A stretch of DNA of 64,000 bases from NCBI GenBank assembly GCA_964434735.1, contig CAYSWK010000002.1, forward strand, positions 634-64,633, in the 5' to 3' direction. The translations under genes were made by a program, and so were the position numbers. The notes under the pieces were generated by a model. It was given only the letters and a program-made list of their open reading frames with translations, had not been told where the DNA came from and made no database searches. Shown here piece by piece: positions 1 through 64,000 of the stretch (its first letter is position 1; every line of letters starts with the position of its first letter). Origin of the DNA: Candidatus Micrarchaeota archaeon (GTDB taxonomy: Archaea; Micrarchaeota; Micrarchaeia; Anstonellales; Bilamarchaeaceae).

Positions 1-37
1 AGGCGTCAAACGTTCGCTTGAACAAATAAAACAAAGC

Positions 38-295
38 GTGGAGATGCTTAAAAATTCAAAAATAAACTATGAGTTCAGGACAACCGTTATCCCCCAGATC
101 CACACTGCTGCTGAAATGAATTTGATAGGCAACTGGATACGCGGGGCACAGAAGTATTACATCCAAAACTTCAGAAAGGCGCCAACGTGCATTGACCCGA
201 AATTTTCAGAATGGCCCTCGTTTTCTTTAGAGGAATTGCAAAACTTAAAGAAAATAATGGAACCGTACGTTGAAAACGTTTCAATACGGTCATAA
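38..295 (+). CDS. hypothetical protein, C-terminal part (5' end probably outside window)
   Basis: ORF at window edge, first of three + strand ORFs whose stops/starts overlap (38-295, 270-581, 578-1219); no confident family assignment from sequence. Confidence 0.3.
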   Translation: MEMLKNSKINYEFRTTVIPQIHTAAEMNLIGNWIRGAQKYYIQNFRKAPTCIDPKFSEWPSFSLEELQNLKKIMEPYVENVSIRS

Positions 296-581
296 ACAGA
301 TTATTAAACAAAACCGAAGAGATAGGTGCATGGAAGTACATGAAGATCCGCTTGCAAAAGCGTATTTTTCAATCTGCCACAGGATAGGGCAACCGTACGA
401 TTTATCCGTTGTCAAAGGACTGCAAACGCTCATCCCTGCAAGCTTCATAGAAATACCCTTTGATACGCCTGGCCATGCACAAAAATTTGCGCAGGAATTC
501 CACCGCTCATGCCATGAATTCGGAATTGATGCACAATCCCATAACGAAGTCGTATTCATAAGAAAAAAGGTGAACGAATGA
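270..581 (+). CDS. hypothetical protein
   Basis: 103-aa ORF translationally coupled (start overlaps upstream stop, stop overlaps downstream start); competing antisense ORF 290-694 judged less likely. Confidence 0.3.
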   Translation: MKTFQYGHKQIIKQNRRDRCMEVHEDPLAKAYFSICHRIGQPYDLSVVKGLQTLIPASFIEIPFDTPGHAQKFAQEFHRSCHEFGIDAQSHNEVVFIRKKVNE

Positions 582-1219
582 GAAAAATATGCTTTCATGG
601 CCACACAAGCCATTCTCCCGATTCGCTCATTGATCCGTTGCACTTGGTAAAAAGGTGCCACGCGCTCGGCTTGACGCCGTGTGTTACGGACCATAATTCA
701 ATTGCGTCATTTGGTGTTTTGAAAAAACATTTAGAATTCATACCTGGTGAGGAAATCCGTACTGACAAAGGCGACTTGATCGGCCTTTACCTTACCGAAT
801 GCATTCCCAAGCACACGCCGTTCCTTGAGGCCTTGGACTCGATAAAGGAACAGGGCGGAGTAAGCTACCTTCCCCACATGTACGATATTTCACGAAAAGG
901 CGTTCCCGACCCGAAACTAGCATCAAAAGTAGATATTATTGAAGTGTTCAACTCGCGCTGCCCGCTTAATTCAATGAACGAAAAGGCAGATGCGTTTGCA
1001 AAAAAGCACAAGCTTCTTCGTGCAGTTGGCAGCGATTCGCACTTTTCAATGGAGATAGGAAATGCATACGTATTGCTTGAGGATTTTGACATCTCAAACC
1101 CAAAAGCACTCCTTCGTGCACTCAAAAAACCGAAAGGATTCCACATGCAAAAAGCGCCCTTTTATGTGCGTGGACCCACAAAACTTGTTTCCATGATACG
1201 AAAACCGTTCATGAAGTGA
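578..1219 (+). CDS. PHP-domain metal-dependent phosphoesterase
   Basis: N-terminal CFHGHTSHSPDS and later VTDHNS histidine motifs typical of PHP (polymerase/histidinol-phosphatase) fold. Confidence 0.55.
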   Translation: MRKICFHGHTSHSPDSLIDPLHLVKRCHALGLTPCVTDHNSIASFGVLKKHLEFIPGEEIRTDKGDLIGLYLTECIPKHTPFLEALDSIKEQGGVSYLPHMYDISRKGVPDPKLASKVDIIEVFNSRCPLNSMNEKADAFAKKHKLLRAVGSDSHFSMEIGNAYVLLEDFDISNPKALLRALKKPKGFHMQKAPFYVRGPTKLVSMIRKPFMK

Positions 1220-1223
1220 TATA

Positions 1224-1538
1224 ATGGAACAGGCAGAACCTCCCAATGGAATTTTTGGAATGCTTAAGCAATTATTCAAAGGGATATTCGGATTAATCCT
1301 TACCCTCCTCAGTTTAGGGGTCTGCGCCATTATCGGACTTGTAGGCATTTTTATCTCACCGCTCATTATCATCATAATGATACTAGGAATCGTCCTCTTC
1401 ATCGCATGGGCAATGAAGAATATCCCAAAAACTACGCAAAAAAGCAAGGAAAACAATGTTGTTGATGGCTCTGCCGAATATGCAACCCCTGACGAATTCC
1501 AATCTACACAACTACCTCAGGCAAGAAAAAGGAAATAA
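1224..1538 (+). CDS. small membrane protein
   Basis: 104 aa with long hydrophobic stretch (LILTLLSLGVCAIIGLVGIFISPLIIIIMILGIVLFIAWA). Confidence 0.4.
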   Translation: MEQAEPPNGIFGMLKQLFKGIFGLILTLLSLGVCAIIGLVGIFISPLIIIIMILGIVLFIAWAMKNIPKTTQKSKENNVVDGSAEYATPDEFQSTQLPQARKRK

Positions 1539-1590
1539 CCAAAATACGTCAAATAAAAACATATTAAAACCTCAAGTTTGAATTGAAACC

Positions 1591-2496
1591 ATGGCAGATA
1601 CGTACGAGTCGCCGCTCTCAAAAGTCGGCAAATTTATCATAGGGATATTCGCGCTCTTTTTTATCATCTTGATGCTGTTTGCGTTCTTCCCTATACAGAT
1701 AATTAATACGGGTGAAGTCGGAGTTCTTTTGGAATTTGGAAAAGTAAAGGAGATCTGGAAACCAGGTATTCACCTTATGATTCCATTCATGAACTCAGTT
1801 GATATCATGTCAACACAGATCGAAAAGTTCGAAGCTGAAGCATCTGCCGCTTCCTCAGACTTACAGATCGTACGAACCACCATAACGGTAAATTATAGGC
1901 TTCCTGAAACCGACGCAAGTGTCCAAAGCTTATATGAAAATTTCAAAGGAAACCACGAATCAAGAATCATCGAACCATTGGTGCAAGAAGTAGTCAAGGC
2001 AAACACGGCCAAGTATTCGGCCGCTGAATTGATTGCAAAACGTGAGCAGCTCAAAACCGTAATAGGTGCAAACCTCAAGGAAAAACTCAGGCAATACGAT
2101 ATCAACGTCGTTGAAGTTTCCATCACCAACTTTGACTTCTCACCTGAATTTAACCGGGCAATTGAGGAAAAGGTCGTTGTTGAGCAGGAACTTTTAAAGG
2201 AACAGTACGAATTGCAGAAAAAGCAAATTGAAGTGCAACGCATCATTGCAGAAAAGAATGCAAGCGCAATAGGTGCAATACTTGAAGCACAAGGTGCGGC
2301 AGAAGCGCAACTCATACGTGCAGAAGCGGATGCGAGGTCAATACAAAGGATAACTCAAAGCCTCACAGACCCCTACATCAAGTATTACTACATACAACGA
2401 TGGAACGGCCAGATGCCAAAAGTTTTGGGTTCGCAGGATATGATTATTGACGTAAGCACGTTTGTTGAGGAACCAAAGCCCGCGGCAAATAAATAA
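1591..2496 (+). CDS. SPFH/band-7 family protein (prohibitin/stomatin-like)
   Basis: N-terminal TM anchor followed by INTGEVGVLLEFGKV...PGIHLMIPF and coiled-coil rich C-terminus characteristic of SPFH domain proteins. Confidence 0.7.
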   Translation: MADTYESPLSKVGKFIIGIFALFFIILMLFAFFPIQIINTGEVGVLLEFGKVKEIWKPGIHLMIPFMNSVDIMSTQIEKFEAEASAASSDLQIVRTTITVNYRLPETDASVQSLYENFKGNHESRIIEPLVQEVVKANTAKYSAAELIAKREQLKTVIGANLKEKLRQYDINVVEVSITNFDFSPEFNRAIEEKVVVEQELLKEQYELQKKQIEVQRIIAEKNASAIGAILEAQGAAEAQLIRAEADARSIQRITQSLTDPYIKYYYIQRWNGQMPKVLGSQDMIIDVSTFVEEPKPAANK

Positions 2497-2525
2497 TTTT
2501 TTTACTTCTTTTTTCATCTGAAGGA
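2497..2525 (+). terminator. T-rich tract downstream of SPFH gene (putative archaeal intrinsic terminator)
   Basis: aataatttttttacttcttttttcatc immediately after stop codon. Confidence 0.3.
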
Positions 2526-2558
2526 AGCCCTTAAGAATCAGGGCTATGAAACAAAAAT

Positions 2559-2822
2559 ATGTTAGACCCGGAATTCAAGATACTCAACGTCTTTTTAGAG
2601 CCTCAAAACCAATCAAAGGCACTAACTAGCAAAGAAATTCAAAAACTTGTAAAGTTTACGCATGAAAAAACAATCAACTGCCTCAAAAAACTCATTACTG
2701 ATGAAGTACTCATTGAAAAGAAAAAAGGGGACGAACTTTTATTTTCACTCAATAAGAAAAACGGCCTGGTAAAAATGTGCCTTTCTGTTGGCTCCCAACC
2801 TGACTTTAAAATGGAGAAATAA
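2559..2822 (+). CDS. small putative winged-helix DNA-binding protein
   Basis: 87-aa ORF, charged, size and pattern (LTSKEIQKLV...INCLKKLITDEVLIE) resembles small archaeal wHTH regulators; weak. Confidence 0.3.
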   Translation: MLDPEFKILNVFLEPQNQSKALTSKEIQKLVKFTHEKTINCLKKLITDEVLIEKKKGDELLFSLNKKNGLVKMCLSVGSQPDFKMEK

Positions 2823-3863
2823 TTACCCAAACCACGTTTCCAATTTTCGTTGCGCACCCTTCTCTTTTACGTTCTTTTTGAGATTTGCAAGCACGTTTTC
2901 TATCCTATCATTGGAAAAGTCATGCTCATCGCACATTAACCGAATGACTGAAGAATCATCAGGCGACGTAAAGCGAAACGTCGGTTTCTCAACCGCTTCC
3001 TGGGACTTGAAAAAAAGAATCACTGTTTCAATGTAATCTTCAAACTCATACGCGTACTTTTCCTTTACAAATTTCTTAATGGAATCAAACGTCAAATGCT
3101 CCTTTGCAACTTTGAGCGCCGTCTTAGGGCCGACTCGTGGAACCCCTTCATTAAAATCAGTCCCTACCAAAATGCCGATATGAATAAGCTGCTCTTGGGT
3201 GATGTTTACCGAATCAAGGCATTCTGAAAGCTTAATCTCTTCCGGTTCTATAGTAATGTACGTATTTTGCCTTGGAACTTTCCTACGTCCGGTAATTGAA
3301 ATATTACGGATAAGAACAGGCGAACCGAACAAAAGGGAATCATAGTCCTGCGAAGCGGATGCATGGACTGCGCCGTTTTTGACAAGTGCTGCGGCATATG
3401 CCTCCCCTTCGGTTGGTGCCTGAATAAACGGGATGCCCATTGCAGTAAGCAACTGCTTGCTTTCCTCAATCATTTCCGAAGTCAAACGAGATGTGCCTTG
3501 TGCAAAAGAACGCGCATCCTCATAACGCTCCTCTTCAAGCGCTTTTTTCCATTTCTCTTCTGCTTCCTTCTTTGTTTTTGCACGCTCCTCAATCGTTCGA
3601 AGCTTAAAGGGCGGCGGCGGGCCGTCAAATACGTACACGGGCTTTATGCCGTTTTCAATCAAACGAGAAGAACGGTACAAAAGACCGGAAAGATGCGCCG
3701 TTATCCTTCCCTTATAATCCATAAGCGGAGTGCCATCTTCCTGCCTGATTGATGCAAGGAACTGGTACAATACGTTGAAAGCATCAATTGCAATGATCTT
3801 TCCTGAAAGGGATGCAAGTGTGGTGGGGTGCCTAACCGTAATGTCTCCAAGATCTACACCCAC
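2823..3863 (-). CDS. fen: flap endonuclease 1 (FEN-1)
   Basis: MGVDLGDI...IAIDAFNVLYQFL...GRITAHLSGL...VYVFDGPPPPFK and C-terminal PCNA-binding-like tail QRKLETWF; canonical archaeal FEN-1 N and I domains. Confidence 0.9.
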   Translation of the reverse strand: MGVDLGDITVRHPTTLASLSGKIIAIDAFNVLYQFLASIRQEDGTPLMDYKGRITAHLSGLLYRSSRLIENGIKPVYVFDGPPPPFKLRTIEERAKTKKEAEEKWKKALEEERYEDARSFAQGTSRLTSEMIEESKQLLTAMGIPFIQAPTEGEAYAAALVKNGAVHASASQDYDSLLFGSPVLIRNISITGRRKVPRQNTYITIEPEEIKLSECLDSVNITQEQLIHIGILVGTDFNEGVPRVGPKTALKVAKEHLTFDSIKKFVKEKYAYEFEDYIETVILFFKSQEAVEKPTFRFTSPDDSSVIRLMCDEHDFSNDRIENVLANLKKNVKEKGAQRKLETWFG

Positions 3864-3874
3864 TTACGCCACCG

Positions 3875-4396
3875 TTATTGGCATCTGCCCGTATTGCATT
3901 TCTTGCCATCGGAACAGGTTTTAACTTCAGTAACAAGTTCCTGCGAAGCAGAACAACCGAATTCTTTTATGGTATTTACATCCACGCACGTGTCAGTGAA
4001 ATACTTCTCATTCACTGTCGTGGTGCCTCTCACATCAGTATTCAAACCACGGTCGCTGTCTGAACAAACGTTAACACACCTGCCGCCTGCACAGGTGCCG
4101 CCGCAATCATACCGAAGCTCAAAAAGAACGCCCTTAGGATCACAATAATATTTCTGCATAGTTCCCGGACGAGGGCAATAATCCCTTACTTGTTTTACTG
4201 AACCATCTGAATAGGTGAGTTTGACTATGCTGCGCGTATAGTAATCAACTTTCTGCTGAACGGGGGAGCACGAAACAAGCTTAACCGGCTCATTTTGAGC
4301 AAACGGGGTTGCTGCAAAAGAAACCAAAAGGTACGACCCCATCAAAATAACCAATGTAAGAAACGCGATTTCCTTTAACTCAGATGCGACCGTCAT
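3875..4396 (-). CDS. secreted cysteine-rich protein
   Basis: N-terminal hydrophobic signal/anchor (IAFLTLVILMGSYLLVSFAATPFA) then ~12 Cys in 120 aa. Confidence 0.4.
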   Translation of the reverse strand: MTVASELKEIAFLTLVILMGSYLLVSFAATPFAQNEPVKLVSCSPVQQKVDYYTRSIVKLTYSDGSVKQVRDYCPRPGTMQKYYCDPKGVLFELRYDCGGTCAGGRCVNVCSDSDRGLNTDVRGTTTVNEKYFTDTCVDVNTIKEFGCSASQELVTEVKTCSDGKKCNTGRCQ

Positions 4397-4420
4397 GGTG
4401 CATACATGCTCTTGATGTTT

Positions 4421-5983
4421 TTAACCCTTCTCCTTAAAGTCAAAAAGTGTGCGTTGCGAAGAATCTGCACCTGCCGGTCCATTGCCCGTGTCCTGTGCTC
4501 GGCGTTGTGTTTTAGAGGTTAGGGCTTGCATCTTGGATTGCGAACTTGTAGCAAGAGTGTCCTTCTTATGCTTAAGCCTCATTTGGCCTTGGATTTCAAG
4601 GAGAAGCTCCTTCATTTTCTTCTCCTTTTTGTTGGCGCTCCAATAATAATATTCATCACGAGTCTTCTTGGTCATGAAAATATGGATTTCCCCTTCACGA
4701 AAACGGCCTGCCCTTCCACGACGCTGGATAGCACGGATTTCAGAAGCAACAGGCTCATAGAAAATAACTGCATCAACTGCCGGGATGTCTAAACCTTCTT
4801 CACCGATTGAACTTGCAATAAGCGCTTGGAACTCCTCATTCCTGAACTTTTGAAGCGTCTCCTCCTGCTCCTTTTTGGTGACCCCATCCTTTTTACCGAC
4901 AAACACGTGCGAACGGATTCCGTGTTCATTTAAGGTCTGTGCAATTTTCTGGATCTGGTCACGGTACTGGGCAAACACAATCATTTTCTTGTTCCCCATT
5001 GTTTTTACCAGATTCACAAGCGCTTCAAGCTTAGGATGCTCTTCTTGCGTTTCCAATTGCGTTTCCAAACGTTGCATGTTCGGTTTTTTCAAAAGCACCG
5101 CAACACTCTTGCCGTCTTTTGTTTTTAATTTCTCAACGTATTTCCTCAATGCATGGACTCCTTGTGTTTCCGCCAATTCAAGCATGTGGAGCAAATGCAA
5201 AAGAATAGTATATTGAACAATTGCTGGGAATTTCAAAGGTGAGTCCATATTAAAAATCCGGTTTCTTAGCTGCATGAACTGCCCCTTATGATTAAGAGGC
5301 GGAGGAAATCCCATGCTTGAAAGAAGCTCTGCATGCTCACGAATCATTGAATCAAGCGTGTATTTTATCCCGGCCATGGATGCGGAAAGCGCAATAGGGT
5401 GCCAATGGATATTTTGCTTATGAATATAAGGTGCCACGTCAGGGTCTGAATGCGTCCTGATTTCAATGTTTGCGATATGCAAATTGTCAAGCACTTCCAT
5501 GATACGCTCCTTTTTTCCTCCCGGCGATGCAGTAAGCCCGACAATCAATGCGTTTGGAGCGTGTTTTGCGACGGTAACGTACGCATAATCCCCCACCGCG
5601 CGATGCGCCTCATCAACAATCACCAATGAAAAACGTGCAACCAAATTGCCGTTTTCGATATCATTCTGGATTGTCTGGGGGGTGCTAATGATAACGGGTT
5701 TTACGTACTCGGTCTTGCGTTTGGAAGGAGGCATTTCGCCCGTAACGAGCGAAACCTCATCATCCGAAAGCCCAAGAACGCTTTGGATTGAAAGAAGATG
5801 CTGCTTTGCCAAAGGCTTGGTTGGCGTCACCATCACGCACTGACCAAGCTTCATTTTTTCCTTGATAAGCATAAGCGCAATGAGTGTTTTTCCCAACCCC
5901 GTTGGGAGCACAACTAAGGTGTTTCCATATTCCATAATTGAATGGAAAATGGACAGTTGGTACGCCCGGGGAGTAAGATTCAT
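4421..5983 (-). CDS. Hef/ERCC4-family superfamily-2 helicase (helicase domains only)
   Basis: RAYQLSIFHSIMEYGNTLVVLPTGLGKT (motif I), VIVDEAH (DEAH, motif II), GLTASPG (motif III), helicase C motifs QRRGRAGR; no C-terminal ERCC4 nuclease, Lys-rich tail. Confidence 0.65.
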   Translation of the reverse strand: MNLTPRAYQLSIFHSIMEYGNTLVVLPTGLGKTLIALMLIKEKMKLGQCVMVTPTKPLAKQHLLSIQSVLGLSDDEVSLVTGEMPPSKRKTEYVKPVIISTPQTIQNDIENGNLVARFSLVIVDEAHRAVGDYAYVTVAKHAPNALIVGLTASPGGKKERIMEVLDNLHIANIEIRTHSDPDVAPYIHKQNIHWHPIALSASMAGIKYTLDSMIREHAELLSSMGFPPPLNHKGQFMQLRNRIFNMDSPLKFPAIVQYTILLHLLHMLELAETQGVHALRKYVEKLKTKDGKSVAVLLKKPNMQRLETQLETQEEHPKLEALVNLVKTMGNKKMIVFAQYRDQIQKIAQTLNEHGIRSHVFVGKKDGVTKKEQEETLQKFRNEEFQALIASSIGEEGLDIPAVDAVIFYEPVASEIRAIQRRGRAGRFREGEIHIFMTKKTRDEYYYWSANKKEKKMKELLLEIQGQMRLKHKKDTLATSSQSKMQALTSKTQRRAQDTGNGPAGADSSQRTLFDFKEKG

Positions 5984-6007
5984 CTCATCACGTTTGAATT
6001 TGTTTAG

Positions 6008-7003
6008 ATGTTGAGGTTTAAGATTCTTCTACGCACATATGATACTATGGATCTTGAAGGAATACGAAAACGGATTGCGGCATCGCGCGAGGAAATTACC
6101 CGTGCGTGCAATGAACTTCTTCTTAAGAATCCTTCAATAGTCCTTCCTTTAGAAAAAAAGCCTTTTTCGGGAACCGTTGCCGCAATTGATTCAGGCTTTG
6201 CATCAATTCCGCTTTATGGAATGGATGTTCTTGTATTTCGCGCAAGCGGCGTCTTGTTCCCCTACGAAAACTCAAAACGTACCGGATGCACATACTTTCC
6301 AAAATACCGAACTGCTCCAAACGTTGAAACGTTCATTTCCGATGATGCGCCGCAAGCAGGAACCTTAATGCAACTTTCACGCCTTAAGGCCGAAATAATG
6401 CAGGCAATTGAAATCGTAAAAGCGCATTCACCGGCCATTATTCTGCTCGATGGCTCCATTGCGCCTCTTGCATCAGATAAGCCGTTTGAAGCGCATGAAT
6501 TGTACGCGCAAACAATTCAAGCATATAAGGAACTCTATGAATTATGCAAAGGAAAAACAATCCTTGCGAGCGTGGTAAAGGATGCACGCGGAAAACGGTT
6601 TTCAAACGAATTTTTAGAGCACTGCCAAACAAGCGATTCGTTTTTCATGTCAATACTTCTTAAAGAGGGACAGCGAACGTGCGATATCCCGACAAACTCA
6701 AAAGCAAATGCAATAACAAAAGACCTTGGAATCTCCCATGAGGAATTACGTTGTATGTATGTGCGACCAAGCGAGGACACGCCAATACGCGTCGAATTCC
6801 TTTCAGGAAACGACTCTTCATACGTTGCTTGCGTACTTTGCGAATTGTGCGGCCCGTCAAAAATACATACCTACCCGCCCGTACTTATTGAAGCAGATTT
6901 GCGTGCAAAGCTTGAACCAAACGAAATTGAACAAGTTACTTATGAGCTTGAATTTGGCGCAGGAATAAAAAAGTTGAAACGAGATTCACGTCCGTTTAGA
7001 TAA
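6008..7003 (+). CDS. NurA-like 5'-3' nuclease (putative)
   Basis: AAIDSGF and IILLDGSIAPL motifs resemble the two Asp-containing motifs of archaeal NurA; divergent to Hef-like helicase. Confidence 0.4.
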   Translation: MLRFKILLRTYDTMDLEGIRKRIAASREEITRACNELLLKNPSIVLPLEKKPFSGTVAAIDSGFASIPLYGMDVLVFRASGVLFPYENSKRTGCTYFPKYRTAPNVETFISDDAPQAGTLMQLSRLKAEIMQAIEIVKAHSPAIILLDGSIAPLASDKPFEAHELYAQTIQAYKELYELCKGKTILASVVKDARGKRFSNEFLEHCQTSDSFFMSILLKEGQRTCDIPTNSKANAITKDLGISHEELRCMYVRPSEDTPIRVEFLSGNDSSYVACVLCELCGPSKIHTYPPVLIEADLRAKLEPNEIEQVTYELEFGAGIKKLKRDSRPFR

Positions 7004-7009
7004 GGAGGA

Positions 7010-7513
7010 TTATTTTGAACCGATTACGGTTGCTTTAGCACAGCCAGATGAATCACATGAAAGCGTCACGGGGCCGTCATTATCAAGAAACTCATGCGTA
7101 CTGCCTGCAACTTTTGAAAGAAAATGAACTGGGGTTCCTGAAGGACTAATATATACAATCCCGACGTTTCCAAGGCCAGTTACAAACCAAACAGAATCAG
7201 AATCTATAGGCCCCGCAATTCGTATACCTGAATCAAACGAAACGCCCTCACCTAAAACACCGTCAAAAGAAAACGAGTTTATTGGATACTGAATAACGCT
7301 GCATGAATCAACAAGCAATGCGGCCTGAGCCGTGCATGCAAATGCACGCACGGTTTCCGGTTTGCGTCGTTTTGAAATAACCGTTCCGTCCTTTGAAAGA
7401 AGAACGGTTGCACTAGCATCAGAATGCAACGAGCACTCTGGAACGGGTTTTGGAGTTGAATAGCTTATTGCAGGTGTTGCCAATAAAAAAAGAGAAAATG
7501 CTACCCTTTTCAT
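7010..7513 (-). CDS. secreted hypothetical protein
   Basis: signal peptide MKRVAFSLFLLATPAISYS; overlaps start of upstream gene by 4 nt (operon). Confidence 0.4.
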   Translation of the reverse strand: MKRVAFSLFLLATPAISYSTPKPVPECSLHSDASATVLLSKDGTVISKRRKPETVRAFACTAQAALLVDSCSVIQYPINSFSFDGVLGEGVSFDSGIRIAGPIDSDSVWFVTGLGNVGIVYISPSGTPVHFLSKVAGSTHEFLDNDGPVTLSCDSSGCAKATVIGSK

Positions 7514-8454
7514 GACTCATTAACCTTCTTTTTATCCTTAAGGAATACGATTTTTGCACCGCCTTTCTGATGATACAAATCGTAAATGAGGGCGTACCTG
7601 TCAACCTGATCAAGCACGTCTCCTTTCTCATCACGAATAACATATTTTGAAAGAGACTGCGCAAATATTTTTTCCTCCCCCGTACGCGCAATAGCAATAA
7701 ACTGGTCTCGTGTTATGCCTTCAATGCGGTATTCGGAATTAGCAAACTTAAAAGCGAGTACGGGTTTTGCGGCCTCTTTTTGTCTTTCAAGCTCTGCCGC
7801 CTGTGCCGCCTTTTCCTTGTTTCTTGCCACTATGCGTGCAATTTTCTGGTCGACAGGATCAACAACCCGTTTCTGCGCAGTAATTTCTTGAGGTTTAGGT
7901 ACGCGAGTTTCACGTTCATAACTGCGGGTCTTGCCACGATCATTACGAGTGGTGACTGCAACGTCTAAAGACTCGGGACGTGTGAGATACGGGACCAGTT
8001 TTTCAACATCCGGCCTCTCAAGCTTAACGGGCTTGAGTTTATCAAGCGCAATGGCTGCCGAATCACTTAAAAGAGGAGAAGTGTCCTTTTGTACGCCTAT
8101 ACTTGGAGTCATTTTTGTTGGATACCGATTATAAGTAACATATTTTACATCCTCAATCCTATTTCGAAGCTTAAACGCCGCATACTTATCTGCGTCGGTA
8201 CCACCTCCGGCAGAATATCTGCCCGTATGGTAATCCTCAAGCGGCGCACCCTTGTATGCCGCCATATAAACCTCAACTTTACCTGAAGTTATAAGTGAGG
8301 GATCTTTCTTGAGACGATCGAACATCTCACGACCCGTAAGCTTTTCATTCGGAAAAACAACAAGGTATGAAATCTTCGACGGGTCCGTAACATACAAAAA
8401 CGAATTGAATTCCTTTTCTTTTTTTTCTGGCGCGGCAAATGCCATAATTATCAC
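7510..8454 (-). CDS. hypothetical protein
   Basis: 314-aa ORF, charged, no recognised motif; upstream of and translationally coupled with 7010-7513. Confidence 0.4.
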   Translation of the reverse strand: MIIMAFAAPEKKEKEFNSFLYVTDPSKISYLVVFPNEKLTGREMFDRLKKDPSLITSGKVEVYMAAYKGAPLEDYHTGRYSAGGGTDADKYAAFKLRNRIEDVKYVTYNRYPTKMTPSIGVQKDTSPLLSDSAAIALDKLKPVKLERPDVEKLVPYLTRPESLDVAVTTRNDRGKTRSYERETRVPKPQEITAQKRVVDPVDQKIARIVARNKEKAAQAAELERQKEAAKPVLAFKFANSEYRIEGITRDQFIAIARTGEEKIFAQSLSKYVIRDEKGDVLDQVDRYALIYDLYHQKGGAKIVFLKDKKKVNES

Positions 8455-8493
8455 AAATTATAACAACAAGAAAATATAAAAAGGGAATGGAAA

Positions 8494-9855
8494 CTACACA
8501 TTGTAGTATTTTTCCATTTCCCACGCGCTCACGGCACGAAGACTGTCCTTATGCTCATTAAGCTTCATCTCAAGGTATTCGCCAACCAATTCCTTTGGAA
8601 TGGTTCCTTGAATGAACTTCCAATCGGAATCGAAAAGTTGAAGCGCATCAAACAACGAAAGAGGCAATGCCTTGAATGATCTTTTTGCGTTCTCCTTAAG
8701 GTTTTCAAGCGCATCACCTGGTTCAGTCTTGTGCTTAATGCCATCAATACCTGCTGCCAAAACGGCCGCATATGCAAGGTACGGATTTGCGGACGGGTCT
8801 GCCCCGCCGTACGAAATCATCTTTGAATCCTTTTCGCCTTTGCGTGTTTGTGAAACCCTTACAAGTGCGTTTGAATCATTGGCGCTCCATCCTACTGTTT
8901 TTTGCGATGCCCGATGATAACTATTTGTGGTAGGCATGCAGAATAACGAAAGTGATGCCGCATGATCAAGAAGCCCACCGACATAATACCTTCCTGTTTG
9001 CGAAAGCTGCGCGTAGGAGTCCTCACTGTCAAAGAACATGTTTGAGGATCCTTTCCACAAACTTTGCATGATTGATAATGTGCTTCCTTCCTCGCCCCTC
9101 ATGGGGAAAGGCATAAACGTGCTTGAACCATTAACTGCATTTGCAAGGTTTCGTACCACGAATTTAAGGGTTGAAAGCGCATCTGCCGCCGTTTTTACCG
9201 ATGCCTCGTGGAGCACCATGCATTGCTGTGCGGTTGGCGCGCGGCCATGGAAATGCCTGTCGACGCTAAACCCGAAATTCTCTTCGAGCGTTTCGGAAAT
9301 CTGCGTGCGTGCTGCATAAAATGAATCATACGGCTGTGCGACAAACGCACCCTTCTTTACTGCTGAAAGGGGCGATGCACTCCACCATGCTTCACGGGTG
9401 TCAATGTTGGTTCCCACTCCACGGCCAGGTGCGGTCCTGTCTTGTGCTGCCGCATCAAAAATGAAGAACTCGACTTCGGTTGCAACACGTGCGCCCTTTA
9501 TCTGAAGAGCATCGAGGTTCGTTTCAACCCGTTCTGCCGCATAACGGCAATCCCGAAGGAACCGCTCGTCACTTGCATTTATCACGCTGCAAATAAACCT
9601 CAACGTGCTTGGCTCCCAAGGGAGTCGTGCCATGGTCTCGGGGTCGGGCTTAAGAAGAAGTGCCCCTTGTTCGCTTTTGCCAAAAACAGGAGAAAGGTCA
9701 GCGCACTGTATGCCTTCCTCAAACGTTTTTTCATCAATCTGCTTGCTTGCAAGCGTAATGCGATGCATAAACCCGCTTGCGTCAAAAAATTGTAAATCAA
9801 CCCACTTTATTTCATTCGAAGCGATATACTTGAGTACTTCTTCCACATCAGACAT
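8494..9855 (-). CDS. glnA: glutamine synthetase
   Basis: GS beta-grasp and catalytic motifs (KPDPETMARLPWEP, GSSTFMPFPM, YGGADPSANPYLAYAAVLAAG); start placed at MSDVEEVL (ATG at 9853-9855) rather than the longest ORF. Confidence 0.85.
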   Translation of the reverse strand: MSDVEEVLKYIASNEIKWVDLQFFDASGFMHRITLASKQIDEKTFEEGIQCADLSPVFGKSEQGALLLKPDPETMARLPWEPSTLRFICSVINASDERFLRDCRYAAERVETNLDALQIKGARVATEVEFFIFDAAAQDRTAPGRGVGTNIDTREAWWSASPLSAVKKGAFVAQPYDSFYAARTQISETLEENFGFSVDRHFHGRAPTAQQCMVLHEASVKTAADALSTLKFVVRNLANAVNGSSTFMPFPMRGEEGSTLSIMQSLWKGSSNMFFDSEDSYAQLSQTGRYYVGGLLDHAASLSLFCMPTTNSYHRASQKTVGWSANDSNALVRVSQTRKGEKDSKMISYGGADPSANPYLAYAAVLAAGIDGIKHKTEPGDALENLKENAKRSFKALPLSLFDALQLFDSDWKFIQGTIPKELVGEYLEMKLNEHKDSLRAVSAWEMEKYYNV

Positions 9856-9969
9856 AATGACACCAATTAAACATCCGAAGAACAGATATATAAATCCGTG
9901 TAAAATGAGGACGAAAAGGCACGCGCAACAGACTTTTATTTTTATGCAACGAAAATTGATGGTGAGCAT

Positions 9970-10647
9970 ATGAAATACCGAATTGATGGAACAACATTAC
10001 AGACAGTTACCGTTGAACTCTCAAAAGGAGAACTTGTGTATTCTGAATCAGGTGCAATGGCTTGGATGAGCGATAATATTGACATGCAAAGCGAAATGAA
10101 AGGCGGCATGGGCGGAGCGCTTGGAAGGATGTTTACGGGCGAATCATTATTCTTAGTCAATTTCACGTGCTTAGGCGAGCAGGGCGTAGTTACCTTCGCA
10201 AGCGATTTTCCAGGAAAAATACTCGCACTTGACCTCAAAGCAGGACAAAGCATGATCTGCCAAAAGGACGCATTCTTGTTTGCAGAAAAAAACGTGCAGG
10301 TAAAGACACATTTCAGGAAAAAATTAGGTGTTGGGCTTATGGGCGGCGAAGGATTTTTCCTTCAGGAATTATCAGGCCCCGGGCTTGCATTCGTATCACT
10401 TGACGGTGAAATTACCGAAATGGAATTGAAACCCGGACAAAAACTAAAGGTAGACACTGGGTGCCTTGCCATGTACGAACCAAGCGTGAAATTCGAAGTT
10501 GAAATGGTCAAGGGAGTAAAAAACATGATCTTTGGCGGCGAAGGATTGTTCCTGGCAACCGTAGAAGGCCCAGGAAAAGTTTGGCTTCAAAGCATGCCTG
10601 CATCAAGCCTGGCGGCAGTAGTTGCGCAGTACATACCTCGGGGCTAA
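9970..10647 (+). CDS. AIM24/DUF124 (TIGR00266) family protein
   Basis: [34 protein letters not shown]... matches the conserved N-terminus of the AIM24/DUF124 family. Confidence 0.55.
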
Positions 10648-10927
10648 GCCCTTTTTTGGTTTTTTAATGAATACGGCACTCAAAATCGGACTTGCGCTTT
10701 TTGCTTCATTAGTGCTTGGTGCACTTTTGATGGGGCTTGTGCTAATGCTTGGGATAGTCTCGCTTCCGTTTTGGGTAATAGGCATCGTCCTTGGAATTGT
10801 TGTTTTTGTCATATTTGCAATCCTTCATTTTACGTACGCAGTGTATGCATTCATTGATGAGATAACAAAAGAAAAAACACAGGTAAGCGACGGATATTCA
10901 ATAGGCCAAAGCAAGGAGTCAAAATAG
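10622..10927 (+). CDS. small membrane protein
   Basis: 101 aa, three hydrophobic helices. Confidence 0.35.
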
Positions 10928-10928
10928 C

Positions 10929-11267
10929 CTATTTTCGAGAACGGCCTTGAACGACTTCAATCTCCTTGTGCAATGACCACCAGAGGATAGTTCGGATTAT
11001 GACGATAAGAAAAATGCTTACAATCTCGTAAAAAGAAGTATTAAGCATAAGCCTCAAAAGGTCGGAAGCGACAAAAAAATCAAGAGAAAGAATGATTTTT
11101 TTAATGAAGAACCGTTTTGCAGAAATATCCTCAGGGATCTTCAGTATGTCTACCTTGATAAATTTAAACAATGAAAAAAAAGCCCCATATAAGACAAGAA
11201 CGGTTGCAATAATATCGAGTGCAAATACGGCACTACCAACAAAGAATTGCCATGCTTCAAAATACAT
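10929..11267 (-). CDS. small membrane protein
   Basis: 112 aa, hydrophobic helices. Confidence 0.35.
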   Translation of the reverse strand: MYFEAWQFFVGSAVFALDIIATVLVLYGAFFSLFKFIKVDILKIPEDISAKRFFIKKIILSLDFFVASDLLRLMLNTSFYEIVSIFLIVIIRTILWWSLHKEIEVVQGRSRK

Positions 11268-11364
11268 GAAGGGAATTCCGTGGGAGGATTTTTATTCATG
11301 GCGGAACAAGGATAGGGTAAGAAACAACTGGCAGGAATAGGGGGGTTAACAACAGGGAACGAAC

Positions 11365-12696
11365 GTGCTTGGTTGGACCATAACTAAGGAAGGGGACTAT
11401 CTCATCAAATTGCCTACCCTAAGCAAGGAAGAGGAAGAACTCATTTCGCTTCTTGAAGGCAAATTCCTTGAATCTGTGCGTTCCGCAAAGGCGCACGGGC
11501 CTGAAGACATCAAAAAAATAATACTTGCCATTCTTGACGACTATGCAAAAACGAACGGATTCTATCTTGAACGAGACCAACGCAACTACCTTGGAACAAT
11601 TGCGCATATGCACCTCTATGGTGCCGCATTCCTTGACCCGCTTCTTGAAGACTCATCCATTGAAGAAATAAGCATTATTGGCCTCAACAAACCTGCATAT
11701 GTCTATATCCGCAACAAAGGATGGCTTGGGGTAAATGCACAATTTACAAACGAGTCAACCCTTGCAGAAACAATCAATAAAATTTCTCAAACACACGGAA
11801 GACGGATTACGCTTCAAAACCCCAAGCTCAACGCATCACTCCAGGATGGCTCACGACTCCATGCAACCCTCCATCCTATTTCAGAAGGGGAAATAACCAT
11901 ACGAAAATTCAAGGAACGCCCCTTTTCAATCCCGGAACTTGCACAAAACCAAACGCTCAACCCAGAAATTGCAGCGTTCCTGTGGATTGTCATGCAAAGC
12001 GATTCAAGCGTCCTTGTATGCGGCAACACCGCAAGCGGGAAAACAACCTTGCTCAACGCCTTGTTTGCATATGTCCCAGCAAACGAACGAATCGTTATTA
12101 CGGAAGAGACGCCGGAAATAAACGTCCTGCACACGCACCAAGTACGCCTTGTTGCAAACAAAGAAATGAACGTTTCACTCCTTGATTTATTGCATGACTC
12201 ATTACGTATGAGGCCCGACCGGCTCATTATCGGAGAAGTGCGCACTCCCGAAGAAACGCATGCACTTTTTGACGCGCTCCTTGCAGGACAAGCGCGCGGA
12301 TGCTACGCAACGTTTCATGCACAATCTGTTGAAGAGGCAAAAAGGCGCATCATCCATGCAGGAATCCCCAAAGAGGACATTTCAACAATAAATTGCATCA
12401 TCATTCAAAGAAGGATACTCAAGTACGATCAGAAAACAAAAACAAACACCGAACTCAGGCGGCTTGTTGAAGTTGAATGTTTTGGTGAACAGATTGCAGT
12501 GTATGATATAACCAAAGGAACCTACGAAATAAACATTTCAAATAACGTATATGAGCTGCTTTGTAAAAAACTTGGAGTAAGTGCGCTTGAAGTGAAAAAG
12601 GAGCAGGAAAAAAGGCGCGCGTTCATTGAAAAAGCGCCGGAAAACCATAGGGAATTCTTTGGCGGATTGCAGAAAAAATGGTACGGGGTTGCATGA
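11365..12696 (+). CDS. type IV filament assembly ATPase (FlaI/TadA/VirB11 family)
   Basis: Walker A VLVCGNTASGKTTLLNAL, Asp box, Walker B LIIGEVR, His box ATFHA; GTG start in ORF track. Confidence 0.8.
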   Translation: MLGWTITKEGDYLIKLPTLSKEEEELISLLEGKFLESVRSAKAHGPEDIKKIILAILDDYAKTNGFYLERDQRNYLGTIAHMHLYGAAFLDPLLEDSSIEEISIIGLNKPAYVYIRNKGWLGVNAQFTNESTLAETINKISQTHGRRITLQNPKLNASLQDGSRLHATLHPISEGEITIRKFKERPFSIPELAQNQTLNPEIAAFLWIVMQSDSSVLVCGNTASGKTTLLNALFAYVPANERIVITEETPEINVLHTHQVRLVANKEMNVSLLDLLHDSLRMRPDRLIIGEVRTPEETHALFDALLAGQARGCYATFHAQSVEEAKRRIIHAGIPKEDISTINCIIIQRRILKYDQKTKTNTELRRLVEVECFGEQIAVYDITKGTYEINISNNVYELLCKKLGVSALEVKKEQEKRRAFIEKAPENHREFFGGLQKKWYGVA

Positions 12697-14237
12697 AAAC
12701 GCTCTTTGATATAGCAAAACGCATGCCTGCACTGATTGATTATATCGACCCTTCGCTTGAAAAAATCGAGCCCACACTTCACCCTTCAAAATATGCCTCG
12801 TTAGTTATCATAAGCACGCTTCTTTCATTTGCAATCGGATATGCTGTGCTTGGTGTCCCGGGCGCAGTAGGGTTTGGAATTTGTGCGGCCTTGTTTTTCA
12901 TTCTTCTTCCAAAACTTGAGGAACGTTCGCAAGTTGCGACAATGGAAGCAGAACTGCCGTACATGCTTCAAACAATTGCGCTTTTTATGAACTTGAAAAT
13001 CCCTTTTGGTCAGGCGCTTGAACTTACCAAAAGCGACTCGCCCCTTGGATTGCAGCTTGGAATACTTCATTCTGAAACGATGCGGGGAGTGCCGTTTTCA
13101 AAAGCAATACTTGAACGGGTAAAGGCGATCAATTCAGAAAAAATCACGCGCGTGTTCTCACAATTGATAAGCATTCACCGCTCAGGAGCGACTGCGGATT
13201 CGCTTGAGCACCTTGCACAGGACCTTATGTTCCAAAAAAGACTTGATATGAAAGAGCATGCGGCACGCGCCTCGGTTTTTGGAATGACATTCATCATCCT
13301 TTCCGCAGTGCTTCCGACCTTTCTTGTAGTTATGGGAATCGTGGGTCCTGCAACGGGATTTGGACTTGGAATGCTTGAAATAACACTTGCGCTGCTCGTA
13401 GGAATTCCACTCATTGACGGACTTTTGGTTATTTTGATGCACAAAAGCGCACCCATCGATGTTTTCACAAAAAAGAATGATGGAAAACTCATAGGAATTG
13501 GGATCGGATGCGGGATTGCGGGTGCCCTTGCTGCCCTTGTGTTCCCCCAATATGTATGGCATGTTCTTCTCGTACTTTTTGCACTAGCAAGCATCTATGC
13601 AATACCCTTTTACAAAAAGGAAAACCACGAAGAAAAAATTCATGACCAAATGCCAAACGCACTTATGGGTGCATCATCACTTTCGCCGCTTGCACGCCCG
13701 AACGATTTTTTTGAAGCATTGAAAAATTCCTCAGGAAAGGAGCTTGCAGGCGAATGCGACATTTCCCAAAAGCAGCTGCTTTCAAAGGCATCGCTTGAAT
13801 CGGTGCTGGAGGATTGGCATTCACGAATACCTGCAAAATGGATGAAACATTTTGTTGATGTTTCACTTCAGGTGTTCAACACGAACTCATTCTCAAAACT
13901 GCATACGCTTGCAGAGGATATGCTTTGGAAAAAGGAACAGGCACGCGAACGAAAGGCATTGCTTTCGACCCAAAAATATACGCTCGTGCTTGGATCGTTC
14001 ATCGTTCCCTTAATACTGGGGCAAGTCATCGTGCTTGCAGGAAGCCTTTCTGAAAACTTTGGAAAAAGTGCGATTGAATTTGAAACGCTGCATGATTCCA
14101 TAATCCCTGCATACCTTATCCTTTACGCACTCTTGTGCGGGATATACCTTTCCTGGCTTGATGATGCGCCCTACCGGTCAGTTGCGTATGGTGCTGCCAT
14201 CGCACTCTTTTCACTTGCCGTTTTCTGGTTCTTATAA
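12678..14237 (+). CDS. FlaJ/TadC-like polytopic membrane platform protein (T2SS-F domain)
   Basis: 519 aa, multiple TM helices with cytoplasmic loops; ATG overlaps stop of upstream ATPase by 19 nt (coupled). Confidence 0.55.
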   Translation: MVRGCMKTLFDIAKRMPALIDYIDPSLEKIEPTLHPSKYASLVIISTLLSFAIGYAVLGVPGAVGFGICAALFFILLPKLEERSQVATMEAELPYMLQTIALFMNLKIPFGQALELTKSDSPLGLQLGILHSETMRGVPFSKAILERVKAINSEKITRVFSQLISIHRSGATADSLEHLAQDLMFQKRLDMKEHAARASVFGMTFIILSAVLPTFLVVMGIVGPATGFGLGMLEITLALLVGIPLIDGLLVILMHKSAPIDVFTKKNDGKLIGIGIGCGIAGALAALVFPQYVWHVLLVLFALASIYAIPFYKKENHEEKIHDQMPNALMGASSLSPLARPNDFFEALKNSSGKELAGECDISQKQLLSKASLESVLEDWHSRIPAKWMKHFVDVSLQVFNTNSFSKLHTLAEDMLWKKEQARERKALLSTQKYTLVLGSFIVPLILGQVIVLAGSLSENFGKSAIEFETLHDSIIPAYLILYALLCGIYLSWLDDAPYRSVAYGAAIALFSLAVFWFL

Positions 14238-14837
14238 TTTTTTAATAAGAAAAAGCGCTTGTTTTACAAAATGCTCATGAAATACGGTTGACGTAAGTTC
14301 CGGATGAAACGAACAGGCAAGAAAATACCTTCCTTTGGTTTTTTCCTCAAGCGCAATAGGCTCCTTCTCGTACGTAGCTAAGACAGTTACGTCTTTTTCA
14401 TATGAAAGGACTTTAGGTGCCCGGATAAAAATGGCATGAATAGAACCAAGCGTGGTTTGGATGTCGGTCTCAAAACTTTCCCCTTGCGAACCATATGCGT
14501 TCCTATCAACTAAAATGTTCATCAATTCAAGCGTTTCCTGGTCTGGTAGGCCATGTTCAATATGTTTTGCAAGCATGATCATACCTGCACACGTTCCAAA
14601 AATGGCAGGAACTTGTTTTAATTTTTCAAACATACCCTCGCGAACAGTAAGCTTATGAAGAACGGTGCTTTCCCCGCCGGGAATAATAATGCCTAACAAA
14701 CCATCAAGATCTTCGCTGTAACGAACCTCACGTATTTCTGCATCCACTTTAAGGGTTATGCACGCACGCGTAATCGCACTAATATGCTCTGCAACTCCGC
14801 CCTGAATTGCAAGAACTCCAAAAACAGGTTTTTTCAT
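14232..14837 (-). CDS. pdxT: pyridoxal 5'-phosphate synthase glutaminase subunit PdxT
   Basis: VLAIQGGVAEHISAI...IIPGGESTV...GTCAGMIMLA...FHPE class-I glutamine amidotransferase triad region. Confidence 0.85.
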   Translation of the reverse strand: MKKPVFGVLAIQGGVAEHISAITRACITLKVDAEIREVRYSEDLDGLLGIIIPGGESTVLHKLTVREGMFEKLKQVPAIFGTCAGMIMLAKHIEHGLPDQETLELMNILVDRNAYGSQGESFETDIQTTLGSIHAIFIRAPKVLSYEKDVTVLATYEKEPIALEEKTKGRYFLACSFHPELTSTVFHEHFVKQALFLIKKL

Positions 14838-14876
14838 GTATATCCCTATGGGAACGGAATAATTAATTCATTTGCA

Positions 14877-16418
14877 TTAGTCGGATAATCGTATTTCCCC
14901 AACAGTAACCCGTTCATCAACGCTGATAGTAATTGGGCGTTCAACAACTACTTGTCCAACTGCGTTTTGTACGGACAATACGTTAATGTCAGTCAATGCC
15001 AATAAACGTTCAGGGTTTAACGCAAGGCTTATCAAAAGAATTCCTGAATCTGCCAAAAGTCCGCGGGCGTGCCCATCTAACGTCCGCATATCGCTGCGCC
15101 ACCCGCCAGGATTATTTTCAATTATTGCCGCAGCATTGCAAATATGGTGGAATGAAAGGCACCCTCCTCTTCTTGCAGGATTATACAGAAGGTCGGGAGT
15201 TGCAACAAGCACGTATCCTTTATTTTCCCGATTGAATTTTTCAACAAGTTGTACGTCATCGCCGTTAACAGATGCACCTATAAAAAGTATTTTTTGGGAC
15301 GTTATTTTTCCGATTCCAATAACTTCATCACTAAAACCGATTTGAGAAAAATCATCACATCGTTGTTTTATATCAAAAACAGGCTGATCAAACTCAAGTG
15401 CTCTTGAAAGCTGCAGAATAACAGGGACGGGAACACTCGCATCTTCAGTTGCAAATTCCATATAAAAGGTATTTCCAAGTTGATCTCCAAGCTGAAGAAG
15501 TGTGGGTGCAGTTGACCTAAATAAATGACCTGCATCATATTCGGCAGATACAAGGCCAGAATTCAAATAACAGTCTCTTTCAGAAAACGCAGCACGTCTT
15601 CTACGAAGAACCTCGGCTGAACTATCATAAGCGTCTAAATCCCTATACTGCGCACGTATGGCCCCTAAGGTTTGCATATCAAAAAGAATCGGCCTAACAA
15701 CTCCATCAACTGCACGGCTTCCAAAACCATTTGCAACTGCCATCTTTGCCTGAGCGTCCAAATACCGCGTATACCCGCATCCTGAAATTTCGGGGTAAAA
15801 AAATTGGCCTGTGATCGTTTGAGAAAACCCGTCAAATACCTCACGAATCCGTTCCCTGCCGACTACGGGCAGAATCCAAAGCGCGGCCTGTAAATCAATT
15901 CCTTTGCGCTCAAGATAACTTTGAGTATTTTTTGAAAAAGTTGAAAAAAATGCTTTTTGTACTGCTCTTTGCAATTTTTGTAAATCCTGCTCAAACGTTC
16001 CGTTTAGGTACACAAGCTCGGTTTGTGTTACCCCGACTCCTCGCGATTCGCCAACTAAAGAAGGCCTAATTGCAATAACTTTTCCGCGCAATTGTTTTGC
16101 AATAATTGAAAGAAAAGACATCTGTTCAGAAGTAAAATCAATGGATAATTGCAAAAGAAATTGATCGTGCCCATCTTGGCTTAAAGCCCTAAGCTCAGGC
16201 AATTTTGTCCGCATACCGTAAGGCCCTTCCATAAAACGATCAAAAAATCCCGTTTGAAGCACAAACCCGTTTGGTGGAAGACGAGCACCGGCAGCGCAAA
16301 TCTCATCTGCATGGGAATAAACCGTAGTTACTTTATCCCCGTCTTGTCCTCCGCCATATTGTGTAGGAAATTTTTCCCTGCGTAAAGCTGAACGTAAAAA
16401 AATACCCAATCTCTGCAT
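14877..16418 (-). CDS. hypothetical protein (513 aa)
   Basis: long ORF, no motif I can assign; downstream of pdxT. Confidence 0.4.
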   Translation of the reverse strand: MQRLGIFLRSALRREKFPTQYGGGQDGDKVTTVYSHADEICAAGARLPPNGFVLQTGFFDRFMEGPYGMRTKLPELRALSQDGHDQFLLQLSIDFTSEQMSFLSIIAKQLRGKVIAIRPSLVGESRGVGVTQTELVYLNGTFEQDLQKLQRAVQKAFFSTFSKNTQSYLERKGIDLQAALWILPVVGRERIREVFDGFSQTITGQFFYPEISGCGYTRYLDAQAKMAVANGFGSRAVDGVVRPILFDMQTLGAIRAQYRDLDAYDSSAEVLRRRRAAFSERDCYLNSGLVSAEYDAGHLFRSTAPTLLQLGDQLGNTFYMEFATEDASVPVPVILQLSRALEFDQPVFDIKQRCDDFSQIGFSDEVIGIGKITSQKILFIGASVNGDDVQLVEKFNRENKGYVLVATPDLLYNPARRGGCLSFHHICNAAAIIENNPGGWRSDMRTLDGHARGLLADSGILLISLALNPERLLALTDINVLSVQNAVGQVVVERPITISVDERVTVGEIRLSD

Positions 16419-16506
16419 ATTATTTATTTTGGTTAAATATGTTTATAAATGATTATTTTCGTAGTTTTTGTGCAAGACAGACAGTTTATTCTAAAAAGTA
16501 AAAAAA

Positions 16507-16917
16507 TCAATGACTTCGCATGCGCCCTGGTTTTGGTTGAGGTCCCGCAAGAAGTTTTGCCGCATCTGATTTTGGCTTAACCATTACTTTAGTATCAGTG
16601 CTATACAGGTGCCTTGAAGCAGCGCCACCTTGAACGAGAGGTATGAGTTGCGTAGGGTCGCCTTGTTTACGCTCTTTTTTCCCAGTTGTAAGTTCAACTA
16701 CCTCTATGTGCGTACGTTCAGCATTTGAGCGTGGAACCAAATACAATTTTGGAACCGAAGGTGCACTACCACGGATAGTAACCTGTTCAGTGGTGGTAAA
16801 ATATATGCCCAATCCTCGAAGTTTCTTTCTACACGGCCCATCAGGACAAAAAAGAACACCAATATGGTGAATTCCATTAACTGTTGCTTCCAAAACAAAT
16901 GCTTTCATATCGCCCAT
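16507..16917 (-). CDS. hypothetical protein
   Basis: 136-aa ORF. Confidence 0.3.
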   Translation of the reverse strand: MGDMKAFVLEATVNGIHHIGVLFCPDGPCRKKLRGLGIYFTTTEQVTIRGSAPSVPKLYLVPRSNAERTHIEVVELTTGKKERKQGDPTQLIPLVQGGAASRHLYSTDTKVMVKPKSDAAKLLAGPQPKPGRMRSH

Positions 16918-16955
16918 ACTAACCCACTCTCAAAACGAATAAGAAAGAAAAGGAT

Positions 16956-17339
16956 TTAGAAATTGAGCTGTTGAGCAACTGCTGCTGCCTTTTCGTTTGT
17001 AATCATCATAAATGAAATGCAGTCCCAGGTACGCTTAGTTTCATCAAACTTGATAGTTGCAACGAGCGGATAGGGCAATTTCTTTTCGATGTGCTTTCCT
17101 GCGCTCACAACATCAAGAATAGGGAATAATTTCATAGTGACGTTAAAGTATGCGCTCCAGCCATTTGTACGGTCCTGAACGACGACTTCTGTCGGATCCG
17201 GGAACCCTTCACCTACGATATCCTTGACACGAAATTGCATTGTTGAATGCTTTGAAAGTTCTTGGGTAACTCGAGGGATGATGATGCTTTTTGCCTCATC
17301 CCAGGTAAGCTTTGGAATTTTTACTGTTTCTTTAATCAT
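16956..17339 (-). CDS. hypothetical protein
   Basis: 127-aa ORF. Confidence 0.3.
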   Translation of the reverse strand: MIKETVKIPKLTWDEAKSIIIPRVTQELSKHSTMQFRVKDIVGEGFPDPTEVVVQDRTNGWSAYFNVTMKLFPILDVVSAGKHIEKKLPYPLVATIKFDETKRTWDCISFMMITNEKAAAVAQQLNF

Positions 17340-17460
17340 TCATACCACGTCCGGGCTACTACACAATAGTCAAATGTTTATAATGCTTCTTGCAAAGAGG
17401 ATAAAAACAAATGCACTGATTTGCACGCTCTTTTTAAGCCTCTCACTTCTCAAGTTATCT

Positions 17461-18684
17461 ATGAAAGCAGTCATACTTGCAGCCGGGGAAGGAACGCGCA
17501 TGCGCCCCTTTACGTATTCAAGGCCAAAGGCGCTTGTCCAGGTGGCGGGAAAACCTATACTTTCCCATATCCTTGCCGCGTGCAAAAAAGCAGGAGTAAC
17601 TCAGGTGTGCATAGTGGTGCGCCATCTTGAGGAACAGATCCGCTCATATGTTAAAGAGGAATCTCAAGGCCTTTCAATCACGTGCGTCAGCCAAGGAAAA
17701 GAGAACGGGACTGCTGCCGCACTTTTGGCAGCATCCAACTTTTTAGATGATGATACGCTCGTGCTCGCTGGCGACGGGCTTGTGGATTCTTCAGTGCTTA
17801 CGCAACTTATTGAATCACACAAAAAAGGAATCACCTGCGGATTAACTGAGGTGAAAAACCCTTCTGCATACGGCGTTGCAATAGTGAAAAATGAATTGAT
17901 TGAACGCTTTGAGGAAAAACCCGCACACCCAAAGTCAAACCTTGCAAACACGGCAATGTATGTTTTCGATGCCGAATCGGCCCAACGCGCAAAACAGGTG
18001 AAAAAAAGCCCTCGCGGCGAGTTTGAAATGACTGACCTGCTTGTAGGCGCACGTGCAGTAACCATCAAAGGCATGTGGTTTGACGTTGGAAACTCATGGA
18101 ATTTATTTGAAGCAAACGAACTTCTCTTAAAATCGATGAAAGCAAAAACGGCTGGAAAAGTCGAGAACTGCCGCATTGACGGAAAGCTCATTATCGAAAA
18201 GGGCGCGACCATTGTTGACAGCACTATTGAAGGAATGGTATACGTTGGTGCGGATACGCACATCGGACCGCACTCGTTTTTGAAAGGTGCAACTTCAATT
18301 GGAAAAAACTGCGCCATTGGCGATTCCACGTCAATCAAGAACAGCATCCTTTTTGACCACGTGAACGCAAAACACCTTTCGTACATTGGCGATTCGGTGA
18401 TTGGTTCAAACGTCAATTTTGGTGCCGGAACGCAAATTGCAAATTACCGCTTTGATTCAGGGCAAATCAGTGCCCAAACAGAAAAAGGCCTCATCCCTAC
18501 GGGAAGGAACAAGCTTGGCTGCTTTGTTGGCGACAACGTCAAATTCGGCGTGCTTTCCTGCACGTTCCCCGGCATCTCTATAGGGGATAATGCATGGATT
18601 GGCCCGGGAACAGTCGTTTCAAAAAACGTTGAGCGCAACACGCACGTATACGTAAAACAAACGCTGCAGGTTGACAGGGTTTGA
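17461..18684 (+). CDS. sugar-1-phosphate nucleotidyltransferase with C-terminal left-handed beta-helix (GlmU/RmlA-like bifunctional enzyme)
   Basis: MKAVILAAGEGTRMRPFTYSRPKALVQVAGKPIL (nucleotidyltransferase G-loop) and hexapeptide repeats (IGDSVIGSNVNFGAGTQIAN...) in C-terminal half; start moved to ATG at 17461. Confidence 0.75.
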   Translation: MKAVILAAGEGTRMRPFTYSRPKALVQVAGKPILSHILAACKKAGVTQVCIVVRHLEEQIRSYVKEESQGLSITCVSQGKENGTAAALLAASNFLDDDTLVLAGDGLVDSSVLTQLIESHKKGITCGLTEVKNPSAYGVAIVKNELIERFEEKPAHPKSNLANTAMYVFDAESAQRAKQVKKSPRGEFEMTDLLVGARAVTIKGMWFDVGNSWNLFEANELLLKSMKAKTAGKVENCRIDGKLIIEKGATIVDSTIEGMVYVGADTHIGPHSFLKGATSIGKNCAIGDSTSIKNSILFDHVNAKHLSYIGDSVIGSNVNFGAGTQIANYRFDSGQISAQTEKGLIPTGRNKLGCFVGDNVKFGVLSCTFPGISIGDNAWIGPGTVVSKNVERNTHVYVKQTLQVDRV

Positions 18685-19549
18685 TTACGTGGATCCCGGA
18701 ATCGTCTTTGCGCTCCTCTCACTCATTGCGTGGGGAACCTCTGACTTTTTGATAGGGTACGCAAGCAAAAAAATCGATGAAATTACTACGCTTTTGTATG
18801 GTAAGGTGGCTGGTCTTCTTGTTGTTCTTTCATTTGCATTTGGCCTGGAAGTACCACTTGTTGCGCCTTCTGATTTTAATGGATATGTCTTTCTTTTTAG
18901 CGCCGCACTCACCACAACGGTTGCGTGGTTTTTGTTTGCGCAAGCATTCAAAAAAGGCCTTATCTCAATTTTAAGCCCCATTGGAAATGCATGGGGAATT
19001 GTAACGATTGCACTTGGCGTTATGTTCCTTGGCCAATCAATCAATGAAAAAATACTTCTTGGAATGGTGCTTGTCCTAGGGGGAATGATTGTAACTTCAA
19101 TTAATTTCAAGGAAATCGGAAAACACGCGCGAACATCAGCACTTTTTTTTAACGGAGTTCCTCAAACAATTGTTGCGATGTTTTTATGGGGGATTTTTTT
19201 TGTTTTTGTTGACTTGAGCGTGCATGCAACGTCATGGATTTCATTCGTTGTTTTCTCAGAACTAATTTCCATAGTTTTGATTCTTATATATGGAATAGGC
19301 AAAAAAATTGAATCTATAAAAAACGTCCCATTGCGCGTGTTTGGATTTGGAGTCGCAAACGCACTTGGTTCAAGCTTCTACGGGCTTGCACTGCTAACGC
19401 TTCCCACCACGGTTGCGGCACCCATTGTAAGTGCGTTGCCCTTGGTCGCAGTAATGCTTGCACATTTTGTGCTTAAGGAAAAACTTGCAAAAATTCAGTA
19501 TCTTGGAATCATTGCCGTTGTTTGCGGGATTATCATTCTTTCCTTATAA
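18671..19549 (+). CDS. EamA/DMT-family transporter
   Basis: ~10 TM helices in two repeated halves; overlaps upstream stop. Confidence 0.55.
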   Translation: MTGFDYVDPGIVFALLSLIAWGTSDFLIGYASKKIDEITTLLYGKVAGLLVVLSFAFGLEVPLVAPSDFNGYVFLFSAALTTTVAWFLFAQAFKKGLISILSPIGNAWGIVTIALGVMFLGQSINEKILLGMVLVLGGMIVTSINFKEIGKHARTSALFFNGVPQTIVAMFLWGIFFVFVDLSVHATSWISFVVFSELISIVLILIYGIGKKIESIKNVPLRVFGFGVANALGSSFYGLALLTLPTTVAAPIVSALPLVAVMLAHFVLKEKLAKIQYLGIIAVVCGIIILSL

Positions 19550-20689
19550 TCAATAGTTTCCTCTTAATACTAATTCGACCTGTTCAAGAGCCCCCAGTAA
19601 AAGAAGCTCCTCTGATACAAATCCGTATTTACGGACAGTTTCATAACTACCAAGGTAATTTGAGCCATGGTTAACGTCTAGCTCTACAATTGAATTAAGA
19701 GAGGCAAGAAGCACGTCGTAAAGGCCATGAGCATCTGCGATGGCTAGAACATCAAGAAGCGCAGATTTGTCTTTAGATAGGCATTCGCACAATTTTCGTG
19801 CAAGCTCCCCTGCCTGTTCAGGAGCATATTCTCCTGCAAGGACATATGCTCGTTCAAGGAACACCTTTCCCTCCTTTTGGGCAAGTTGTTCAATTGCACG
19901 AATGATGCGGGGTGCGAGTTCAGTATCTGGGGCACCATCATGATTGATTAATATGCCCTTGATTCTTAACTCGAAAATCCTCCTGGCTAAATGATATGGA
20001 GAAGTATAGGGGGGGTCAAGAAGAATACGATCTATTGCTTCTATCGAACTTGTAGGTATGTGCGTAATTGGCGCATGTTCTTCTTCGTAAGGAGCTTCCA
20101 CAGGGGATTTTCTTTTTGCAACGCGTGCCAAAAGAGCTGTAGATCCATTGTTGATAATTGAGATAAGCGCTTCATGCACCTCAGGATTATACTTTTTTTC
20201 TTGTTCATAAAGTGTGCAAAGGCTTTTACGTGCAAATGCGACGAGAGCATTTTGTATTTCATATAATTGTGTAAGAATATGCCCCATCTCAAGAGTCATG
20301 GCAATTGAAAACGAATAGTCCTGTTGCGGATAACGGGATATTCCTATTTGCAATTCTCTTGCCCTGAATTCAAGAACATGAGCCGCCGCATCACGTACTG
20401 GATTTTTTCCAAAACGCCCAAGCCATTCCTTGAAATTTTTCCCCTCAAGAACGGCCCGCTGTAATTCCTGTGAAAGGTAAGGATATACCATTAATAGTTG
20501 AGGATATGCGCAGGGAATTTCAGATTTTCCAATCCATTTTTGTGCAACGCTTTGGGCAGGTTCGTGCATATCAGGATCGCGCATAAGTACTTTTCTAAAA
20601 ACAGTATGTAACTCTCTGTCAGGACATTTTGCCATTAATCTTTCTAAAGAAAATTGACCGTGGTTAGCAGTAAGAACGATTGGTTTCAT
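19550..20689 (-). CDS. hypothetical protein (379 aa)
   Basis: long soluble ORF without recognisable motif. Confidence 0.4.
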   Translation of the reverse strand: MKPIVLTANHGQFSLERLMAKCPDRELHTVFRKVLMRDPDMHEPAQSVAQKWIGKSEIPCAYPQLLMVYPYLSQELQRAVLEGKNFKEWLGRFGKNPVRDAAAHVLEFRARELQIGISRYPQQDYSFSIAMTLEMGHILTQLYEIQNALVAFARKSLCTLYEQEKKYNPEVHEALISIINNGSTALLARVAKRKSPVEAPYEEEHAPITHIPTSSIEAIDRILLDPPYTSPYHLARRIFELRIKGILINHDGAPDTELAPRIIRAIEQLAQKEGKVFLERAYVLAGEYAPEQAGELARKLCECLSKDKSALLDVLAIADAHGLYDVLLASLNSIVELDVNHGSNYLGSYETVRKYGFVSEELLLLGALEQVELVLRGNY

Positions 20690-20713
20690 GTTGTTTCTGA
20701 TGTATAGATAAGT

Positions 20714-21196
20714 TTAAACTCCTTTTCCAAGGTAATTACCGATTGCCTGCACGATGAGGATACGCATAAGGACGATAGTGAGGAACATCGAGCCGAACAC
20801 GGCAAAATCAAGGTTTGCAACCGGATTGATGAATATGTTCCACAAAAATACGAAGCCCATAAGAATAAGCAGGAAAACAAATGCGTTGCTTGCGGCCAAG
20901 GCACTGTTTGCCGCTTGAGTTTTATCTGAAAGATAATCAGTCTTATTTGAACTCAACCCAATTGAAAGAAGCATAACTATCGTCAACCCGACAGCGCTTG
21001 CCTTCATGCTTTGGCGGTCTGCGAACGTGCCATACACAAAGAAAAGCACGGCAAGGCTAAAAAGAAGAATAAGATAATGCTGCTTTTTCATACCATGCCA
21101 TCTTCTTGCAAATTTAAAAATAAAACTATTAGCGTTTTTTGAATTAAGAAAAAAACTGTTTTGAAATATGCCCAGGATAAAGCTTTTTAAATACAA
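20714..21196 (-). CDS. membrane protein
   Basis: 160 aa, 4 predicted TM helices. Confidence 0.35.
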   Translation of the reverse strand: MYLKSFILGIFQNSFFLNSKNANSFIFKFARRWHGMKKQHYLILLFSLAVLFFVYGTFADRQSMKASAVGLTIVMLLSIGLSSNKTDYLSDKTQAANSALAASNAFVFLLILMGFVFLWNIFINPVANLDFAVFGSMFLTIVLMRILIVQAIGNYLGKGV

Positions 21197-21221
21197 GAGA
21201 GTAAGTTCCCCCGGTGAATTT

Positions 21222-21674
21222 ATGATTAAGAAAGGACAAGTATCTACGGAATACCTGATTATTCTGGCCGTAGTATTAGTTATTGCATTAGTGGTTGTCT
21301 TCTTGGTAACCCAAAGCAGCGGCGGAGCATCAGCAACTTTGCAAACACAAAGTCAAACAGCATGGCAAAGCGCACAGCCCTTGGCAGTTACGGCAGTCAG
21401 TGCTTCAGGAACAACGTTTGGAGTTACTATGAAAAACAATGACCTCCAAAAAGTCACTGTAACCGGAGTCACAACTGATTCAACGGATGATTACGCAGTT
21501 TCAACAACCTTCAACCCTGGCGAAGAAAAATCAGTCACGTTAACACTCTCGTCAGATTGTGGTGCATTGGGAACACAGCTTCGTGTCCAAAACGTATCGA
21601 TTACCTACACGAAAGGATCAACCGCAGGCCTTAAGGAAACAAGCGGCTCACCCTTAATCGTAACGTGTGGATAA
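21222..21674 (+). CDS. archaeal type IV pilin-like protein (class III signal peptide, DUF361-like)
   Basis: MIKKGQVSTEYLIILAVVLVIALVVVFLV: KG-Q processing motif with acidic residue at +5 and hydrophobic helix, then Thr/Ser-rich beta-rich domain. Confidence 0.55.
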   Translation: MIKKGQVSTEYLIILAVVLVIALVVVFLVTQSSGGASATLQTQSQTAWQSAQPLAVTAVSASGTTFGVTMKNNDLQKVTVTGVTTDSTDDYAVSTTFNPGEEKSVTLTLSSDCGALGTQLRVQNVSITYTKGSTAGLKETSGSPLIVTCG

Positions 21675-22191
21675 ACTCTTTAATTTTTTCTTTCTTATTT
21701 TTATCATGGAAGACGCACAAGAAATCCCCCGCGCAAACAGGTTCTCATTCTTAGGCTTTGAAGCTCCAAAAACAAAAAACGGGCAGCCAGGCATAGAAGC
21801 CATCCTTAAAAAATCAAAAACAATCGCAATCGTTGGCCTTTCAGACAAGCGCACGCGCGACAGTTTTATGGTGGCAGAATACCTTCTAGGGGCAGGGTAC
21901 ATGATTATTCCCGTAAATCCTATGATCAAGCAATGGGAAGGAATTGAAAGCTACCCGAGCCTTTCTGCAATTCCTGAGGAAATACGCATTGACATTATTG
22001 ACATCTTTCGTACGTCCGATGCAGTGCCTGGAATTGTGGATGAGGCGCTTTTACTTAAGCAAAAACCCGCATGCATTTGGATGCAATTAGGTGTTGAACA
22101 TAATGAGGCAGCGCAAAAGGCAGAGGCTGTGGGAATCACAGTTATCCAGAATCGCTGCTTAAAAATTGAACACCTGAAGCTTGGATTTTAA
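21667..22191 (+). CDS. CoA-binding domain protein
   Basis: KSKTIAIVGLSDKRTRDSFMVAEYLLGAGYMIIPVNP matches CoA-binding (succinyl-CoA synthetase-like) Rossmann motif. Confidence 0.6.
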   Translation: MDKLFNFFFLIFIMEDAQEIPRANRFSFLGFEAPKTKNGQPGIEAILKKSKTIAIVGLSDKRTRDSFMVAEYLLGAGYMIIPVNPMIKQWEGIESYPSLSAIPEEIRIDIIDIFRTSDAVPGIVDEALLLKQKPACIWMQLGVEHNEAAQKAEAVGITVIQNRCLKIEHLKLGF

Positions 22192-22211
22192 CATAGTAAT
22201 TAATAAAAAAA

Positions 22212-22469
22212 CTAACCCGTCGTATTGACGGCAAAATCGTCAAGCTTTGAGGTTGGCAAATCCTCATCAACAAACGGCGTATCCTCAAGCGGAGTTTGAG
22301 TGGGCACAAACTTTGGAGCTTCTTGAGTTGGTTTAGGATTTATCTCCACTGTATTTATGGGTGAATCTGTTTTGGAATCCGCGTCTTTTTGCGATTTTGA
22401 CTTTACCGACAGTTCAAGGCACCCGAAAAGAAGCAGCAGTATGCAAAATATGGCACATATCGTTTTCAT
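22212..22469 (-). CDS. small secreted lipoprotein-like protein
   Basis: MKTICAIFCILLLLFGCLE lipobox-like LLFGC, acidic/Pro-rich tail. Confidence 0.35.
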   Translation of the reverse strand: MKTICAIFCILLLLFGCLELSVKSKSQKDADSKTDSPINTVEINPKPTQEAPKFVPTQTPLEDTPFVDEDLPTSKLDDFAVNTTG

Positions 22470-23260
22470 TGTATCTCACCCATAACCTGTTCACGGACAG
22501 ATTGAAGCTCCTGCTGATAATATGCAAGATAATGCTCGTCTTCACTTAAAACGTCCTCACGGACACGCGCAATGCGTGCAAAAACTTCCTCGTTTTTTAC
22601 CCCATATCCTTTCAAAAGGGATTCCATATCCGCAAGCTCAAAAAGAACCCATGCCCTCTTTTTTACCTCCCTTAATTCAGAACGTGAGAGCTGGCCGCTT
22701 ACAAACTGGGTTCGCATGGATTGCATTTCAAGAAGCCTCGTTTTCATCTCGTTAGTTGGATAACCGTGCGAAGACAGATAATCGATTCTGCCTTGTGCAG
22801 ATTGTTCCCACTTTTGAATTCGCTCGATGTGGAGTGCGTTAAGCCTGCGTGATGCATCTGCAATGCACGAACCATACGTATGGTCTACGGCGTCAACATT
22901 CGTTGAGATTTCGGCCTTCGCGTCGCCCAAATCTTTGTAGGTATCCTCGTGTTTAAGATGATTAAACTGGTGCGCAAGAAGCTGCACTTCGCGTACAAAT
23001 AAAAGTCCAACGTCGATAAACTGCTGACGGTTTCTTGATGCCGCCGCCACATGAAGTGCATCAAGCGTCTTTTGACCTTGCGGAGTTACCTCATCAAACG
23101 TAATGTTTCGTTCATGAATGACGGTAAAAATAGGGTCAACAATGCCCAATGCACACTTTGCAATGCCCGTATGGTATTCCAACTCATCCTGGCTAAAAAC
23201 AAGGCAAGCTAAAAGCATAAAAACAACAAAGGATTTAGAGATGCGAGACATAATGAACAC
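22466..23260 (-). CDS. secreted hypothetical protein
   Basis: signal peptide MFIMSRISKSFVVFMLLACLVFSQ, coiled/charged body. Confidence 0.4.
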   Translation of the reverse strand: MFIMSRISKSFVVFMLLACLVFSQDELEYHTGIAKCALGIVDPIFTVIHERNITFDEVTPQGQKTLDALHVAAASRNRQQFIDVGLLFVREVQLLAHQFNHLKHEDTYKDLGDAKAEISTNVDAVDHTYGSCIADASRRLNALHIERIQKWEQSAQGRIDYLSSHGYPTNEMKTRLLEMQSMRTQFVSGQLSRSELREVKKRAWVLFELADMESLLKGYGVKNEEVFARIARVREDVLSEDEHYLAYYQQELQSVREQVMGEIQ

Positions 23261-23666
23261 AAAACGGCGAACTTTAAATCAGTTGCGGGTACGCGGGCAA
23301 AGCCAGGCCGAATTCCTCATCATATTTTCCCTTGCAATTTTCATGGTGTTTATCTTAAGCGTCCTGTACAATGCATGGAATCTGACGGTAACCCAAACAA
23401 AACAGTCTTTTCGGGCCGCGGAAATAGCAAACACCGTTGCGTTCGCAATAAACAATGCGTACTTCTCAGGCAATGGAACCGGAGTAAACATCAGTATACC
23501 CTCCCAGGAAGGGCTGACAATAGTAATTGATGAAAAAACCGTAACCGTAAATTCATCAGGCGCAGTAAGCCAATCCCAAATAATCGCAGGACCCGTTGAT
23601 GCGACACGCATTTCTTCAGGCCAACGGTTTTTCTACAACAGGGACGGGACAATAGAGGTGTCATGA
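23241..23666 (+). CDS. pilin-like protein (class III signal peptide)
   Basis: LRVRGQSQAEFLIIFSLAIFMVFILSVL: RG-Q motif, E at +5, hydrophobic helix; start moved to ATG 23241 to avoid overlap with 22466-23260. Confidence 0.5.
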   Translation: MRDIMNTKRRTLNQLRVRGQSQAEFLIIFSLAIFMVFILSVLYNAWNLTVTQTKQSFRAAEIANTVAFAINNAYFSGNGTGVNISIPSQEGLTIVIDEKTVTVNSSGAVSQSQIIAGPVDATRISSGQRFFYNRDGTIEVS

Positions 23667-24266
23667 GTGGATCCGTTAAAAGTTTTGAGTCGCGAATTTT
23701 GGGTTTCGTGTGTTAAACTTCCGCATAAGGATTCAAAATGCAAAAAACAGAACGCAAGATACAAAACTGAAAACATTCACAGATCAACTCGCGGCCAAAT
23801 GTGGTCAACGGATTTTGCAGTATCATTAACCATTTTTTCCATTTCGTTATTGCTTTTTTTCGGCCTTTTCCAACAGGTGACAACCCGTTTTGACAACTGG
23901 TACACCTACCAGGTTATCCAGTACCATGCGCATATTTTTTCAAATCAGCTTCTCCTTACGCCTGGAACGCCTGCAAATTGGGAAACAAGAGGGATCAATT
24001 CAAGCACCCACCTTGGCCTTGTAAATGAAAGAAATGTGCTCGTGCCTTCAAAACTTGATTCCTTTTTCAACGAAAGCGCATATGACATAATACGGGAGAA
24101 AAACAACTTCCCCTACCAATTTACCATCAACGTGACTTCGCTTTCACGCAATGAAACAATCCTTGTTCTTGGCAATGAGACTGACAGCAACAACTCGGCG
24201 CCCGTGCAACGGATGGCGCTTTTGAATGACACCCCTGTATGGGTAATCATAAAGGTGTGGAAATGA
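23667..24266 (+). CDS. pilin-like protein
   Basis: GTG start abutting upstream stop; STRGQMWSTDFAVSLTIFSISLLLFFGLF motif (RG-Q, D at +6). Confidence 0.4.
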   Translation: MDPLKVLSREFWVSCVKLPHKDSKCKKQNARYKTENIHRSTRGQMWSTDFAVSLTIFSISLLLFFGLFQQVTTRFDNWYTYQVIQYHAHIFSNQLLLTPGTPANWETRGINSSTHLGLVNERNVLVPSKLDSFFNESAYDIIREKNNFPYQFTINVTSLSRNETILVLGNETDSNNSAPVQRMALLNDTPVWVIIKVWK

Positions 24267-24685
24267 CTGATCCGTGGAACGTTTTGAGAGTACCCCGGCA
24301 CAAGGGAATCATTTTCAGCATCGACAGCATCATAAGCCTACTCCTTTTCCTTATTGCGCTTGTCATCATCTCCGGTTCATTGGTTCCGAATACTCCTCGA
24401 ACTACGAGTATCAAGGATCTTGCATACGACATCCTCAGCGTACTGGATGCAAGCGATAGGTACGAACAATACATTGAAGGGGACTCAAGCGCAATTCGCG
24501 ACCTCCTCACCAATACCCCGTCAAACGTATGTATGGATATACAAATTACTGAATATTTAGGAAACACGAGCGTCGTAAGCAAGCCAAACTGCGGAGGATT
24601 TACGCGTGAACTCCAGTCTACGTACAGCTCATTCGCGTATGGCGGAAAATATTATACCGTGCAATTGTTAGGGTGGGAACGATGA
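24239..24685 (+). CDS. pilin-like protein
   Basis: RHKGIIFSIDSIISLLLFLIALVIISG (KG then hydrophobic helix); overlaps neighbours (operon). Confidence 0.4.
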   Translation: MGNHKGVEMTDPWNVLRVPRHKGIIFSIDSIISLLLFLIALVIISGSLVPNTPRTTSIKDLAYDILSVLDASDRYEQYIEGDSSAIRDLLTNTPSNVCMDIQITEYLGNTSVVSKPNCGGFTRELQSTYSSFAYGGKYYTVQLLGWER

Positions 24686-25476
24686 GCACCAAAAAAGGAT
24701 TTTTCTATTCAGTTATGATGATTGCGATCATCTCCATCCTTGCAGGGTTGTGGCTTGATTCCCAGCACGCAAGCAACCGGCTTGAACGCGCCTTTGAATC
24801 GCAGGAAGGCGCACTCTTTTTGGCATATACAAAAAATGAGCTGTTTCAGGACCTCGCAGAAGTTACGCAAGTACGCGTACATTCTGACGGCACCCGGATA
24901 AAAATAAACGGCTCGCTGCCAGCATACAACCCTTCGCAGGCACTTGAAGATTATAACACCTTTATCCAAAACTGGACTTCAAAAAGCCACATAAACCTGA
25001 CCCTTGACACGTCAGCACTGGAAGACGGAGATACGGACATAATGATATACAACACAACCGTGCGGGCAAACTACAGCGATACGCCTTCGAACATATCCCT
25101 TTCAAACCTGACAACCGACTACCTTGTCATAAACATAAGTGCGCCCTACGAACGGCTTGAGGTAGATGATTTTTCATTTGGCGCAGGCAGCACCAACCTT
25201 ACGTTTGTATATACTGATTCAAACGGAACGGTTGAAGAAAACGGAATGGTGAACCTTGCAAATTCAAACACGGCAGAAGTGACGTACGTGAACCACAAAT
25301 CAATAATTATACGCATCATACCTCAAAAAAGGCTTGAGATACTCAGCAATGTTTCAGATGGAACGTGGGAAATCGAATACAACAAAAGCCCCGATGATAT
25401 AGGCGTTATGGGATACCCTGTCGAACTAGAAATGTTCTATACCCAGGTAACCTATAATGGCGGAGTCTACAAATAA
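24673..25476 (+). CDS. pilin-like protein with N-glycosylation-sequon-rich domain
   Basis: MSTKKGFFYSVMMIAIISILAGLWL; body has many N-x-S/T sequons (NYSD, NISL, NLTT, NISA, NLTF, NGTV). Confidence 0.4.
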   Translation: MGTMSTKKGFFYSVMMIAIISILAGLWLDSQHASNRLERAFESQEGALFLAYTKNELFQDLAEVTQVRVHSDGTRIKINGSLPAYNPSQALEDYNTFIQNWTSKSHINLTLDTSALEDGDTDIMIYNTTVRANYSDTPSNISLSNLTTDYLVINISAPYERLEVDDFSFGAGSTNLTFVYTDSNGTVEENGMVNLANSNTAEVTYVNHKSIIIRIIPQKRLEILSNVSDGTWEIEYNKSPDDIGVMGYPVELEMFYTQVTYNGGVYK

Positions 25477-25521
25477 CCCGTAAGATTACGTTTTTAAGCA
25501 TCGCCTTCCACTATAAGATAC

Positions 25522-26085
25522 ATGAAACGGGAGGAACTCCTTGTGCTTGGGTTAGTTTGTCTTATCCTGGTACTCCTAAGCATAGTGTCATTTTTCACAA
25601 ATAATGTGGATGAAGGTAGCGCACGCCAATTTGTCCTTGAAGACCTCAAATCCCGTTTTCCGTATGCGGATGTTGAAATCATAGAGTCAAAATCTGCAGT
25701 AAATAACGAAGGCAAAGAATACTTCTCGATAAAAGCAAAAGTAACTACTGAGGCACAAAGCGCATGCCCGCTTCGAAGCCATTACTATTACAGCTATCCT
25801 GAGCAAAATTTTGTACCGGCACCCGCAGACCACATAACAACCCCCGAATGCAAAGTATGCAAGGAAACGCCCTGCATCATCGCATTCCCTGAAGAAGCGA
25901 CAATCGCATCACACACGTTGAGCGGAACGGAACAAGTAAAGGAGTTTGTAAACTCCCATCCCTACTCCAATCATTCGGTTACGAACAACGGCTCGGTTTT
26001 CATAGTTTCCTGGTTTGATACGGAACAAGGATATAATGTAACAATAAGCCGTTCAGGAAAAGTATTGTCCGTTTTACCAAGGTGA
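25522..26085 (+). CDS. membrane-anchored hypothetical protein
   Basis: N-terminal TM (LLVLGLVCLILVLLSIVSFF), Cys-containing extracellular domain. Confidence 0.35.
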   Translation: MKREELLVLGLVCLILVLLSIVSFFTNNVDEGSARQFVLEDLKSRFPYADVEIIESKSAVNNEGKEYFSIKAKVTTEAQSACPLRSHYYYSYPEQNFVPAPADHITTPECKVCKETPCIIAFPEEATIASHTLSGTEQVKEFVNSHPYSNHSVTNNGSVFIVSWFDTEQGYNVTISRSGKVLSVLPR

Positions 26086-26089
26086 ATGG

Positions 26090-26947
26090 TTGCTTGAGGA
26101 ACTTGCATCCTACTGCCCGCTGGATTCAATCACCGAAGGAATGGCAACGATATCAAATTCATTCCGTATAAACTCACTTAAAGTCTCACCGCTTGCGTTT
26201 GAAACGATAAGCGCCATCGAAAGAAAACAGGTTCCTTGGTACCCTCATGCATATACGTGCAGCAAAAAAATTGAACTTGGCAAAACATTTGAATTTTTTC
26301 TTGGCTATATTCATCCCCAAAGCCTTGGCTCAATGGTTCCTCCATTAGTACTACATCCTAAACCTGCAGATAAAGTGCTTGACCTCACGGCAAGCCCGGG
26401 AAGCAAAACCTCTCAGCTTGCCATGATGATGGAAAATAAAGGAATCCTCATTGCCAATGATGTACGCGAACGCGAGGCCGGGCTCATCGGAACGCTTACG
26501 CGCCTTGGAGTATTCAACGTAGTTGTTTCAACAAAAGATGCACGGACCTGGCCAATCAAGCATGAATTTGACCGGGTGCTTCTTGATGCCCCCTGTTCTG
26601 CGCTTGGTTCAACACTCAAATCATGGAAACGGTTTTCGCTTGAATACTCCCAAAAACTTTCAACCATCCAATCAACAATGCTCATACGCGCATTCGATGC
26701 GCTTAAGGACGGGGGGACGCTCGTGTATTCAACTTGTACCTTTTCCCCCTTTGAAAATGAAGTGGTGATTGCAAACCTGCTCAAAGCACGCGACCATGCG
26801 CGTATAGAAAAAATCCCTCTTGAAATACCGCATGAAAACGGATTGAAGGAATTCGGCGAAGGGCTTGAAAAAACATGGAGGATATACCCCCACCATCTTC
26901 AAAGCGAGGGATTCTTCGTAGCAAAAATAAGCAAGGTGCAGCCATGA
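26090..26947 (+). CDS. NOL1/NOP2/Sun-family RNA (cytosine-C5)-methyltransferase
   Basis: SAM motif VLDLTASPGSKTSQL, catalytic DAPCSALGS and TCT(F)SP motifs. Confidence 0.8.
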   Translation: MLEELASYCPLDSITEGMATISNSFRINSLKVSPLAFETISAIERKQVPWYPHAYTCSKKIELGKTFEFFLGYIHPQSLGSMVPPLVLHPKPADKVLDLTASPGSKTSQLAMMMENKGILIANDVREREAGLIGTLTRLGVFNVVVSTKDARTWPIKHEFDRVLLDAPCSALGSTLKSWKRFSLEYSQKLSTIQSTMLIRAFDALKDGGTLVYSTCTFSPFENEVVIANLLKARDHARIEKIPLEIPHENGLKEFGEGLEKTWRIYPHHLQSEGFFVAKISKVQP

Positions 26948-27393
26948 AAATAACAAAACCTGCAGAACTTGAAGAATATTTGCGCGTACGATTCAACTTA
27001 ACGCTTCCGACGTACCTTGAACTATCCTCAACAGAACAGCACGGCATCCGCGTACACACCAAGCACGTTCATGGCTCAAAGGCATGGGGCCTCAAAGGAA
27101 TCCGTGCCTATTCAAAAAAAGACGGCCTAAGCACCTGGCTTATCCAGGCAATAGGAATGCATGCGACAAAAAATATGGTTGCGGCGAATAAGGAAGAGGC
27201 GCTTCTTTTCTGCGAGGGAAAAGAATTCAAGAAAAAACTGAAAATGGAAGACGGCGACGTCATTGTTTCTTACAAGGGACATATTCTTGGCCTAGGGATC
27301 TTCAAAAAAGGAATAATTACGAGTAAAGTGCAGGGGAAACGTGCTCGTGCCATTTCAAACGACCTTCGGGCCTATCCAGGTAGGAATGTGTAA
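26944..27393 (+). CDS. PUA-domain protein
   Basis: start ATG at 26944 overlapping upstream stop; C-terminal GDVIVSYKGHILGLGIFKKG...KRARAISNDLRAY is PUA-like. Confidence 0.45.
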   Translation: MKITKPAELEEYLRVRFNLTLPTYLELSSTEQHGIRVHTKHVHGSKAWGLKGIRAYSKKDGLSTWLIQAIGMHATKNMVAANKEEALLFCEGKEFKKKLKMEDGDVIVSYKGHILGLGIFKKGIITSKVQGKRARAISNDLRAYPGRNV

Positions 27394-27404
27394 ACGATTA
27401 GCTA

Positions 27405-28379
27405 TTATGTTATCGAAACCATGCTTCCTACTACCAAAAGTGCAAACCAGAATGCCGCCAGCGCAAACGCAGCAACAAGCGGGAAATACTTCAACCCATA
27501 CAACGGCTTACCTGTTGAAATGACGCCGTTAAGTATGCTTGAAAGGAGGGCAGTTATGATAAGTGAAATGATTGCCGCAAACCTCATCTCTTCAACCGTA
27601 ACGGGCAATTTCCCAGCAAAAATAGGAACCGACTTGCTGATGGAACCGATGCTGCTTATACCTGATTGCTCCTGAATGGAAGAAAAAAGGTTTAAGAAAC
27701 TCACTGAAACCGCAAGCAAGAAAGGCATGACGATAATGACAATAAATGCAAGGAAAATAGTGTATGATTGAGTCTGCATAACCAGCTCCTGCTTGAGCTC
27801 GCGGATTCTTCGTATTTCCTCCGCGTTTGCGAGCAAAAGCTTTGCAAGCTGTCCGCCGCTTCGTGATGCTTTTGAGAACAAATCAATAGAGCGCTTGAAA
27901 ACTACGGAATCAAACCTACCTTCAAGCATGCGCAACACTTCCACGAGTGAGGTACGCGCACTGACCATAGCACCAACCGAATGAATCTCATAGTACAATC
28001 CCTTAAATTCCTCACGGTTGGCACGCATAAATGCATCATAGGGAGTCATACCTGCACGTAAATTCGATGCAGTAATAGTGAGGAATTCAGGAAGCACCTT
28101 TTCAACCTGTTCCGTACGGGAAACCTGCTTGAAGAAAAGAGAAACGTATTGAAGGAAGGTAAGGAATAAAAGTGCGGCAACAAACATTCCTGCTGCAATT
28201 AGGAGCGTTTTTGTTACAAGATATGCCCCAAGAGAGATAAGGAGGGAAAAGAAGGGAATGAAAAAAATCCGCTTGCCGATCCACTGGTCGGCATCCTCAT
28301 ATATACCCAAACGGACAAAACGGGCCGACGTGCTTGCAAGGAATTTTTTATTGATTCGGCCAAGGTTTCTAAACGCCAT
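27405..28379 (-). CDS. FlaJ/TadC-like membrane protein (T2SS-F domain)
   Basis: 324 aa, TM helices flanking cytoplasmic helical domain; in operon with FlaI-like ATPase. Confidence 0.5.
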   Translation of the reverse strand: MAFRNLGRINKKFLASTSARFVRLGIYEDADQWIGKRIFFIPFFSLLISLGAYLVTKTLLIAAGMFVAALLFLTFLQYVSLFFKQVSRTEQVEKVLPEFLTITASNLRAGMTPYDAFMRANREEFKGLYYEIHSVGAMVSARTSLVEVLRMLEGRFDSVVFKRSIDLFSKASRSGGQLAKLLLANAEEIRRIRELKQELVMQTQSYTIFLAFIVIIVMPFLLAVSVSFLNLFSSIQEQSGISSIGSISKSVPIFAGKLPVTVEEMRFAAIISLIITALLSSILNGVISTGKPLYGLKYFPLVAAFALAAFWFALLVVGSMVSIT

Positions 28380-28380
28380 A

Positions 28381-29358
28381 TTATCCCCCTATTACCTCAG
28401 GCCTGCTTGTTGAAACAAAGCCGATGATCGCAATTTGCATAAATACGCTGCCGCCAAGCAACAAATAGATAGTCGTTGCATCAATCCCAACTCCGCTAAA
28501 TGAAGAAAGCAAAATCAAAAACGTAATTCCTAATGAAGGTACGGCTGCCGCAATCATCATGTAAATGAGCATGATGAAATTAAGGCTTGCCGAATAAGCC
28601 TTGATGTCTGCAAGAAGCTTTTTTTCAAGGGCGTCTATGACGCTTACCAATGAAACATTTACCTTTGCACCACTTTCAAGCGAATTGACAACCTGCCACA
28701 GACTACGCTTAAGGAATTCATTCTTGCTTTCGATGGCAAGATGCTTAAGGCTTGCTTTTTCCGAGTATCCCGACTCAATTTTTCTTACCGCAGTGTTAAA
28801 GTCACGTGAAACATACCCGTAATCGCCAATGCTGATGTTGCGTATTGCCTCGAAAAGGGTAAGGCCGCTTTCAATCCCCATCGTGACCTCACGCAATGCA
28901 AAAAGAAGATCCTTGTTCTGCTTTGCAATAATTTGATTGGCAATAATCATAGGGTATACTAGGTGAAGTAAGAAAAAAAGAAAAATGAACCCTGCTGAAA
29001 AAAGAATGCTTCGTAAAACCAAAAATTGCAAAGGGTTAAGCTGCAATTCAAAAAATGACGTTTCTGCAACAGATACAAAACCCGCATTTTTGCTTACAAG
29101 CGAAAGCACAACTGGCTCCGAAGTAAGGGGAGTTATGACAAAAAGAACAAGAAAAATAAGAATGGCAAAAAAGAACCCGTAAAGGCAGGATGAAAGAAAC
29201 GAAGCAGCGGCATACTGCTTTGCAGTAGTATGAATTTCAAGGTACTCAAGCTGGAAATCAAGTTCGGGGAAAAACTTAAGAAGACGATTAAACGGAAGGC
29301 GCATCACCCAGGTTCCCTTAAGCCGGGCAGGGTCAACCAAAAGAAAGGGTATTTTCAT
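28381..29358 (-). CDS. FlaJ/TadB-like membrane protein (T2SS-F domain)
   Basis: second paralogous platform protein; start placed at MKIPFLL (ATG 29356-29358) directly after ATPase stop. Confidence 0.5.
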   Translation of the reverse strand: MKIPFLLVDPARLKGTWVMRLPFNRLLKFFPELDFQLEYLEIHTTAKQYAAASFLSSCLYGFFFAILIFLVLFVITPLTSEPVVLSLVSKNAGFVSVAETSFFELQLNPLQFLVLRSILFSAGFIFLFFLLHLVYPMIIANQIIAKQNKDLLFALREVTMGIESGLTLFEAIRNISIGDYGYVSRDFNTAVRKIESGYSEKASLKHLAIESKNEFLKRSLWQVVNSLESGAKVNVSLVSVIDALEKKLLADIKAYSASLNFIMLIYMMIAAAVPSLGITFLILLSSFSGVGIDATTIYLLLGGSVFMQIAIIGFVSTSRPEVIGG

Positions 29359-29359
29359 A

Positions 29360-31066
29360 TTATACCAGCTTCTTTGCGCTCTGGTTCTTGCGGGCGGCCT
29401 CGATAACCTCATCGGGGGAAAGATAGTACTTCTTTATGATTTCACCGACCTGGTTGATGTCCTCAATCTTATTTTTCACCATCCATTCAAGAATGCCCTT
29501 TTTCTCCTTCTGGTCATCATAAATTTCCTTCTCAGTCATACCTGTGTGAAGGTTTATGTTTTCAATATAACGATGAGGAGGTTTTACCATTTGGAACTCG
29601 TCCTGCCTTGCACGCCAGACAAACACACGATTTATTTCCGGGCCGTTTGCGCCAGGTATAACTTCAGAAATTTCAAGCGTCCTTCTTAAGTTTCTTCTTC
29701 GGTCACGGAACTGCACCATGACCAAGTGGATGTCTTCAACTTCAGCAGGAGGGATTTCTATTGGAGGCTCAGTGAGACGCTTAAGCATCTGGCTTCCCGT
29801 ATCGGCGTGCATGGTCGCGTAAACTGAATGCCCCGTGTGCATTGCCTCGAACAGGACCTCGGCTTCGCGTTTTCTTCGCACTTCGCCCATGATAATGCGG
29901 TCAGGGCGCATACGTAATGCATTAACTACCAAGTCAAGCATCGAAACCTCACCCAAACCTTCAGAATTTGCCGCACGAGTTGCCATAGGAACCCAGTTCC
30001 ATTGATAATCTGGAAGAAGCAGTTCACGCGTATCCTCAATGGTTACAATACGCTGCTGAGGAGGGATAAGCGCCAATACACCGTTAAGTGCCGACGTCTT
30101 GCCGCTTGCGGTGCCTCCCCCTACGAGGACGTTTGCTTCATAATGTATTGCCTGCCATAAAAGCGCCGCCATATCGGTTGACATGGTTTTTTGCAAACCG
30201 ATCATGTGAATAATCGTCCAGGGGTTTCGCGCAAAAAGACGCAACGTAATCGTATTGCCTGCGGTTGAAATGGGAAACAACGTTGCATTGACACGGTCAC
30301 CAGTTTGAAGGTGCGCATCTAAAATAGGATTAAGAGTATTGATCTGCTTTCCGACCCTTCGAGCGATCTGTGCGGAATAATTCTCGATTTCATCCTCGTT
30401 TTCCGCCTTGAGGCTTGTCTGCATCCACCCCAATTTACGGTGGTACACTGCAAGCGTGTTCTTGCTTGAATTGGCAACGATTTCTTCAAGCCAATTATCT
30501 GCAATAAGCAAGTCCAATTTTCCAAGCCCGTACATGTCACGGAAAAGCCATGACGCGCATGCGCTCAATGCGTCCCCTTGCGCAAGCGGTTTAAGTGCAT
30601 CAAGGATTGTTGCAAATTTTTCCTTTTTTGAATCCTGACCCTTTCGTGCACGTTCCTCGTTTAAAATAGCAATTTGCTTTTTGAGCGAATTAAGGTAAAG
30701 TCTCGTATAGTATGAGATGCTTGGCAACTCAACAAAATAACGCTTTGCGCCTTCTGCCTCATACAGGTGCGCCTTGGCAACAGGGACACCTTCGTCTTTT
30801 ACATCATACGTATCGATTGCCTTGGTCTTTGCGGGCAAGGCGGAATCGTCCTCAACAGGCGGCTTGATATTACGTATAAAGGGGCGCGAAAAAAAATTAA
30901 GCGGATACACAAGTTCAAGTGCGCCTTCTTTTTCAAGCACACGCGCAATTGATTCAACAAGTGAAAAAGGAGTCTTGGTTTGCTTTGCAATGGCGACAAG
31001 CGTGATGCGCTTTTGCCCTTTACAGGCGGTTATAACTTCATCAACCTTGGTTTTGTAGTCTGCCAT
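29360..31066 (-). CDS. type IV filament assembly ATPase (FlaI/TadA family), second copy
   Basis: Walker A VLVGGGTASGKTSALNGVLALIPP, Walker B RIIMGEVRR, His box VYATMHAD; long N-terminal extension. Confidence 0.8.
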   Translation of the reverse strand: MADYKTKVDEVITACKGQKRITLVAIAKQTKTPFSLVESIARVLEKEGALELVYPLNFFSRPFIRNIKPPVEDDSALPAKTKAIDTYDVKDEGVPVAKAHLYEAEGAKRYFVELPSISYYTRLYLNSLKKQIAILNEERARKGQDSKKEKFATILDALKPLAQGDALSACASWLFRDMYGLGKLDLLIADNWLEEIVANSSKNTLAVYHRKLGWMQTSLKAENEDEIENYSAQIARRVGKQINTLNPILDAHLQTGDRVNATLFPISTAGNTITLRLFARNPWTIIHMIGLQKTMSTDMAALLWQAIHYEANVLVGGGTASGKTSALNGVLALIPPQQRIVTIEDTRELLLPDYQWNWVPMATRAANSEGLGEVSMLDLVVNALRMRPDRIIMGEVRRKREAEVLFEAMHTGHSVYATMHADTGSQMLKRLTEPPIEIPPAEVEDIHLVMVQFRDRRRNLRRTLEISEVIPGANGPEINRVFVWRARQDEFQMVKPPHRYIENINLHTGMTEKEIYDDQKEKKGILEWMVKNKIEDINQVGEIIKKYYLSPDEVIEAARKNQSAKKLV

Positions 31067-31727
31067 CGAATGTGCTTGCTGTTGTGATGTTTATATTTGT
31101 TACGCATTCTTGAAAATTAAAAAAATACAAGTCTGATTGCACTAGGTGTACAATAGCCAGCAATTTCAAAAAGAAATTGCAAGTTCAAGTTAACTTTGTT
31201 AACAGTCCTTTCATTTTTTATAAGCAAAAATGCAAGAGTAATTGAACTTCGTTCAAAACCCTTCCATTTTTGTGAGCAAAAATGCAAGAGGCAGGATATT
31301 CACTGTTTCCCGCACCCTGCAGTCTGCATCCAGAAATTACTGGAAACAGGTAACTGGCTGCTGGAAACTGATTTGAACCTGCGTAGTCACTAAGACACCA
31401 AACATCTCCGGCAATTTGACAACGTCAAAAAGCCTCCTGAATCTGGCACGTTTGACCGGGCTCCGCCACTCTTGCGTTTACTTATGTTTTCCGAATACAA
31501 CGTAGCGGCCTATTCCAAGAAAGTACTTAGAGTTGGCCTTGCTCGCACTTTCGTGCGAGAGCTTTTGCAAGAGCTTGGGTTCCGAAGGAACCTGGCGGGC
31601 ATTGACGCGCACGTCAACCAAACCGCCACTCTTGCGTGGTATTATGTTCTTCTTATGCAACATCCGTTGATTGAACATGCTACTCTTGCCTCGTTACTCT
31701 TATAAATATGACAAGTGAGAGAAACGC
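31067..31727. repeat. repeat-dense divergent intergenic region (7-mer GCAAGAG/CTCTTGC x6, tandem 30-mers, duplicated 14-mer ccgccactcttgcg)
   Basis: gcaagag at 31232, 31284, 31567; ctcttgc at 31469, 31629, 31684; tandem repeat tc(c/a)ttttt.t.agcaaaaatgcaagag at 31205-31237 and 31259-31290; ccgccactcttgcg at 31463-31476 and 31623-31636. Confidence 0.6.
31436..31476 (-). pseudogene. tRNA-like 5' segment (acceptor + D-arm + anticodon stem/loop of a tRNA-Leu-like sequence, anticodon CAG) without a contiguous 3' half
   Basis: minus strand GCAAGAG TG GCG GAGCCCGGTCAAA CGT G CCAGA TTCAGGA mirrors the 5' half of the tRNA-Leu at 48714-48839; a T-arm-like GCAGGTTCAAATC lies 54 nt further downstream on the same (minus) strand (plus coords 31370-31382) and a CTCTTGCA acceptor-3'-like element at 31283-31290. 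Confidence 0.35.
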
Positions 31728-32468
31728 ATGGCATCCCGTGATACAACTCCCGCATATGTACCAAAAACCATCGAAAGAATCAAAAGCGGAATTCCCGGAT
31801 TTGACCAATTGATCCAGGGGGGATTTGTAAATCATTCAACAACGCTTGTACGCGGTGGAACGGGAACGGGGAAAACCCTTTTTTGCCTCCAGTATTTATA
31901 CAAGGGAATACGTGAACATAATGAACCGGGCGTATTCATCTCATTTGCAGAAACTGAGGAAGAAATCATACAGCACGGCAACAGCTTTGGCTGGGATCTT
32001 GAAGAATTAATAAAAAAGAAACAATTTGCGATCATACAATATGCGCCGCACGAAATCGCCCACGTCATGGAAGAGGGGGGCGGAAGCGTCCGTGACACCA
32101 TCGAGTCCCTTGGCGCAAAACGCCTTGTCATCGATTCCATAACTGCATACTCACTTTTATTTGAAAATGAATACAAGGCAGATGAATCAATATTGGACCT
32201 CTTCCAGCTGCTCAAAAAATGGGGATGTACTTCATTAGTAACTTCAGAATATCCTGTATATGTGGATCAAAGCACCCCGGAAAGGCTTGGGTTTCTTACC
32301 GATGGAATACTTAACCTCTATTATTTTAGGGTAAACAACAAAAGAATACGTGGGCTTGAAGTGCTCAAAATGCGGGATACGCACCAGGAGAATACCATCC
32401 GTTCGATGGAAGTAAGTAAGACGGGAATTATAATTGGCAAACCGCTTTCATTAAGAGGTCAAGCATGA
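31728..32468 (+). CDS. FlaH/ArlH-like KaiC/RecA-superfamily ATPase
   Basis: GIPGFDQLIQGGFVNHSTTLVRGGTGTGKTLFCLQYLYKG Walker A in KaiC-like fold, ~246 aa, as in archaellum FlaH. Confidence 0.6.
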   Translation: MASRDTTPAYVPKTIERIKSGIPGFDQLIQGGFVNHSTTLVRGGTGTGKTLFCLQYLYKGIREHNEPGVFISFAETEEEIIQHGNSFGWDLEELIKKKQFAIIQYAPHEIAHVMEEGGGSVRDTIESLGAKRLVIDSITAYSLLFENEYKADESILDLFQLLKKWGCTSLVTSEYPVYVDQSTPERLGFLTDGILNLYYFRVNNKRIRGLEVLKMRDTHQENTIRSMEVSKTGIIIGKPLSLRGQA

Positions 32469-34489
32469 AAAAAGGACAAACCGCGGTTGAATTTCTTTTG
32501 ATATTTGCAGCCGTGCTTCTATTGGTGTTTATAGCAACCTCGGTAAACCGCGAACAAATTTCTACCATCAATACTCAAAAAATAAACACACAAGCGCAAA
32601 GCGCAGTTGAGGAAATTGCTGCGGCTTCCCAGCAAGTCTATGCACAAGGGGAAGGCGCAAAAAAAAGAATATTCATCATTGTCCCTGAAGGATATGATCC
32701 TGAAAGTTCTTCCCTTTCGAATCGGACGATTAAGATGAGGGTCCGTGAAACCGATTATACGTACGCAACGGATTTTGATATTTACGGATCAGTCCCACGG
32801 TACTACGGCGGCCAATGGCTCTGGGTTATCTCTGAAGGCACGTCAGTACGAATTAGCGATGCCCTCTTCAGGGTCGTTCCCGTTTCCATAAACAATATCA
32901 TGTCACAAAATGCAACCGACCAAGAAACGTTTACGGTTGAAAGCCTCTCAAACACGCCAATCAACGTCACGCTTGACCCTGTATGGAGCAATTCTGTCAG
33001 CCTGGATCTAAGCACTAATTCCTTTTCGCTCAATGCGTCAGAAACGCAAGTAGTTACTGTTACATTTGAATCCCCCGTGAACGCAATCGGCTTCCAATCA
33101 GGAAGCATTTTTGCACAAGCAACAAACGGAACAACAAATGACAGTCTTTCCCTTCCCATAACCATCGAAGTAGTCGGAACATACCAGGATAATTCGCCCG
33201 CACTTACGGTTGACCCTTCCATCTGGGAGGAGAGCCTCAATTTAAATGAAAGCAAAACGGCAACATTTACGGTGTGCACAAACACCGTTACAACTGTTCC
33301 TTCAGTCCAATTCATACCCTCTTCGGGAAACCCCGGGTCGTGGATAAGCGGCACAAGCGCACTTGGACCTTTGATTGAATCAGAATGCCAAGACAAGGAA
33401 CTTACCGTTACGGGCGCATCAAACGCAAGTTCAGGAATTTACATAGGATACATTAATGTGTCAGGAAGCGAAAATGCCTCGGACATCATTGTTACTATTA
33501 TGCAATTGACAGGGGCAAACGATTCACTAGGCCCCATTGTCACAGGGATCAGTTTAAGCGACTCAGATATCCTTGCAGGTGAAAACTTCAGCATCACCGC
33601 AACGGGCGATGATTCAACAACGGGCAATTCAAGCATTGCAAGCTGCGAAATACAAATGAACGGCGGTAGCTGGCAAGCTATGGAAGCACAGGACGGAAAT
33701 TATAATGAAGTGAGTGAAGGAGTCGAACTTAGTTTCATCATGAACACTGCTTCAAGCAACACTGCAGGAATCAGGTGCACGGATACAGCTGGAAATACCG
33801 GCAGCATATATGAGTATGAATTCAGTATAATGAAAAATATCCTCTTCATACGAAAAACGAGCGCAACTCAAACCTCCGAAGAACAATGGATGACGTTCCT
33901 TAATACGTACGTTTCCGGCCTGGGGTATTCCTGGGATTATGACGATTATGAAGAAGCGGACCTTGATGGAGATCTTGAAACAATCGAACTTTACAAAGTA
34001 GTTATTATGTCAGAATGGCAGCACCCGTCTGCAGTTGAAAATGAACTTGAAGACTATATGCAAGCGGGCGGAAGAGTTATCCATTTTGGGGGCGCACTGC
34101 AGCATGGAGTTGCAGATCTTGGGTTTGCATCAGGAAACTATAACCCTACTACTGAACGAAGAATATACGTCCATGAGGATTTGGCACACTACGTAACAAG
34201 CGGATTTTCATACGGCAGTATCCAGGTCCTTTCAAGCAATGACCAAATGTACCGCGGAGCAAACGGCGATTTCATAAGCGGAAGAGCCTCAGGGCAAGGG
34301 TACTACTTTATTTCACTCTCAAGCGGACAAACCGGATACCAGCATGAAACAATAGGAAGCGAGGCATTACGCGGGTCTGGAGGTTATTGGTGCTGGGGAG
34401 TTACGCGTCCGGACAAATTGAATTCAAACGGGCGAACGTTCGTAACCCGCATTATAGACTGGAGCATCCAGCAATCACAAATAGAATAA
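32465..34489 (+). CDS. giant pilin-like surface protein (674 aa) with class III signal peptide
   Basis: MKKGQTAVEFLLIFAAVLLLVFIATSV (KG-Q, E at +5) overlapping FlaH-like stop; Thr/Ser/Asn-rich body with many N-x-S/T sequons. Confidence 0.55.
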   Translation: MKKGQTAVEFLLIFAAVLLLVFIATSVNREQISTINTQKINTQAQSAVEEIAAASQQVYAQGEGAKKRIFIIVPEGYDPESSSLSNRTIKMRVRETDYTYATDFDIYGSVPRYYGGQWLWVISEGTSVRISDALFRVVPVSINNIMSQNATDQETFTVESLSNTPINVTLDPVWSNSVSLDLSTNSFSLNASETQVVTVTFESPVNAIGFQSGSIFAQATNGTTNDSLSLPITIEVVGTYQDNSPALTVDPSIWEESLNLNESKTATFTVCTNTVTTVPSVQFIPSSGNPGSWISGTSALGPLIESECQDKELTVTGASNASSGIYIGYINVSGSENASDIIVTIMQLTGANDSLGPIVTGISLSDSDILAGENFSITATGDDSTTGNSSIASCEIQMNGGSWQAMEAQDGNYNEVSEGVELSFIMNTASSNTAGIRCTDTAGNTGSIYEYEFSIMKNILFIRKTSATQTSEEQWMTFLNTYVSGLGYSWDYDDYEEADLDGDLETIELYKVVIMSEWQHPSAVENELEDYMQAGGRVIHFGGALQHGVADLGFASGNYNPTTERRIYVHEDLAHYVTSGFSYGSIQVLSSNDQMYRGANGDFISGRASGQGYYFISLSSGQTGYQHETIGSEALRGSGGYWCWGVTRPDKLNSNGRTFVTRIIDWSIQQSQIE

Positions 34490-34494
34490 AAAAA

Positions 34495-36243
34495 TTAGCG
34501 GGCAATTGCCTTTTTCTGACAATCGAATGGAAGACGTTTACACGTCGTAGTACCTCGAATGCAGGCACTTTTGCCTGATATGATAAGGGTCTTGCTCGCA
34601 CCGAATCTTCCAAGAACAGCATTAAGGTTTGCATCCGTGCACGTTTTCCCTGCAAGGGATTCTTTGGGCTTTGGTTTTTCCTTAACAGTTTTTATGGCTT
34701 TAGCGAGTGTAGGCACGGAAATAGAAACGGGCGGCGGTGCCACGGTTCCTGCATCTGGTTTTGCAGGAAGCACTTGTGCATCAACTTGTCGAGGCATTTC
34801 CGTAGGAACCTCCTTAGCAACATGCGTGCCTGAATCAACCGTAACAACAACGGGAGTTAAAACTGGGATAACCACTTCGTTCTTTGAAGAACGTAAAGAA
34901 CTAATTCCTAACCCTATTACCGTTCCAAGTAAAACAACTCCTGCAACAAGGCCTACGTTTACAAGCGTATTTTGAGGTTGAGGCTTTGCATGGAAAATTA
35001 AGGGTTCGCCTAAAACAATATTCGCTAAATTGCCTGCATTTACCAAAGCAATACGTAATTGAGCTAATTCACTTGCAGTTTTTTTACCATTCAGACCTAA
35101 AAAGCCGTAAGTAAGTTCGCTAAGTGCCTTATTGCCTTTTCCTACAAAATCGATAGCGATAGTATTATCGTCATTATTTTGCGAAATTGCAACGTATGAT
35201 ACATTTCGTGCTTCAAGAACTCCTGAACGATTAAGCACGTCATAAAGTTTTTGTTCGCACCTCTTTTTTTGCCGTTGTCGCCTCATACCTTTTGCAATTG
35301 CTCTCTGATCGATAGTAAGTCCAAGCTCTGCGTCAAGCGCTGCATCAAGTGAGACGTGCACACCAATCGAATCGCGATCTAAAATTTTACTTTGTTTTTT
35401 ATTTAATTCTTTAATCTCCGCTTCTTTTTCTTTCGATGAAAGAACAGCGTTTGATGAGATTTCCGCTTTCTTTTGATCAAAATATGCGTTAACTTTTTGA
35501 CGAAGTTCTTCCTCATTCATGGAAAATAATTCCCCAAGACGATTCTGATATGCGTACTCTTGTTGAAAAAATGCGCGCATTTGATAGATAGAAACTTTTT
35601 TTTGCGAAGAAACAGGTATTGTTTCCAAAATTTCATAAGCAGCATCGAGAACCGCTTCAGCAAATACCTCATCAACTTTATTTGAGACTAATTTAAGAAC
35701 GGTTATTGCTGCCCGTTTTTTTTCACTCAAAGATGATGAATCAGACGTCATGATTTCATATAGTGCATCGACATACTCCTTGTTTGTAAGTACTGGAGTA
35801 AAATCAACTGATACAATGGGAACATCGGGATCTTCAATACCGTCTCCGTCCTCAGTATCGAAACCGGCAGGCAAATCAGAGGTACGTAGAACTAATGCAG
35901 GCTGCCCGAAAGTAAGCGTCTTTGCATTTTCATCTGCAGGTCCGAAAAGCGGATCTACAGTTCCACCAATAAGCTCGACCGCGTCATCATCAACTTCGTG
36001 TTCAGGATCTGGAATGGTAGGTTGCGCATCAAGTGATAATTCAGGTACATCCTTACCTGGAACTGGCAACGACTCACTGAGAACTGACTGCTGGGAACCG
36101 GAAACCGGCTGCTGTGCACTGGGTGCTGACTGCTCGGTACCTGATGCCGGCTGCCCGGTGCTGGCTGCACCCGGAGTAACCTTAGGCTTAGGGGGCACTT
36201 CCCCGAAAGGATCATCTTCAAGGTCTGATTGAGCTATTGCCAT
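34495..36243 (-). CDS. ORFan membrane protein, paralog A (582 aa): acidic N-terminal domain, single TM, C-terminal 4-Cys module
   Basis: N-term MAIAQSDLEDDPFGEVPPKPKV and C-term KTCTDANLNAVLGRFGASKTLIISGKSACIRGTTTCKRLPFDCQKKAIAR shared with 36322-39258; TM VGLVAGVVLLGTVIGLGISSL. Confidence 0.6.
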   Translation of the reverse strand: MAIAQSDLEDDPFGEVPPKPKVTPGAASTGQPASGTEQSAPSAQQPVSGSQQSVLSESLPVPGKDVPELSLDAQPTIPDPEHEVDDDAVELIGGTVDPLFGPADENAKTLTFGQPALVLRTSDLPAGFDTEDGDGIEDPDVPIVSVDFTPVLTNKEYVDALYEIMTSDSSSLSEKKRAAITVLKLVSNKVDEVFAEAVLDAAYEILETIPVSSQKKVSIYQMRAFFQQEYAYQNRLGELFSMNEEELRQKVNAYFDQKKAEISSNAVLSSKEKEAEIKELNKKQSKILDRDSIGVHVSLDAALDAELGLTIDQRAIAKGMRRQRQKKRCEQKLYDVLNRSGVLEARNVSYVAISQNNDDNTIAIDFVGKGNKALSELTYGFLGLNGKKTASELAQLRIALVNAGNLANIVLGEPLIFHAKPQPQNTLVNVGLVAGVVLLGTVIGLGISSLRSSKNEVVIPVLTPVVVTVDSGTHVAKEVPTEMPRQVDAQVLPAKPDAGTVAPPPVSISVPTLAKAIKTVKEKPKPKESLAGKTCTDANLNAVLGRFGASKTLIISGKSACIRGTTTCKRLPFDCQKKAIAR

Positions 36244-36290
36244 CGGATTACCTGTTATATATTATGGTATTTCGTATATTTAAACATATG
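36244..36290 (-). promoter_or_regulatory. TATA-box promoter of paralog A (duplicated block)
   Basis: coding-strand tttaaatatacgaaataccataatatataacaggtaatccgATG; near-identical 45-nt block at 39259-39305. Confidence 0.55.
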
Positions 36291-36321
36291 CATAACTCGT
36301 AATTTAGGAAAAAAATAAAAA

Positions 36322-39258
36322 TTAGCGGGCAATTACCTGTCTTGGGCAACTAAACGGGAGACGTTTACACGTCGTAGTACCTCGAATACATGCGTTTTTG
36401 TCTAATACCATGAGGGTCTTGCCCGCACCGAATCCTCCAAGGGCGCGATTAAGATTTGCATCAGTACACGTTTTCCCTGCAAGGGGTTCTTCGGGCTTTG
36501 GTTTTTCCACAACCGATTTTACGACCTTTTTAGGAGCAGGTTTAGATGAATCTTCATCACATTTTGATGAATCAAGCCTAACTCGTTTTGCAAGTTCTGC
36601 CACCTCATAATTGTCAGCCATGTTTCCCTTAGGACACGTTTCATCAATGAGTTTTTTGATAACGCGTTTTGCGCCTTCAGTATCTTTTGCTTCAAGGTAC
36701 TTTTCAGCTGCAGTGAACATATTTCCCGCGTTTTCTGCTTTTTTTGCAGCCGTTAAAACAGGATCTTCTTTTATTCCTGCATCCGCAGAACCGGAAACTG
36801 GAGACTGAGAATCCGCAACGGGTCGCGAGGAGTCTATTGCTACTCCCGCATCACGTACGGATGCATCTTGCGCTTGACGCACTTGTTGAACTGCTGCAAC
36901 TGCTTGCTCTTGTTGTGAAGATTCATTGTTTCCAAAATACTTGACCACTCCAATCACAAGACTTGCTGCAAGCGCAAGGCCAGAAAGCACGGCAAGCGGG
37001 CCAGTCAATGATATTTTTGGTTTTTGGCGAGGGCGCGACCCCATGCGCTCTGCAAGCTCCCTGAATTCCAAAGCGTCAATTTCAACATCAGAACTTTCGC
37101 CCATCCGCTGCGCAAGCCTTCTTTGACTGTCATCGGTAACAACCTCAAGTACCCGTTTATTCGCAGCATCGACAACTGCGTATCGTTCACGATCGGTATC
37201 AACTCGTACGACCCGTACTCGCCGGGTTCCTTCCGATAGGGAACTTGCCGCATCTCGAAGCGGCCTGACAGGAACTTCTTCATCGCCAATTTGTGCAACG
37301 TGCGCGTCCTTTTCTTCAAACAACCGTTTAACCTGGGCACGCATTTCAGGATATTCTTCACCAAATAAATCCTCAAAATATCGATTCATTATTCTAAGAA
37401 CTGCAAGCGGGAAGGTTTCAGGATTGAACTTTGGTAAAAGTGCAGCACGAATGAATGCTTTTTGAACAGAAATTGGAAGATCGCCCCCTTCAACAAATGA
37501 ACTGAATAAAGGGTCTCGTTCGCTCTTCCTCCATGAAGCAAGTTGAGTGAATACGGTTTCAGGAACCAAAACGGCTGCTTCTGTAGGTTGCCCTGAACCA
37601 ACAAGATAGGTATAAACTTCACCTTCAATGGCCGCATTAAGAACATCATCACCAAAGGATGAGGCTGATAACTTTTCAAGAACCGCCCTGCCGAACCTCA
37701 CGCGAATGTCGTTTGCCTCACCTTTCAAACCTTCAGAAACAAGGTTCGCGATTTTAACGCCCATGTAATGAAGAAGCTGCGTTTGCTCATCTGATGAAAG
37801 CTGTGTGGGAGCCGTATCTGATGAAAGCGTTCTAGGAGCAAGATAGATGCTCCTAAAAGACTCAATCAAATGATCTACGATAGTTTCAAGTTCTTCTGGA
37901 GTTCTTTGTACATGCGAAATTCGTTGTGAAACACGTAAATCAACCTCACTTTTTGCAAGTCTAAGGTAAGAAGAGTCTCGATTTACTAAAAGCCGTGAAG
38001 CATCAACGGCTTCTGGTCTTAAATCAAGAATAGCAGAAATTGTTGCACCCAATGTGGTTGGATCGGCAACCCTACGAAGTGCAATCAGCTGCTCGCTGGA
38101 AAGGGCTTCAAGAAGATTATCTTTTAAAGGATGCGACTGCAATCCGTCTGCAACCCCCATCTGCTCTTCACCGGTCAGATGTAAAAGTACATCAACAAGA
38201 AATGCGGCATTGCGCGTAGTCTGGAATTGCTCAAGTGCAAGAATAAGTTCAGGAGAAACAGTAAGGCCAGAAGGAAGTTCAAGACCCAATGAAACGGCCA
38301 GCCTGATGGGAGTGCGTGCCATCAAAGGCGACGTCGTTTGAGGCGGCTCAGGGATAGGACGTTTTACGGTTGTTGCATCATCACGTGGGGGTGCCCGTGC
38401 AGCAGGAACAGTCTCGGCGGTTGGACTGACTGCCCGAGGGTTAGTAGGTTCGCCATCAAGTTCAACATCATCCCATTCAAGGGTTTGCGTCCCCTCGTGT
38501 GATGGAAATGCAGCGATATCATCTTCATCTGCAGGTTCTATCCCATCACCGTCAGCATCAACTTCCAGAATAGGAGTTACACCTGTAACTTCCGACCTGC
38601 TGGGTTCACGGCCTGCAAGTGCATCCGCCAGTTCATCTTGAGGCAAAGATACAATGACATTAGGAGCTTCATCGCTTGCGCCCTCAGGAATGCTATGAGT
38701 GGAAGTCGTTGCGCGTGGATCATTGCCATATTCGATAGTATCTGCTCTGGAAGCTGCGGGAGCTTCGACTGCAGCGGGTTCTTCTTCATCATTAAAATCA
38801 AATGGATTTCTTGCAAGTCCGACTGATGATTCTGATACTACTAATATAGGTTGTCCTCGAACAAGCGTCTTTGCATTTTGATCAGCAGGTCCGGAAGATG
38901 GAGTATGCTCACCACCAACAACATGTTCATCTGCTTCGTGTTCAAGACCTTCATCTGTTTCTCCTAAAACCTGACTGGGGGTTACGGGTAAAGTGCTTTG
39001 AGAAGGAAGTGGGGCAGATGCCGGTGTTTTAACTGAAGAACTTTCAGAATCATCTATGTCAGTACGTTGCGCATCAAGTAATGGTTCAGGTGCATCCTTA
39101 CCAGGAACTGACAACGGGGAATCGGAAACCGGCTGCACTGTGTCCGATGCTGAAACGGGTGCTTGAGCTACAGGCTTAGCTGCTGCGCGGGTAACTTTAG
39201 GCTTAGGGGGTACTTCCCCGAAAAGATCATCTTCAAGTTCTGAGTTTTTTATTGCCAT
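36322..39258 (-). CDS. ORFan membrane protein, paralog B (978 aa)
   Basis: N-term MAIKNSELEDDLFGEVPPKPKV; TM LAVLSGLALAASLVIGVVKYF; C-term KTCTDANLNRALGGFGAGKTLMVLDKNACIRGTTTCKRLPFSCPRQVIAR; 3' coding DNA ~85% identical to paralog A. Confidence 0.6.
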   Translation of the reverse strand: MAIKNSELEDDLFGEVPPKPKVTRAAAKPVAQAPVSASDTVQPVSDSPLSVPGKDAPEPLLDAQRTDIDDSESSSVKTPASAPLPSQSTLPVTPSQVLGETDEGLEHEADEHVVGGEHTPSSGPADQNAKTLVRGQPILVVSESSVGLARNPFDFNDEEEPAAVEAPAASRADTIEYGNDPRATTSTHSIPEGASDEAPNVIVSLPQDELADALAGREPSRSEVTGVTPILEVDADGDGIEPADEDDIAAFPSHEGTQTLEWDDVELDGEPTNPRAVSPTAETVPAARAPPRDDATTVKRPIPEPPQTTSPLMARTPIRLAVSLGLELPSGLTVSPELILALEQFQTTRNAAFLVDVLLHLTGEEQMGVADGLQSHPLKDNLLEALSSEQLIALRRVADPTTLGATISAILDLRPEAVDASRLLVNRDSSYLRLAKSEVDLRVSQRISHVQRTPEELETIVDHLIESFRSIYLAPRTLSSDTAPTQLSSDEQTQLLHYMGVKIANLVSEGLKGEANDIRVRFGRAVLEKLSASSFGDDVLNAAIEGEVYTYLVGSGQPTEAAVLVPETVFTQLASWRKSERDPLFSSFVEGGDLPISVQKAFIRAALLPKFNPETFPLAVLRIMNRYFEDLFGEEYPEMRAQVKRLFEEKDAHVAQIGDEEVPVRPLRDAASSLSEGTRRVRVVRVDTDRERYAVVDAANKRVLEVVTDDSQRRLAQRMGESSDVEIDALEFRELAERMGSRPRQKPKISLTGPLAVLSGLALAASLVIGVVKYFGNNESSQQEQAVAAVQQVRQAQDASVRDAGVAIDSSRPVADSQSPVSGSADAGIKEDPVLTAAKKAENAGNMFTAAEKYLEAKDTEGAKRVIKKLIDETCPKGNMADNYEVAELAKRVRLDSSKCDEDSSKPAPKKVVKSVVEKPKPEEPLAGKTCTDANLNRALGGFGAGKTLMVLDKNACIRGTTTCKRLPFSCPRQVIAR

Positions 39259-39305
39259 CGGATTACCTGTTATATATTATGGTATTTCGTATATTTAAAT
39301 ACATG
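39259..39305 (-). promoter_or_regulatory. TATA-box promoter of paralog B (duplicate of 36244-36290)
   Basis: cggattacctgttatatattatggtatttcgtatatttaaa block identical to that upstream of paralog A. Confidence 0.55.
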
Positions 39306-39306
39306 T

Positions 39307-42300
39307 TTACATCTTTGCTTTAAGACCTAACTTTTCCCTAAGCGCAGACACGTCCGTACGATGTGGCGCTGCTGGAAGCGATCCTTGGTCTGCACAAGAT
39401 ACGCTAAAGCCCTTGGCTGTTGCGCTTGATTTGAATTTATCAAGAAGCTTTTGCCAGGTTGTGTCTCCCTCCTGTGCCTTAACGTCTTTGCATGCGCCAA
39501 GCTGTTCCTTAAGCGCTACTGCTACTTTCTGTCCCGGGGTAGGCGTAATGTCGGGCGTGTTCTCTACATAATATTTAGTTTCTGCGGGTCCGAGTCGTTC
39601 AAGTGCATTCAACGCATTAACAACTGCCCGTGAATCATCGGTACCGTCGTTTGGTGTTGCACCATTGAAAAGTGCAAGGAGACCATTAACTAAAACTGAC
39701 CGTGAAGGAGGCGTAGGATTAAGAATCGAAGAAAGTCTTGCTTCCACATAAGAACTGAATTCAGCGTACCAATCTTGAGAATCAAATAACGGAGGTGCTG
39801 CATTTACTGCGGTTTTTTGAACTTTAGTTCCGGTAAACCGTGAAACGAAAAAGTCAACTCGTGCTTCGTTTGAAGACAATTCCCGTATCATATCTGCAAG
39901 TACGCTTGGTCCATCACGTTCATACGTGCTTGTCGTAACTTTCCAGAATACGCGCGTGTCCTTATGAGTTTCAAGTGTTCCAATTGTGTTTGGGCTTTCC
40001 GCCACAATCGTATCGTAAAGAAGAACGTGTGCACGTGCAAACATCTCTTCAAAAGTATCCTTAGGTAACCTGTTGATCGAACGAACTGCTTCGCGGTATC
40101 CTTCTATGTCCCAGACACCATCAATGTTTCGTGAACGTCCCCGTACAATTGCATCTTCAGGAATGTTCACATCGGGTGCTTTGCCAGCAGCAAGCATTTC
40201 GGATGTTGGTGGAACCGTGGCAGTAGTTGCCCCCTCTTGAAGCATCCACTCTGCGTGTGCAACTTCTATCCTGCCCCACAAGACGCCCCTGCGATGCCTT
40301 TGAATTTCAGGAACAATGCCTGATGCCTCACGAGTTACTTGTTCGTATAATTCCGAATCATACCTTGCAAATTCTGCCGATCCAATAGCGTGGGGATTGC
40401 TTGTAATTCTATCAAACACCATCTCAACCGTCCATGGTACGAGTGTACGGTCAATCGGAGTAAGCATTGGTGCAATTTCCCCGCGTACTGCCTCTGATGC
40501 ACGTTCAAGTGCACCTTCAAGCCATGCCGGTTTTGGACCGTGCAATTCCGACGTGTTAGTTACGAGTAAATCAAAAACTTCCTGACCCCAGGTGGTACGA
40601 ATCGTATCAAGCATTGATACGTATTTCTCATAAGGTGCACGATCGAGTTGGTCTGACTTTTCAAGCACAACCTGCATGAAAAAATCCCTACGTGCTGCTA
40701 CAAACGCTTTTACCTGAGCAGGGTTAGGTGATGCTGGCTCGCAATCACGTACTTCTGAGATAGAAGTGCATGCGAGTAATTGTGTTTGATAAACAGATGC
40801 CCAGTAGATAGTAACTACCTCTTCGATTCGTTGCCATTGCATTGCTGCATTAGCGTTCTTTTTGATTTCGACTACGGCGTCTGGTGATTTACTAAAATCC
40901 CCATATACTTCCCGTTCGTAACGTGTTACGTGATTTGAACCGCGGGGATTCGGGTTTTCACGCATAGCTCGAAGGAAGGAACCAACAGAATATGCTGAAA
41001 TGGAAGGTGGAATATACTCTGGTTCTTCAGGTGCTGGAGCAACAGATCCTTGTCCACCTGTTACGGCAACTGAACGAAGTGCTTCTGCACGTGCACGATC
41101 ACGATCCGCATCATGATTTCCCGGATGGATCGCTTCTCTATCGACACGTTGCGCGGCTGCAGAGGCGCGGTTTGCAACTTCACGTTCCCGATCTAATCGT
41201 TCAAACTCGGCCTGTTCGAAGGGTGAAAGATCATCTCCGCCAGAACGGGATGCTGAAGGCTTAGGGCTAAAAGATGCCCGTGCAGGTTGTGGTGCAAGAG
41301 GTTGCGGCAATTCACGTGGAGTAGACGTACCTGCGGGACCCCGTCCAGGAACAGTATCTCCTAAAATAGGTCTTTCGGGTGCACCAGGTGCTACTGAACC
41401 ATCTCCATGGCGTGGAGGGATCAGAACAGGAATTACTCCGGGACGCGCCGTAGCATGAAGTGGTGAACGTGGTGCGGGTTGAGGCGATGGAAGACCGCCA
41501 AGAAGGCCTTGCTGCGTAGAACCATCTGCACTGACATCTGCAGAAGAAATCACAAGTTTTGGCATTTCACTTCTTCGTGTAACCGGTGCACCTTCAGATG
41601 CGATTCCTTCACCAAGAAGCGCGCTTGGAACCGATGCTCCGGGTGATTGGGAAAGGTTAATGCCTCGTTCTTCTGCAACGACACGTACCGTTTCACGAAT
41701 AGGGTTCCAGTTTTCAGCTGAATCCGCTTCAATCTGGCGAAGAACAGATTCGGGCGATTGTGCAAGAATGGTTCGAACGTTCGGCAGGAACTGTGCATCG
41801 TTTGCAAGCAATGCTGCCGCATTTGTTCCTATAGATGGGTCAACGGCTCCAGGAGAATTACGAATTCGCTGTGCAGTGAAACGTCCAACTGATAAAACAC
41901 GAAGTGCTTCAAGTGCTTCACCTTCATCAAGAGAATTTCCGGCACGTGCCTTTGCAAGAGTAAGAAGAATATTTGAGGCCGGTTGATGTACAAGTTCCGG
42001 CTCAGGACCTTCTTCAACTACAGCTACGGGTTGCGCAGTACCGTTTGCTCGGTCTACAGGTTGCAATAAAGCAAGTGCGCCTGCATCAAATTCAAATGCA
42101 CGAGAATCATCAACACGAATGACAGCTTCTGCAATCGCATCGCTAGCAGCAGATTCAGGTGAAAGTACCGCATCGGGCGTTCCAACTACTATAGGTCCCG
42201 TAGGACGCTCGGGTTTTTCAGATGATTCTGGCGCTTCTGCTGGAGAAGCTACTACAGGAGGAAGCCCCACATCTTCACCAAGATCCGCAAAAGAAGTTTC

Positions 42301-42759
42301 ACTAGAACCAAACGGAGATTCGCTTTGAGGAGTTTCATTGACAAATATCTCTAAAGGATCATCCTCAGCTACTGCACTTGCGCGTGCCGCTTTTGCGCCT
42401 GGAGTAAGTGGGCCATCATATTCGTCACCAACATCTGGAATCTCCTCATCCGCAGTCATTTGTGCAATTTTCTTAAGATCTTTCTCGACACTCTCTCTTG
42501 TAAGTGGCGGAGGTTCAACTCCGGCAGGCGGAGGCGTTAATGGTGATTTTTGTGGAGATGCAACAGGTGGTGCTGCGGGTTCCGCTTGAACTTCAGGTGC
42601 TTCTTGAGCAGCTTCAACAACAGGTGCAGGAACTTCCGCTTGAGCTACAACTGGCGCAAGGGTTTGCGCGACTGCCTTTTTTGCCTTCATTCTTTCAAGA
42701 AGTGCCCTTGCCTTTTCCGCTGCGGTTTGTGCGTTTGTTGGTTCTGCCATAAACATCAT
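39307..42759 (-). CDS. ORFan protein (1150 aa) with Pro/Ala-rich low-complexity N-terminus
   Basis: uninterrupted 3.45-kb ORF; N-terminal AEKARALLERMKAKKAVAQTLAPVVAQAEVPAPVVEAAQEAPEVQAEPAAPPVASP; no recognisable catalytic motif; 9 nt downstream of 42769-44139 (operon). Confidence 0.55.
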   Translation of the reverse strand: MMFMAEPTNAQTAAEKARALLERMKAKKAVAQTLAPVVAQAEVPAPVVEAAQEAPEVQAEPAAPPVASPQKSPLTPPPAGVEPPPLTRESVEKDLKKIAQMTADEEIPDVGDEYDGPLTPGAKAARASAVAEDDPLEIFVNETPQSESPFGSSETSFADLGEDVGLPPVVASPAEAPESSEKPERPTGPIVVGTPDAVLSPESAASDAIAEAVIRVDDSRAFEFDAGALALLQPVDRANGTAQPVAVVEEGPEPELVHQPASNILLTLAKARAGNSLDEGEALEALRVLSVGRFTAQRIRNSPGAVDPSIGTNAAALLANDAQFLPNVRTILAQSPESVLRQIEADSAENWNPIRETVRVVAEERGINLSQSPGASVPSALLGEGIASEGAPVTRRSEMPKLVISSADVSADGSTQQGLLGGLPSPQPAPRSPLHATARPGVIPVLIPPRHGDGSVAPGAPERPILGDTVPGRGPAGTSTPRELPQPLAPQPARASFSPKPSASRSGGDDLSPFEQAEFERLDREREVANRASAAAQRVDREAIHPGNHDADRDRARAEALRSVAVTGGQGSVAPAPEEPEYIPPSISAYSVGSFLRAMRENPNPRGSNHVTRYEREVYGDFSKSPDAVVEIKKNANAAMQWQRIEEVVTIYWASVYQTQLLACTSISEVRDCEPASPNPAQVKAFVAARRDFFMQVVLEKSDQLDRAPYEKYVSMLDTIRTTWGQEVFDLLVTNTSELHGPKPAWLEGALERASEAVRGEIAPMLTPIDRTLVPWTVEMVFDRITSNPHAIGSAEFARYDSELYEQVTREASGIVPEIQRHRRGVLWGRIEVAHAEWMLQEGATTATVPPTSEMLAAGKAPDVNIPEDAIVRGRSRNIDGVWDIEGYREAVRSINRLPKDTFEEMFARAHVLLYDTIVAESPNTIGTLETHKDTRVFWKVTTSTYERDGPSVLADMIRELSSNEARVDFFVSRFTGTKVQKTAVNAAPPLFDSQDWYAEFSSYVEARLSSILNPTPPSRSVLVNGLLALFNGATPNDGTDDSRAVVNALNALERLGPAETKYYVENTPDITPTPGQKVAVALKEQLGACKDVKAQEGDTTWQKLLDKFKSSATAKGFSVSCADQGSLPAAPHRTDVSALREKLGLKAKM

Positions 42760-42768
42760 CTATTGAAA

Positions 42769-44139
42769 TTATGCTTCAGTCTCAAGTACCTGAGCGATTG
42801 CGTTGACCGTCTCAAGCAATTCGATTACACTTACATCGGTTGACCCGTTTGAATTTGCCTTAATTTCTGCAATTATTGCGCGTGCGCCTGCAGGATCAGA
42901 GTCAACCAATTCCGTAAGCTGCTCAACTGCCCGTGCAAGATCATATGCTTTTTCAGCAGGTGTTTCAACCTCTGCTGGTGCGCGAGCTCCTAACTCTTCT
43001 GGTTCTTCTTCTACAGCTTCTGGCCCTACCCTGACAGGCGCAACAGGTGCCAATACTTTCGATTCGGCTTCTTCAACAGAAACCTCGCCAGGTGCGGATT
43101 TAGGAGTTAGTGAATTCCCCCAAATTCCCGCAATATCGATAATGCCATCATCATCTTCACGTGTAAGTCTGGATACGACGGGAACCGAGTCGCCTGACAA
43201 CTCATCAAGATCAAAAAGAACAATGTCATCGTCGCGTGCATTAACCTGAGGTTGTGAATAATCAATTGCCGCATTAAGGCTTTTCAAAAACTCTCCTACG
43301 CCCGTTGCCAATGCAACATGCGCTTGTGCAACAGAATTGATTTGTGTAAACAACGCCGTTGCAGAAGAAACGTACTCATCAACTGAATGAAGGAACGCAT
43401 TGATCCGTTCAATCGATTCATTCATTGCACTAAGTTGTGTGCCGACTTCACCTGTTTTGTACGTGCCACGTGCAGAATCAAAAACAGAAGTAAATTCTCC
43501 AAGTACTTCACGAAGGCACGAAGCATGCGCCTCATAGGTTAAAATGATGTTGAATGTTCTGCCTGTTTGCCCTTCCATTGAAACCCGAGCCAAGTCTCCA
43601 GCTGCAAGTCCAATCGAACCGTTACGCAAAGTTTCAGCAGTATTAATAAATCGTGCAAGAGGCTCTTTTGCCAAATCAAGCATGCCAAAAAATGCTTCAA
43701 GATTTTCCTGGGGAGTTGAAATATCGCCTACAAGCCGAGACGTGCCTTCCATAAGAGAAAGCCTGTTTGCATCCATTGCTAAAAGTGCCTCAGTCACAGG
43801 AGCAAACGAACCTTTCAAAAGACGGTTGGAAACGTCAGCTGAAACCTCATTTAAAACCAGGTCAAGCGCCTCAACTTGCGCATAAAAAGGAAGAAGAGGC
43901 GCAAAATCCTCACCCAACGCCCTCTTGATAGGGGCAACAAGTTCTGAAAATAAAGCAACGCCCTCAAGCTTTGGGCGGGCATCAAGCCCTTCGGTTGAAA
44001 CAGAAGAAGGGAATACTCGATCCCTATGTAAAACGAACGCATCCCGTGCACGGGCAGCTTCTGCCGTAACGGTTTGCTGGTATCTGAGGACTTTGCCATA
44101 CTCGGATCGTGCGTGTGCGAGACTCATAGTATCAACCAA
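42769..44139 (-). CDS. ORFan acidic protein (456 aa)
   Basis: first gene of the four-gene same-strand block; Asp/Glu-rich C-terminal third; no motif recognised. Confidence 0.5.
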   Translation of the reverse strand: MVDTMSLAHARSEYGKVLRYQQTVTAEAARARDAFVLHRDRVFPSSVSTEGLDARPKLEGVALFSELVAPIKRALGEDFAPLLPFYAQVEALDLVLNEVSADVSNRLLKGSFAPVTEALLAMDANRLSLMEGTSRLVGDISTPQENLEAFFGMLDLAKEPLARFINTAETLRNGSIGLAAGDLARVSMEGQTGRTFNIILTYEAHASCLREVLGEFTSVFDSARGTYKTGEVGTQLSAMNESIERINAFLHSVDEYVSSATALFTQINSVAQAHVALATGVGEFLKSLNAAIDYSQPQVNARDDDIVLFDLDELSGDSVPVVSRLTREDDDGIIDIAGIWGNSLTPKSAPGEVSVEEAESKVLAPVAPVRVGPEAVEEEPEELGARAPAEVETPAEKAYDLARAVEQLTELVDSDPAGARAIIAEIKANSNGSTDVSVIELLETVNAIAQVLETEA

Positions 44140-44300
44140 TAATTATTAGTTATGGATATTTGTGTATAAACATCTATTTAAATGTTTGTACAAGAGACAA
44201 GAAGTGGTTTTGCTAGAACTAGGCCCTCCCTCTCTCTCATAAAAATGAATGTATAAAAGCGTTTAAAAGTGTGTGTCTCTGGGCTAAAAATGAGTAGGGG

Positions 44301-44774
44301 TTATCTCCCGATTCCAATATTCCCATGATTGCGGACAACAATGGTCCGAAGATGGTATGCCTGGAGCCTGCGCTTAAGGTCGATATCGTTCGTTGCAACA
44401 AACGCACGGTGCGCTGCTGCATATTCAACAATCCAGTCATCGGCATTCTTAAGCGTTTTTTCATACTTAATATTTTTTGAATGAATTTCGATGAGTTTAA
44501 GCCCAAACCTGGCAGCAATCCCGTTCTTACTCGGGCGCTTTGCAAGCCGTGTGAGTTCCCTTTTGATAGGTGTTGAAATGACGAAAATATGCGCCTCGTT
44601 AAGCAATCGCTCAATGCTTGCAAAAATATCCATCTTGAACTGTACGGGTACAAGCCAAAAATTAGTATCTATGATGACAAGCTTGCGTGCGCCCGTCTCT
44701 CCTTCAAACCATTGCGTCTTTTCCACATAAAAAAGATGCCTCAAAGGGCTTTTAATAAGAGCTGTCGCAATCAA
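44301..44774 (-). CDS. PIN-domain protein
   Basis: KLVIIDTNFWLVPVQF ... VATNDIDLKRRL: acidic residues in PIN-like positions. Confidence 0.45.
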   Translation of the reverse strand: MIATALIKSPLRHLFYVEKTQWFEGETGARKLVIIDTNFWLVPVQFKMDIFASIERLLNEAHIFVISTPIKRELTRLAKRPSKNGIAARFGLKLIEIHSKNIKYEKTLKNADDWIVEYAAAHRAFVATNDIDLKRRLQAYHLRTIVVRNHGNIGIGR

Positions 44775-44777
44775 ACC

Positions 44778-45725
44778 ATGCGTGCATTATACCGTGGTGA
44801 GGAATTCGACCCCAATTTCTATTATTACTCCCAGGTAGATATCGATCATTCCTGGTACCTTGAAAGCAAAGGCGAACGGATACTTCTCACCTCAGAAATG
44901 AACAAGGAGCGTGCACATGAGGAATTCAAGGGAAAAATTATTACCTACAAAACGCGCGCTGAAATTGAAAAAATATTCAAGGGAAAAACGATAGAAGTTG
45001 ATTTGCAATCCTTAAGCGCGTCAACATATCTTGCACTTTCAAAATGGGGCAAAGTAAAAGACGTTTCAAAAGAACTTGAAAACCAACGAAGAGTCAAAAC
45101 GCAAACAGAACAAAAAATAATAAAAAAGGCAGCGATTGTATCTCAAAAAATCCTTGACAAGCTGGACCCGTTCCAATTCAAAACGGAAAAAGAAGTCCAC
45201 AACTGGCTTTTGATGGAAACGCTTAAGGTTGGGGCAAAACCTGCGTATGATCCGATTGTTGCTGCCGACAAAAATTCTCGTTTCCCGCATTACCATGCGC
45301 AAGATACGCCGATAAAGGATTGGGTGCTTATAGATTATGCCGTTGCGATAGACTATTATGCAAGCGATTTGACCCGATGCTATTCACGTAAAGAACGCTC
45401 AAAGGAACAGGAAAGCTATGAAACGATGAAAAGAATTTTCAACGAACTAGTGGACACAATCCCTTCCTGCAAGACGGGGGCAGAACTTGCGGAAATACAA
45501 GAACAAGTATATAGAAAGCACAAGCTGCCCCCCCTTATCCATTCAGTAGGCCACGGAGTAGGCCTTGAAGTGCATGAACTCCCACGATTATCAAAGCGGT
45601 TCAACGACCCATTGGCAGGCTCAATACTTGCGATCGAACCTGCAACATACACCAAACAATTTGGCGTACGCTTTGAAAATACGCTATACGTCGGCAAAAC
45701 AATTGAGATATACGCAACCAACTAA
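44778..45725 (+). CDS. M24-family metallopeptidase (Xaa-Pro dipeptidase/aminopeptidase-like)
   Basis: pita-bread fold motifs IDYAVAIDYYASDLTR, HSVGHGVGLEVHELP, ILAIEP; start moved to ATG 44778 (MRALYRG). Confidence 0.75.
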   Translation: MRALYRGEEFDPNFYYYSQVDIDHSWYLESKGERILLTSEMNKERAHEEFKGKIITYKTRAEIEKIFKGKTIEVDLQSLSASTYLALSKWGKVKDVSKELENQRRVKTQTEQKIIKKAAIVSQKILDKLDPFQFKTEKEVHNWLLMETLKVGAKPAYDPIVAADKNSRFPHYHAQDTPIKDWVLIDYAVAIDYYASDLTRCYSRKERSKEQESYETMKRIFNELVDTIPSCKTGAELAEIQEQVYRKHKLPPLIHSVGHGVGLEVHELPRLSKRFNDPLAGSILAIEPATYTKQFGVRFENTLYVGKTIEIYATN

Positions 45726-45784
45726 AGATCAAACTTTTTACCGGATCTGGATATGTTCATAAATAACACGGGTGTAGGAATAGT

Positions 45785-46255
45785 ATGGAACTAATTGGAG
45801 TAGGAATTATGGCCGGCGCGTTAATCGGCCTTGGCATCTACGGAATTATTGTCCATAAAAATATCGTCGCTGGGAAAAAAGAGCTTGAAAAAATCACTGA
45901 AGAAATTGAACAATCGCTTTCACATGAAGAATCCCAGTGGGTTTCCCTTATGCCCATTCTTCGAAGGAACAGCTCCAATGCAATAATTATTGAGAACGTC
46001 ACGAAAGCACGGGCAAACCTGCACGGAGGGGAAGAATCAACCCGCGTTGCCCAAACCTATGCTTTCTTTGAAGCGGCATACGCGTTTTTTTCAACACAAT
46101 CAGGATTTGAAACGGCAGTAAAGAAAAAAATCACGGATTCCCATGAAAAAGTAAGGCTTCTAAAAACAAAGTATGATGCTGTGCTTAAACAGTACGAGCG
46201 CAATACGAATACCCCTCTTGGTAAACTTATGCAAGCAAAAACCAGTACCAAATAG
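45785..46255 (+). CDS. membrane-anchored coiled-coil protein
   Basis: N-terminal TM LIGVGIMAGALIGLGIYGIIV then charged helical region. Confidence 0.35.
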   Translation: MELIGVGIMAGALIGLGIYGIIVHKNIVAGKKELEKITEEIEQSLSHEESQWVSLMPILRRNSSNAIIIENVTKARANLHGGEESTRVAQTYAFFEAAYAFFSTQSGFETAVKKKITDSHEKVRLLKTKYDAVLKQYERNTNTPLGKLMQAKTSTK

Positions 46256-46306
46256 GAAAAAATAAAATCAAAACCTTCTTATAGTTTGCAAATCACATAA
46301 AATTGC

Positions 46307-47191
46307 ATGGTTGCCGCGCCAGAAAAACAAGAGTCTTTTTCACTAACTGATGAGTTATACTACCGGCTAGTTTGCAACGGGTTTGAACCTGCATTTGAAT
46401 GGTATGCCTCACAAGCAAACCGCTGTCCGCTTTTTCCCCTATTTAAGGTCGATGAAATACTCAAGCGGGCCATGAACAGCACGGAAAATAAAGTAGTGCA
46501 TGGCAATTTCCAAATAACCAAGGAACGTAGAATGGAGCTTGCAGGAAAACTGCATGAATACGTTGCAGCGCTCCCAAAACAAAAACAAAGCCAATTTGAG
46601 GAGATGCTCATACGCACTCCTGACCCCCACCGTTTGCAGTTCCTCAAAGGAACTATTTCAAAGCAGTATCTTTTACTTATTACAAATGCGCCTCTAGAAA
46701 ACTGCTGCCCCGGATGCGATGCGCTTCTTAAAGAGCCGGCAAATGAAAGTACGCCTGTTGAATTCAGGCAATCCGCCCCTATTTCTGAATCGCTCCTTAT
46801 GGAAAACACCGAATCGGAGCACAATAATAATTTGGTGGAAAACGTTGCGGAATTGCCACGCACCCCAAGCCTTGGATTTTTCAGATTCAACGAATCTCAA
46901 GAAAAACAAGCTAAAATACCTGTAATGCAAACAGATGCACCTCGCGTTCAAATGGAAAAAAACGAACCAATCCGCCAACAAACAAACCATTCCCTCCCCA
47001 ATACGATGAATACTCCCTTTGGGAACGCATATACGACGGGCGCATATGCCGGATCACGCATGAAAAAAAATAAAATAACCGTACAGAAAAAAAATGCTAC
47101 AAAAAGAAAAACGATACCTAAGGCAAAAATACGCACAAACACCACGAAAAAAAATACGCCAAAAAAAACAAGATTCAAAAAACGAAAATAG
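46307..47191 (+). CDS. hypothetical protein with extremely Lys-rich C-terminal tail
   Basis: C-terminus KKNKITVQKKNATKRKTIPKAKIRTNTTKKNTPKKTRFKKRK encoded by A-rich tract 47070-47190. Confidence 0.4.
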   Translation: MVAAPEKQESFSLTDELYYRLVCNGFEPAFEWYASQANRCPLFPLFKVDEILKRAMNSTENKVVHGNFQITKERRMELAGKLHEYVAALPKQKQSQFEEMLIRTPDPHRLQFLKGTISKQYLLLITNAPLENCCPGCDALLKEPANESTPVEFRQSAPISESLLMENTESEHNNNLVENVAELPRTPSLGFFRFNESQEKQAKIPVMQTDAPRVQMEKNEPIRQQTNHSLPNTMNTPFGNAYTTGAYAGSRMKKNKITVQKKNATKRKTIPKAKIRTNTTKKNTPKKTRFKKRK

Positions 47192-48199
47192 TTATTTCAT
47201 GAATCCGTCAAGCCGCCTCCTGTGCTTTACCTTTTCCTTTTTTGAAAGAAATGACGATTCAAACGAATTTCTTGAAATCAAAACTAACTGCTCATGCGTA
47301 AGATGAAGTGCCTTGGAAATTGCGTAGTAGTTGTCGCCAATATATCCGCCAAAATATGCAGGGTCATCTGAATTGATCGTCACGTTAAGCCCGTTTGCAA
47401 GCATGCGTACAAGAGGGTGTTGCTTAAGATCAGTTACAACACATAAGCGAAGGTTTGAAAGCGGGCAAATGGTAAGCGGAATTTTTTCTTTTGCCAATCT
47501 AGACACTAATTTTTTATCGTCCAATGCATGATTTCCATGGTCAATGCGACTTACCTTAAGCATATCAAGCGCTTCGTACACGTAACGAGCAGGACCTTCT
47601 TCTCCTGCATGTGCAACGGTTTTGAAACCTAATGCGCGTGCCTTTGCAAAAACCCGTTTGAATTTTGAAGGCGGGTTTCCTTTTTCCGATGAGTCAAGTC
47701 CCACGGCACAAATGAACTTCCTATAAGGCAAGGCTTCCTTAAGCGTTTCTAGTGCATCTTTTTCGTCAAGATGCCTCAAAAAGCACAAAATGAGTTTTGA
47801 AGAAATGCCAAATGACTTTTGCGCCTTTTTGCATGCACGCAAAATCCCCTTAATTGCCGTTTTGAAACTGACCCCGCGTGCCGTGTGGGTTTGGGGATCA
47901 AAGAAAATTTCCGCATGCATAACTCCTTGGGATTTTACTTTCTTAAAATACGCAAACGTCAAATCATAAAAATCCTGTTCCTTCAAAAGTACGGCACAAC
48001 CTGCGTAATACAAGTCAAGGAATTCCTGAAGATTTTTGAAATTGTATGCTTTTTTCAACGCAGAAACCGACGAATAAACAACCCGTACCTTATTTCTTTT
48101 TGCAAGTTTGAAAAGAAGTTCAGGCTCAAGCGTACCTTCAATATGGAGATGAAGCTCGGCCTTTGGAATTCGGTATGCAAACGATTTGGAAACGGCCAT
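47192..48199 (-). CDS. add: adenosine deaminase
   Basis: IPKAELHLHIEGTLEPELLFKLAKRN metal-binding HxH motif, INSDDPAYFGG C-terminal motif. Confidence 0.8.
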   Translation of the reverse strand: MAVSKSFAYRIPKAELHLHIEGTLEPELLFKLAKRNKVRVVYSSVSALKKAYNFKNLQEFLDLYYAGCAVLLKEQDFYDLTFAYFKKVKSQGVMHAEIFFDPQTHTARGVSFKTAIKGILRACKKAQKSFGISSKLILCFLRHLDEKDALETLKEALPYRKFICAVGLDSSEKGNPPSKFKRVFAKARALGFKTVAHAGEEGPARYVYEALDMLKVSRIDHGNHALDDKKLVSRLAKEKIPLTICPLSNLRLCVVTDLKQHPLVRMLANGLNVTINSDDPAYFGGYIGDNYYAISKALHLTHEQLVLISRNSFESSFLSKKEKVKHRRRLDGFMK

Positions 48200-48249
48200 A
48201 TCAACCCTAAGAAACGAATACTTATATTCCCTTTGCGAGTGAATAATCC

Positions 48250-48690
48250 ATGGCAGAAAAAGTACTCATTCTTTCAGGAAGCAAGTCAGATGCTGCAATT
48301 TGCGAGAAGGCACTTGCAACACTCAAGGAATTCGGCGTCGATGCAAAATACGAGGTTGCTTCGGCCCACCGACAGCCAGACAAAGTTGAAAAGTTGGTAC
48401 GAGAAAGTCCTGCAGATGTATTCATCTGTGCTGCAGGATTGTCCGCTGCACTCCCGGGAGTTGTTGCCGCACGAACCATCAAGCCCGTTATTGGGTTACC
48501 GATCAATGCAGCACTTGACGGGATGGATGCGTTGCTTTCGATTGCCCAAATGCCCCCTAATGTCCCAGTTGCGTGCGTAGGGATAGATAATGCAAAAAAC
48601 GCCGCCGTTTTGGCAGTCCAGATATTGGCAGTCAAAGACAAGGAACTTGCAAAGAAGCTCCATGATTTCAAGGAGAAAATGGCACTTTAA
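48250..48690 (+). CDS. purE: PurE-family N5-CAIR mutase
   Basis: KVLILSGSKSDAAICEKA...SAHRQPDKV...FICAAGLSAALPGVVAARTIKPVIGLP. Confidence 0.85.
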   Translation: MAEKVLILSGSKSDAAICEKALATLKEFGVDAKYEVASAHRQPDKVEKLVRESPADVFICAAGLSAALPGVVAARTIKPVIGLPINAALDGMDALLSIAQMPPNVPVACVGIDNAKNAAVLAVQILAVKDKELAKKLHDFKEKMAL

Positions 48691-48713
48691 TTTTCATTTT
48701 TATAAATAAAAAT

Positions 48714-48839
48714 TGCAAGGAGGCGGATTTGAACCGCCGAACACACTAAGTGACAGGATATCTTCGACTTTTTGATTAAACTTTTTTTCAAAAAGTTTAC
48801 TTAAGTCCTGCGCATTTAACCGGGCTTTGCTATCCTTGC
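48714..48839 (-). tRNA. tRNA-Leu(UAA) with ~41-nt intron between positions 37/38
   Basis: minus strand GCAAGGA TA GCA AAGCCCGGTTAAA TGC G CAGGA CTTAAG[intron TAAACTTTTTGAAAAAAAGTTTAATCAAAAAGTCGAAGAT]A TCCTG + 15-nt variable arm + GGCGG TTCAAAT CCGCC + TCCTTGC A; D-loop and long variable arm typical of class-II Leu tRNA. Confidence 0.65.
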
Positions 48840-49060
48840 GTTGTCTTGTGCTCTTCTTATGCAACGTAGGGAAACCTATTCTTCTCTTCTTCTTGAAGAG
48901 GGTTTCCTGCTCGTAGGCTTTCGCCTCCGAGTGCATTCTCCTATTGCCATATGCTTCGTATATGCAACGAGGGAAACCGGTTCTAAGAAAGTACTTAGAA
49001 CGGGCAAGTATAATGGAAATAAATCCCATTAACGTACGCAATGTATTGCGTACGTATGTG
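48840..49060. repeat. tRNA-upstream region sharing motifs with 31.5-kb region plus a 22-bp palindrome
   Basis: tcttcttatgcaac (48852-48865 vs 31648-31661), hairpin-forming aagaaagtacttaga (48985-48999 vs 31517-31531), caacg(t)agggaaacc x2; palindrome cgtacgcaat-gt-attgcgtacg 49033-49054. Confidence 0.45.
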
Positions 49061-49243
49061 CCAATATGGCACAGGATATAAAAATCAGACGCTGTTGACG
49101 TCATCACGAGGAATGCGGGCATTGTAGGAATGTATCCCGCAACCTTCAGCGGTTGTTCAGGTCATCATGTAAAAAGTATTACGCAGCCGAACTTTAAAAA
49201 ACAATCAGATACGTTTTTATATAGAATTAGACACAATAATACC

Positions 49244-50332
49244 ATGCAAAAACCACGATTCTCACGAATACAAACCACCATATGTGCTGCTGCACTCGCA
49301 TTCTCATTCCAGAGAGCCCCTGCACTTGCCGAAACACCGCAGCAATCGATAAAAACTACAGTTGAACAATTAACAAATACAAACGGCATAGACCTATTTC
49401 TTGCTAGTGCGCCTCGTGAACCGGCCTCCCTTGTGCAAGCAGTATTTGAACACGTGCGAACTGATGGAAAGGGAGGTTTCAAAACGATTCCAACCGACCA
49501 AGCCAAAGGTGCACTTACCGTAAAAGAATATGCAAAAATAAAAGAAGGAGATTGCACTGATACGGACCTATATGCGACAGCTATATTTGCACGCGCAAAA
49601 GCACAAAGAAATCTTCCTAAGGATATGATTATTGGAACGATTGTATATTCACCATATGCGCATCCGGATATCGGCCATGTGGTAACCTTCGTTTCACATT
49701 CTTCACTTACACCTTCAACTAGCCCGCTTGCGCAAGAAGTCTCACAAAAACTTGAAGGCAAACCAATTACTATTATCGATCCTGCAACCGAAACTCTTGG
49801 GAACTTAAAATACCCAGGCAAACTTTCCTACGTAATTACGGAAGAAGAACGAAACGGGCTTTTCTTTATGGAGCAAGGGGATGCGGCATTGAGAGCACAC
49901 AATGCTAAACTTGCACAAGCATTATACGAACGGGCATTTGAATTCTTAAAAAATAATGCAGACGCATCAAAGGAAATCCGTGAAAAACTGGGAACATTTT
50001 CATTCAATGAAGGGATTGAAGCATTGCAAGGGCAAAACGTCACAAACGCACTTACCGCAATGAAAAAGGCAAAGAGATACAATACAAAACCATTATACGT
50101 AGCATTCGCACTTCATGTTGAAGGGTTGATTGCAGCAACCCAAACACAAGATTCAGAACTTGCAAAGAAAAAGTTCGCTGAATCAAATGAAATAATTTTA
50201 AATTATTTTATAGAACTTTTGAAAAGAGATAAAAATGAAATAATTTCAAATATTACGGGCACAGATGCAAAAATGGCAAGAGAACTTAAGGCAAACAACG
50301 ACCAATTTATTCAAGCGCTTTCCCAACAGTAA
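49244..50332 (+). CDS. secreted hypothetical protein
   Basis: start at MQKPRFSRIQTTICAAALAFSFQRAPALA signal peptide (ATG 49244); helical-repeat-like C-terminal half. Confidence 0.4.
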   Translation: MQKPRFSRIQTTICAAALAFSFQRAPALAETPQQSIKTTVEQLTNTNGIDLFLASAPREPASLVQAVFEHVRTDGKGGFKTIPTDQAKGALTVKEYAKIKEGDCTDTDLYATAIFARAKAQRNLPKDMIIGTIVYSPYAHPDIGHVVTFVSHSSLTPSTSPLAQEVSQKLEGKPITIIDPATETLGNLKYPGKLSYVITEEERNGLFFMEQGDAALRAHNAKLAQALYERAFEFLKNNADASKEIREKLGTFSFNEGIEALQGQNVTNALTAMKKAKRYNTKPLYVAFALHVEGLIAATQTQDSELAKKKFAESNEIILNYFIELLKRDKNEIISNITGTDAKMARELKANNDQFIQALSQQ

Positions 50333-50918
50333 TACAATATAACATTTCATCCCCCATTTTTTCTTCTTCGAGGATTTTTAATTTCAGCTTTTTATTTTCA
50401 AGTGTCTTTTTTGTCTTTTCAAGATCCTGGTACGAGCTATGGATCAACATTGCTTTTCCGGTGGGTGCAAGATGCTTTTCAAACGAATCCAAAAACCTAT
50501 TCAAAAATTCACGTCCGTCTTTTCCTGAATTAAGTGCCGCATCTAACACGCCTTTCACATGCTCATCCTCGTTTGCAGGAAGATACGGCGGATTGCAAAT
50601 GATCCAGTCAAACATCTCTCCCTTTTTTATTGATAAAAACATATCGCCTTTACGGATTTCGATTGTCGTCAGTTTATTCGCAACCGTATTCATATATGCG
50701 CATGCAACGGCTTCGTCCGTAATATCAACTGCAACAACTGAATTGGCAGGATTCTCCTTCGCATTCACAAGCGAAACAATTCCCGTTCCCGTACATACCT
50801 CAAGTAGTTTTCCCGTACACGTTTTTGCGTGCTTTGCTAAAAGAAAGGAATCCTCTGCCGGCTCATACACGTCGTCGCAAACCGCAATCATGAGACCGTT
50901 AAATGGAAAACGATGCAT
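50307..50918 (-). CDS. HemK/Mtq2-like protein N5-glutamine methyltransferase
   Basis: VYEPAEDSFLL, VLEVCTGTGIVS (SAM motif I) and ICNPPYLP (NPPY motif); start set to ATG 50916-50918 instead of longest ORF. Confidence 0.65.
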   Translation of the reverse strand: MHRFPFNGLMIAVCDDVYEPAEDSFLLAKHAKTCTGKLLEVCTGTGIVSLVNAKENPANSVVAVDITDEAVACAYMNTVANKLTTIEIRKGDMFLSIKKGEMFDWIICNPPYLPANEDEHVKGVLDAALNSGKDGREFLNRFLDSFEKHLAPTGKAMLIHSSYQDLEKTKKTLENKKLKLKILEEEKMGDEMLYCITVGKALE

Positions 50919-50993
50919 AGGAAGAAACACACATATGAGGCTTTTTAAACACAACGGGAGAATATCCTTCCAGAAGCGAGGCGTTGTACAGGG

Positions 50994-51617
50994 ATGGTTT
51001 TCGCACAAGCAACAAGCCAACCGGAAAGAGGAAATGCATTAGCCAGAAGTTCTCATTTTAGACAAAAATTACCAAAAACAGACGTACTCCATCCTCCGCA
51101 AGAATTCCCGTTTACTCTTGTAAACGGCCATATTATCCATTTTTCAAGAAGAGGCAGAGCCCTCTTAAGACATCCCGAGGATGCATTAAAAGAGTACCAT
51201 GCATGCTGCATGGCAACGCTCCGTATTATTTCAGAAGGATATCTTCTTGCAAGAACGGCAGGACTAAAAATCGATTTCAAAGAATCGCGAGTACGAAGAA
51301 CACGCGGCCCAATACCATTGTATCTTCAAGGACACTTACGGCCAAAAAAAGAGATTGCATTACCGAGTGACTTGGAACATCTTGAACTCATCGAACGTGT
51401 ACTCGCACAAACAATCGCAAAAGTCACGCCGCATTATGTATACGGGGCGTATATAGGAAGAATTATGCAAGGAATTACCGAACATTCGGATATTGCCGAA
51501 AAAATTAACAGGCATCCCCTTGAAGACCTTTCCCTTTTTGGCCTCATTCATATAGTACAGGAACTGATAGTAATGAAACGTGTACTCGAATTAGATGAAC
51601 TCAGGGCAACCATTTAA
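50994..51617 (+). CDS. hypothetical protein
   Basis: 207-aa ORF, no motif assigned. Confidence 0.3.
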   Translation: MVFAQATSQPERGNALARSSHFRQKLPKTDVLHPPQEFPFTLVNGHIIHFSRRGRALLRHPEDALKEYHACCMATLRIISEGYLLARTAGLKIDFKESRVRRTRGPIPLYLQGHLRPKKEIALPSDLEHLELIERVLAQTIAKVTPHYVYGAYIGRIMQGITEHSDIAEKINRHPLEDLSLFGLIHIVQELIVMKRVLELDELRATI

Positions 51618-51702
51618 GCAGGAACCCATTTCAAGACACTTCTTTAAAAATAAACCTGCATTAGTATTTTCATCAAAACTATGAGGTGAATGTACATGCA
51701 AA

Positions 51703-52266
51703 ATGAAACACAACAAACAGGAAACACGAAACTCGCAACCAGCACACAAGGGTGGTTGGGCGTCCAGTCAAGGACAAAGTAATTTACAAACAACGCAGCA
51801 ACTTAGAGCCAGCCAAACAAGTGCTGAAACTGATTTTAGGGCTGAATTAGATCGAATTAAGGAACGTAAGAGTCATGGGCTTCTTGCACGATTTATTGGT
51901 CAAAGCATACATATTGAACCTAACCTTTTGAAAGAAGCGTGTGCAGAGTTAGGTAAACTGAGTCCACAGACGCTCACGGGACTTTTAAAACGATCCGCAG
52001 AGGAAACGTGGAAATTTACAAGCACTGCACAAAGGCATATGATAGACGCGTTCTTAGCATTACCGGATTCAAGAGCGCGTGAAGCTGCCAAAAATGATAT
52101 GCAAAAATCTCTTGCACGGATTTTAGGTGAACCGCTTTCTCTTGAAACAAAAGATCACTACCTGCAGGCGCTTAGTGCAATTCATATCCGTACTAAAGAA
52201 AAGCAACGGGCCGCTTCTTTGCGAAGATATGTATTACCAAGAACCTTGCGATCAGGAAGGGGGTAA
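51703..52266 (+). CDS. hypothetical basic protein
   Basis: 187-aa ORF, Arg/Lys-rich. Confidence 0.3.
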   Translation: MKHNKQETRNSQPAHKGGWASSQGQSNLQTTQQLRASQTSAETDFRAELDRIKERKSHGLLARFIGQSIHIEPNLLKEACAELGKLSPQTLTGLLKRSAEETWKFTSTAQRHMIDAFLALPDSRAREAAKNDMQKSLARILGEPLSLETKDHYLQALSAIHIRTKEKQRAASLRRYVLPRTLRSGRG

Positions 52267-52268
52267 TT

Positions 52269-52448
52269 ATGAAATCCTCTACGAACTCAAGAATTGGAAG
52301 ACCGCTCTCATTGACTCACGAGCAATTAGGACTTTTGCAAAAACTTTACTACACTGAACCGTATTCCATACGAAGACTTGCTAAAGTCCTAGGAACGTCA
52401 AGATCCGCAATTGAACGCGCAATAAAGGCGGATTTTTACGGATATTGA
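52269..52448 (+). CDS. stand-alone Hin/resolvase-type helix-turn-helix protein (59 aa; below ORF-track size cut-off)
   Basis: hand translation MKSSTNSRIGRPLSLTHEQLGLLQKLYYTEPYSIRRLAKVLGTSRSAIERAIKADFYGY: GRP..L..EQ...L....G.S...LA..LG.SRS.I.R pattern of HTH_7/HTH_23 domains. Confidence 0.45.
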   Translation: MKSSTNSRIGRPLSLTHEQLGLLQKLYYTEPYSIRRLAKVLGTSRSAIERAIKADFYGY

Positions 52449-52520
52449 ATTCGGTCTTTTTTTTCTTTTTTTTAAGATACTATCAGCATATTCTTAAACC
52501 TACAAACGTACAATTTACCT

Positions 52521-54224
52521 ATGTGCGGCATAGCGGGATTCTTTGGCCTTGACGACCGTGCGCTTCTTAAGCGTATGGCGGGCGCAATAGCACACCGTGG
52601 GCCGGATCATGAAGGCCTGTACACAAGCAAAGGAATAGGTCTCGCCAACAGGCGTTTAAGCATTATCGATTTATCAGGCGGCAACCAGCCAATATATGAT
52701 GACACAAGAAGGTACGTCATCGTTTTCAACGGTGAAATATACAACTACAAGAAGCTTCGAACACTGCTTGAGAAAAAAGGCGTGAAATTTGAAACTTCAA
52801 GCGATACGGAAGTCATCCTTCAATTGCTCATCAATTATGGGGTTGGGGGGATTGGAAAACTCAACGGCATGTTCGCATTTGCATTCTACGATTCAAAAGA
52901 ACGAAAACTCATCATTGCGCGAGACCGGGCAGGAATCAAACCGTTATATTATACGGTGCACAAGGGACTCTTTTTCTTTGCGTCAGAAATCAAATCTATT
53001 TTAGAATATGAAGAGATCCCAAAACAGGTTGACCAGGAGGCAAAATCTTCATTTTTGACATTTGGAACTGTCTTGGCTGCAAAAACATTATTCAGAGGAA
53101 TTTCAAAACTGCTCCCTGGAAATTATCTTGAAGTAACTCCACATTCCATTTCAATAAAACCGTATCAACAAGAAACCGAAGATGTATCCGCAACCTCTTT
53201 ACGCCACGTGCTTGAGCATGCCGTCAAGTCACAAATGGTTGCTGATGTTCCCTTAGGTGCATTCCTTTCCGGAGGATTGGACTCAAGTACCATCGTTGGA
53301 TTAATGGCAAAATCCCATGACCAACCTGTAAAAACATTTACCGTAGGATTCGGTGAGGAAAGCGATGAGGTATATTACGCACGCGCAGTAAGCGAACACA
53401 CGGGCACCGAGCATTATGAACGCATCGTCGAGCCAAAGGAAGTGCAAAAAACCGTTGAAAAGCTTGTGTGGCATTTTGACGACTTGACCTGGGATTCTGC
53501 AAGCATCCCGTTATTCTTGGTTTCCGAGCTCGCACGAAAACACGTAAAAGTCGTATTAAGCGGCGAGGGGGCAGATGAATTGTTTGCAGGATATGAACGG
53601 TACCGCCCCTTTTCACCCGCAATCCCCCTTGTGCCCTGGAACATCCGCACGCACGTATACAAGAGATATATCACCATGTTTGACGATGCAACAAAAGCAC
53701 GCCTAGGAATTGGAAAAAGTTATGCGGAAATCGTGCTTGACTCATACCTTTCACGCACTCCACGAAACCTGCAGAATGTTCTTGATTTTGAATATAATGA
53801 GTTTCTTCCGCACCAATTGCTCAACAAGGCAGACAAGGCAACCATGGCAGCATCCATAGAAGGTCGCGTGCCGTTCCTTGACAATTCAGTCATAGAAAAA
53901 GCAAAGCATATTCCACTTCATGAAAAAATGCTTTTATTTAAGGGAAAGGCAGTGCTTCGCGCGGCGGTAAAAGATATAACACCTACAGTTGCACGCGCAC
54001 GGGCAAAACAAGGGTTTGGCGCAAAACCGATATTTTGGCTTTCGCATACGCCCTTTTTGGAGTACACCAAAAGCATGCTTGCTGACGGTCACGCGAAGGA
54101 GCTTGGTATTGATTTGTCATACGCAAAAACAATGATTGAGGAACGCACAAAACCAAAGCGAGCATACCAAATTTGGAGTTTATTACTCCTTGAATTATGG
54201 TACAGGAAATTTTTCGGTGAATGA
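52521..54224 (+). CDS. asnB: asparagine synthase (glutamine-hydrolysing)
   Basis: MCGIAGFFG N-terminal nucleophile, SGGLDSS PP-loop. Confidence 0.9.
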   Translation: MCGIAGFFGLDDRALLKRMAGAIAHRGPDHEGLYTSKGIGLANRRLSIIDLSGGNQPIYDDTRRYVIVFNGEIYNYKKLRTLLEKKGVKFETSSDTEVILQLLINYGVGGIGKLNGMFAFAFYDSKERKLIIARDRAGIKPLYYTVHKGLFFFASEIKSILEYEEIPKQVDQEAKSSFLTFGTVLAAKTLFRGISKLLPGNYLEVTPHSISIKPYQQETEDVSATSLRHVLEHAVKSQMVADVPLGAFLSGGLDSSTIVGLMAKSHDQPVKTFTVGFGEESDEVYYARAVSEHTGTEHYERIVEPKEVQKTVEKLVWHFDDLTWDSASIPLFLVSELARKHVKVVLSGEGADELFAGYERYRPFSPAIPLVPWNIRTHVYKRYITMFDDATKARLGIGKSYAEIVLDSYLSRTPRNLQNVLDFEYNEFLPHQLLNKADKATMAASIEGRVPFLDNSVIEKAKHIPLHEKMLLFKGKAVLRAAVKDITPTVARARAKQGFGAKPIFWLSHTPFLEYTKSMLADGHAKELGIDLSYAKTMIEERTKPKRAYQIWSLLLLELWYRKFFGE

Positions 54225-54254
54225 GTTAATAAATATCCGGTCCAAAAAAGATCT

Positions 54255-54758
54255 GTGGAATGGATTATCCCTGCAAAAATTTCCCTTTTCGACCCACCAT
54301 ACTCACTTGAATTCCATAAAAAGTATGATGGGCGACTAGGATTCCACGCATACATGCCAAATTCAATACGAAACGGAAAAGTAGTTGGGCTCCATGAAGG
54401 GCGTGACGTAACACTCCCGAAAGGAACCCCAATACTTGCACCATCTGATTGTACGATTGTTGCTTGGATGAAAGGAAACAAAAAAAACGGCGGATGGATA
54501 AAACTTGCATTTGAAACTCCGAAAGGAAAATATTTTATGGAACTTACTCATGTAAACGGGCAGGAGTTCAAATCCGGACAAATCGTCTCAAAAGGAACCG
54601 AACTTGGAACGGTTTATGTAGTTCCTAGAATCGGAAGAGCAACACTTTGCATTAAGATATATACTGACAAAGGCAAGCCAATTGATTTTCTTAAAGTAAT
54701 TGGCCAACCTGCAACACCAATAGAAGTTAAGCAAGAGCCAAAAAAACTTTTGCGCTAG
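54255..54758 (+). CDS. M23/LytM-like peptidase domain protein
   Basis: HEGRDVTLPKGTPILAPSDCTIV pattern (H.G.D ... GTPI.A..DG.V). Confidence 0.4.
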   Translation: MEWIIPAKISLFDPPYSLEFHKKYDGRLGFHAYMPNSIRNGKVVGLHEGRDVTLPKGTPILAPSDCTIVAWMKGNKKNGGWIKLAFETPKGKYFMELTHVNGQEFKSGQIVSKGTELGTVYVVPRIGRATLCIKIYTDKGKPIDFLKVIGQPATPIEVKQEPKKLLR

Positions 54759-54836
54759 AATGCTCGTTGTAAAAGACAGACCTCTAAAAGTACACAAAAC
54801 AAGAAAGTTAAAAACGTAAAGTAGTAAACTAGGGTT

Positions 54837-56924
54837 ATGAAAAAATTGATCGTTCTTTTTATAATAGGAATTTTGATTTTTGGCTGCACTGCACAAAAAA
54901 CAGATGATAAAACAACAAGCGCAACCAACAGCAATACTCTAGAAAAAAATGAGATTGAAAAAACCTTCAAAACCTCACTTAACAAGCTTGATGATGAATA
55001 TGTAGGTGGGAACCTTTCAAAAGAGGAATACATATTCTATTCTTTACAAGCAATCTATGAACCTGCAGAGTTGCCTTCTAAGTATGCAGGTGTCCCTATT
55101 GTTGAATATGATGTATCAGATGAAATAATGCGCGCAATGGAAAACTGGGATAGTTTAAGTAAAGAGCACAAGCAAAAAATCCTTGAATGGACTGCAATTC
55201 CAGATGTTTCAAATGCACAAACCGTATCTTTAATGGGAAAACACGCATCATTATCAGGAGGTACATTGCAAACCTCCCAAACATACACTGCTGATGCGGC
55301 AAATGGGAACGTCAAAGTATATGCAACGCTTTCAGCAGGCCATTCTGAAGTTGATGTACAGCAACTTAAGCGAAAGATGAAAATGCTCAAAGAAGCTGCT
55401 GATGACTCATACCAAAAATTCAAGGACCTTCTTGGAATCGAACCAACTTACGCTGCACACATGTTTATTCAGCAATCACCCGGAGGAATACTTGGTGGAA
55501 CAACGCTTTATTCCACTCCAGATGATCCTTATGAACGATGCAAAATCACTGTTGATGTTGATCAAATCCAGGATGAGAAAAAAATAAAGTCAACGACAGT
55601 GCATGAGTTGTTCCATTGTTTTCAGTATCACATCCCTTTACGTGACTGGAATAACCCTGACCAAAAATGGCTGCGTGAGGCAACTGCAACCTGGTCTGAA
55701 AATTATATTTATCCGGATACTAATAGAGAACAATTCTACGTACCATTATTCTTTGAAACCAGGTACCTGCCATTAGTCAAACGGGAAGGCAACAAGGAAT
55801 ATTCAGACTATTTATTTTTCAAATTCCTTGAACAAACTGCTAGCAAGGAGGTAGTTGGAAAAATACTGCTTGATGCAAAAACAAAGGGTACGCGAAATGC
55901 AATTACTTCAATTAATGAGTACGATGAAAAGTTTGCGGAATTCAGCGTCTGGAACTGGAACAAGGATCCTATATTAAAATACACTGATACGCCTTCATTC
56001 CCGCAAGTAGGTGTAAGTGGGAGTGCAGTAATATCAAGGCAAATTAATGCAAAGGAAGAAACAACAATCACTGATTTTTTCCCCCACAATGGAGCAGCAT
56101 ACCATGTTTACAAAATTGATCCTAATAGCGATGTGAAAGAGATAAAGATTAAATTTAGCAATGAGGGGGACGCAAAAAACCAGCGCAGGGCGTTAGTAAA
56201 AATAGGCAATTCCTGGACAGAGGAGTATTGGACAGGAACGCTTGAAAAAACATTCTGCTTAACAAAACCAAATGAAAAGTTGAGTGAACTTGTAATTGTT
56301 TTTTCCAATTCGCAGATGGACAACGAGCTTGAAGTAGTAAAATATGACGTTGACACTACTGGCGAGTGCCCATTTGAAATATCTGGAATAACAAAAATAA
56401 CATCCAACATGCACGTAACAGATGCTACAGGAACAATGGATTCAACAGGAACATATATTTCAAATGACGTTTTGCAATTCAATTCAGAGGAAAATCAGTA
56501 CGAATTAAAATCAAGGACTGCAACTTGTACGTATACTGATAACAAAAACCTCCAAGATGAAATTTATACGATCATAGCACACGAAAGCGGCTCAGGCACT
56601 ATTACTGAAGAATATACAACTGATGCGCCTATGAAGATGCATTTTGATTATGATGATAAGGAAATTGACTTTATTACCTCACCAAGTTACAAAAATCCAA
56701 ACTGGGTTAAGATTACTGGCAATATGCTGATTAAAACTGCATACAGCTCAAGCGATACGCCAGTAACCAAAAACGACGGATGCAGTGTCTTCTCAAGCCT
56801 TGCAGGAAACACGCCATTGAAAATGAGTGAGTATTTGGATGGTAACCGGCTTCATGGAACAAAAACCATAAGCAATGCAGGGATTACTGCAACGGTTGAG
56901 TTTGATTATATTATTTCAAGATAA
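54837..56924 (+). CDS. secreted lipoprotein with HExxH zinc-metallopeptidase motif (695 aa)
   Basis: MKKLIVLFIIGILIFGCTAQ lipobox-like signal; TTVHELFHCFQYH zincin motif. Confidence 0.55.
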   Translation: MKKLIVLFIIGILIFGCTAQKTDDKTTSATNSNTLEKNEIEKTFKTSLNKLDDEYVGGNLSKEEYIFYSLQAIYEPAELPSKYAGVPIVEYDVSDEIMRAMENWDSLSKEHKQKILEWTAIPDVSNAQTVSLMGKHASLSGGTLQTSQTYTADAANGNVKVYATLSAGHSEVDVQQLKRKMKMLKEAADDSYQKFKDLLGIEPTYAAHMFIQQSPGGILGGTTLYSTPDDPYERCKITVDVDQIQDEKKIKSTTVHELFHCFQYHIPLRDWNNPDQKWLREATATWSENYIYPDTNREQFYVPLFFETRYLPLVKREGNKEYSDYLFFKFLEQTASKEVVGKILLDAKTKGTRNAITSINEYDEKFAEFSVWNWNKDPILKYTDTPSFPQVGVSGSAVISRQINAKEETTITDFFPHNGAAYHVYKIDPNSDVKEIKIKFSNEGDAKNQRRALVKIGNSWTEEYWTGTLEKTFCLTKPNEKLSELVIVFSNSQMDNELEVVKYDVDTTGECPFEISGITKITSNMHVTDATGTMDSTGTYISNDVLQFNSEENQYELKSRTATCTYTDNKNLQDEIYTIIAHESGSGTITEEYTTDAPMKMHFDYDDKEIDFITSPSYKNPNWVKITGNMLIKTAYSSSDTPVTKNDGCSVFSSLAGNTPLKMSEYLDGNRLHGTKTISNAGITATVEFDYIISR

Positions 56925-57091
56925 AATAGAGGATTAAGGTGGAAGTAATAGTTCCATGTTACTCTCAAAATTCGTTTTGAATACTTCAGGTGCACGCGCA
57001 TCATTAGTACTCAAACAAGCTTAGATCCTTTCTTTTAACACTTTTAGTAACTATAAGTAAGAATTTAACCCCTTTATTGATTGGATATACT

Positions 57092-58204
57092 ATGAAAATC
57101 CTTCATTTCATAGGCTCCCTTGAGATAGGCGGAACTGAAAAAATGCTCCTCACCTACCTTTCAACTACAAAAGAAAAGGAGCTCACCCATGTAGTATGCA
57201 CTCTTTTTGATAAGGGTGCGCTTAGGGAAGAACTTGCAAAAAAAAATATTCATGTCAAAACACTGGATATAAAGGGAAAACTTGGGCTTTTGGATGCTAT
57301 CGGTAAATTTGTAAAAGTCCTTGAAAATGAAAAACCCAGCATCGTTCATTCATATTTATTACAGGAAAACCTCGTTGCGCGATATGCGATTGAAAAATAC
57401 AACAAAAAATACCAACAAAAAATAGTGCTTATCAACGGAAAACGCGACACTGACCGCGGTAAAGCGTTCTGGAAAGTATGGCTTGACAAGCAAAGCCTCC
57501 ACAAGGCAAACCTGCATGTCTCAAACTCAAAAGCAGGAGTTGAGGAACTCAAAGGATATGGCGTACCGGCCGATAATATCCTCTACATACCAAACGGCAA
57601 GGAACTGCACATACAAAAAATAACCAAACAAAAGGCAAAAGAAGGCCTTTCGCTCCCACAAGATACGTTCGTCATTTCATGCGTTGCACGGCTCTACTCC
57701 TTCAAGGGGCACCAGTACCTTCTTCAAGCAATGAAAAAGGCGCAAGAGCACCTCAAAGGGCTTGACTGGAAACTATTATTAGTCGGAGACGGAGAAATGA
57801 AAACGGCACTTGAACAATATGTTGCATCACATGGGCTTCAAAAGTACGTGGTTTTCCTTGGCGAACGAAATGACGTGCCCCTTATCCTGCGTGCAACCGA
57901 CTTATTCGTGCTCCCGACGTTACGCGAAGGAATGCCCGGTGCTTTAATGGAAGCAATGGCTGCAGGACTTCCCTGCATCGCAACGGAAATTGACGGATGC
58001 AAGGAACTCATTGAAAATGAAAAAAATGGGCTTTTAGTACCCGCCAAAAATACAGATGCGCTTTCTACGGCAATTATTTCACTTATCCTTGATCCTATTC
58101 TTTGTGCACGGCTTGGAAAAGAAGCAAAAAGAACCATTGAGGAAGAGTTCTCACTAAGCAAAATGATTACACAAATTGATGAGTTATATATGCGCTTTGC
58201 ATAA
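57092..58204 (+). CDS. glycosyltransferase family 4 (GT-B)
   Basis: MKILHFIGSLEIGGTEKMLL N-term and C-terminal LPTLREGMPGALMEAMAAGLPCIAT E-x7-E region. Confidence 0.75.
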   Translation: MKILHFIGSLEIGGTEKMLLTYLSTTKEKELTHVVCTLFDKGALREELAKKNIHVKTLDIKGKLGLLDAIGKFVKVLENEKPSIVHSYLLQENLVARYAIEKYNKKYQQKIVLINGKRDTDRGKAFWKVWLDKQSLHKANLHVSNSKAGVEELKGYGVPADNILYIPNGKELHIQKITKQKAKEGLSLPQDTFVISCVARLYSFKGHQYLLQAMKKAQEHLKGLDWKLLLVGDGEMKTALEQYVASHGLQKYVVFLGERNDVPLILRATDLFVLPTLREGMPGALMEAMAAGLPCIATEIDGCKELIENEKNGLLVPAKNTDALSTAIISLILDPILCARLGKEAKRTIEEEFSLSKMITQIDELYMRFA

Positions 58205-58250
58205 AGCCAAGCTCTTAAACCTTTAAGCAAAAAAAGCCATAGGTATTTGT

Positions 58251-58799
58251 ATGAACTTCGTCCCCAAAAAAATATTCTTTACCAAAGGAGCAGGAAAACA
58301 CAAGGACCAGCTTGCCTCATTTGAAGTTGCACTCCGGGATGCAGGAATCTCACAATTTAACCTCGTAACCGTTTCAAGCATCCTTCCACCCAACACAAAA
58401 TTCGTTTCACGTGAAGAAGGGCTCAAAGACCTTAACCCGGGACAAATCGTATTTGTAGTACTTGCACGCATGGCAACAAACGAACCGAACCGTCTTGTTG
58501 TTTCTTCAGTAGGTGCAGCAATACCTGCTGACAATTCCCAATACGGATATTTGAGCGAACACCATGCATACGGTGAAACGGCTGAAAAAGCAGGAGATTA
58601 TGCGGAAGATTTAGCCGCAAGCATGCTCGCATCAACCCTTGGCATTCCTTTTGACCCTGAAGACGCATGGAATGAACGCGAGGAACATTTCAAGCTCAGC
58701 GGCAAAATCGTAAAAACAAGAAACATCACCCAAAGTGCTGAGGGTGACAAGGACGGTAAATGGACAACGGTCATATCTGCGGCAGTATTGATACTTTAG
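58251..58799 (+). CDS. pdaD: pyruvoyl-dependent arginine decarboxylase
   Basis: [14 protein letters not shown]...[25 protein letters not shown] including the self-cleavage Ser region. Confidence 0.85.
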
Positions 58800-58801
58800 T
58801 C

Positions 58802-59797
58802 TTATCTAACAAATCTTTTTACCAAACGATTAACCAATTCCCTAAAATACGGCCCGTCAAGCTCAAGCTTTCCGTCAACAAATGCTTTTCGCGCAAGCGT
58901 ACGCGCTTTTGATTCGTCTTCGCAAATAGATTCAATGGCGTTTTGCCACTTCAACGTGTCAAATGAGTCAATGACCCAGCCCTTAGGAAGATAATCTGAC
59001 GTACCTGCTAAAGAGGTAGTAACTACAGGGGTGCCGCAGGATAATGCCTCAAGAACGCAATACCCGATAGGGTCGGCTTCGCTTGGAAGAAGAAGCATGC
59101 GCGCGGTTGCATACAACTCAAGAAGTTTTTCATACGGGAGCTTCTCATACACTGTAACGTTTGGAAGCGACTTTGCGTCGCGCATTATCTGTTCATACAA
59201 TGAAGAATCGCCCGGGGGTTTTGTTGCAACGATTACGAACTGCTGGGAAGGAATTTGTTTTGCAAGCGAAACGATAACCTCGGGGTGTTTTATATCAACA
59301 AGGCGCGCAACATACAGAATGTGCTTTCCCTTTTGGTAGGAAAAACGTTTAGGAAGAAAACAAGGAACGTAAAACGTCTCAAACCCTTTTGACTCGAGGA
59401 ACTTTTGAACGCGCGGAATATGCGCAATGAACGGCTGGCCCTTAAGGAGCATACCAAGCGTAGAAAACGCAAGCCGCTTATGGCTTTTCTCACCCCAAGA
59501 CTCCTCGCAAATGAATGACTTAATTCCCTTCAATGAATAGGAAAACCCTTGTGCGCTTAAAAAAATACTGCGAGCGATAATAATATCTTCCTTTGACGGA
59601 CGAATTTCCTTTCCCTTATGCATGATCCTAAAACGATGAAGGTATTTTTTGCTTGCAAACGTAAGCGCCCGATGGTAATTTTCATCAATATCGTCAGCAC
59701 GTATATACTCTGCATTCGTTTTCCTTGCAACCTCCTCAAACAAGGAATGCAACCCGTCATACACCGGATGCTTGAAAAGAGTGTTGATTATGCGCAT
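58802..59797 (-). CDS. glycosyltransferase group 1
   Basis: C-terminal LLLPSEADPIGYCVLEALSCGTPVVTT GT-B nucleotide-sugar binding motif. Confidence 0.6.
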   Translation of the reverse strand: MRIINTLFKHPVYDGLHSLFEEVARKTNAEYIRADDIDENYHRALTFASKKYLHRFRIMHKGKEIRPSKEDIIIARSIFLSAQGFSYSLKGIKSFICEESWGEKSHKRLAFSTLGMLLKGQPFIAHIPRVQKFLESKGFETFYVPCFLPKRFSYQKGKHILYVARLVDIKHPEVIVSLAKQIPSQQFVIVATKPPGDSSLYEQIMRDAKSLPNVTVYEKLPYEKLLELYATARMLLLPSEADPIGYCVLEALSCGTPVVTTSLAGTSDYLPKGWVIDSFDTLKWQNAIESICEDESKARTLARKAFVDGKLELDGPYFRELVNRLVKRFVR

Positions 59798-59808
59798 AAT
59801 GATCAGTT

Positions 59809-60153
59809 TTATGGTTGAGTTCGAAGCCGAATTCTCTTTTCCTTCCCATCAATTTCAGCAACCGAAATAATCATGGAATCGGTATCGTGCACCGTAAATG
59901 AATCATTTTTTTTAACAACATACGTTTTTTCTTCTTGAATTTTTCCAAGAGGAGGTTTGATTGTACCTTCACGTACTGCCTCGGCCCACTCTTTAGTGTA
60001 TTCATGCCATGCAATACTAAGTGTCGCAGTCATGCCGGATATGCCCTTAAGACATATACGCAAACGGACCTGTCCAAAATAACCGCATTCCCCTTCCTTA
60101 AGGGATAATTCCGTATAACGCCCATCATGTGCAATCCTACTTGACCCATTCAT
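59809..60153 (-). CDS. hypothetical protein
   Basis: 114-aa ORF overlapping downstream epimerase start. Confidence 0.3.
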   Translation of the reverse strand: MNGSSRIAHDGRYTELSLKEGECGYFGQVRLRICLKGISGMTATLSIAWHEYTKEWAEAVREGTIKPPLGKIQEEKTYVVKKNDSFTVHDTDSMIISVAEIDGKEKRIRLRTQP

Positions 60154-61090
60154 AGTATTTTTTCAACCCTTCATCGATCCCGATTTTTGGGCTCCATCCA
60201 AGCTCTTTCTTGGCTTTTGAAAAGTCCGCCTGAGTATGATCAACATCCCCTTGCACTGAATCTGCATAGGTTATTTTGGATCTTGATCCGGTGATTCGAA
60301 TTATTTTTTGAGCAAGTTCCTTAATGGTAATGGTCTCCTTTGCGCCGATATTATATACATTACTTGAACAGTCCCGTTTAAGCGCAAGAAGAAGCGAATC
60401 AACAACATCATCAACGTATGTGAACGACCTCGATTTGCTGCCGTCCCCAAGTATGAGAATATCCTCGTTTTTCATCGCTTTTTGAAAGAAAATATTAACG
60501 GCCAAATCGGGGCGTACGCGCGGGCCGTACACGGTGAAATACCGAAATGAAGGAATGGACATTCCATACGACTGTGAATACGTACGTGCAAGGTACTCGC
60601 ACGCAACCTTGCTTACGGCATACGGGGAAATGGGGGCATAGGGGGTGTCTTCAGTAGTAGGAAGTTTTTTTGCGTTCCCCACAACCGATGAGGATGAAGC
60701 AAAGTAAACACGCTTGATTCCGCCTGCACGAGCCGCCTCAAACACGTTTGTAGTTCCTACGACGTTTACGTCCATCGTCTTTACCGGTTCCTTCATGGAA
60801 ATACGAACGCCCGCTTGGGCGGCCTGATGGAATACGACATCAACGTCATGCATTGCCTTACGAACCGTTTCCTTATCACGGATATCCCCTTCAAGAAGTT
60901 CACATTGCTTATTTTTGAGTGCCTCCTTAAGATTGCCCTTTTTGATCGATGGGGCATAATAAATGTCAAGATTATCAAGAACCCGAACCTGGTGGCCTTC
61001 GCCCAAAAGACGGTCGACAAGGTGCGAGCCGATAAATCCAGCGCCTCCTGTTACCAAGATATTCATAAGTGAACTGTACCCAAGAACCAT
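60137..61090 (-). CDS. NAD-dependent nucleotide-sugar epimerase/dehydratase (GalE-like)
   Basis: MNILVTGGAGFIGSHLV Rossmann motif, YxxxK (YAVSKVACE). Confidence 0.85.
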   Translation of the reverse strand: MVLGYSSLMNILVTGGAGFIGSHLVDRLLGEGHQVRVLDNLDIYYAPSIKKGNLKEALKNKQCELLEGDIRDKETVRKAMHDVDVVFHQAAQAGVRISMKEPVKTMDVNVVGTTNVFEAARAGGIKRVYFASSSSVVGNAKKLPTTEDTPYAPISPYAVSKVACEYLARTYSQSYGMSIPSFRYFTVYGPRVRPDLAVNIFFQKAMKNEDILILGDGSKSRSFTYVDDVVDSLLLALKRDCSSNVYNIGAKETITIKELAQKIIRITGSRSKITYADSVQGDVDHTQADFSKAKKELGWSPKIGIDEGLKKYYEWVK

Positions 61091-61119
61091 TTAAAACATG
61101 TTTATTACCTATTCGATTT

Positions 61120-62919
61120 ATGGAATTGCCGTTTCGTATGGAAAAAGGACTCATTGCGATACTCATCGTATCCTTAGTATATATGGGAATAAGCGGTTCC
61201 TTCCTTTCTACATTCAACGGCCTACCCTCACCGCTTTTTGGAGGGGACTACTACTACCAGCTTGGGCAAATATACCACATGTATGAATCAGATTTTGTTT
61301 CATGGTTTGGCACAAGCAACGGAATCGGCACGCTTCCGGCATATCTTCCCGTGTATGGGGTATTCGTAACGATCATCGGAAAAATTGCGTTCCTCAAGCC
61401 CTTGGAAGCCATGCTTTGGGCGAATATGGTTTTCATACCCCTTTCACTCATACTTTTCTATAAACTGCTTCGCGAACTTTTTGATGAATGGACTGCCGTT
61501 TTTTCAATCGTTATCGGAATATGGGCATACCTTTTTCCCCTTTTCAAATACACGGAATTCGCAAAACTAGTTATAGTGCCCTTATTTCTTTGGATGATGA
61601 TCCGATTTTACAAGGAAAAAACAACGAAAAATGCGGCGTTATTTGGAATTTCGTTTGGCCTGCTTGCAATTTCACATACAACGGGTCTTGTTTTTGCAAG
61701 TGCGGTTTTAGCAGTTACAACCCTCTATGAATTGTATCCCCTCTACTCAAAAAAACTTCCCTCTTTAAACAAGTTAGTCGAAGAAAACAAGTCCCTTCTC
61801 GTAATGATGGGGATTGGAGCGTTGGTTTCGCTCATCTACTGGTTTACTCCTCTTTTCACGTATCACCTTTCTTCAGGATTAAAAAGTTATATATGGAGTT
61901 TCTTGCCCAATCAAATATACGTAGGAATTGATCCTATCTTATGGCAAATTCTAGACTTTGGAAGCATACGAGGAATACTCTTTGGCTTGGGAATGATCGC
62001 GGGGGCATTCTGTATTATACAAAATAGAATTCAGGAAAAGCAATACCATCTCCCTCTCATGGTTTGGGGAACCGCAATGATTCTGGTTTATTCTGCATAC
62101 ATTACTATGCCGCTCTTGAACCTTCACTTTGCGCCGGGGTATATATACGATATGTATGTGCTTCCCTCCTGCCTTTTCATCATCGGAATTGGGCTTACGA
62201 ACATTTTCACGGCTCTCGATGCCCAAAAACGTAAAACGGCAGGAATGGTACTTCTTGCAATCCTTATCATGACAAGCACCTTTGTGTCATATGATTCTTG
62301 GCTCAACAGGGACAGTTTCAAAAATGCACGAAACGGAATTCCGCCTGTGTATATAAGCCTACAAGCGGCCCTTCTTAAAAATACGAATGTAAACGACGTT
62401 ATCCTTACGACAAATGAACATAGTTTCATGGTCAATGCCTTGAGTGGACGTAAGGTTCTTGTTTCAAGACGGGCCCATAACGATGCGTTTACGCAAGATT
62501 TCGATGACCGACAACGAGATGCTGCAATCATATTATATGGAAAAAATACTCAGCAAAAACAAGAATTGCTCAATAAATACTCCGTAGACTACGTATACAT
62601 TGATAGTGGCTGGGGTTCTTTTGAATTCAGCCCAAACGGGCCTAATGATCCGCTTATGGTTTTTGATACGCCCCAAATGCGCAAAGATTTTGCAGACGCG
62701 GGCGTAATGGTTGCACCTCTCTATTGGTATGTGGACCCCTCAGTACGCGCAAGCGGGGTGAAAATGTATGACCTGCTCATCGTTTCACCTGAAAATTATG
62801 AGGAAACAGGAAAAGGCCTTTGGGAAAACGGAATAGACTCGCTTCTCACGCCTGTTTGGACGTATGAGCAAAACGGGCAAACTCTTGCAGTACTGTACAA
62901 AGTAAATTCCAAAAACTAA
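61120..62919 (+). CDS. large polytopic membrane protein (possible glycosyltransferase-C/ArnT/PMT-like)
   Basis: ~12 N-terminal TM helices then soluble C-terminal domain; located in glycosylation gene cluster; start set to ATG 61120. Confidence 0.35.
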   Translation: MELPFRMEKGLIAILIVSLVYMGISGSFLSTFNGLPSPLFGGDYYYQLGQIYHMYESDFVSWFGTSNGIGTLPAYLPVYGVFVTIIGKIAFLKPLEAMLWANMVFIPLSLILFYKLLRELFDEWTAVFSIVIGIWAYLFPLFKYTEFAKLVIVPLFLWMMIRFYKEKTTKNAALFGISFGLLAISHTTGLVFASAVLAVTTLYELYPLYSKKLPSLNKLVEENKSLLVMMGIGALVSLIYWFTPLFTYHLSSGLKSYIWSFLPNQIYVGIDPILWQILDFGSIRGILFGLGMIAGAFCIIQNRIQEKQYHLPLMVWGTAMILVYSAYITMPLLNLHFAPGYIYDMYVLPSCLFIIGIGLTNIFTALDAQKRKTAGMVLLAILIMTSTFVSYDSWLNRDSFKNARNGIPPVYISLQAALLKNTNVNDVILTTNEHSFMVNALSGRKVLVSRRAHNDAFTQDFDDRQRDAAIILYGKNTQQKQELLNKYSVDYVYIDSGWGSFEFSPNGPNDPLMVFDTPQMRKDFADAGVMVAPLYWYVDPSVRASGVKMYDLLIVSPENYEETGKGLWENGIDSLLTPVWTYEQNGQTLAVLYKVNSKN

Positions 62920-62972
62920 ATTCCAAGAAAGCAGTGAATAAAAAGGTTTAGAATTACACTTAGTAGTATTTA

Positions 62973-63257
62973 TTGGTGAAATCAATGGCAAAAGTAGTAG
63001 TCAAAAATGACAGCGTAACAGTCGATGTTCCGGATGGATCACTTCTTGCAGAAATAGATGGAAAGGCCTCCGTACTTTTTGCATGCAAAAGCGGCACCTG
63101 CGGATCGTGCTTGGTAAAGGTAGTTGAAGGAATGAACAACCTTGAAGCACCTAACGACATTGAAGCGGTCGGCCTTCAGGCATTCGGCTCAGATCCTGCA
63201 CACCGGCTTATGTGCCAGGCAAAAATAAAGAAAGGATCCATTACCGTCGAATATTAA
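62973..63257 (+). CDS. 2Fe-2S ferredoxin-like protein
   Basis: CKSGTCGSCLVKV ... MCQAKI four-Cys pattern of plant-type ferredoxin fold. Confidence 0.55.
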   Translation: MVKSMAKVVVKNDSVTVDVPDGSLLAEIDGKASVLFACKSGTCGSCLVKVVEGMNNLEAPNDIEAVGLQAFGSDPAHRLMCQAKIKKGSITVEY

Positions 63258-63297
63258 TGTATTTTATCATTTTTCTTTTTAAAAATAAAAACAAAAA

Positions 63298-63546
63298 TTA
63301 CGTCAAAAGCGTACTTGAGGTTTCACGGATTCGTGTTGCGGCAAAGCTTATTGCGGCTACGACAACACCGCCTACAAAAAGCCCAATTGCGATTGTTTGC
63401 CACTTACCGCGATTTTCAGGCGTTTGGGTAAAAGAAAGACCATATACAATTCCTGAAAGAATAATGAGAATAACTGAGATGGTTGGAGCAAGCGTTTCAA
63501 GAAGCCCTTGTATGTTCGAAAGCACAACCTCAATGCCAAGTGCCAT
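63298..63546 (-). CDS. small membrane protein
   Basis: 82 aa, two hydrophobic helices. Confidence 0.3.
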   Translation of the reverse strand: MALGIEVVLSNIQGLLETLAPTISVILIILSGIVYGLSFTQTPENRGKWQTIAIGLFVGGVVVAAISFAATRIRETSSTLLT

Positions 63547-63599
63547 AACTACAGTTGACGACTAAGGTTTATAACTGTTTTCAGAAGACTCCTAAAAGC

Positions 63600-63980
63600 T
63601 TACTTTACAACAACGGTCGCTTTTGCTGGTTTCCCGGGTAACGTTACGTAATACGTGCCTGCTGCAAGTGATTGCTCAAACGACTCCCCGGGTTTAAGGT
63701 ATTTTGAAACAATATGGGCACCCGTTTTCGAACTAATTCGAACCGTATATGCCTTTTGCCCCTCATTTGTAAGCACAAGAGGCTGGTCTGTTGCACTGGT
63801 TATTTGAGCGGGCTTAAGCGTATCCGAACCGATCATAAGGGTAGACTGGCTTCCTTGAGGATACTGCGCTTGCACTTCAAAAGAAACAGATTTGAAAAGT
63901 TTTGGTTCGTAGGAAGTAAAATCATTATTGACAAATTCAACCGTAAGGGTGTGTTTTCCGGTTTTAAGGTTTTCAAACAA
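63600..63980 (-). CDS. hypothetical beta-rich protein (possibly truncated at window end)
   Basis: ORF reaches near window edge. Confidence 0.25.
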   Translation of the reverse strand: MFENLKTGKHTLTVEFVNNDFTSYEPKLFKSVSFEVQAQYPQGSQSTLMIGSDTLKPAQITSATDQPLVLTNEGQKAYTVRISSKTGAHIVSKYLKPGESFEQSLAAGTYYVTLPGKPAKATVVVK

Positions 63981-64000
63981 GTACGCACGTTCCTTCGTAT

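Follow-up and report, generated by a model that had tools for sequence, protein, structure and literature searches.

The described systems closest to the locus analysed here are the Epd pilus of Methanococcus maripaludis and the bacterial Tad/Flp pilus (CpaF/TadA, TadB, TadC, Flp, TadE/F/G). Two adjacent single-domain T2SSF genes are a hallmark of both Epd-like and Tad systems, and a FlaH-like secondary ATPase has been found in Epd loci (PMC6668835). More broadly, KaiC-family ATPases, two tadC genes, vWA proteins and large adhesins are associates of non-archaellar archaeal type IV pilus (T4P) loci, and seven core components are present in all archaellated archaea (PMC4858521). The association of a KaiC-family ATPase, paired tadC genes and vWA proteins or adhesins with archaeal T4P had already been predicted by comparative genomics. 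In the archaellum motor, ATP-bound ArlH binds ArlI (PMC5019145). For large subunits with added domains there is bacterial precedent in the modular pilin PilB, which has a VWA module (PMC8179133), and in TadG, which forms the backbone of the tip and carries a modular domain at its C-terminus (PMC12075869). The Epd-like reference systems used for comparison were those of Makarova 2016 (clade 1), Denise 2019 and bioRxiv 10.64898/2026.04.22.720090.

Our locus lies within a 64,000-nucleotide stretch of DNA, hereafter the window, from a member of the Micrarchaeota. These are DPANN, tiny symbiotic archaea. The locus probably represents, in rearranged form, a ten-gene operon for an Epd/Tad-like type IV pilus with a split platform, an operon shared by many members of the phylum. 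The initial annotation had described five of these genes at the positions given below, and they were recovered as placed, whereas the FlaH motif, the missing subunits and the abundance of glycosylation sequons that it reported were not borne out or were overstated. On the minus strand, the assembly ATPase (29360-31066, 568 aa) belongs to the VirB11/TadA/GspE2 family (Pfam T2SSE, 5.5e-32) and carries an additional conserved N-terminal region of ~146 aa. Its best NCBIfam match is the FlaI model NF058587, but at 280 bits it falls far short of the cutoff of 550, and in the PDB the GspE of A. fulgidus (2oap, 3.6e-70) is a better match than FlaI (4ii7, 2e-58). CpaF is also a significant relative (4e-40), and the BasE model scores 128 bits against a cutoff of 1000 bits. 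The two T2SS-F membrane proteins noticed earlier are indeed separate half platforms, each with one Pfam T2SSF domain. TadC2 (27405-28379, minus strand, 324 aa, 6.7e-14), which resembles TadB/TadC, shares 42% identity with the second platform gene in the related loci L002 and L005, and TadC1 (28381-29358, minus strand, ~325 aa, 3.7e-13) shares 36-40% with the first. The TadC1 open reading frame (ORF) extends to 29412 (343 aa), but the alignment to its L002 and L005 relatives begins at residue 20, and translation probably starts from the ATG at 29358, one base past the ATPase stop. The three genes are tightly coupled through TAA-n-ATG junctions, and the contiguity of two single-T2SSF genes with the ATPase is an arrangement typical of Epd-like and Tad-like systems (TFF system 1).

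Divergent from these genes is a single-domain KaiC-family ATPase (31728-32468, plus strand, 246 aa). Its match to Pfam KaiC PF06745 (2.9e-57) reaches 194 bits, well above the cutoff of 26.6, and it contains a Walker A motif GTGTGKT, a Walker B motif LVIDS and the sequence SFAET. It had been taken for a FlaH-like protein on the basis of its size and motifs, but a Walker A together with an hhhhDS Walker B is general to the KaiC family, and the protein is far nearer to KaiC than to FlaH. Among NCBIfam models, KaiC_arch_3 gives 145 bits, against 41.3 bits for ArlH (NF052589, arCOG04148; cutoff 215), and the FlaH model PRK06067 gives 48.9 bits (cutoff 194). In the PDB, KaiC 8zn5 is matched at 9.5e-64 (218 bits) and PH0186 at 5e-37, compared with 2.8e-3 (20 bits) for FlaH 4wia. 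We therefore rejected the assignment of this protein as an ArlH orthologue. The KaiC genes linked to the operon in L002, L005 and L007 share 48-59% identity with it. With one domain the protein does not have the clock-type architecture of a CI-CII duplication, a Glu-Glu pair and a KaiB partner; no KaiB-like gene was found in any locus examined. In the alignment to 8zn5, FAET stands in place of FEES, a change kept in four orthologues; the first KaiC catalytic Glu is thus Ala in all four orthologues compared, which counts against the explanation we favour.

The sequence between the ATPase and KaiC start codons (31067-31727), read directly, has the appearance of a divergent control region. A TATA-like element, TTATAAATA, lies at 31700-31708, ~20 nt 5' of the KaiC ATG, and AAATATAAA (the reverse complement of ~31090-31098) lies 5' of the ATPase ATG. 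Between them a repeat finder identified a pair of direct repeats of 32 nt (families D3 and D1), at 31207-31238 and 31259-31290, each of which contains the palindrome CATTTTT-N7-AAAAATG. Rfam searches of both strands over 31206-31290 gave hairpin-type matches, all of them sub-threshold. From these sequence features, promoter roles for TTATAAATA and AAATATAAA and operator roles for the repeats may be proposed, with the 32-nt repeats as candidate operator sites.

The locus was initially thought to be without ordinary pilins; these had been overlooked, since a major pilin and four minor pilins are encoded at 21.2-25.5 kb, shortly before the annotated interval begins, all on the plus strand. The PilA-like major pilin (21222-21674, ~150 aa; listed ORF start 21168) begins MIKKG/QVSTEYLIILAVV... 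(slashes mark cleavage sites), with a Flp/DUF361-like G/xxxxEY site (G/QVSTEY), and exceeds the cutoff of Pfam Class_IIIsignal (9.3e-6). Its identity is 54% to the 150-aa pilin closing the L002 operon and 43-46% to two L005 pilins, and it has orthologues in 29 related loci. The mature protein, of ~128 aa, is not a very short pilin devoid of a globular domain; that it exceeds the Epd/Flp pilins in length speaks against our reading. Minor pilin m1 (23253-23666, with an inferred start; listed ORF start 23118) has the class III-like N-terminus RVRG/QSQAEFLIIF... and matches the gene directly after the giant pilin gene of L002 (BLASTP, 3e-12). The next three match the corresponding minor-pilin genes of the same two relatives: m2 (23667-24266, STRG/QMWSTDF...) the second gene of L005 and L002 (3e-15 and 7e-14), m3 (24239-24685, RHKG/IIFSIDS...) the third of L002 and L005 (5e-24 and 2e-14), and m4 (24682-25476, MSTKKG/FFYSV...; listed ORF start 24673) the fourth of L005 (286 aa, 6e-8) and L002 (277 aa, 3e-4). 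Orthologues of m2, which also has a weak DUF7287 match, occur in 30 loci and those of m3 in 31, and m4 is rich in sequons (12 against 3.8 +/- 1.6 expected). With the giant protein described below, the window thus encodes six class III signal proteins; the major pilin and the giant pass the gathering score for the DUF361/PF04021 signal, and the signals of the minor pilins were recognized by eye only. Neither the Pfam TadE nor the Flp model had a match among the locus ORFs scanned, and the 64 kb window yielded no prepilin peptidase, none of its scanned ORFs matching Peptidase_A24.

The gene that follows KaiC encodes a giant modular pilin-like protein of 674 aa (32465-34489, plus strand). The translational coupling of the two genes proposed earlier is evident in a stop/start overlap, ATGA, with an upstream Shine-Dalgarno-like site, AAGAGGT; the class III signal (MKKG/QTAVEF), likewise noted before, was confirmed by a match to Pfam Class_IIIsignal PF04021 at 2.6e-7, above the gathering score. 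In the AF2 model an alpha-1 helix (residues 7-61) and a beta domain (66-138), at a pLDDT of about 75-89, are followed by three Ig-like sandwiches (~142-464), the middle domains being of only moderate confidence, and then by a confidently modelled ThuA/GATase1-like head (456-674). By this model, the protein would combine the features of a modular pilin: a class III signal, a pilin module with a long alpha-1 helix and beta sheet, and C-terminal modules. Its description as full of sequons was overstated; there are 13 N-x-S/T sites, more than the 8.6 +/- 2.4 expected from composition, but all lie within residues 86-388 and none in the head.

The head varies among relatives. Of 29 orthologues, 21 end in a VWA domain, five in a ThuA-like head and three in RTX, and a MIDAS motif, DxSxS, is present in the VWA domain of most Micrarchaeota orthologues (for example DRSGS in protein P0003). 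The N-terminal 460 aa are equally like two of these types (38% similar to VWA-type and 34% to ThuA-type proteins), which indicates head swapping. The window's type of head is found in 71 clusters at 50% identity, most of them proteins of 635-870 aa with class III signals. It has no Pfam family and no PDB sequence match; its fold match is ThuA/GATase1-like (GIFT-like), a fold that occurs in sugar-related proteins. An alignment of 25 heads has invariant columns at W20, G80, G190 and D210 and no conserved Cys or His that could form the catalytic Cys-His-Glu triad seen in active amidotransferases.

Scanning with the ATPase identified loci in 52 species genomes, 48 of them titled Micrarchaeota or Micrarchaeota lineage and four unclassified archaeal MAGs, at 47-56% identity (59-67% over the best segment in four partial matches). 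The canonical gene order, on one strand, is KaiC, giant, m1-m4, ATPase, TadC1, TadC2 and PilA, and all ten window genes have one-to-one BLAST orthologues in this collinear operon. Flanks of 6.5 kb or more upstream of the ATPase were available for 34 loci; in 23 of them KaiC and the giant precede the ATPase on the same strand, together with two to four minor-pilin genes detected by BLAST, and in most genomes the operon is closed by one to four copies of the 150-aa major pilin gene. In 24 loci the giant immediately follows KaiC; the start of the giant could be placed in 17 of these pairs, and in 14 of those the genes overlap or lie at most 11 nt apart. In the window the operon is broken into three or four transcription units, a split that could represent decay, with each ORF intact. 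Even where the order is shuffled, as in L005 and the window, KaiC still accompanies the pilus genes. Since 11 of the 34 loci lack it, KaiC is dispensable for at least some such pili.

Our best reading is that the KaiC-family protein is an accessory ATPase of an Epd/Tad-like adhesion pilus, of which the giant is a TadG-like modular tip pilin. The pilins would be cut after the G/A residue of a K/R-G/A site by a prepilin peptidase whose gene lies elsewhere, and a hexameric ATPase acting with a heterodimeric TadC1/TadC2 platform would pull them out of the membrane. The giant and the four minor pilins may form a priming complex destined for the tip of the pilus, with the major pilin polymerising below it. 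By analogy with bacterial modular pilins, the 674-aa protein is most likely a tip pilin bearing an exchangeable binding head, and its Ig-like stalk would keep this head off the filament so that it could bind a ligand on a surface or host cell. In most relatives that role would fall to a MIDAS-bearing VWA domain and in a few to RTX; because the ThuA/GATase1-like head is non-catalytic here, its ligand is possibly a glycan. The KaiC-family protein would act in the cytoplasm, most likely as a ring that, by binding nucleotide or phosphorylating itself, docks on the assembly ATPase or gates it; ArlH would be its analogue but not its orthologue.

Much of the evidence above bears on other readings of the locus. 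The archaellum-like framing of the initial annotation implies a minimalist archaellum, in which FlaI, FlaJ and FlaH homologues power rotary motility and the 674-aa protein is an odd filament or hook subunit. Although FlaI is the top NCBIfam match of the ATPase, and an ArlH-sized, single-domain KaiC/RecA-fold ATPase is encoded beside it, both proteins fall far under the equivalog cutoffs, GspE outscores FlaI, KaiC outscores FlaH roughly as 218 to 20 bits, and the platform is divided between two genes where ArlJ is one polypeptide. As noted initially, archaellin (Arch_flagellin), ArlF/G (FlaF/FlaG) and ArlX/CDE (FlaX/FlaCDE) genes are missing from the window ORFs scanned; none was detected within 10 kb of the ATPase in related loci either, where BLAST with window proteins and a class III motif scan of 16 loci turned up components of the present system only, at odds with the seven-component core. 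With ordinary pilin genes nearby as well, this reading is largely refuted, and we regard it as highly improbable. It is also a weak premise of this reading that a FlaH-like ATPase should be an anomaly when no archaellum is present, as such ATPases had been published for non-archaellar T4P loci. What finds support in the earlier interpretation is the option of an adhesive filament bearing a giant protein at its tip, in keeping with a pilin module, Ig-like domains and head in one polypeptide, orthologues that mostly end in VWA, and an operon shared with four minor pilins throughout the phylum.

A bindosome or T2SS-like display or secretion system, in which the signal serves only membrane insertion and processing and the giant, instead of tipping a long pilus, is a binding protein anchored at the cell surface or a secreted cargo on a short pseudopilus, would accommodate the head fold known from sugar-related proteins, the class III signals on solute-binding proteins of the Sulfolobus bindosome together with the BasE match of the ATPase, and a large cap with four minor pilins that recalls the GspH-K set. 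We judge it quite unlikely, given how far the BasE score lies below its cutoff, the dedicated major pilin conserved at the operon end in most genomes, the predominance of a VWA head typical of pilus adhesins, and the complete pilin module with a long alpha-1 helix predicted in the giant. A somewhat less improbable view, though still an unlikely one, is that the KaiC-like gene encodes a general hub of signalling, or a regulator acting on transcription, which has only its promoter in common with the pilus genes and is no physical partner of the pilus ATPase. Archaeal KaiC-like ATPases are widespread and, according to work cited in PMC8978795, have been proposed as signal-transduction hubs; the closest sequence similarity of ours is to clock-type KaiC domains, a third of related loci dispense with the gene (11/34), and a second KaiC gene is nearby in L016 and L017. 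Against this view, KaiC heads the operon in 23 of 34 loci, in many of which it overlaps the pilus gene that follows, and stays with the pilus genes through rearrangement, and neither a KaiB/KaiA-like partner nor a DNA-binding domain was found in the locus.

The tentative Epd-like (system 1) assignment that we favour, drawn from the split platform and the type of class III signal in these sequences, can be set against the known systems. As in Epd, the ATPase adjoins two single-T2SSF platform genes, the DUF361-type class III signals carry Q at +1 and E at +5, a multi-gene operon combines several minor pilins with large, adhesin-like class III proteins, and a secondary RecA-fold ATPase is encoded in the locus; Epd-like systems have moreover been reported in DPANN. 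In contrast to Epd, this secondary ATPase is a canonical KaiC-family protein and not an arCOG04148 FlaH or FleN/MinD, the major pilin retains a globular domain where the Epd pilin is very short, the adhesin is a pilin with swappable heads and not a DUF2341/PilY-like protein, and no EppA peptidase was found in the window. The likeness to Tad/Flp extends to the split platform, a predicted role in adhesion, the G/xxxxEY-type major pilin site, the CpaF-related ATPase, and minor pilins accompanied by TadG, a large pseudopilin whose C-terminal domain is VWA or modular. Unlike in Tad, secretin, TadZ and TadD are absent here, as the archaeal envelope would explain, a KaiC-like ATPase stands in for the ParA/MinD-like TadZ, and the Pfam TadE and Flp models are unmatched.

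The giant shares with the modular pilins of Streptococcus sanguinis (PilB, pilin plus vWA; PilC, pilin plus lectin) and with ETEC CofB an N-terminal pilin module onto which functional modules, presumed to be tip-exposed, are grafted. It differs from them in being archaeal, the published survey having covered bacteria only (PMC8179133), and in its three Ig-like spacers and the ThuA/GATase1-like head of the window copy. Its own placement at the tip is likewise suggested by analogy with these proteins and TadG. The archaellum motor differs in its single-gene platform and in the archaellins and stator/scaffold genes that window scans did not recover here, and its ArlH, ArlI and ArlJ models all score under cutoff. 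It is nevertheless similar in encoding a single-domain RecA/KaiC-fold ATP-binder with a VirB11-family ATPase and a T2SSF platform, and the KaiC-family protein may plausibly form a ring that modulates the motor ATPase by the same logic as ArlH.

Open reading frame and Pfam checks recovered, at unchanged coordinates, the five genes on which the initial annotation had built its reading. On the minus strand these are a VirB11/TadA-family assembly ATPase (29360-31066, T2SSE domain) and the platform proteins TadC1 (28381-29412 as an ORF) and TadC2 (27405-28379), each with one T2SSF domain; on the plus strand they are a 246-aa KaiC-family ATPase, here KaiC (31728-32468, KaiC domain, 2.9e-57), and a 674-aa pilin-like protein, here the giant (32465-34489). 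TAA-n-ATG junctions link the three minus-strand genes and place the real start of TadC1 at 29358, and the giant is indeed coupled to KaiC, through an ATGA overlap of the KaiC stop and the giant start preceded by AAGAGGT. Its class III signal was likewise borne out, Class_IIIsignal (PF04021) matching residues 2-26 at 2.6e-7, above the gathering score. A locus without filament subunits, as had been supposed, is not what we found. When all frames were scanned for real ORFs with, close to the N-terminus, a [KR]-[GA] site and then a hydrophobic stretch, exactly six class III-like proteins emerged in the window: the giant, a 150-aa major pilin, PilA (21222-21674; MIKKG followed by QVSTEYLIILAVV; PF04021 9.3e-6), and four minor pilins, m1-m4, encoded consecutively at 23118-25476 (+). 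The subunits are therefore not missing; PilA and m1-m4 lie 2-10 kb away, on the plus strand. The type IV filament gene set is complete, with an ATPase, a split platform, and one major, four minor and one modular pilin.

The related loci show how these genes are ordinarily arranged. On the contig of the related protein P0003 (locus L002) they form one collinear operon that opens with KaiC (241 aa) and a VWA-headed giant (747 aa), continues through small genes of 125, 168, 133 and 277 aa, a T2SSE gene (571 aa) and two T2SSF genes (300 and 343 aa), and closes with a class III pilin of 150 aa. A second locus, L005, has the same gene set in a different order, and in a third, L007, KaiC and the giant overlap as a pair. 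By BLASTP all ten window genes are orthologous one-to-one to genes of these three operons, at 54% identity for the ATPase, 48-59% for KaiC, 54% for PilA and 36-42% for the TadC proteins, and with E-values of 5e-24 to 6e-8 for m1-m4. A wider search with an ATPase alignment, taking one genome per species, gave 52 loci, 48 of them titled Micrarchaeota or its lineages (Anstonellaceae, Bilamarchaeaceae and 'ainarchaeum' among the names) and four from unclassified archaeal MAGs, with ATPase identities of 47-56%, reaching 59-67% in the best segment of each of four partial matches. Where at least 6.5 kb of upstream flank was available (34 loci), KaiC and the giant precede the ATPase on the same strand in 23; here two to four minor-pilin genes were detected between the KaiC-giant pair and the ATPase, and TadC1, TadC2 and then one to four PilA copies follow downstream where sequence is available. 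The 11 exceptions, whose components are dispersed or too divergent for detection, comprise eight loci whose ATPases form a more divergent subclade (47-49% identity) together with L008, L038/L059-type and L058. KaiC lies directly 5' of the giant in 24 loci, usually with an overlap of 8-29 nt or a gap of at most 11 nt. The gene set is thus conserved across the phylum.

The flanking housekeeping genes of the window (FEN1, a helicase, PdxT, M24 peptidase and PIN) are 45-60% identical to genes that flank the operon in Micrarchaeota loci; together with the homologues of its proteins, they identify the window as Micrarchaeota chromosome. Its pilus operon has been fragmented at its own site, leaving PilA, m1-m4, KaiC-giant and, inverted, a block of ATPase, TadC1 and TadC2. 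The loci closest by ATPase (56%), L008 and L058, are also dispersed in organization: the ATPase of L008 is isolated among housekeeping genes, and L058 retains giant-m1-m4-ATPase with neither an adjacent KaiC nor TadC genes, which suggests fragmentation of the operon in this sub-lineage. Directly 3' of m4 lies a 187-aa ORF (25522-26085, +) with an N-terminal transmembrane anchor, several cysteines and no class III site; a counterpart was found in none of the 52 related loci.

Several other features of the surrounding DNA deserve mention. Between the giant and the M24 peptidase and PIN genes, which directly flank the operon in L002, sit four consecutive large ORFs of 582, 978, 1150 and 456 aa (34495-44139, -), a position that makes them look like a lineage-specific insertion. 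Their products abound in low-complexity, acidic and Pro/Ala stretches and have no match in Pfam; those of 582 and 978 aa are paralogues with a common N-terminus (MAI..S.LEDD.FGEVPPKPKVT), one transmembrane segment towards the C-terminal end and a tail rich in cysteine, GKTCTDANLN...ACIRGTTTCKRLPF.C. Two direct repeats of 32 nt, set 52 nt apart at 31207-31290 and each with the palindrome CATTTTT-N7-AAAAATG, lie between the divergent promoters of the ATPase and KaiC and look like candidate tandem operator sites; their hairpins account for sub-threshold Rfam hits on both strands. A further stretch at 31440-31700 (+), in a non-coding region of about 580 bp, carries two 39-nt direct repeats (31463-31501 and 31623-31661, 77% identical) and a predicted RNA fold with z = -3.0 against shuffles; an ORF of 73-77 codons called there in the Logan copy (L001) is unsupported. 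Rfam gave no match above threshold for the intergenic region or the whole window, and a tRNA scan of the window, whose G+C content is about 44%, found none. A defence-island reading was also tried and rejected, as PADLOC gave no defence-system match save a weak P-loop match.

A minimalist motility apparatus, here a minimal archaellum, was one of the options raised in the initial annotation. The KaiC-family protein, however, is not ArlH/FlaH. Against NCBIfam it scores 117-183 bits with KaiC models and 145 bits with KaiC_arch_3, compared with 41 bits for the ArlH model (cutoff 215) and 49 bits for FlaH PRK06067 (cutoff 194). Solved structures give the same ranking, with KaiC (8zn5) at 9.5e-64, the single-domain PH0186 at 5e-37 and M. 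jannaschii FlaH (4wia) at only 2.8e-3, about 20 bits, so that the protein is far nearer to KaiC than to the FlaH type assigned to it. The hhhhDS Walker B motif emphasized for ArlH (PMC5019145) is not diagnostic, since in our alignment KaiC itself also has it. Nor would a FlaH-like ATPase outside an archaellum be the anomaly it was taken for, since Epd loci are listed as having a FlaH-like secondary ATPase (PMC6668835). The assembly ATPase scores 280 bits against the FlaI equivalog model (cutoff 550), and its nearest solved relative is A. fulgidus GspE (2oap, 3.6e-70), followed by FlaI (2e-58) and CpaF (4e-40). Its residues 1-146 form an extra N-terminal region that aligns to neither FlaI nor GspE structures and is kept in Micrarchaeota orthologues with many invariant columns; archaeal TFF ATPases are reported to have variable N-domains (bioRxiv 10.64898/2026.04.22.720090), with which this agrees, and by eye its start resembles a small winged-helix-like domain. 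The scores of KaiC and the ATPase, the split platform and the absence of stator and archaellin genes from the scanned ORFs of the window all but exclude a minimal archaellum. At 11365-14237 (+) a second type IV ATPase (443 aa, T2SSE 2.3e-36) stands alone, overlapping a 519-aa T2SSF platform gene and with no pilins or KaiC adjacent; it also fails the FlaI cutoff (200 bits, cutoff 550), and its identity to the main ATPase family is only 34%.

A bindosome- or T2SS-like system for displaying proteins is a possible alternative to a pilus, but conservation of the major pilin and the presence of VWA heads speak against it. It is likewise possible that KaiC is a general regulator unlinked to the filament; its operon position, its overlap with the next gene and its retention through rearrangements argue against this.

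The giant itself, modelled by AlphaFold with a six-sequence alignment, has a predicted alpha-helix (residues 7-61) packed on a beta domain (66-138; pLDDT about 75-89), and in this model residues 7-138 are a pilin module. A confident Ig-like sandwich (142-237) and two more of moderate confidence, to about residue 464, follow; in Foldseek searches of the PDB the full-length model matched only generic tandem Ig/ASH arrays, residues 466-674 being unusable. Its described richness in sequons comes down to a modest enrichment (13 against 8.6 +/- 2.4 expected), confined to the stalk with none in the head; the strongest in the locus is that of m4 (24673-25476, +), which has 12 N-x-S/T sequons where its composition predicts 3.8 +/- 1.6. 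A word-indexed protein database yielded only six relatives of the giant (seven matches including itself), one in a Candidatus Micrarchaeota MAG, and a genome contig scan with the giant as single query found none. The last 219 residues, a ThuA/GATase1-like head, matched nothing in Pfam even at E 10, and nothing by word index when searched alone; a 25-sequence head profile retrieved one protein by word index, and an exhaustive HMMER search found the domain in 71 clusters (50% identity), mostly of 635-870-aa proteins with class III N-termini, a few being bacterial-looking multi-repeat surface proteins. Six proteins (P0058, P0060, P0063, P0068, P0072 and P0073) carry it, sometimes in two or three copies, in chains of 780-1430 aa without a class III signal, one of them with a Sec-type signal, MKRAVLGIALFVAALLATPTVNAQ; the head is therefore a module common to other, probably bacterial, surface proteins. 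At the same operon position, 29 orthologous giants end in a VWA domain (21, with a MIDAS DxSxS motif such as DRSGS in P0003), a ThuA-like domain (5) or RTX (3). Their N-terminal 460 aa are as similar across head types (38-40% identity) as within one type (34%), which makes the head an exchangeable module.

Analogy with the tip complexes of T4aP, T2SS and Tad systems and with modular pilins (PMC8179133, PMC12075869) suggests that m1-m4 and the giant prime assembly and then stay at the tip, where the Ig-like stalk would display the head for adhesion, perhaps to the host envelope in these episymbionts. ATP-bound ArlH binds ArlI and is released by autophosphorylation (PMC5019145, PMC8978795), and KaiC is most economically modelled as an accessory ring of the ArlH kind that sits on the assembly ATPase. 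This is the least certain part, as a third of the related loci lack KaiC. A feature specific to this group is that, in all four orthologues compared (the window's and three operon-linked), Ala takes the place of the first of KaiC's two catalytic glutamates (SFAE[ST]; SFAET at about residues 72-76 in the window), a substitution that suggests altered ATPase or kinase chemistry. Taking KaiC as a conserved first gene translationally coupled to the tip pilin, one may speculate, at rather long odds, that the exchangeable VWA, ThuA-like or RTX head determines which host or surface Micrarchaeota episymbionts recognize and that KaiC serves a non-rotary pilus motor as its stoichiometric timer or gate. 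If so, ArlH would have in KaiC an independent, or ancestral-type, counterpart.

Micrarchaeota, like other DPANN archaea, spend their lives attached to archaeal hosts, and to our knowledge how they recognize and hold the host is largely unknown. A phylum-wide pilus whose tip head is swapped between lineages is an obvious candidate device for attachment and specificity, and its head domains can be expressed and assayed for binding. The operon is also a clean example from nature in which a KaiC-family ATPase is tied to a non-archaellar type IV machine; the source of ArlH is still described as unknown (PMC9087265), and KaiC in a pilus operon could help to explain the function and origin of ArlH. 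For annotation, a set of FlaI, FlaJ and FlaH-like genes should be called an archaellum only when it comes with archaellins and stator genes.

Comparative surveys of archaeal type IV pili (PMC4858521, PMC6668835, bioRxiv 10.64898/2026.04.22.720090) had predicted all the ingredients: TadC genes that are split, ATPases of the KaiC family, vWA proteins and large adhesins with class III signals. In bacteria, modular pilins and tip pilins of the TadG type are established (PMC8179133, PMC12075869). What appears undescribed is the phylum-wide ten-gene operon with KaiC first, the swapping of heads on an archaeal modular pilin and the ThuA-like head family. Two contiguous single-T2SSF genes, as present in the window, are a signature that the Epd-like pili of archaea have in common with the Tad pili of bacteria (PMC6668835), and a 'system 1' with two platform genes has been reported in methanogens and DPANN (bioRxiv 10.64898/2026.04.22.720090); from the split platform we infer that the Micrarchaeota pilus belongs to this Epd-like/system 1 clade.

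Follow-up and report, generated by a model that had tools for sequence, protein, structure and literature searches.

A predicted two-intron tRNA-Leu(CAG) gene flanked by copies of its own ends in a Micrarchaeota genome

In Candidatus Micrarchaeum acidiphilum ARMAN-2, 56% of the tRNA genes are disrupted; 59/60 is among the documented intron positions, and the epsilon2 splicing endonuclease accepts bulge-helix-bulge (BHB) motifs of a non-canonical kind (PMC3239211). Pre-tRNAs processed by this enzyme include a pre-tRNA-Cys with a 59/60 intron and a pre-tRNA-Pro with introns at both 53/54 and 59/60, and BHB introns of the kind described below are thus already known in Micrarchaeum (PMC3239211). 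Two reviews cover split and permuted archaeal tRNA genes in Nanoarchaeum, Caldivirga and Thermofilum (PMC4390854, PMC3978253). Fragments of tRNA genes have also been linked to integration: in the Thermococcales, attL/attR direct repeats occur as tRNA gene fragments from integrating elements (PMC9897764), and Caldiarchaeum subterraneum carries a tRNA-Thr 5′ fragment together with a pNOB8-type recombinase (PMC3293823).

Here we have examined a tRNA-Leu(CAG) locus located in a 64-kb stretch of Micrarchaeota DNA (the window). The gene resembles the multi-intron pre-tRNAs of ARMAN-2 in belonging to the same phylum, in combining canonical with non-canonical BHB sites, among them the same 59/60 site, and in escaping standard tRNA finders; unlike them, it encodes a tRNA-Leu with anticodon CAG, is interrupted at 37/38 plus 59/60 and has a long T-loop intron of 75 nt (PMC3239211). 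With split and permuted genes, the locus shares dispersed tRNA pieces, a structured intervening sequence and a host archaeon with many disrupted tRNA genes; unlike those genes, it is contiguous and colinear and needs neither separate halves nor a 3′-before-5′ order (PMC4390854, PMC3978253). We consider it highly probable that the region is a two-intron tRNA-Leu(CAG) locus in which the remaining repeated 7-mers are DNA duplicates of the gene ends, one of these duplicates, element A, probably lying in the leader, where it would sequester itself.

The tRNA-Leu(CAG) gene and its introns

The region separates a minus-strand archaeal type IV filament ATPase (T2SSE/FlaI-like) from a plus-strand KaiC/ArlH-like ATPase and class III signal-peptide protein. 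Six copies of GCAAGAG or its complement CTCTTGC lie within 31232-31689, and 12 more are spread across the remaining 63.5 kb of the window. Shuffled sequences gave a mean of 8.5 copies per 64 kb, equivalent to ∼0.06 per 460 bp, which confirmed the enrichment reported in the original prediction (six copies in ∼460 bp against ∼0.06 expected). GCAAGAG and CTCTTGC are the two strands of the tRNA-Leu(CAG) acceptor stem, and all six copies are accounted for as acceptor-stem strands either of the tRNA or of copies of tRNA ends (Table 1). Other repeats described at the outset held in part: a supposed 14-mer does recur 160 bp away, but it is a 15-mer, and two repeats of about 30 nt do share an exact 16-mer, but instead of being abutting 30-mers they form part of a 52-nt direct repeat (41/52 identical) with a period of 52.

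Table 1. Features of the tRNA-Leu(CAG) region (positions in the window)
Feature	Position	Strand	Description
Element C	31187..31238	-	52 nt; tandem second 3′ unit, 41/52 identical to the first
First 3′ unit	31239..31291	-	Last 8 nt of the tRNA (CTCTTGCA), T5 run, hairpin
tRNA-Leu(CAG) gene	31283..31475	-	193 nt; G1 = 31475, discriminator A73 = 31283
Exon 3	31283..31296	-	U60, T-stem 3′ strand CCUGC, acceptor 3′ strand CUCUUGC, A73
Intron 2	31297..31371	-	75 nt; T-loop, 59/60
Exon 2	31372..31403	-	G38, anticodon stem 3′ strand, long variable arm, T-stem 5′ strand, T-loop UUCAAA, to position 59
Intron 1	31404..31435	-	32 nt; canonical 37/38 position
Exon 1	31436..31475	-	GCAAGAG, U8 G9, D-arm, anticodon stem 5′ strand, loop UUCAGG; positions 1-37
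Spacer between element A and the tRNA gene	31476..31565	-	GAAA-tetraloop hairpin, palindrome and diverged 5′ flank copy
Element A	31566..31635	-	70 nt; tRNA-end mimic, three-way-junction fold
5′ flank of element A	31636..31661	-	GTTGCATAAGAAGAACATAATACCAC
Possible third, degenerate 5′ fragment	31678..31689	-	12 nt, GCAAGAGTAGCA; read from sequence
7-mer copies	31232(+), 31284(+), 31469(-), 31567(+), 31629(-), 31683(-)		GCAAGAG/CTCTTGC
15-mer	31463-31477 and 31623-31637		CCGCCACTCTTGCGT; 160 bp apart
Exact 16-mer	31223-31238 and 31275-31290		Common to both 30-mers
AT-rich box	31700..31706	.	TTATAAA/TTTATAA; read from sequence

Among the explanations offered in the original prediction was a multi-intron tRNA-Leu(CAG), and this is the one that stood: the gene is contiguous and colinear and carries two BHB introns. 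The tRNA-like reading of the minus strand was right, and so were the positions given for the T-arm-like and 3′-acceptor-like pieces; a split or permuted gene found no support, all exons being colinear within 193 nt. At each junction, 3-nt bulges are separated by 4 bp, with some relaxation in intron 1. There, the 4-nt central helix consists of three pairs plus an A·G mismatch, owing to which the predicted motif is slightly relaxed, the bulges are GG|A and AU|G, and the inner helix is formed by GGC/GCC plus UUGAC/GUCAA. The motif of intron 2 is a strict 3-4-3 (central helix UUCA/UGAA, bulges AA|U and UA|U) and its inner helix has seven pairs plus one A·A mismatch. The junction of intron 2 is able to slide by one U, leaving the product unchanged. 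The predicted exon junctions read UUCAGG|GUUUGG and GGUUCAAA|UCCUGC (T-loop UUCAAA|UCCUGC). The cloverleaf is the unconstrained minimum free energy (MFE) structure of the 192-nt precursor, in which the introns extend the anticodon arm and the T arm and the helix and bulge geometry of both junctions is seen.

Standard finders miss the gene because the two introns interrupt it. Neither ARAGORN with default settings nor Rfam at gathering thresholds found a tRNA in the window; Rfam at E ≤ 0.05 over the whole window returned the tRNA at 48.7 kb only, and at E ≤ 10 over 30900-31900 it gave only chance miRNA and snoRNA matches. Although the default run finds none, ARAGORN called an 86-nt tRNA-Leu(cag) once both introns were removed in silico, which upholds the tRNA reading, and when only intron 2 was removed its intron mode (-i) recovered the same 32-nt intron 1. 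The predicted mature product, 86 nt before CCA addition, aligned without gaps over 86 columns with the uninterrupted tRNA-Leu(CAG) of two relatives, L003 and L005 (∼91% identity to the L003 orthologue by hand count), and its anticodon loop after splicing, UUCAGGG, is identical to theirs. Leucine identity features are present as well, namely the long variable arm UGUCUUAGUGACUAC and A73, in the same pattern as in the tRNA-Leu at 48.7 kb. This second gene, which had been taken as a genuine tRNA-Leu, does exist (48714-48839, minus strand; 45 bits against Rfam tRNA). It is a tRNA-Leu(UAA) with a 40-nt intron in the anticodon loop and is likewise missed by default ARAGORN and by Rfam at gathering filters.

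Introns at the same T-loop position 59/60, 39-46 nt in length, interrupt the tRNA-Leu(CAG) genes of L004, L094 and L096, which are called tRNA-Leu(cag) only once this intron is removed. The states found among relatives comprise no intron, a D-loop intron, an intron somewhere in the variable region and a T-loop intron.

Copies of the gene ends and element A

The tRNA gene is bordered on both sides by repeated pieces of its ends. In the first 3′ unit, the end of the tRNA is followed by a T5 run with a complementary A5 (CATTTTTG-CTCA-CAAAAATG) and by the hairpin TTGAAC-GAA-GTTCAA; judged from its sequence, this unit is likely a terminator, and a flank of the same pattern also follows the 48.7-kb tRNA-Leu and the tRNAs of L004 and L094. 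Element C repeats the arrangement as CTCTTGCA-TTTTTGCTTATAAAAAATGAAAGG plus the hairpin GTTAAC-AAA-GTTAAC, and compared with the first unit its hairpin shows changes on both arms. On the 5′ side, beyond element A, the segment GCAAGAGTAGCA combines the acceptor strand of tRNA-Leu(CAG) with TAGCA, found at nt 8-12 of the tRNA-Leu at 48.7 kb, and with low confidence we regard it as a further 5′ fragment. The nearby AT-rich box is a candidate archaeal TATA box for both directions: the ATG of the KaiC-like gene (31728) follows it at ∼26 nt, so that this mRNA would be leaderless, and on the minus strand position 31677 likewise follows at ∼26 nt. A bacterial-type promoter and terminator scan of the region was uninformative, the host being an archaeon.

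In the spacer between element A and the tRNA gene, a GAAA-tetraloop hairpin occupies 31559-31542, and 31538-31507 holds the palindrome TCTAAG-TACTTT-CTTGGA between GGCC/GGCC; the 5′ flank also recurs here in diverged form, as a second copy (ACGTTGTATTCGGAAAACATAAGTAAAC). Upstream of the 48.7-kb tRNA-Leu there is likewise a GAAA hairpin, together with the same palindrome (15/15 nt). The spacer lacks any run of five T, and inspection by eye showed no separate TATA-like box for the tRNA gene within it.

Element A corresponds to what had been described as an unrelated, hairpin-rich 70-nt segment after the second copy of GCAAGAGTGGCGG; the segment is real, but it is not unrelated, carrying as it does copies of the tRNA ends. 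It begins with a copy of tRNA nt 1-13 (GCAAGAGUGGCGG), continues with a hairpin arm closed by GGCGG/CCGCC, a single A, the hairpin GGUUCC-UUC-GGAACC and CAAG, and closes with a duplicate of the 3′ acceptor strand and an A (CUCUUGCA). Its MFE is -36.2 kcal/mol (z = -5.1); the antisense strand folds almost as well, and the G·U pairs favour the tRNA-sense strand. In the predicted fold, all 13 duplicated tRNA nucleotides are paired within the element. The acceptor mimic has 7 bp plus U8·G followed by an unpaired A, in the window and in L004, and hairpin P3 occupies the position of a T-arm, but with CAA in between and with a loop of 3-4 nt that lacks a T-loop motif. Element A matched no Rfam 15 family, even at E ≤ 10 over 30900-31900, and neither BLAST nor a covariance model found further copies of it in the 64-kb window. 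Occurrences of the motif CGTTGYATA at 9.9 kb and 55.3 kb proved to be ordinary coding sequence.

The 5′ flank of element A matches the 5′ flank of the 48.7-kb tRNA-Leu(UAA) (48835-48865) over 31 nt with 87% identity, and it is closer to this paralogous flank than the own flank of tRNA-Leu(CAG) is; from this likeness we take GTTGCATAAGAAGAACATAATACCAC to be the original 5′ flank, or leader, of the tRNA-Leu(CAG) gene. The duplicated stretch begins before the mature 5′ end, with a match of 2 nt ahead of it and a looser one of ∼13 nt, which shows that the copy originated at the DNA level.

The same architecture was found near tRNA-Leu(CAG) in three other genomes, L003, L004 and L111. MFE folding gives the three-way junction for the copies of the window, L003 and L004 (z = -5.1, -6.6 and -7.2, respectively), and a covariance model trained on these three sequences scored 79 bits for element A of the window and 44.5 bits (E = 5e-11) for L111, which was outside the training set; it also picked up a degenerate member in L096. 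The 5′ copy equals nt 1-13 of the local tRNA in four loci and nt 1-7 in L096. The 3′ acceptor-strand copy, present in three loci and decayed in L111, changes with the acceptor of the neighbouring tRNA, reading CTCTTGC in the window, CCCCTGC in L004 and CCCTTGG in L003. A relic 3′ fragment downstream of the tRNA in L004 and L094, GACTCCTGCA, does not track it.

Position and distribution vary among these copies. In L003 the A-like copy, which has a terminal G·G mismatch, is part of a cluster of tRNA genes, with tRNA-Gln ending 5 nt ahead of it and tRNA-Leu starting 17 nt beyond it. The L111 copy lies ∼190 nt from its tRNA with T-runs between; it is the only member cut off from its tRNA by a T5 run, and its 3′ strand is lost. 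Comparison of L004 with L094 showed that the conserved upstream spacer abuts the A-like copy and not the tRNA, and the side of this spacer on which the element lies differs between L004 and L111. A T5 run ∼20 nt upstream of the L004 element leaves the promoter of that copy less certain. Element A is absent from the close relatives L006/L091, L093 and L094, and also from L005 and L013, and the copy of L111 is closer to that of the window than to that of its nearer relative L003. This patchiness and the likeness of the L111 copy are accounted for by mobile or repeated insertion no less well than by an RNA under selection.

Searches farther afield gave no additional members. A metagenome scan with a D-arm 21-mer yielded no A-like element, the matches being mostly tRNA-Leu(UAA) of other archaea, with two or three non-archaeal ones. 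In viral contigs, two specific patterns had 0 matches, and a gapped A-like pattern had 72, only 3 of which pair at least 6 of 7 acceptor positions; the interiors of these 3 were unlike element A by eye, and we attributed all 72 to chance. Relatives of the KaiC-like gene at 58-62% identity have other neighbours and no tRNA-Leu, while the tRNA-Leu(CAG) and A-like elements of the relatives adjoin unrelated genes (SPFH/stomatin); among SPFH homologues, synteny with the tRNA is lost below ∼75% identity.

Origin and possible role of element A

We propose that both introns would be excised by the archaeal tRNA-splicing endonuclease and the exons sealed by an RNA ligase, to yield a tRNA of 86 nt that has A73 and a long variable arm. 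Element A would be an upstream duplicate of 70 nt that has kept the original flank on its 5′ side along with tRNA nt 1-13 and a 3′ acceptor strand, and that folds back on itself as an acceptor-like three-way junction; a further 5′ fragment would lie upstream of it, and the last 8 nt together with the oligo-T terminator would have been copied in tandem downstream. Because no TATA-like box for the tRNA gene was seen by eye in the spacer and no T5 stop separates the two, element A is probably transcribed within the leader of the pre-tRNA. Internal pairing of its 13 duplicated nucleotides would keep them away from the 3′ acceptor strand of the real tRNA, for which they might otherwise compete, and RNase P cleavage at G1 would discard the leader. 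The role we favour for element A, from its modelled fold, would thus be that of a duplicated 5′ end that sequesters itself in the pre-tRNA leader, an argument that draws on five loci. It is possible, and we advance it tentatively, that element A and its relatives in L003, L004, L111 and, in degenerate form, L096 constitute an undescribed class of Micrarchaeota tRNA-end mimics, small three-way-junction RNAs that copy both acceptor strands plus nt 8-13 of the adjacent tRNA-Leu(CAG), co-evolve with it and are under selection at the RNA level, either to neutralise the duplicated 5′ end in the leader or as a processed tRNA-like RNA that has a function of its own.

The main rival for element A, which we regard as rather doubtful, is that A and C are recombination scars of elements that used the ends of tRNA-Leu(CAG) as attachment sites, A being a remnant or a miniature element whose inverted repeats acted as recombinase sites in DNA or as single-stranded DNA hairpins, with no role as RNA. 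The extra end-copies are reasonably read in this way, as the original prediction had suggested with its att-site remnants: a 403-aa Phage_integrase protein (tyrosine integrase) lies directly downstream of tRNA-Leu(CAG) on the same strand in L003 and L096, a layout that matches the pNOB8-type arrangement of a recombinase beside a tRNA gene (PMC3293823), and a scar is seen in L006/L091, which retain ∼90 nt homologous to the start of the element followed by a second CCCCTTGCA and a T-run. As with described att fragments, partial 5′ and 3′ copies lie beside an intact gene, an integrase adjoins the same tRNA in L003 and L096, and the locus differs among close relatives (PMC9897764, PMC3293823); that integration events have commonly left partial tRNA genes in archaea (PMC9897764), that A-like units are patchy, variable in position relative to the conserved spacer and at odds with genome relatedness, and that the duplication includes non-transcribed or leader bases also count for a scar. 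However, element A is more than a fragment, being a structured element that recurs in other genomes. The direct repeats of the window measure 15 and 8-16 nt, with 147 and 44 nt between them, and unlike those att fragments, the window copies are of 8-15 nt, just 52-160 nt from the gene, with no element between (PMC9897764, PMC3293823). Element A further differs from plain att fragments in bearing complementary strands and folding into a recurrent structure. By tblastn, the integrases of L003 and L096 have no homologue in the 64-kb window or in L004, none of the A-like copies is separated from its tRNA by an integrase, and the known integrase lies 3′ of the tRNA and A lies 5′ of it. The stretch of 44 nt that separates the tRNA gene from C is homologous to the flank of C itself, which points to tandem duplication and not to foreign DNA. 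The 3′ strand of A, of 8 nt, is too short for gene conversion and yet tracks the local tRNA, so that selection for pairing is needed; the G·U pairs of element A speak for the tRNA-sense strand, and two viral-contig scans gave no A-like or matching att sequence.

It is unlikely that element A is an independent, functional tRNA-like small RNA, released by RNase P and tRNase Z, perhaps with CCA added, and acting by way of its acceptor end, which resembles that of tRNA-Leu, for instance as a decoy or regulator for an enzyme specific to tRNA-Leu. Plant mitochondrial t-elements and mascRNA-type tRNA mimics serve as tRNA-like processing signals; element A resembles them in its acceptor-like helix with an unpaired 3′ base, a putative RNase P/tRNase Z target, and in that it would lie in a precursor next to other RNAs, and it is unlike them in lacking a clear T-arm mimic, in being built from the ends of the neighbouring tRNA and in tracking that tRNA across genomes. 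A small RNA would be in keeping with the perfect 7-bp acceptor-like stem, the unpaired A at the discriminator position, the stable hairpins, the gene-like placement in the L003 cluster, the acceptor copy that tracks the neighbouring tRNA in the window, L004 and L003, and the recognition of L111 by the covariance model; it sits poorly with the lack of a T-loop-like or anticodon-like loop and of any Rfam match, with the absence of A from close relatives, with the decay in L111 (3′ strand), L096 (5′ copy) and L003 (terminal pair), and with a family of four or five known members. We find it very improbable that the true gene is larger, starting at the nt 1-13 copy of A and/or ending at the CTCTTGCA of C with further introns between, or that it is split or permuted. 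Either copy would yield the same mature sequence; of the flanks, that of A is the better conserved on the 5′ side, and on the 3′ side that of C comes closest to the paralogue. But no BHB-like motif was found to join the two copies, the only conserved bulge of A having no partner bulge 4 bp away in folds inspected by hand; the L111 copy is ∼190 nt away beyond T-runs, the conserved 5′ spacer would fall inside the supposed intron, a T5 run directly follows A73, and the gene, complete and colinear, is not permuted. An intron at 13/14 formed by A plus the spacer was also rejected by hand on the folds. The most remote reading takes the 7-mers for operators of the divergent filament operons to which a protein would bind, or the region for the coding sequence of a 73-aa plus-strand ORF (31484-31705). 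The site between divergent operons and the gene-caller prediction of this ORF in the public contig would agree with it; against it, the tRNA and its end-copies explain all six 7-mers, and relatives have the same elements beside SPFH/stomatin genes while relatives of the KaiC-like gene are without them. The ORF had no family match and no similarity to an antisense ORF in L003 and was rejected, and nothing was found in support of an operator or non-coding RNA array, each 7-mer being an acceptor-stem strand.

Implications for Micrarchaeota tRNA genes

With default ARAGORN and the curated Rfam thresholds, 64 kb of sequence would be left with no tRNA at all, both tRNA-Leu genes being hidden by introns. 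Genes hidden in this manner imply that DPANN annotations under-count tRNAs and call spurious ORFs across them, and in the public contig the 73-aa ORF is called in this region. The tRNA-Leu(CAG) locus of Micrarchaeota changes quickly, with varied introns, integrases, scars and the A-type mimic, and it provides a compact natural series on the origins of tRNA introns and gene fragments. If element A is under selection at the RNA level, it would represent a new kind of tRNA-derived structured leader.

A doubly interrupted tRNA-Leu(CAG) gene

The original prediction had singled out an excess of the 7-mer GCAAGAG and its complement, and this excess proved real: six copies lie within 31232-31689, where shuffled sequences give ∼0.06 (mean of 8.5 per 64 kb), and the other 63.5 kb of the window hold 12, the level that the shuffles predict. 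The repeated 14-mer also exists, with an actual length of 15 nt (31463-31477 and 31623-31637), and the two 30-mers do have an exact 16-mer in common, the true unit being a 52-nt direct repeat (41/52 identical). Across the region, two public contigs that derive from the same population agree at every position. The KaiC-like protein encoded next to it has homologues whose sources are labelled Candidatus Micrarchaeota.

The core of the region is a tRNA-Leu(CAG) gene (gene B) carrying two BHB introns. The unconstrained MFE structure of its 192-nt precursor was the cloverleaf, with the inserts prolonging the anticodon and T arms. Once both inserts were removed, ARAGORN called the remaining 86 nt as tRNA-Leu(cag), and when only insert 2 was removed, the intron mode of the program located insert 1 with its junction exactly as predicted. 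The BHB of intron 1 consists of three pairs plus an A.G mismatch, with bulges GG|A and AU|G. That of intron 2 has a central UUCA/UGAA helix and 3-nt bulges AA|U and UA|U, and its inner helix contains seven pairs and one A.A mismatch. Spliced B aligned without gaps to uninterrupted Micrarchaeota tRNA-Leu(CAG) genes (∼91% identity, counted manually, to that of the related locus L003), with which it shares the unusual G38 of loop UUCAGGG. In-silico splicing, BHB junctions and orthologue alignment thus bore out the multi-intron gene that had been suggested; its split or permuted version finds no support, B being contiguous and colinear.

Intron-interrupted tRNA genes are already known in this phylum. 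In ARMAN-2, 56% of the tRNA genes are disrupted, 59/60 introns have been described and the epsilon2 endonuclease cleaves non-canonical BHB motifs (PMC3239211). B agrees with this pattern of disrupted genes and 59/60 introns, and is not itself a new phenomenon.

In the full 64-kb window, ARAGORN under default settings reported zero tRNAs and Rfam at gathering thresholds gave no matches. With laxer filters, Rfam recovered the genuine tRNA-Leu announced at 48.7 kb (45 bits), a tRNA-Leu(UAA) whose 40-nt intron indicates an archaeon with intron-bearing tRNA genes. Upstream of this paralogue lie a GAAA-tetraloop hairpin and a palindrome that are each also present in the spacer between B and element A, the palindrome sharing 15/15 nt with 31517-31531. 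Both tRNA-Leu genes therefore have long hairpin-rich 5′ regions, in which shared modules are arranged in differing order.

Features of the tRNA-Leu(CAG) region, the 48.7-kb gene and two related loci (window positions unless a locus is named)
Feature	Position	Strand	Remarks
FlaI/T2SSE-type ATPase and two T2SSF genes	neighbours of region	minus	
KaiC/ArlH-like ATPase and class III signal-peptide protein	neighbours of region	plus	
AT-rich box TTATAAA (other strand TTTATAA)	31700-31706		∼26 nt upstream of KaiC-like start codon; also upstream of tRNA locus
73-aa ORF	31484-31705; 2757-2978 of L001 (public contig with the region)	plus	public gene call, antisense to A and spacer
12-nt fragment GCAAGAGTAGCA	43 nt beyond A, upstream		weaker
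Element A	31635 to 31566	minus	upstream copy of both B ends
B: acceptor GCAAGAG, then UG	from 31475	minus	sequence and predicted fold
B: D-arm GCG-GAGCCCGGUCAAA-CGU, then G	exon 1	minus	
B: anticodon stem CCAGA, loop UUCAGG	exon 1, before intron 1	minus	
B: intron 1	between UUCAGG and G-UUUGG	minus	32 nt
B: G-UUUGG, long variable arm, GCAGG-UUCAAA	exon 2	minus	
B: intron 2	between UUCAAA and U-CCUGC	minus	75 nt, 59/60 site
B: U-CCUGC-CUCUUGC-A	exon 3	minus	
52-nt 3′ units, tandem pair	31291-31239; 31238-31187 (C)	minus	
tRNA-Leu(UAA)	48714-48839	minus	anticodon-loop intron at 37/38
Region 5′ of tRNA-Leu(UAA)	48840-49010	minus	distal second CGTTGCATA flank box, GAAA-tetraloop hairpin, palindrome TCTAAGTACTTTCTTAGA, further hairpin
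Tyrosine recombinase, 402-403 aa, Phage_integrase and zinc ribbon	L003 3189-4400; L096 617-1825	minus	directly downstream of tRNA-Leu(CAG), same strand

A recurrent mimic of the tRNA ends

The remaining 7-mers are copies of the ends of the tRNA-Leu(CAG) gene. Each downstream unit unites the final 8 nt of the tRNA with a T5 run, its complementary A5 and a hairpin; a similar 3′ flank follows the 48.7-kb gene and the tRNAs of two related loci (L004 and L094), and the T5 units can be read as putative oligo-T terminators. Upstream, element A reproduces nt 1-13 of the tRNA exactly, together with the 2 nt that precede them. Next come a hairpin arm whose closing stem is GGCGG/CCGCC, a lone A, another hairpin, CAAG and an exact copy of CUCUUGC-A. 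The 5′ flank of A matches that of the 48.7-kb gene at 27 of 31 positions and the copy that flanks B itself has diverged further, so that A occupies the gene's original 5′ context.

Searching a single genome per species for the D-arm/anticodon pattern of this tRNA yielded four Micrarchaeota loci. At L003 and L004, tRNA-Leu(CAG) is preceded, at a distance of 14-17 nt, by an element on the plan of A: tRNA nt 1-13 come first, then a GGCGG/CCGCC arm bearing a small 5′ bulge, one or two A residues, a hairpin, CAAG and finally the 3′ acceptor strand. The window, L003 and L004 elements shared the same three-way junction as MFE structure (z-scores of -5.1, -6.6 and -7.2), and a covariance model trained on these three matched L111, a locus outside the training set, at 44.5 bits (E 5e-11); across 249 kb searched, it found no further copy except a degenerate one in L096. 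A is thus not a random fragment. Rfam contains no family matching it.

Hairpin sequences vary among genomes and arm pairing is retained. In the window (GCAAGAG/CTCTTGC), L004 (GCAGGGG/CCCCTGC) and L003 (GCAAGGG/CCCTTGG), both of the copied acceptor strands follow those of the local tRNA; in L111 the 5′ copy GCAAGGG tracks the local tRNA and the 3′ strand has decayed. The plain downstream relic of L004 and L094, GACTCCTGCA with a T-run, does not match the local acceptor. Gene conversion is unlikely because the 3′ copy is only 8 nt long and embedded in unrelated sequence, and from its tracking of the local tRNA we infer selection on pairing.

Apparent instability of the locus in related genomes

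Element A looks unstable in this lineage. It is absent from L006 and L091 (near L003), L094 (near L004), L093, L005 and L013; in L004 it is flanked by the conserved tRNA-Gln/tRNA-Leu spacer on one side and by the tRNA on the other, and in L111 it is found upstream of that spacer. The L111 interior (TTGG, UGCG loop, GCC-CGCC, GGTTC...GAACC) is closer to that of the window than to that of L003, although L003 is the nearer relative.

The recombinase genes of L003 and L096 suggest an integrated element whose att site is the tRNA 3′ end, in the pNOB8-type layout described for Caldiarchaeum (PMC3293823); the window contains no homologue of this integrase. In L006 (2596-2700, plus strand) and L091, visual comparison suggests a resemblance between the ∼90 nt past the 3′ end of tRNA-Leu and the beginning of the L003 integrase element (TAATCAGCCGGACTCAAATC vs TATCCTCCCAGACTCAGGTC). 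A second CCCCTTGCA and a T-run come next, an arrangement that resembles a scar left behind when an integrated element was lost.

Introns vary as well. L004, L094 and L096 carry unrelated introns of 39-46 nt at 59/60, and L093, whose gene lies upstream of an SPFH gene, a 37-nt intron in the D-loop; all four tRNAs were recognised only once the proposed intron was removed. L013 (10006-10135, plus strand) has an additional variable-region insert and its full sequence was not called as a tRNA, and the gene is intron-free in L003, L005, L006 and L111. These differing positions indicate fast turnover of intron position within the lineage. The order SPFH gene, tRNA-Gln, tRNA-Leu(CAG) is kept across the clade. 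By eye, tRNA-Gln(CUG) seems to carry an insert 3′ of the anticodon in L003 and L093 and within the T-loop in L004 and L094; its L006, L096 and L111 counterparts look continuous. In L096 (1936-2237, 2335-2400 and 3350-3513), short dispersed repeats of the GTTTCCGG, CGAAACGG and GGAACTGG types, with 11-18-nt matches, recur in the tRNA-Leu T-loop intron, tRNA spacers and another intergenic region; they may represent small hairpin-forming insertions of one family, present in tRNA introns too.

Possible role of element A

The AT-rich box is a candidate bidirectional promoter. On the plus strand, the distance of this single box from the start codon suggests that the KaiC-like mRNA is leaderless; on the minus strand, acting as a TATA box, it would drive a precursor starting near 31677, crossing A and the T5-free spacer into the tRNA and ending at the T5 past 31283. 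Endonuclease and ligase would then excise both introns, and RNase P would cleave at 31475. In the predicted fold of A exactly the 13 duplicated nt are paired, eight in the acceptor-like helix and five in GGCGG/CCGCC, and with these bases engaged the upstream copy would not compete for the 3′ strand of the genuine tRNA.

Other readings deserve weighing. A real though lesser possibility is that recombination left A and C behind as scars, or that they form a miniature mobile unit whose hairpins act at the DNA level; archaea commonly contain partial tRNA genes derived from integrations (PMC9897764). It seems unlikely that A is an autonomous tRNA-like small RNA. It is very improbable that A and C are exons of a larger gene, or that the gene is split or permuted, as no BHB motif was found for such an arrangement and the L111 locus speaks against it. 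We give hardly any credence to an operator array, since the elements accompany the tRNA and not the filament genes, or to a product of the antisense 73-aa ORF, which matches no family, lacks counterparts in relatives and is probably a false call due to the unrecognised RNA locus.

As for sequestration by A, at least 6 of the 7 acceptor pairs are retained in each of the four A-like units that have no T5 before the tRNA, and the 3′ strand is missing from the L111 unit, behind which a T5 does occur. This correlation is consistent with such a role and, at five loci, is a lead rather than a test. Our literature search turned up no description of an A-type tRNA-end mimic, and it is this part of the locus that merits follow-up.

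Follow-up and report, generated by a model that had tools for sequence, protein, structure and literature searches.

The stretch of DNA analysed here (the window, 64,000 nucleotides of a Candidatus Micrarchaeota contig) contains two adjacent genes, designated A and B, that begin and end alike but have different middles. The locus raises the question of how such a pair arose and whether it belongs to a family of variable surface or effector proteins in which a constant leader and a constant Cys domain carry variable large domains, as was proposed in a preliminary description made from the sequence alone.

The gene pair and its support in independent assemblies

34495-36243, minus strand: gene A, 582 aa (ORF call)
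36322-39258, minus strand: gene B, 978 aa (ORF call)

Protein A comprises an acidic, probably disordered N-terminal region (residues 1 to ~150), a helical body (~150-420), and one transmembrane (TM) helix (426-448), beyond which a stalk rich in Pro, Val, and Thr leads to a C-terminal module with four cysteines. B has the same architecture, but its disordered N-terminal region is longer (1 to ~310) and its helical body is a different, larger one (~315-740). The TM helix (749-772) and an ectodomain of 206 residues follow, the latter with a helical-hairpin segment (830-900) as well as the 4-Cys module. Single-sequence AF2 models were unusable (mean pLDDT 40 for A and 42 for B), and their secondary structure is of low confidence. 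The GC content by codon position in A follows the order GC1>GC2>GC3 (0.59/0.40/0.30), and the strong periodicity of this type shows that A and B are real coding sequences.

NCBI and two Logan assemblies also contain the exact A protein, and the B protein of an independent Logan copy has a single residue changed (H112P). The tandem order B-A is supported by an independent Logan contig, L007, that spans 39279..36255; a second contig, L001, begins at 36264, and both end within the repeated promoter region. Contigs from short reads that end exactly at a repeat could reflect a mis-joined or collapsed repeat with spurious ORFs, that is, an assembly artefact or a non-coding repeat. However, this is refuted by L007, which includes the unique B-A spacer and links B to A's promoter copy. 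The copies also differ at ~18% of sites with an excess at third positions and a dN/dS of about 0.35 in the shared modules, and the ORFs of 582 and 978 codons have strong codon-position GC periodicity. The tandem order is not an artefact of assembly, and an artefactual origin of the pair can practically be dismissed. The A/B arrangement is identical in two metagenomic samples.

Conserved ends and unrelated centres

36235..36284, minus strand: 50-nt run, copy 1, with a TATA-like box TTTAAATATA at 36275-36284
39250..39299, minus strand: 50-nt run, copy 2, upstream of gene B, with the TATA-like box at 39290-39299
35824..36243, minus strand: N-terminal module of A, residues 1-140
38524..39258, minus strand: N-terminal module of B, residues 1-245, with the islands of A in identical order and insertions between them
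34498..34707, minus strand: C-terminal module of A, ~70 residues, Cys 535, 561, 568, and 575
36325..36534, minus strand: C-terminal module of B, Cys 931, 957, 964, and 971
34485..34494, minus strand: oligo-T tract TTTTTTTATT directly after the A stop codon (repeat D1 starts at 34485)
36309..36321, minus strand: oligo-T tract TTTTTATTTTTTT directly after the B stop codon

A and B are co-oriented tandem paralogs, as had been claimed. Pairwise alignment of the two halves of the locus (blastn) recovers the shared ends, 34490-34694 with 36317-36521 (82% identity over 205 nt) and 36017-36290 with 39062-39305 (74% over 276 nt), and no HSP in the centres. The upstream blocks that had been described as near-identical and as containing a TATA box are in fact identical at 41 of 41 positions directly 5' of the two start codons (36244-36284 and 39259-39299), beginning with TTTAAATATA. 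Together with the first 9 nt of coding sequence they form a perfect 50-nt run that extends from the TATA box through codon 3, in the order TATA-like box, spacer, the SD-like AGGTAATC, and the ATG with 6 further nucleotides (those of gene A in copy 1). Copy 2 sits in the 48-nt gap 3' of the stop codon of the next gene, C. The 27-nt core of the run occurs at just these two sites in the window, where shuffled sequences are expected to give 0 matches, and the chance of a perfect 50-nt run at 18% divergence is ~5e-5. Archaeal TATA boxes are A/T-rich elements that precede the transcription start by about 25-30 nt. In A and B, TTTAAATATA lies at -41..-32 from the ATG, and a similar box is found at -43 from the start of gene D; from their sequence, the boxes are putative promoter elements. 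A possible operator-like inverted repeat in this region was rejected, since only the TATA palindrome was found. On the 3' side, the ~100 nt downstream that had been reported as ~85% identical are not similar over that length: similarity stops ~10 nt past the stop codon in the oligo-T tract, which is the sole shared 3' flank and a putative archaeal terminator in both genes.

The conservation claimed for the first ~25 codons (MAI..S.LEDD.FGEVPPKPKVT) is borne out and reaches beyond them. Residues 1-122 of A and 1-144 of B are 42% identical with gaps (BLASTP E 1e-20), and the conserved islands are MAIxxSxLEDDxFGEVPPKPKVT, VPGKDxPExxLDAQ, EHExD, GPADxNAKTLxxGQPxLV, and DGDGIE, the last at 132-137 in A and 236-241 in B. 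Readings of DGDGIE as a PIP-box, EF-hand, or TSP3-like motif were rejected for lack of Pfam support, and a possible 21-nt tandem repeat in the leader of A was rejected as too degenerate for TRF.

The C-terminal module, of sequence KEKPKPKE-LAGKTCTDANLN...ACIRGTTTCKRLPFxC, is basic (pI about 10 in A), and its four cysteines have the identical spacing C-x25-C-x6-C-x6-C in A and B. The last 57 residues are 72% identical (BLASTP E 2e-24). At the DNA level, identity per 30-nt window is 67-93% over the last 210 nt and falls to ~30% beyond. A conserved 4-Cys module at the C terminus thus stands as described, with a DNA identity of 82% rather than 85%. A Zn-ribbon typically has two knuckles of the CxxC (or CPxC) type with a loop between them. 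The spacing in A and B includes neither CxxC nor CPxC knuckles, so the proposal of a Zn-ribbon is unsupported, and the module has no Pfam or PDB match. A CS-alpha/beta reading was also rejected, as the spacing does not fit. Disulfides would be the more natural reading for a module that is predicted to face the cell exterior.

34900..34968, minus strand: TM segment of A, residues 426-448, its sole hydrophobic segment and a helix in the AF2 model
36943..37014, minus strand: TM segment of B, residues 749-772, its sole hydrophobic segment

The single hydrophobic segment in each protein agrees with the earlier claim of one TM helix; in A, Kyte-Doolittle 19-mers above 1.6 occur at residues 426-448 alone. 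Hydropathy identifies no N-terminal hydrophobic stretch or signal peptide in A or B. The TM segment of B is preceded by RPRQKPK, a +5 charge cluster that by the positive-inside rule places the N terminus in the cytoplasm, and the flanks in A are charge-neutral. The cytoplasmic leader that had been suggested is thus likely from the absence of a signal peptide and, for B, from the positive-inside rule. Hydropathy and charge together suggest an N-in/C-out topology, with cytoplasmic variable centres and an external, constant Cys module. Tail-anchoring and PGF-CTERM sorting were rejected because the TM segments are 130-230 residues from the C terminus.

The claim of unrelated middles was upheld. 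The central bodies score at a Smith-Waterman z of about 1 against shuffles, blastn with word size 7 gives zero HSPs between them, which also led to the rejection of frame-shifted homology, and ungapped identity is about 25-30%.

Age and origin of the duplication

The duplication had been described as recent. By the Nei-Gojobori method, however, dS is 0.39 (dN 0.15) in the C-module and 0.45 (dN 0.15) in the initial 27 codons of the N-module, values that are based on only 46 + 19 synonymous sites but are not near zero. With the dN/dS given above, the shared modules are under purifying selection; as there are just two sequences, this conservation is not generalisable. Unconstrained DNA at a dS of 0.4 is expected to retain ~68% identity (Jukes-Cantor). 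Because DNA of that age would still be ~68% identical and the centres are unalignable, the centres have a history different from that of the ends, and the mosaic points to an origin by recombination rather than by plain divergence.

In the account that we prefer, the whole cassette was duplicated in tandem at a time that is not recent, with a dS of ~0.4 that hardly differs between the two ends. One copy would then have had its central 300-450 codons replaced by non-homologous DNA, which is the most economical explanation of the mosaic. Each gene would be a full, separate expression cassette with its own TATA-box promoter, short leader, ORF, and oligo-T tract. The perfect 50-nt run may reflect strong constraint on regulation, or else a short tract of gene conversion at a later time, and in both cases A and B would be expected to be under one transcriptional control.

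Alternatively, A and B could be ancient duplicates in concerted evolution, with bodies that diverged past recognition and ends that were re-homogenised by separate gene-conversion events. The perfect 50-nt run beside coding sequence that is ~19% diverged does resemble a recent short conversion tract, and both bodies are mainly helical with TM segments at similar positions. However, at least two independent conversions of coincident age (dS 0.39 and 0.45) and a third for the promoter would be required, the run matches the interval from the TATA box to the start codon exactly, as functional constraint predicts, and the bodies have no residual similarity even at the protein level. Since a source was found for neither centre, replacement cannot be separated from ancient divergence with conversion, and we regard the latter as possible but unlikely.

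Family size, neighbourhood, and comparison with known systems

A further question is whether the pair is part of a larger family. A phmmer-type search of A against 5.8e9 proteins matched A and B alone, as did a full HMMER search of B against 1.84e9 cluster representatives (of 15e9 proteins). Back-translated motifs of the N- and C-modules had zero matches in DNA scans of GTDB genomes, JGI metagenomes, and IMG/VR, tblastn against INPHARED and PLSDB had none, and no silent cassettes or module fragments were found elsewhere in the window. A further member, on whose existence the preliminary description had made its family reading depend, was found nowhere in these protein sets and DNA scans. Neither protein has a match in Pfam, NCBIfam, PHROGs, or PADLOC, with sub-regions searched at E<=10, and sequence searches of the PDB gave nothing significant. 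Domain searches also returned sub-threshold helical noise (Lipase_chap and DUF1542). A and B, both single-pass membrane proteins of a Micrarchaeota-like DPANN archaeon, make up the whole of their lineage-specific (orphan) family.

39307-42759, minus strand: gene C, 1150 aa, upstream of B and co-oriented
42769-44139, minus strand: gene D, 456 aa, upstream of C and co-oriented

C and D are 9 nt apart, lack a TM segment, and have zero matches in every family library tried; C matched only itself in one protein-database search. As a block, D-C-B-A spans 9.6 kb of uncharacterised genes whose GC3 is low. On the other side, next to A, are genes for a FlaI-like ATPase, two T2SSF proteins, a KaiC-like ATPase whose best matches in Candidatus Micrarchaeota (55-62% identity) support the taxon given here, and a 674-residue protein with a class III signal. 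The orthologous pilus operon of relatives holds four small pilin-like genes at the position of A-D, so the proximity of A and B to the pilus locus is not a conserved feature. The A/B architecture is absent from the orthologous KaiC/pilus operons of three related contigs, which led us to abandon guilt by association as an argument that would link A and B to the pilus system. No domain, structure, or neighbour retained in relatives hints at what the pair does.

The block could be a horizontally acquired or mobile-element-derived island, with A and B as element-encoded membrane proteins. Protein-database searches gave no homologue of A, B, or C and none of the four genes has a family-library match, GC3 in the block, at 0.30-0.34, is below the window mean of 0.40, and the block occupies the site of the pilin-like genes of relatives. 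Yet an integrase, att-like repeats, and a flanking tRNA were looked for and not found, there is no match in IMG/VR, INPHARED, PLSDB, PHROGs, or PADLOC, and GC3 is equally low in other uncharacterised ORFs scattered in the window. Acquisition as an island is improbable and would in any case be compatible with the main explanation.

Variable surface-antigen families have more than two copies, expressed or silent, that share constant ends, a variable segment that is exposed, and a switching device such as a recombinase, an invertible promoter, or a slippage tract. A and B could be such a cassette-type surface or effector family, in which alternative large domains are recombined into a constant scaffold and display or delivery is varied, given the mosaic with abrupt module borders, the identical promoters, and direct repeats able to support recombination; Nanoarchaeota (DPANN) also have hypothetical cell-surface proteins with elevated densities of non-synonymous SNPs (PMC6142677). 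This proposal of the preliminary description is not supported. There are two copies in all public data, silent cassettes are absent from the window, neither a recombinase domain in the neighbouring genes nor an invertible element nearby was found, the promoter is flanked by no inverted repeats other than the TATA palindrome, tandem repeats are absent, and both metagenomic samples have the same arrangement. Moreover, the part that varies is predicted to lie inside and the Cys knob, which is constant, outside. This is the opposite of the arrangement required of a variable surface antigen, and we consider a cassette-type family quite improbable.

Among known systems, the vsp/vlp lipoprotein clusters of Mycoplasma consist of tandem paralogs in which the 5' non-coding region and the first ~25-30 codons are near-identical and the remainder differs. 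They have many members; their conserved N terminus serves as a lipoprotein signal peptide, their variable part is displayed at the surface, and they switch by site-specific recombination or promoter slippage. A and B are similarly in tandem, with a near-identical 5' region and first codons and an otherwise different protein; unlike the vsp/vlp genes they are two in number, lack a signal peptide and a recombinase, are also conserved at the C terminus, and have the variable part on the predicted cytoplasmic side. In polymorphic toxins, a conserved N-terminal trafficking region precedes a variable C-terminal toxin domain, and an immunity gene is adjacent; in A and B, by contrast, it is the C terminus that is conserved, and Pfam and PADLOC identified no toxin or immunity domain. 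The probable N-in/C-out single pass, with a small extracellular and a large cytoplasmic part, resembles that of bitopic receptor or anti-sigma-like proteins, but neither sequences nor profiles connect A and B with any such family, and no signalling domain was detected. To our knowledge, sigma factors are absent from Archaea.

The class III signal peptide (PF04021) has a short charged N terminus followed by a hydrophobic helix, and its profile matches the neighbouring 674-residue protein but neither A nor B. With archaeal type IV pilus and Tad-like loci and their accessory proteins (Makarova, Koonin & Albers 2016, cited in PMC6142677), A and B share the physical neighbourhood alone; unlike genes of such loci they have no class III signal peptide, and the operon of relatives has no A/B-like gene. 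As the adjacency is not conserved, membership of A and B in the pilus system is unsupported. Fast-diversifying hypothetical surface proteins of DPANN symbionts are reported to have an elevated density of non-synonymous SNPs (Jarett et al. 2018, PMC6142677). Like these, A and B are lineage-restricted hypothetical envelope proteins of an ultra-small archaeon with type IV pili, but the evidence there is SNP density and here mosaic paralogs, and there is no homology. A role of A and B in contact with a host is speculation.

Taken as a whole, the best explanation is an orphan pair that arose by cassette duplication and centre replacement and that encodes N-in/C-out adaptors, to which we assign a probability of about 0.55. 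In this model, the acidic, probably disordered leader with its five conserved short motifs would provide docking sites for a common cytoplasmic partner, and would be followed inside the cell by a helical body that differs between A and B. Outside, the stalk would carry the basic 4-Cys knob, which is constant, is most likely held by two disulfides, and would bind a common external ligand. A and B would then be co-regulated, envelope-spanning adaptors with common interaction ends and different cytoplasmic domains; the disulfides, the adaptor role, and any host contact are inferred, as are the topology and the promoter and terminator functions, whereas the anatomy, the duplication, the mosaicism, the orphan status, and the purifying selection on the shared modules are demonstrated. 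A bolder and very doubtful version is that of a lineage-specific scaffold, in which constant promoter, docking leader, and extracellular Cys knob are retained as cytoplasmic domains are swapped by recombination, giving a DPANN symbiont a small set of co-regulated trans-envelope adaptors. If so, one external contact (host surface or pilus) would be coupled to alternative intracellular functions, and the C-terminal 70 residues would represent a new disulfide-stabilised binding fold.

The A/B pair reveals no new mechanism. What it offers is a clear case of mosaic tandem paralogs in which ends and centre differ in history and the core promoter is perfectly conserved, and it cautions that readings of a two-copy locus as a cassette family need to be checked against family size. 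A large share of the genes of Micrarchaeota is unannotated. If the working model is correct, the pair is a natural domain-swap experiment, with equal regulation, docking motifs, and knob and different cytoplasmic bodies, and could help to find envelope or host-contact machinery in these archaea.

Genes A and B, their shared ends and their centers

Genes A and B are neighboring genes with common ends and differing middles, and they are preceded by two co-oriented genes, C and D.

Genes of the A-D region
34495-36243, minus strand, gene A, ORF of 582 aa
36322-39258, minus strand, gene B, ORF of 978 aa
39307-42759, minus strand, gene C, ORF of 1150 aa
42769-44139, minus strand, gene D, ORF of 456 aa

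The strong GC periodicity by codon position (GC1 0.59-0.66, GC3 0.30-0.34) identifies all four as real coding sequences. Their GC3 is below the window mean of 0.40, and other uncharacterized ORFs in the window are equally low. Window-wide there are two GC3 classes, annotatable genes at ~0.42-0.48 and many ORFs without a Pfam match at ~0.30, including A-D. Low-GC3 examples are 7010-7513, 14877-16418, 19550-20689, 49130-50332 and 34495-44139, with the Pfam status applying to all but 7010-7513; differences in expression level, age or origin may underlie the split.

The A/B arrangement is not an artefact, and the locus recurs in Logan assemblies made independently from two sequencing runs. Contig L007 corresponds to 39279..36255 with one mismatch, starting in the B promoter, covering B and the unique spacer between B and A, and ending in the A copy of the promoter, and contig L001 corresponds to 36264..24495; Logan contig ends fall inside a 41-nt identical repeat, as expected of a de Bruijn assembler. 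The sole difference between the NCBI and Logan sequences in B is H112P (codon 112, 38923-38925, in L007), in the disordered leader.

Blocks of DNA similarity between the A and B regions (blastn, word size 7)
34490-34694 vs 36317-36521, 82% over 205 nt
36017-36290 vs 39062-39305, 74% over 276 nt, gapped
35891-35947 vs 38840-38896, 79%

These blocks, together with the promoter and the protein termini, bear out the preliminary description of tandem paralogs with a common promoter and common ends. The 41 nt directly 5' of the two ATGs (TTTAAATATACGAAATACCATAATATATAACAGGTAATCCG) are 100% identical, and the identity continues over 9 nt of coding sequence to give a perfect 50-nt run. The 27-nt promoter core is absent elsewhere in the window, even at 3 mismatches (0 expected in shuffles). 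At 44140-44200 (minus strand), a TTTAAATAGA box similar to that of A and B lies at -43 from the TTG start of gene D and is followed by AAATATCCATAA, which resembles AAATACCATAA of the A/B promoter and is possibly a chance match in AT-rich DNA.

At the protein level, the C-terminal 57 aa show 72% identity (E 2e-24), and the N-terminal 122 aa of A and 144 aa of B are 42% identical in a gapped alignment (E 1e-20) that consists of colinear islands (MAIxxSxLEDDxFGEVPPKPKVT, VPGKDxPExxLDAQ, EHExD, GPADxNAKTLxxGQPxLV and DGDGIE), with insertions in B. Each protein has four Cys spaced as C-x25-C-x6-C-x6-C, and in each there is a single hydrophobic segment. A degenerate 21-nt (7-aa, QPxSGxx-like) triple repeat at 36081-36171 (minus strand; A aa ~25-55), with 61-76% identity and a single counterpart in B, suggests that the leader grew via small tandem duplications; TRF makes no call on it.

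The edge of the C-module, the shared ~70-aa C-terminal four-Cys region, is abrupt, with 67-93% identity per 30-nt window across the last 210 nt and ~30% beyond. The common 3' flank is confined to ~10 nt after the stop codon (T7ATT and T5AT7) and not the ~100 nt first described. The bodies are indeed dissimilar, with a Smith-Waterman z of ~1 against shuffles, and blastn at word size 7 yields no HSP between them.

Divergence and origin of the pair

Over the ungapped codons shared by A and B (Nei-Gojobori), the C-module (63 codons) has dS 0.39 and dN 0.15, and the N-module, the shared N-terminal region (27 codons), has dS 0.45 and dN 0.15. From these values, both modules are under protein-level purifying selection (dN/dS ~0.35), and the two ends are equally old, which fits one whole-cassette duplication; at such dS the duplication is not recent, contrary to what had been proposed. 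Completely unconstrained DNA of this age would still be ~68% identical (Jukes-Cantor), but the centers are at random level; the ends and centers thus differ in their history, which requires recombination. Our preferred reading is that the center of one copy would have been replaced after a whole-cassette tandem duplication, at the cost of one extra event. Another possibility is that the duplication is far older and that the ends underwent gene conversion in separate events. The perfect run of 50 nt, with a chance of ~5e-5 at 18% divergence, spans exactly the TATA box to the start codon, a coincidence that, in two sequences, would fit either regulatory constraint or a short tract of later conversion.

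Predicted anatomy of the proteins

Both proteins lack a signal peptide and an N-terminal hydrophobic stretch. The TM helix is at aa 426-448 in A and aa 749-772 in B, with RPRQKPK just before that of B. An N-in/C-out topology is predicted because there is no signal peptide, a single TM and RPRQKPK ahead of the TM of B. The inside would then comprise the leader with five conserved short motifs, followed by helical bodies that differ between A and B, and the outside would comprise a stalk together with the constant four-Cys module, which is basic (pI ~10). The leader is acidic (pI ~4.1-4.4) and Pro/Ser/Thr-rich, with no secondary structure predicted in low-confidence AF2 models. The stalk of A is Pro/Val/Thr-rich; that of B consists of a Gln/Ala helix and a helical-hairpin segment (aa 830-900), the latter predicted with confidence and carrying two extra Cys. 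Two disulfides are more plausible in the C-module than a Zn site, since the Cys spacing is without CxxC knuckles and the module is predicted to be extracytoplasmic, and the suggested Zn-ribbon is not upheld. Membership of A and B among pilins, polymorphic toxins or Zn-ribbons fails in each case. The two could be envelope-spanning adaptors under common regulation that share their external and internal interaction ends and differ in their cytoplasmic domains, a function that reaches beyond the anatomy and is proposed with low confidence.

Neighborhood and family size

Directly beside A, and convergent with it, lies the gene of a 674-aa class-III-signal protein; next in order come those of a KaiC-like ATPase, a FlaI-like ATPase and two T2SSF proteins, the whole forming an archaeal type-IV-pilus-like locus. 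Three related contigs carry an orthologous operon (KaiC, a ~670-750-aa protein, four small pilin-like genes, ATPase and two T2SSF; 33% identity, E 4e-111, for the large protein), and the A/B architecture is absent among its neighbors there, so that adjacency to the pilus locus is not conserved and carries little functional information. Relative to other Micrarchaeota the operon at 27405-34489 is rearranged: contigs L003, L005 and L006 have all these genes, including the large class-III-signal protein, on one strand, whereas in the window the ATPase and T2SSF genes run divergently from KaiC, and that position lacks the four small genes. The contig carries two type-IV-pilus-like systems, as indicated by a T2SSF gene and another T2SSE ATPase, which shares 33% identity with the first, at 11365-14237.

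Two ORF-poor intergenic regions, 31067-31727 and 48690-48865, have common direct repeats, and a palindromic hairpin lies at 31206-31290.

Direct repeats
31463-31501, 31623-31661 and 48827-48865, direct repeat 1
31207-31238, 31259-31290 and 48690-48721, direct repeat 2

The second region overlaps a 126-nt intron-containing tRNA gene (48714-48839, minus strand), which matched the Rfam tRNA model (45 bits, E 2.5e-8) only in a permissive small-region run; no tRNA was reported by ARAGORN or by whole-window Rfam at the gathering threshold. Because of this overlap, more atypical tRNA genes, or genes of other RNAs, may lie in the 660 nt that separate the FlaI-like ATPase gene from the KaiC-like gene.

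The best matches of the KaiC-like neighbor have 55-62% identity and are in Candidatus Micrarchaeota MAGs, which points to a rather isolated DPANN lineage as the source. A search with A among 5.8e9 proteins matched A and B only, as did a full HMMER search with B among 1.84e9 cluster representatives of ~15e9 proteins; C matched only itself in a protein-database search. DNA scans for the shared motifs in GTDB genomes, JGI metagenomes and IMG/VR were negative, as was tblastn against phage and plasmid collections, and no relative was found in Pfam, NCBIfam, PHROG, PADLOC or PDB. No integrase, att site, viral or defence match was found around A-D.

In mycoplasma variable lipoprotein clusters the 5' region and leader are nearly identical and the rest differs, and A and B recall this arrangement. 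Variable-antigen families are defined by a large number of copies, a variable part that is exposed and a device for switching; these features were looked for in A and B and were not found. With no additional family members in the protein and DNA searches, there is no evidence for the cassette or variable surface or effector family first envisaged, and the family has two members only. A and B are a real, well-delimited mosaic pair of tandem paralogs that constitutes an orphan membrane-protein family. Phenomena of this kind are already known, the novelty being confined to the sequences, and the pair is a neat case in which ends and center have different histories and the core promoter is perfectly conserved.
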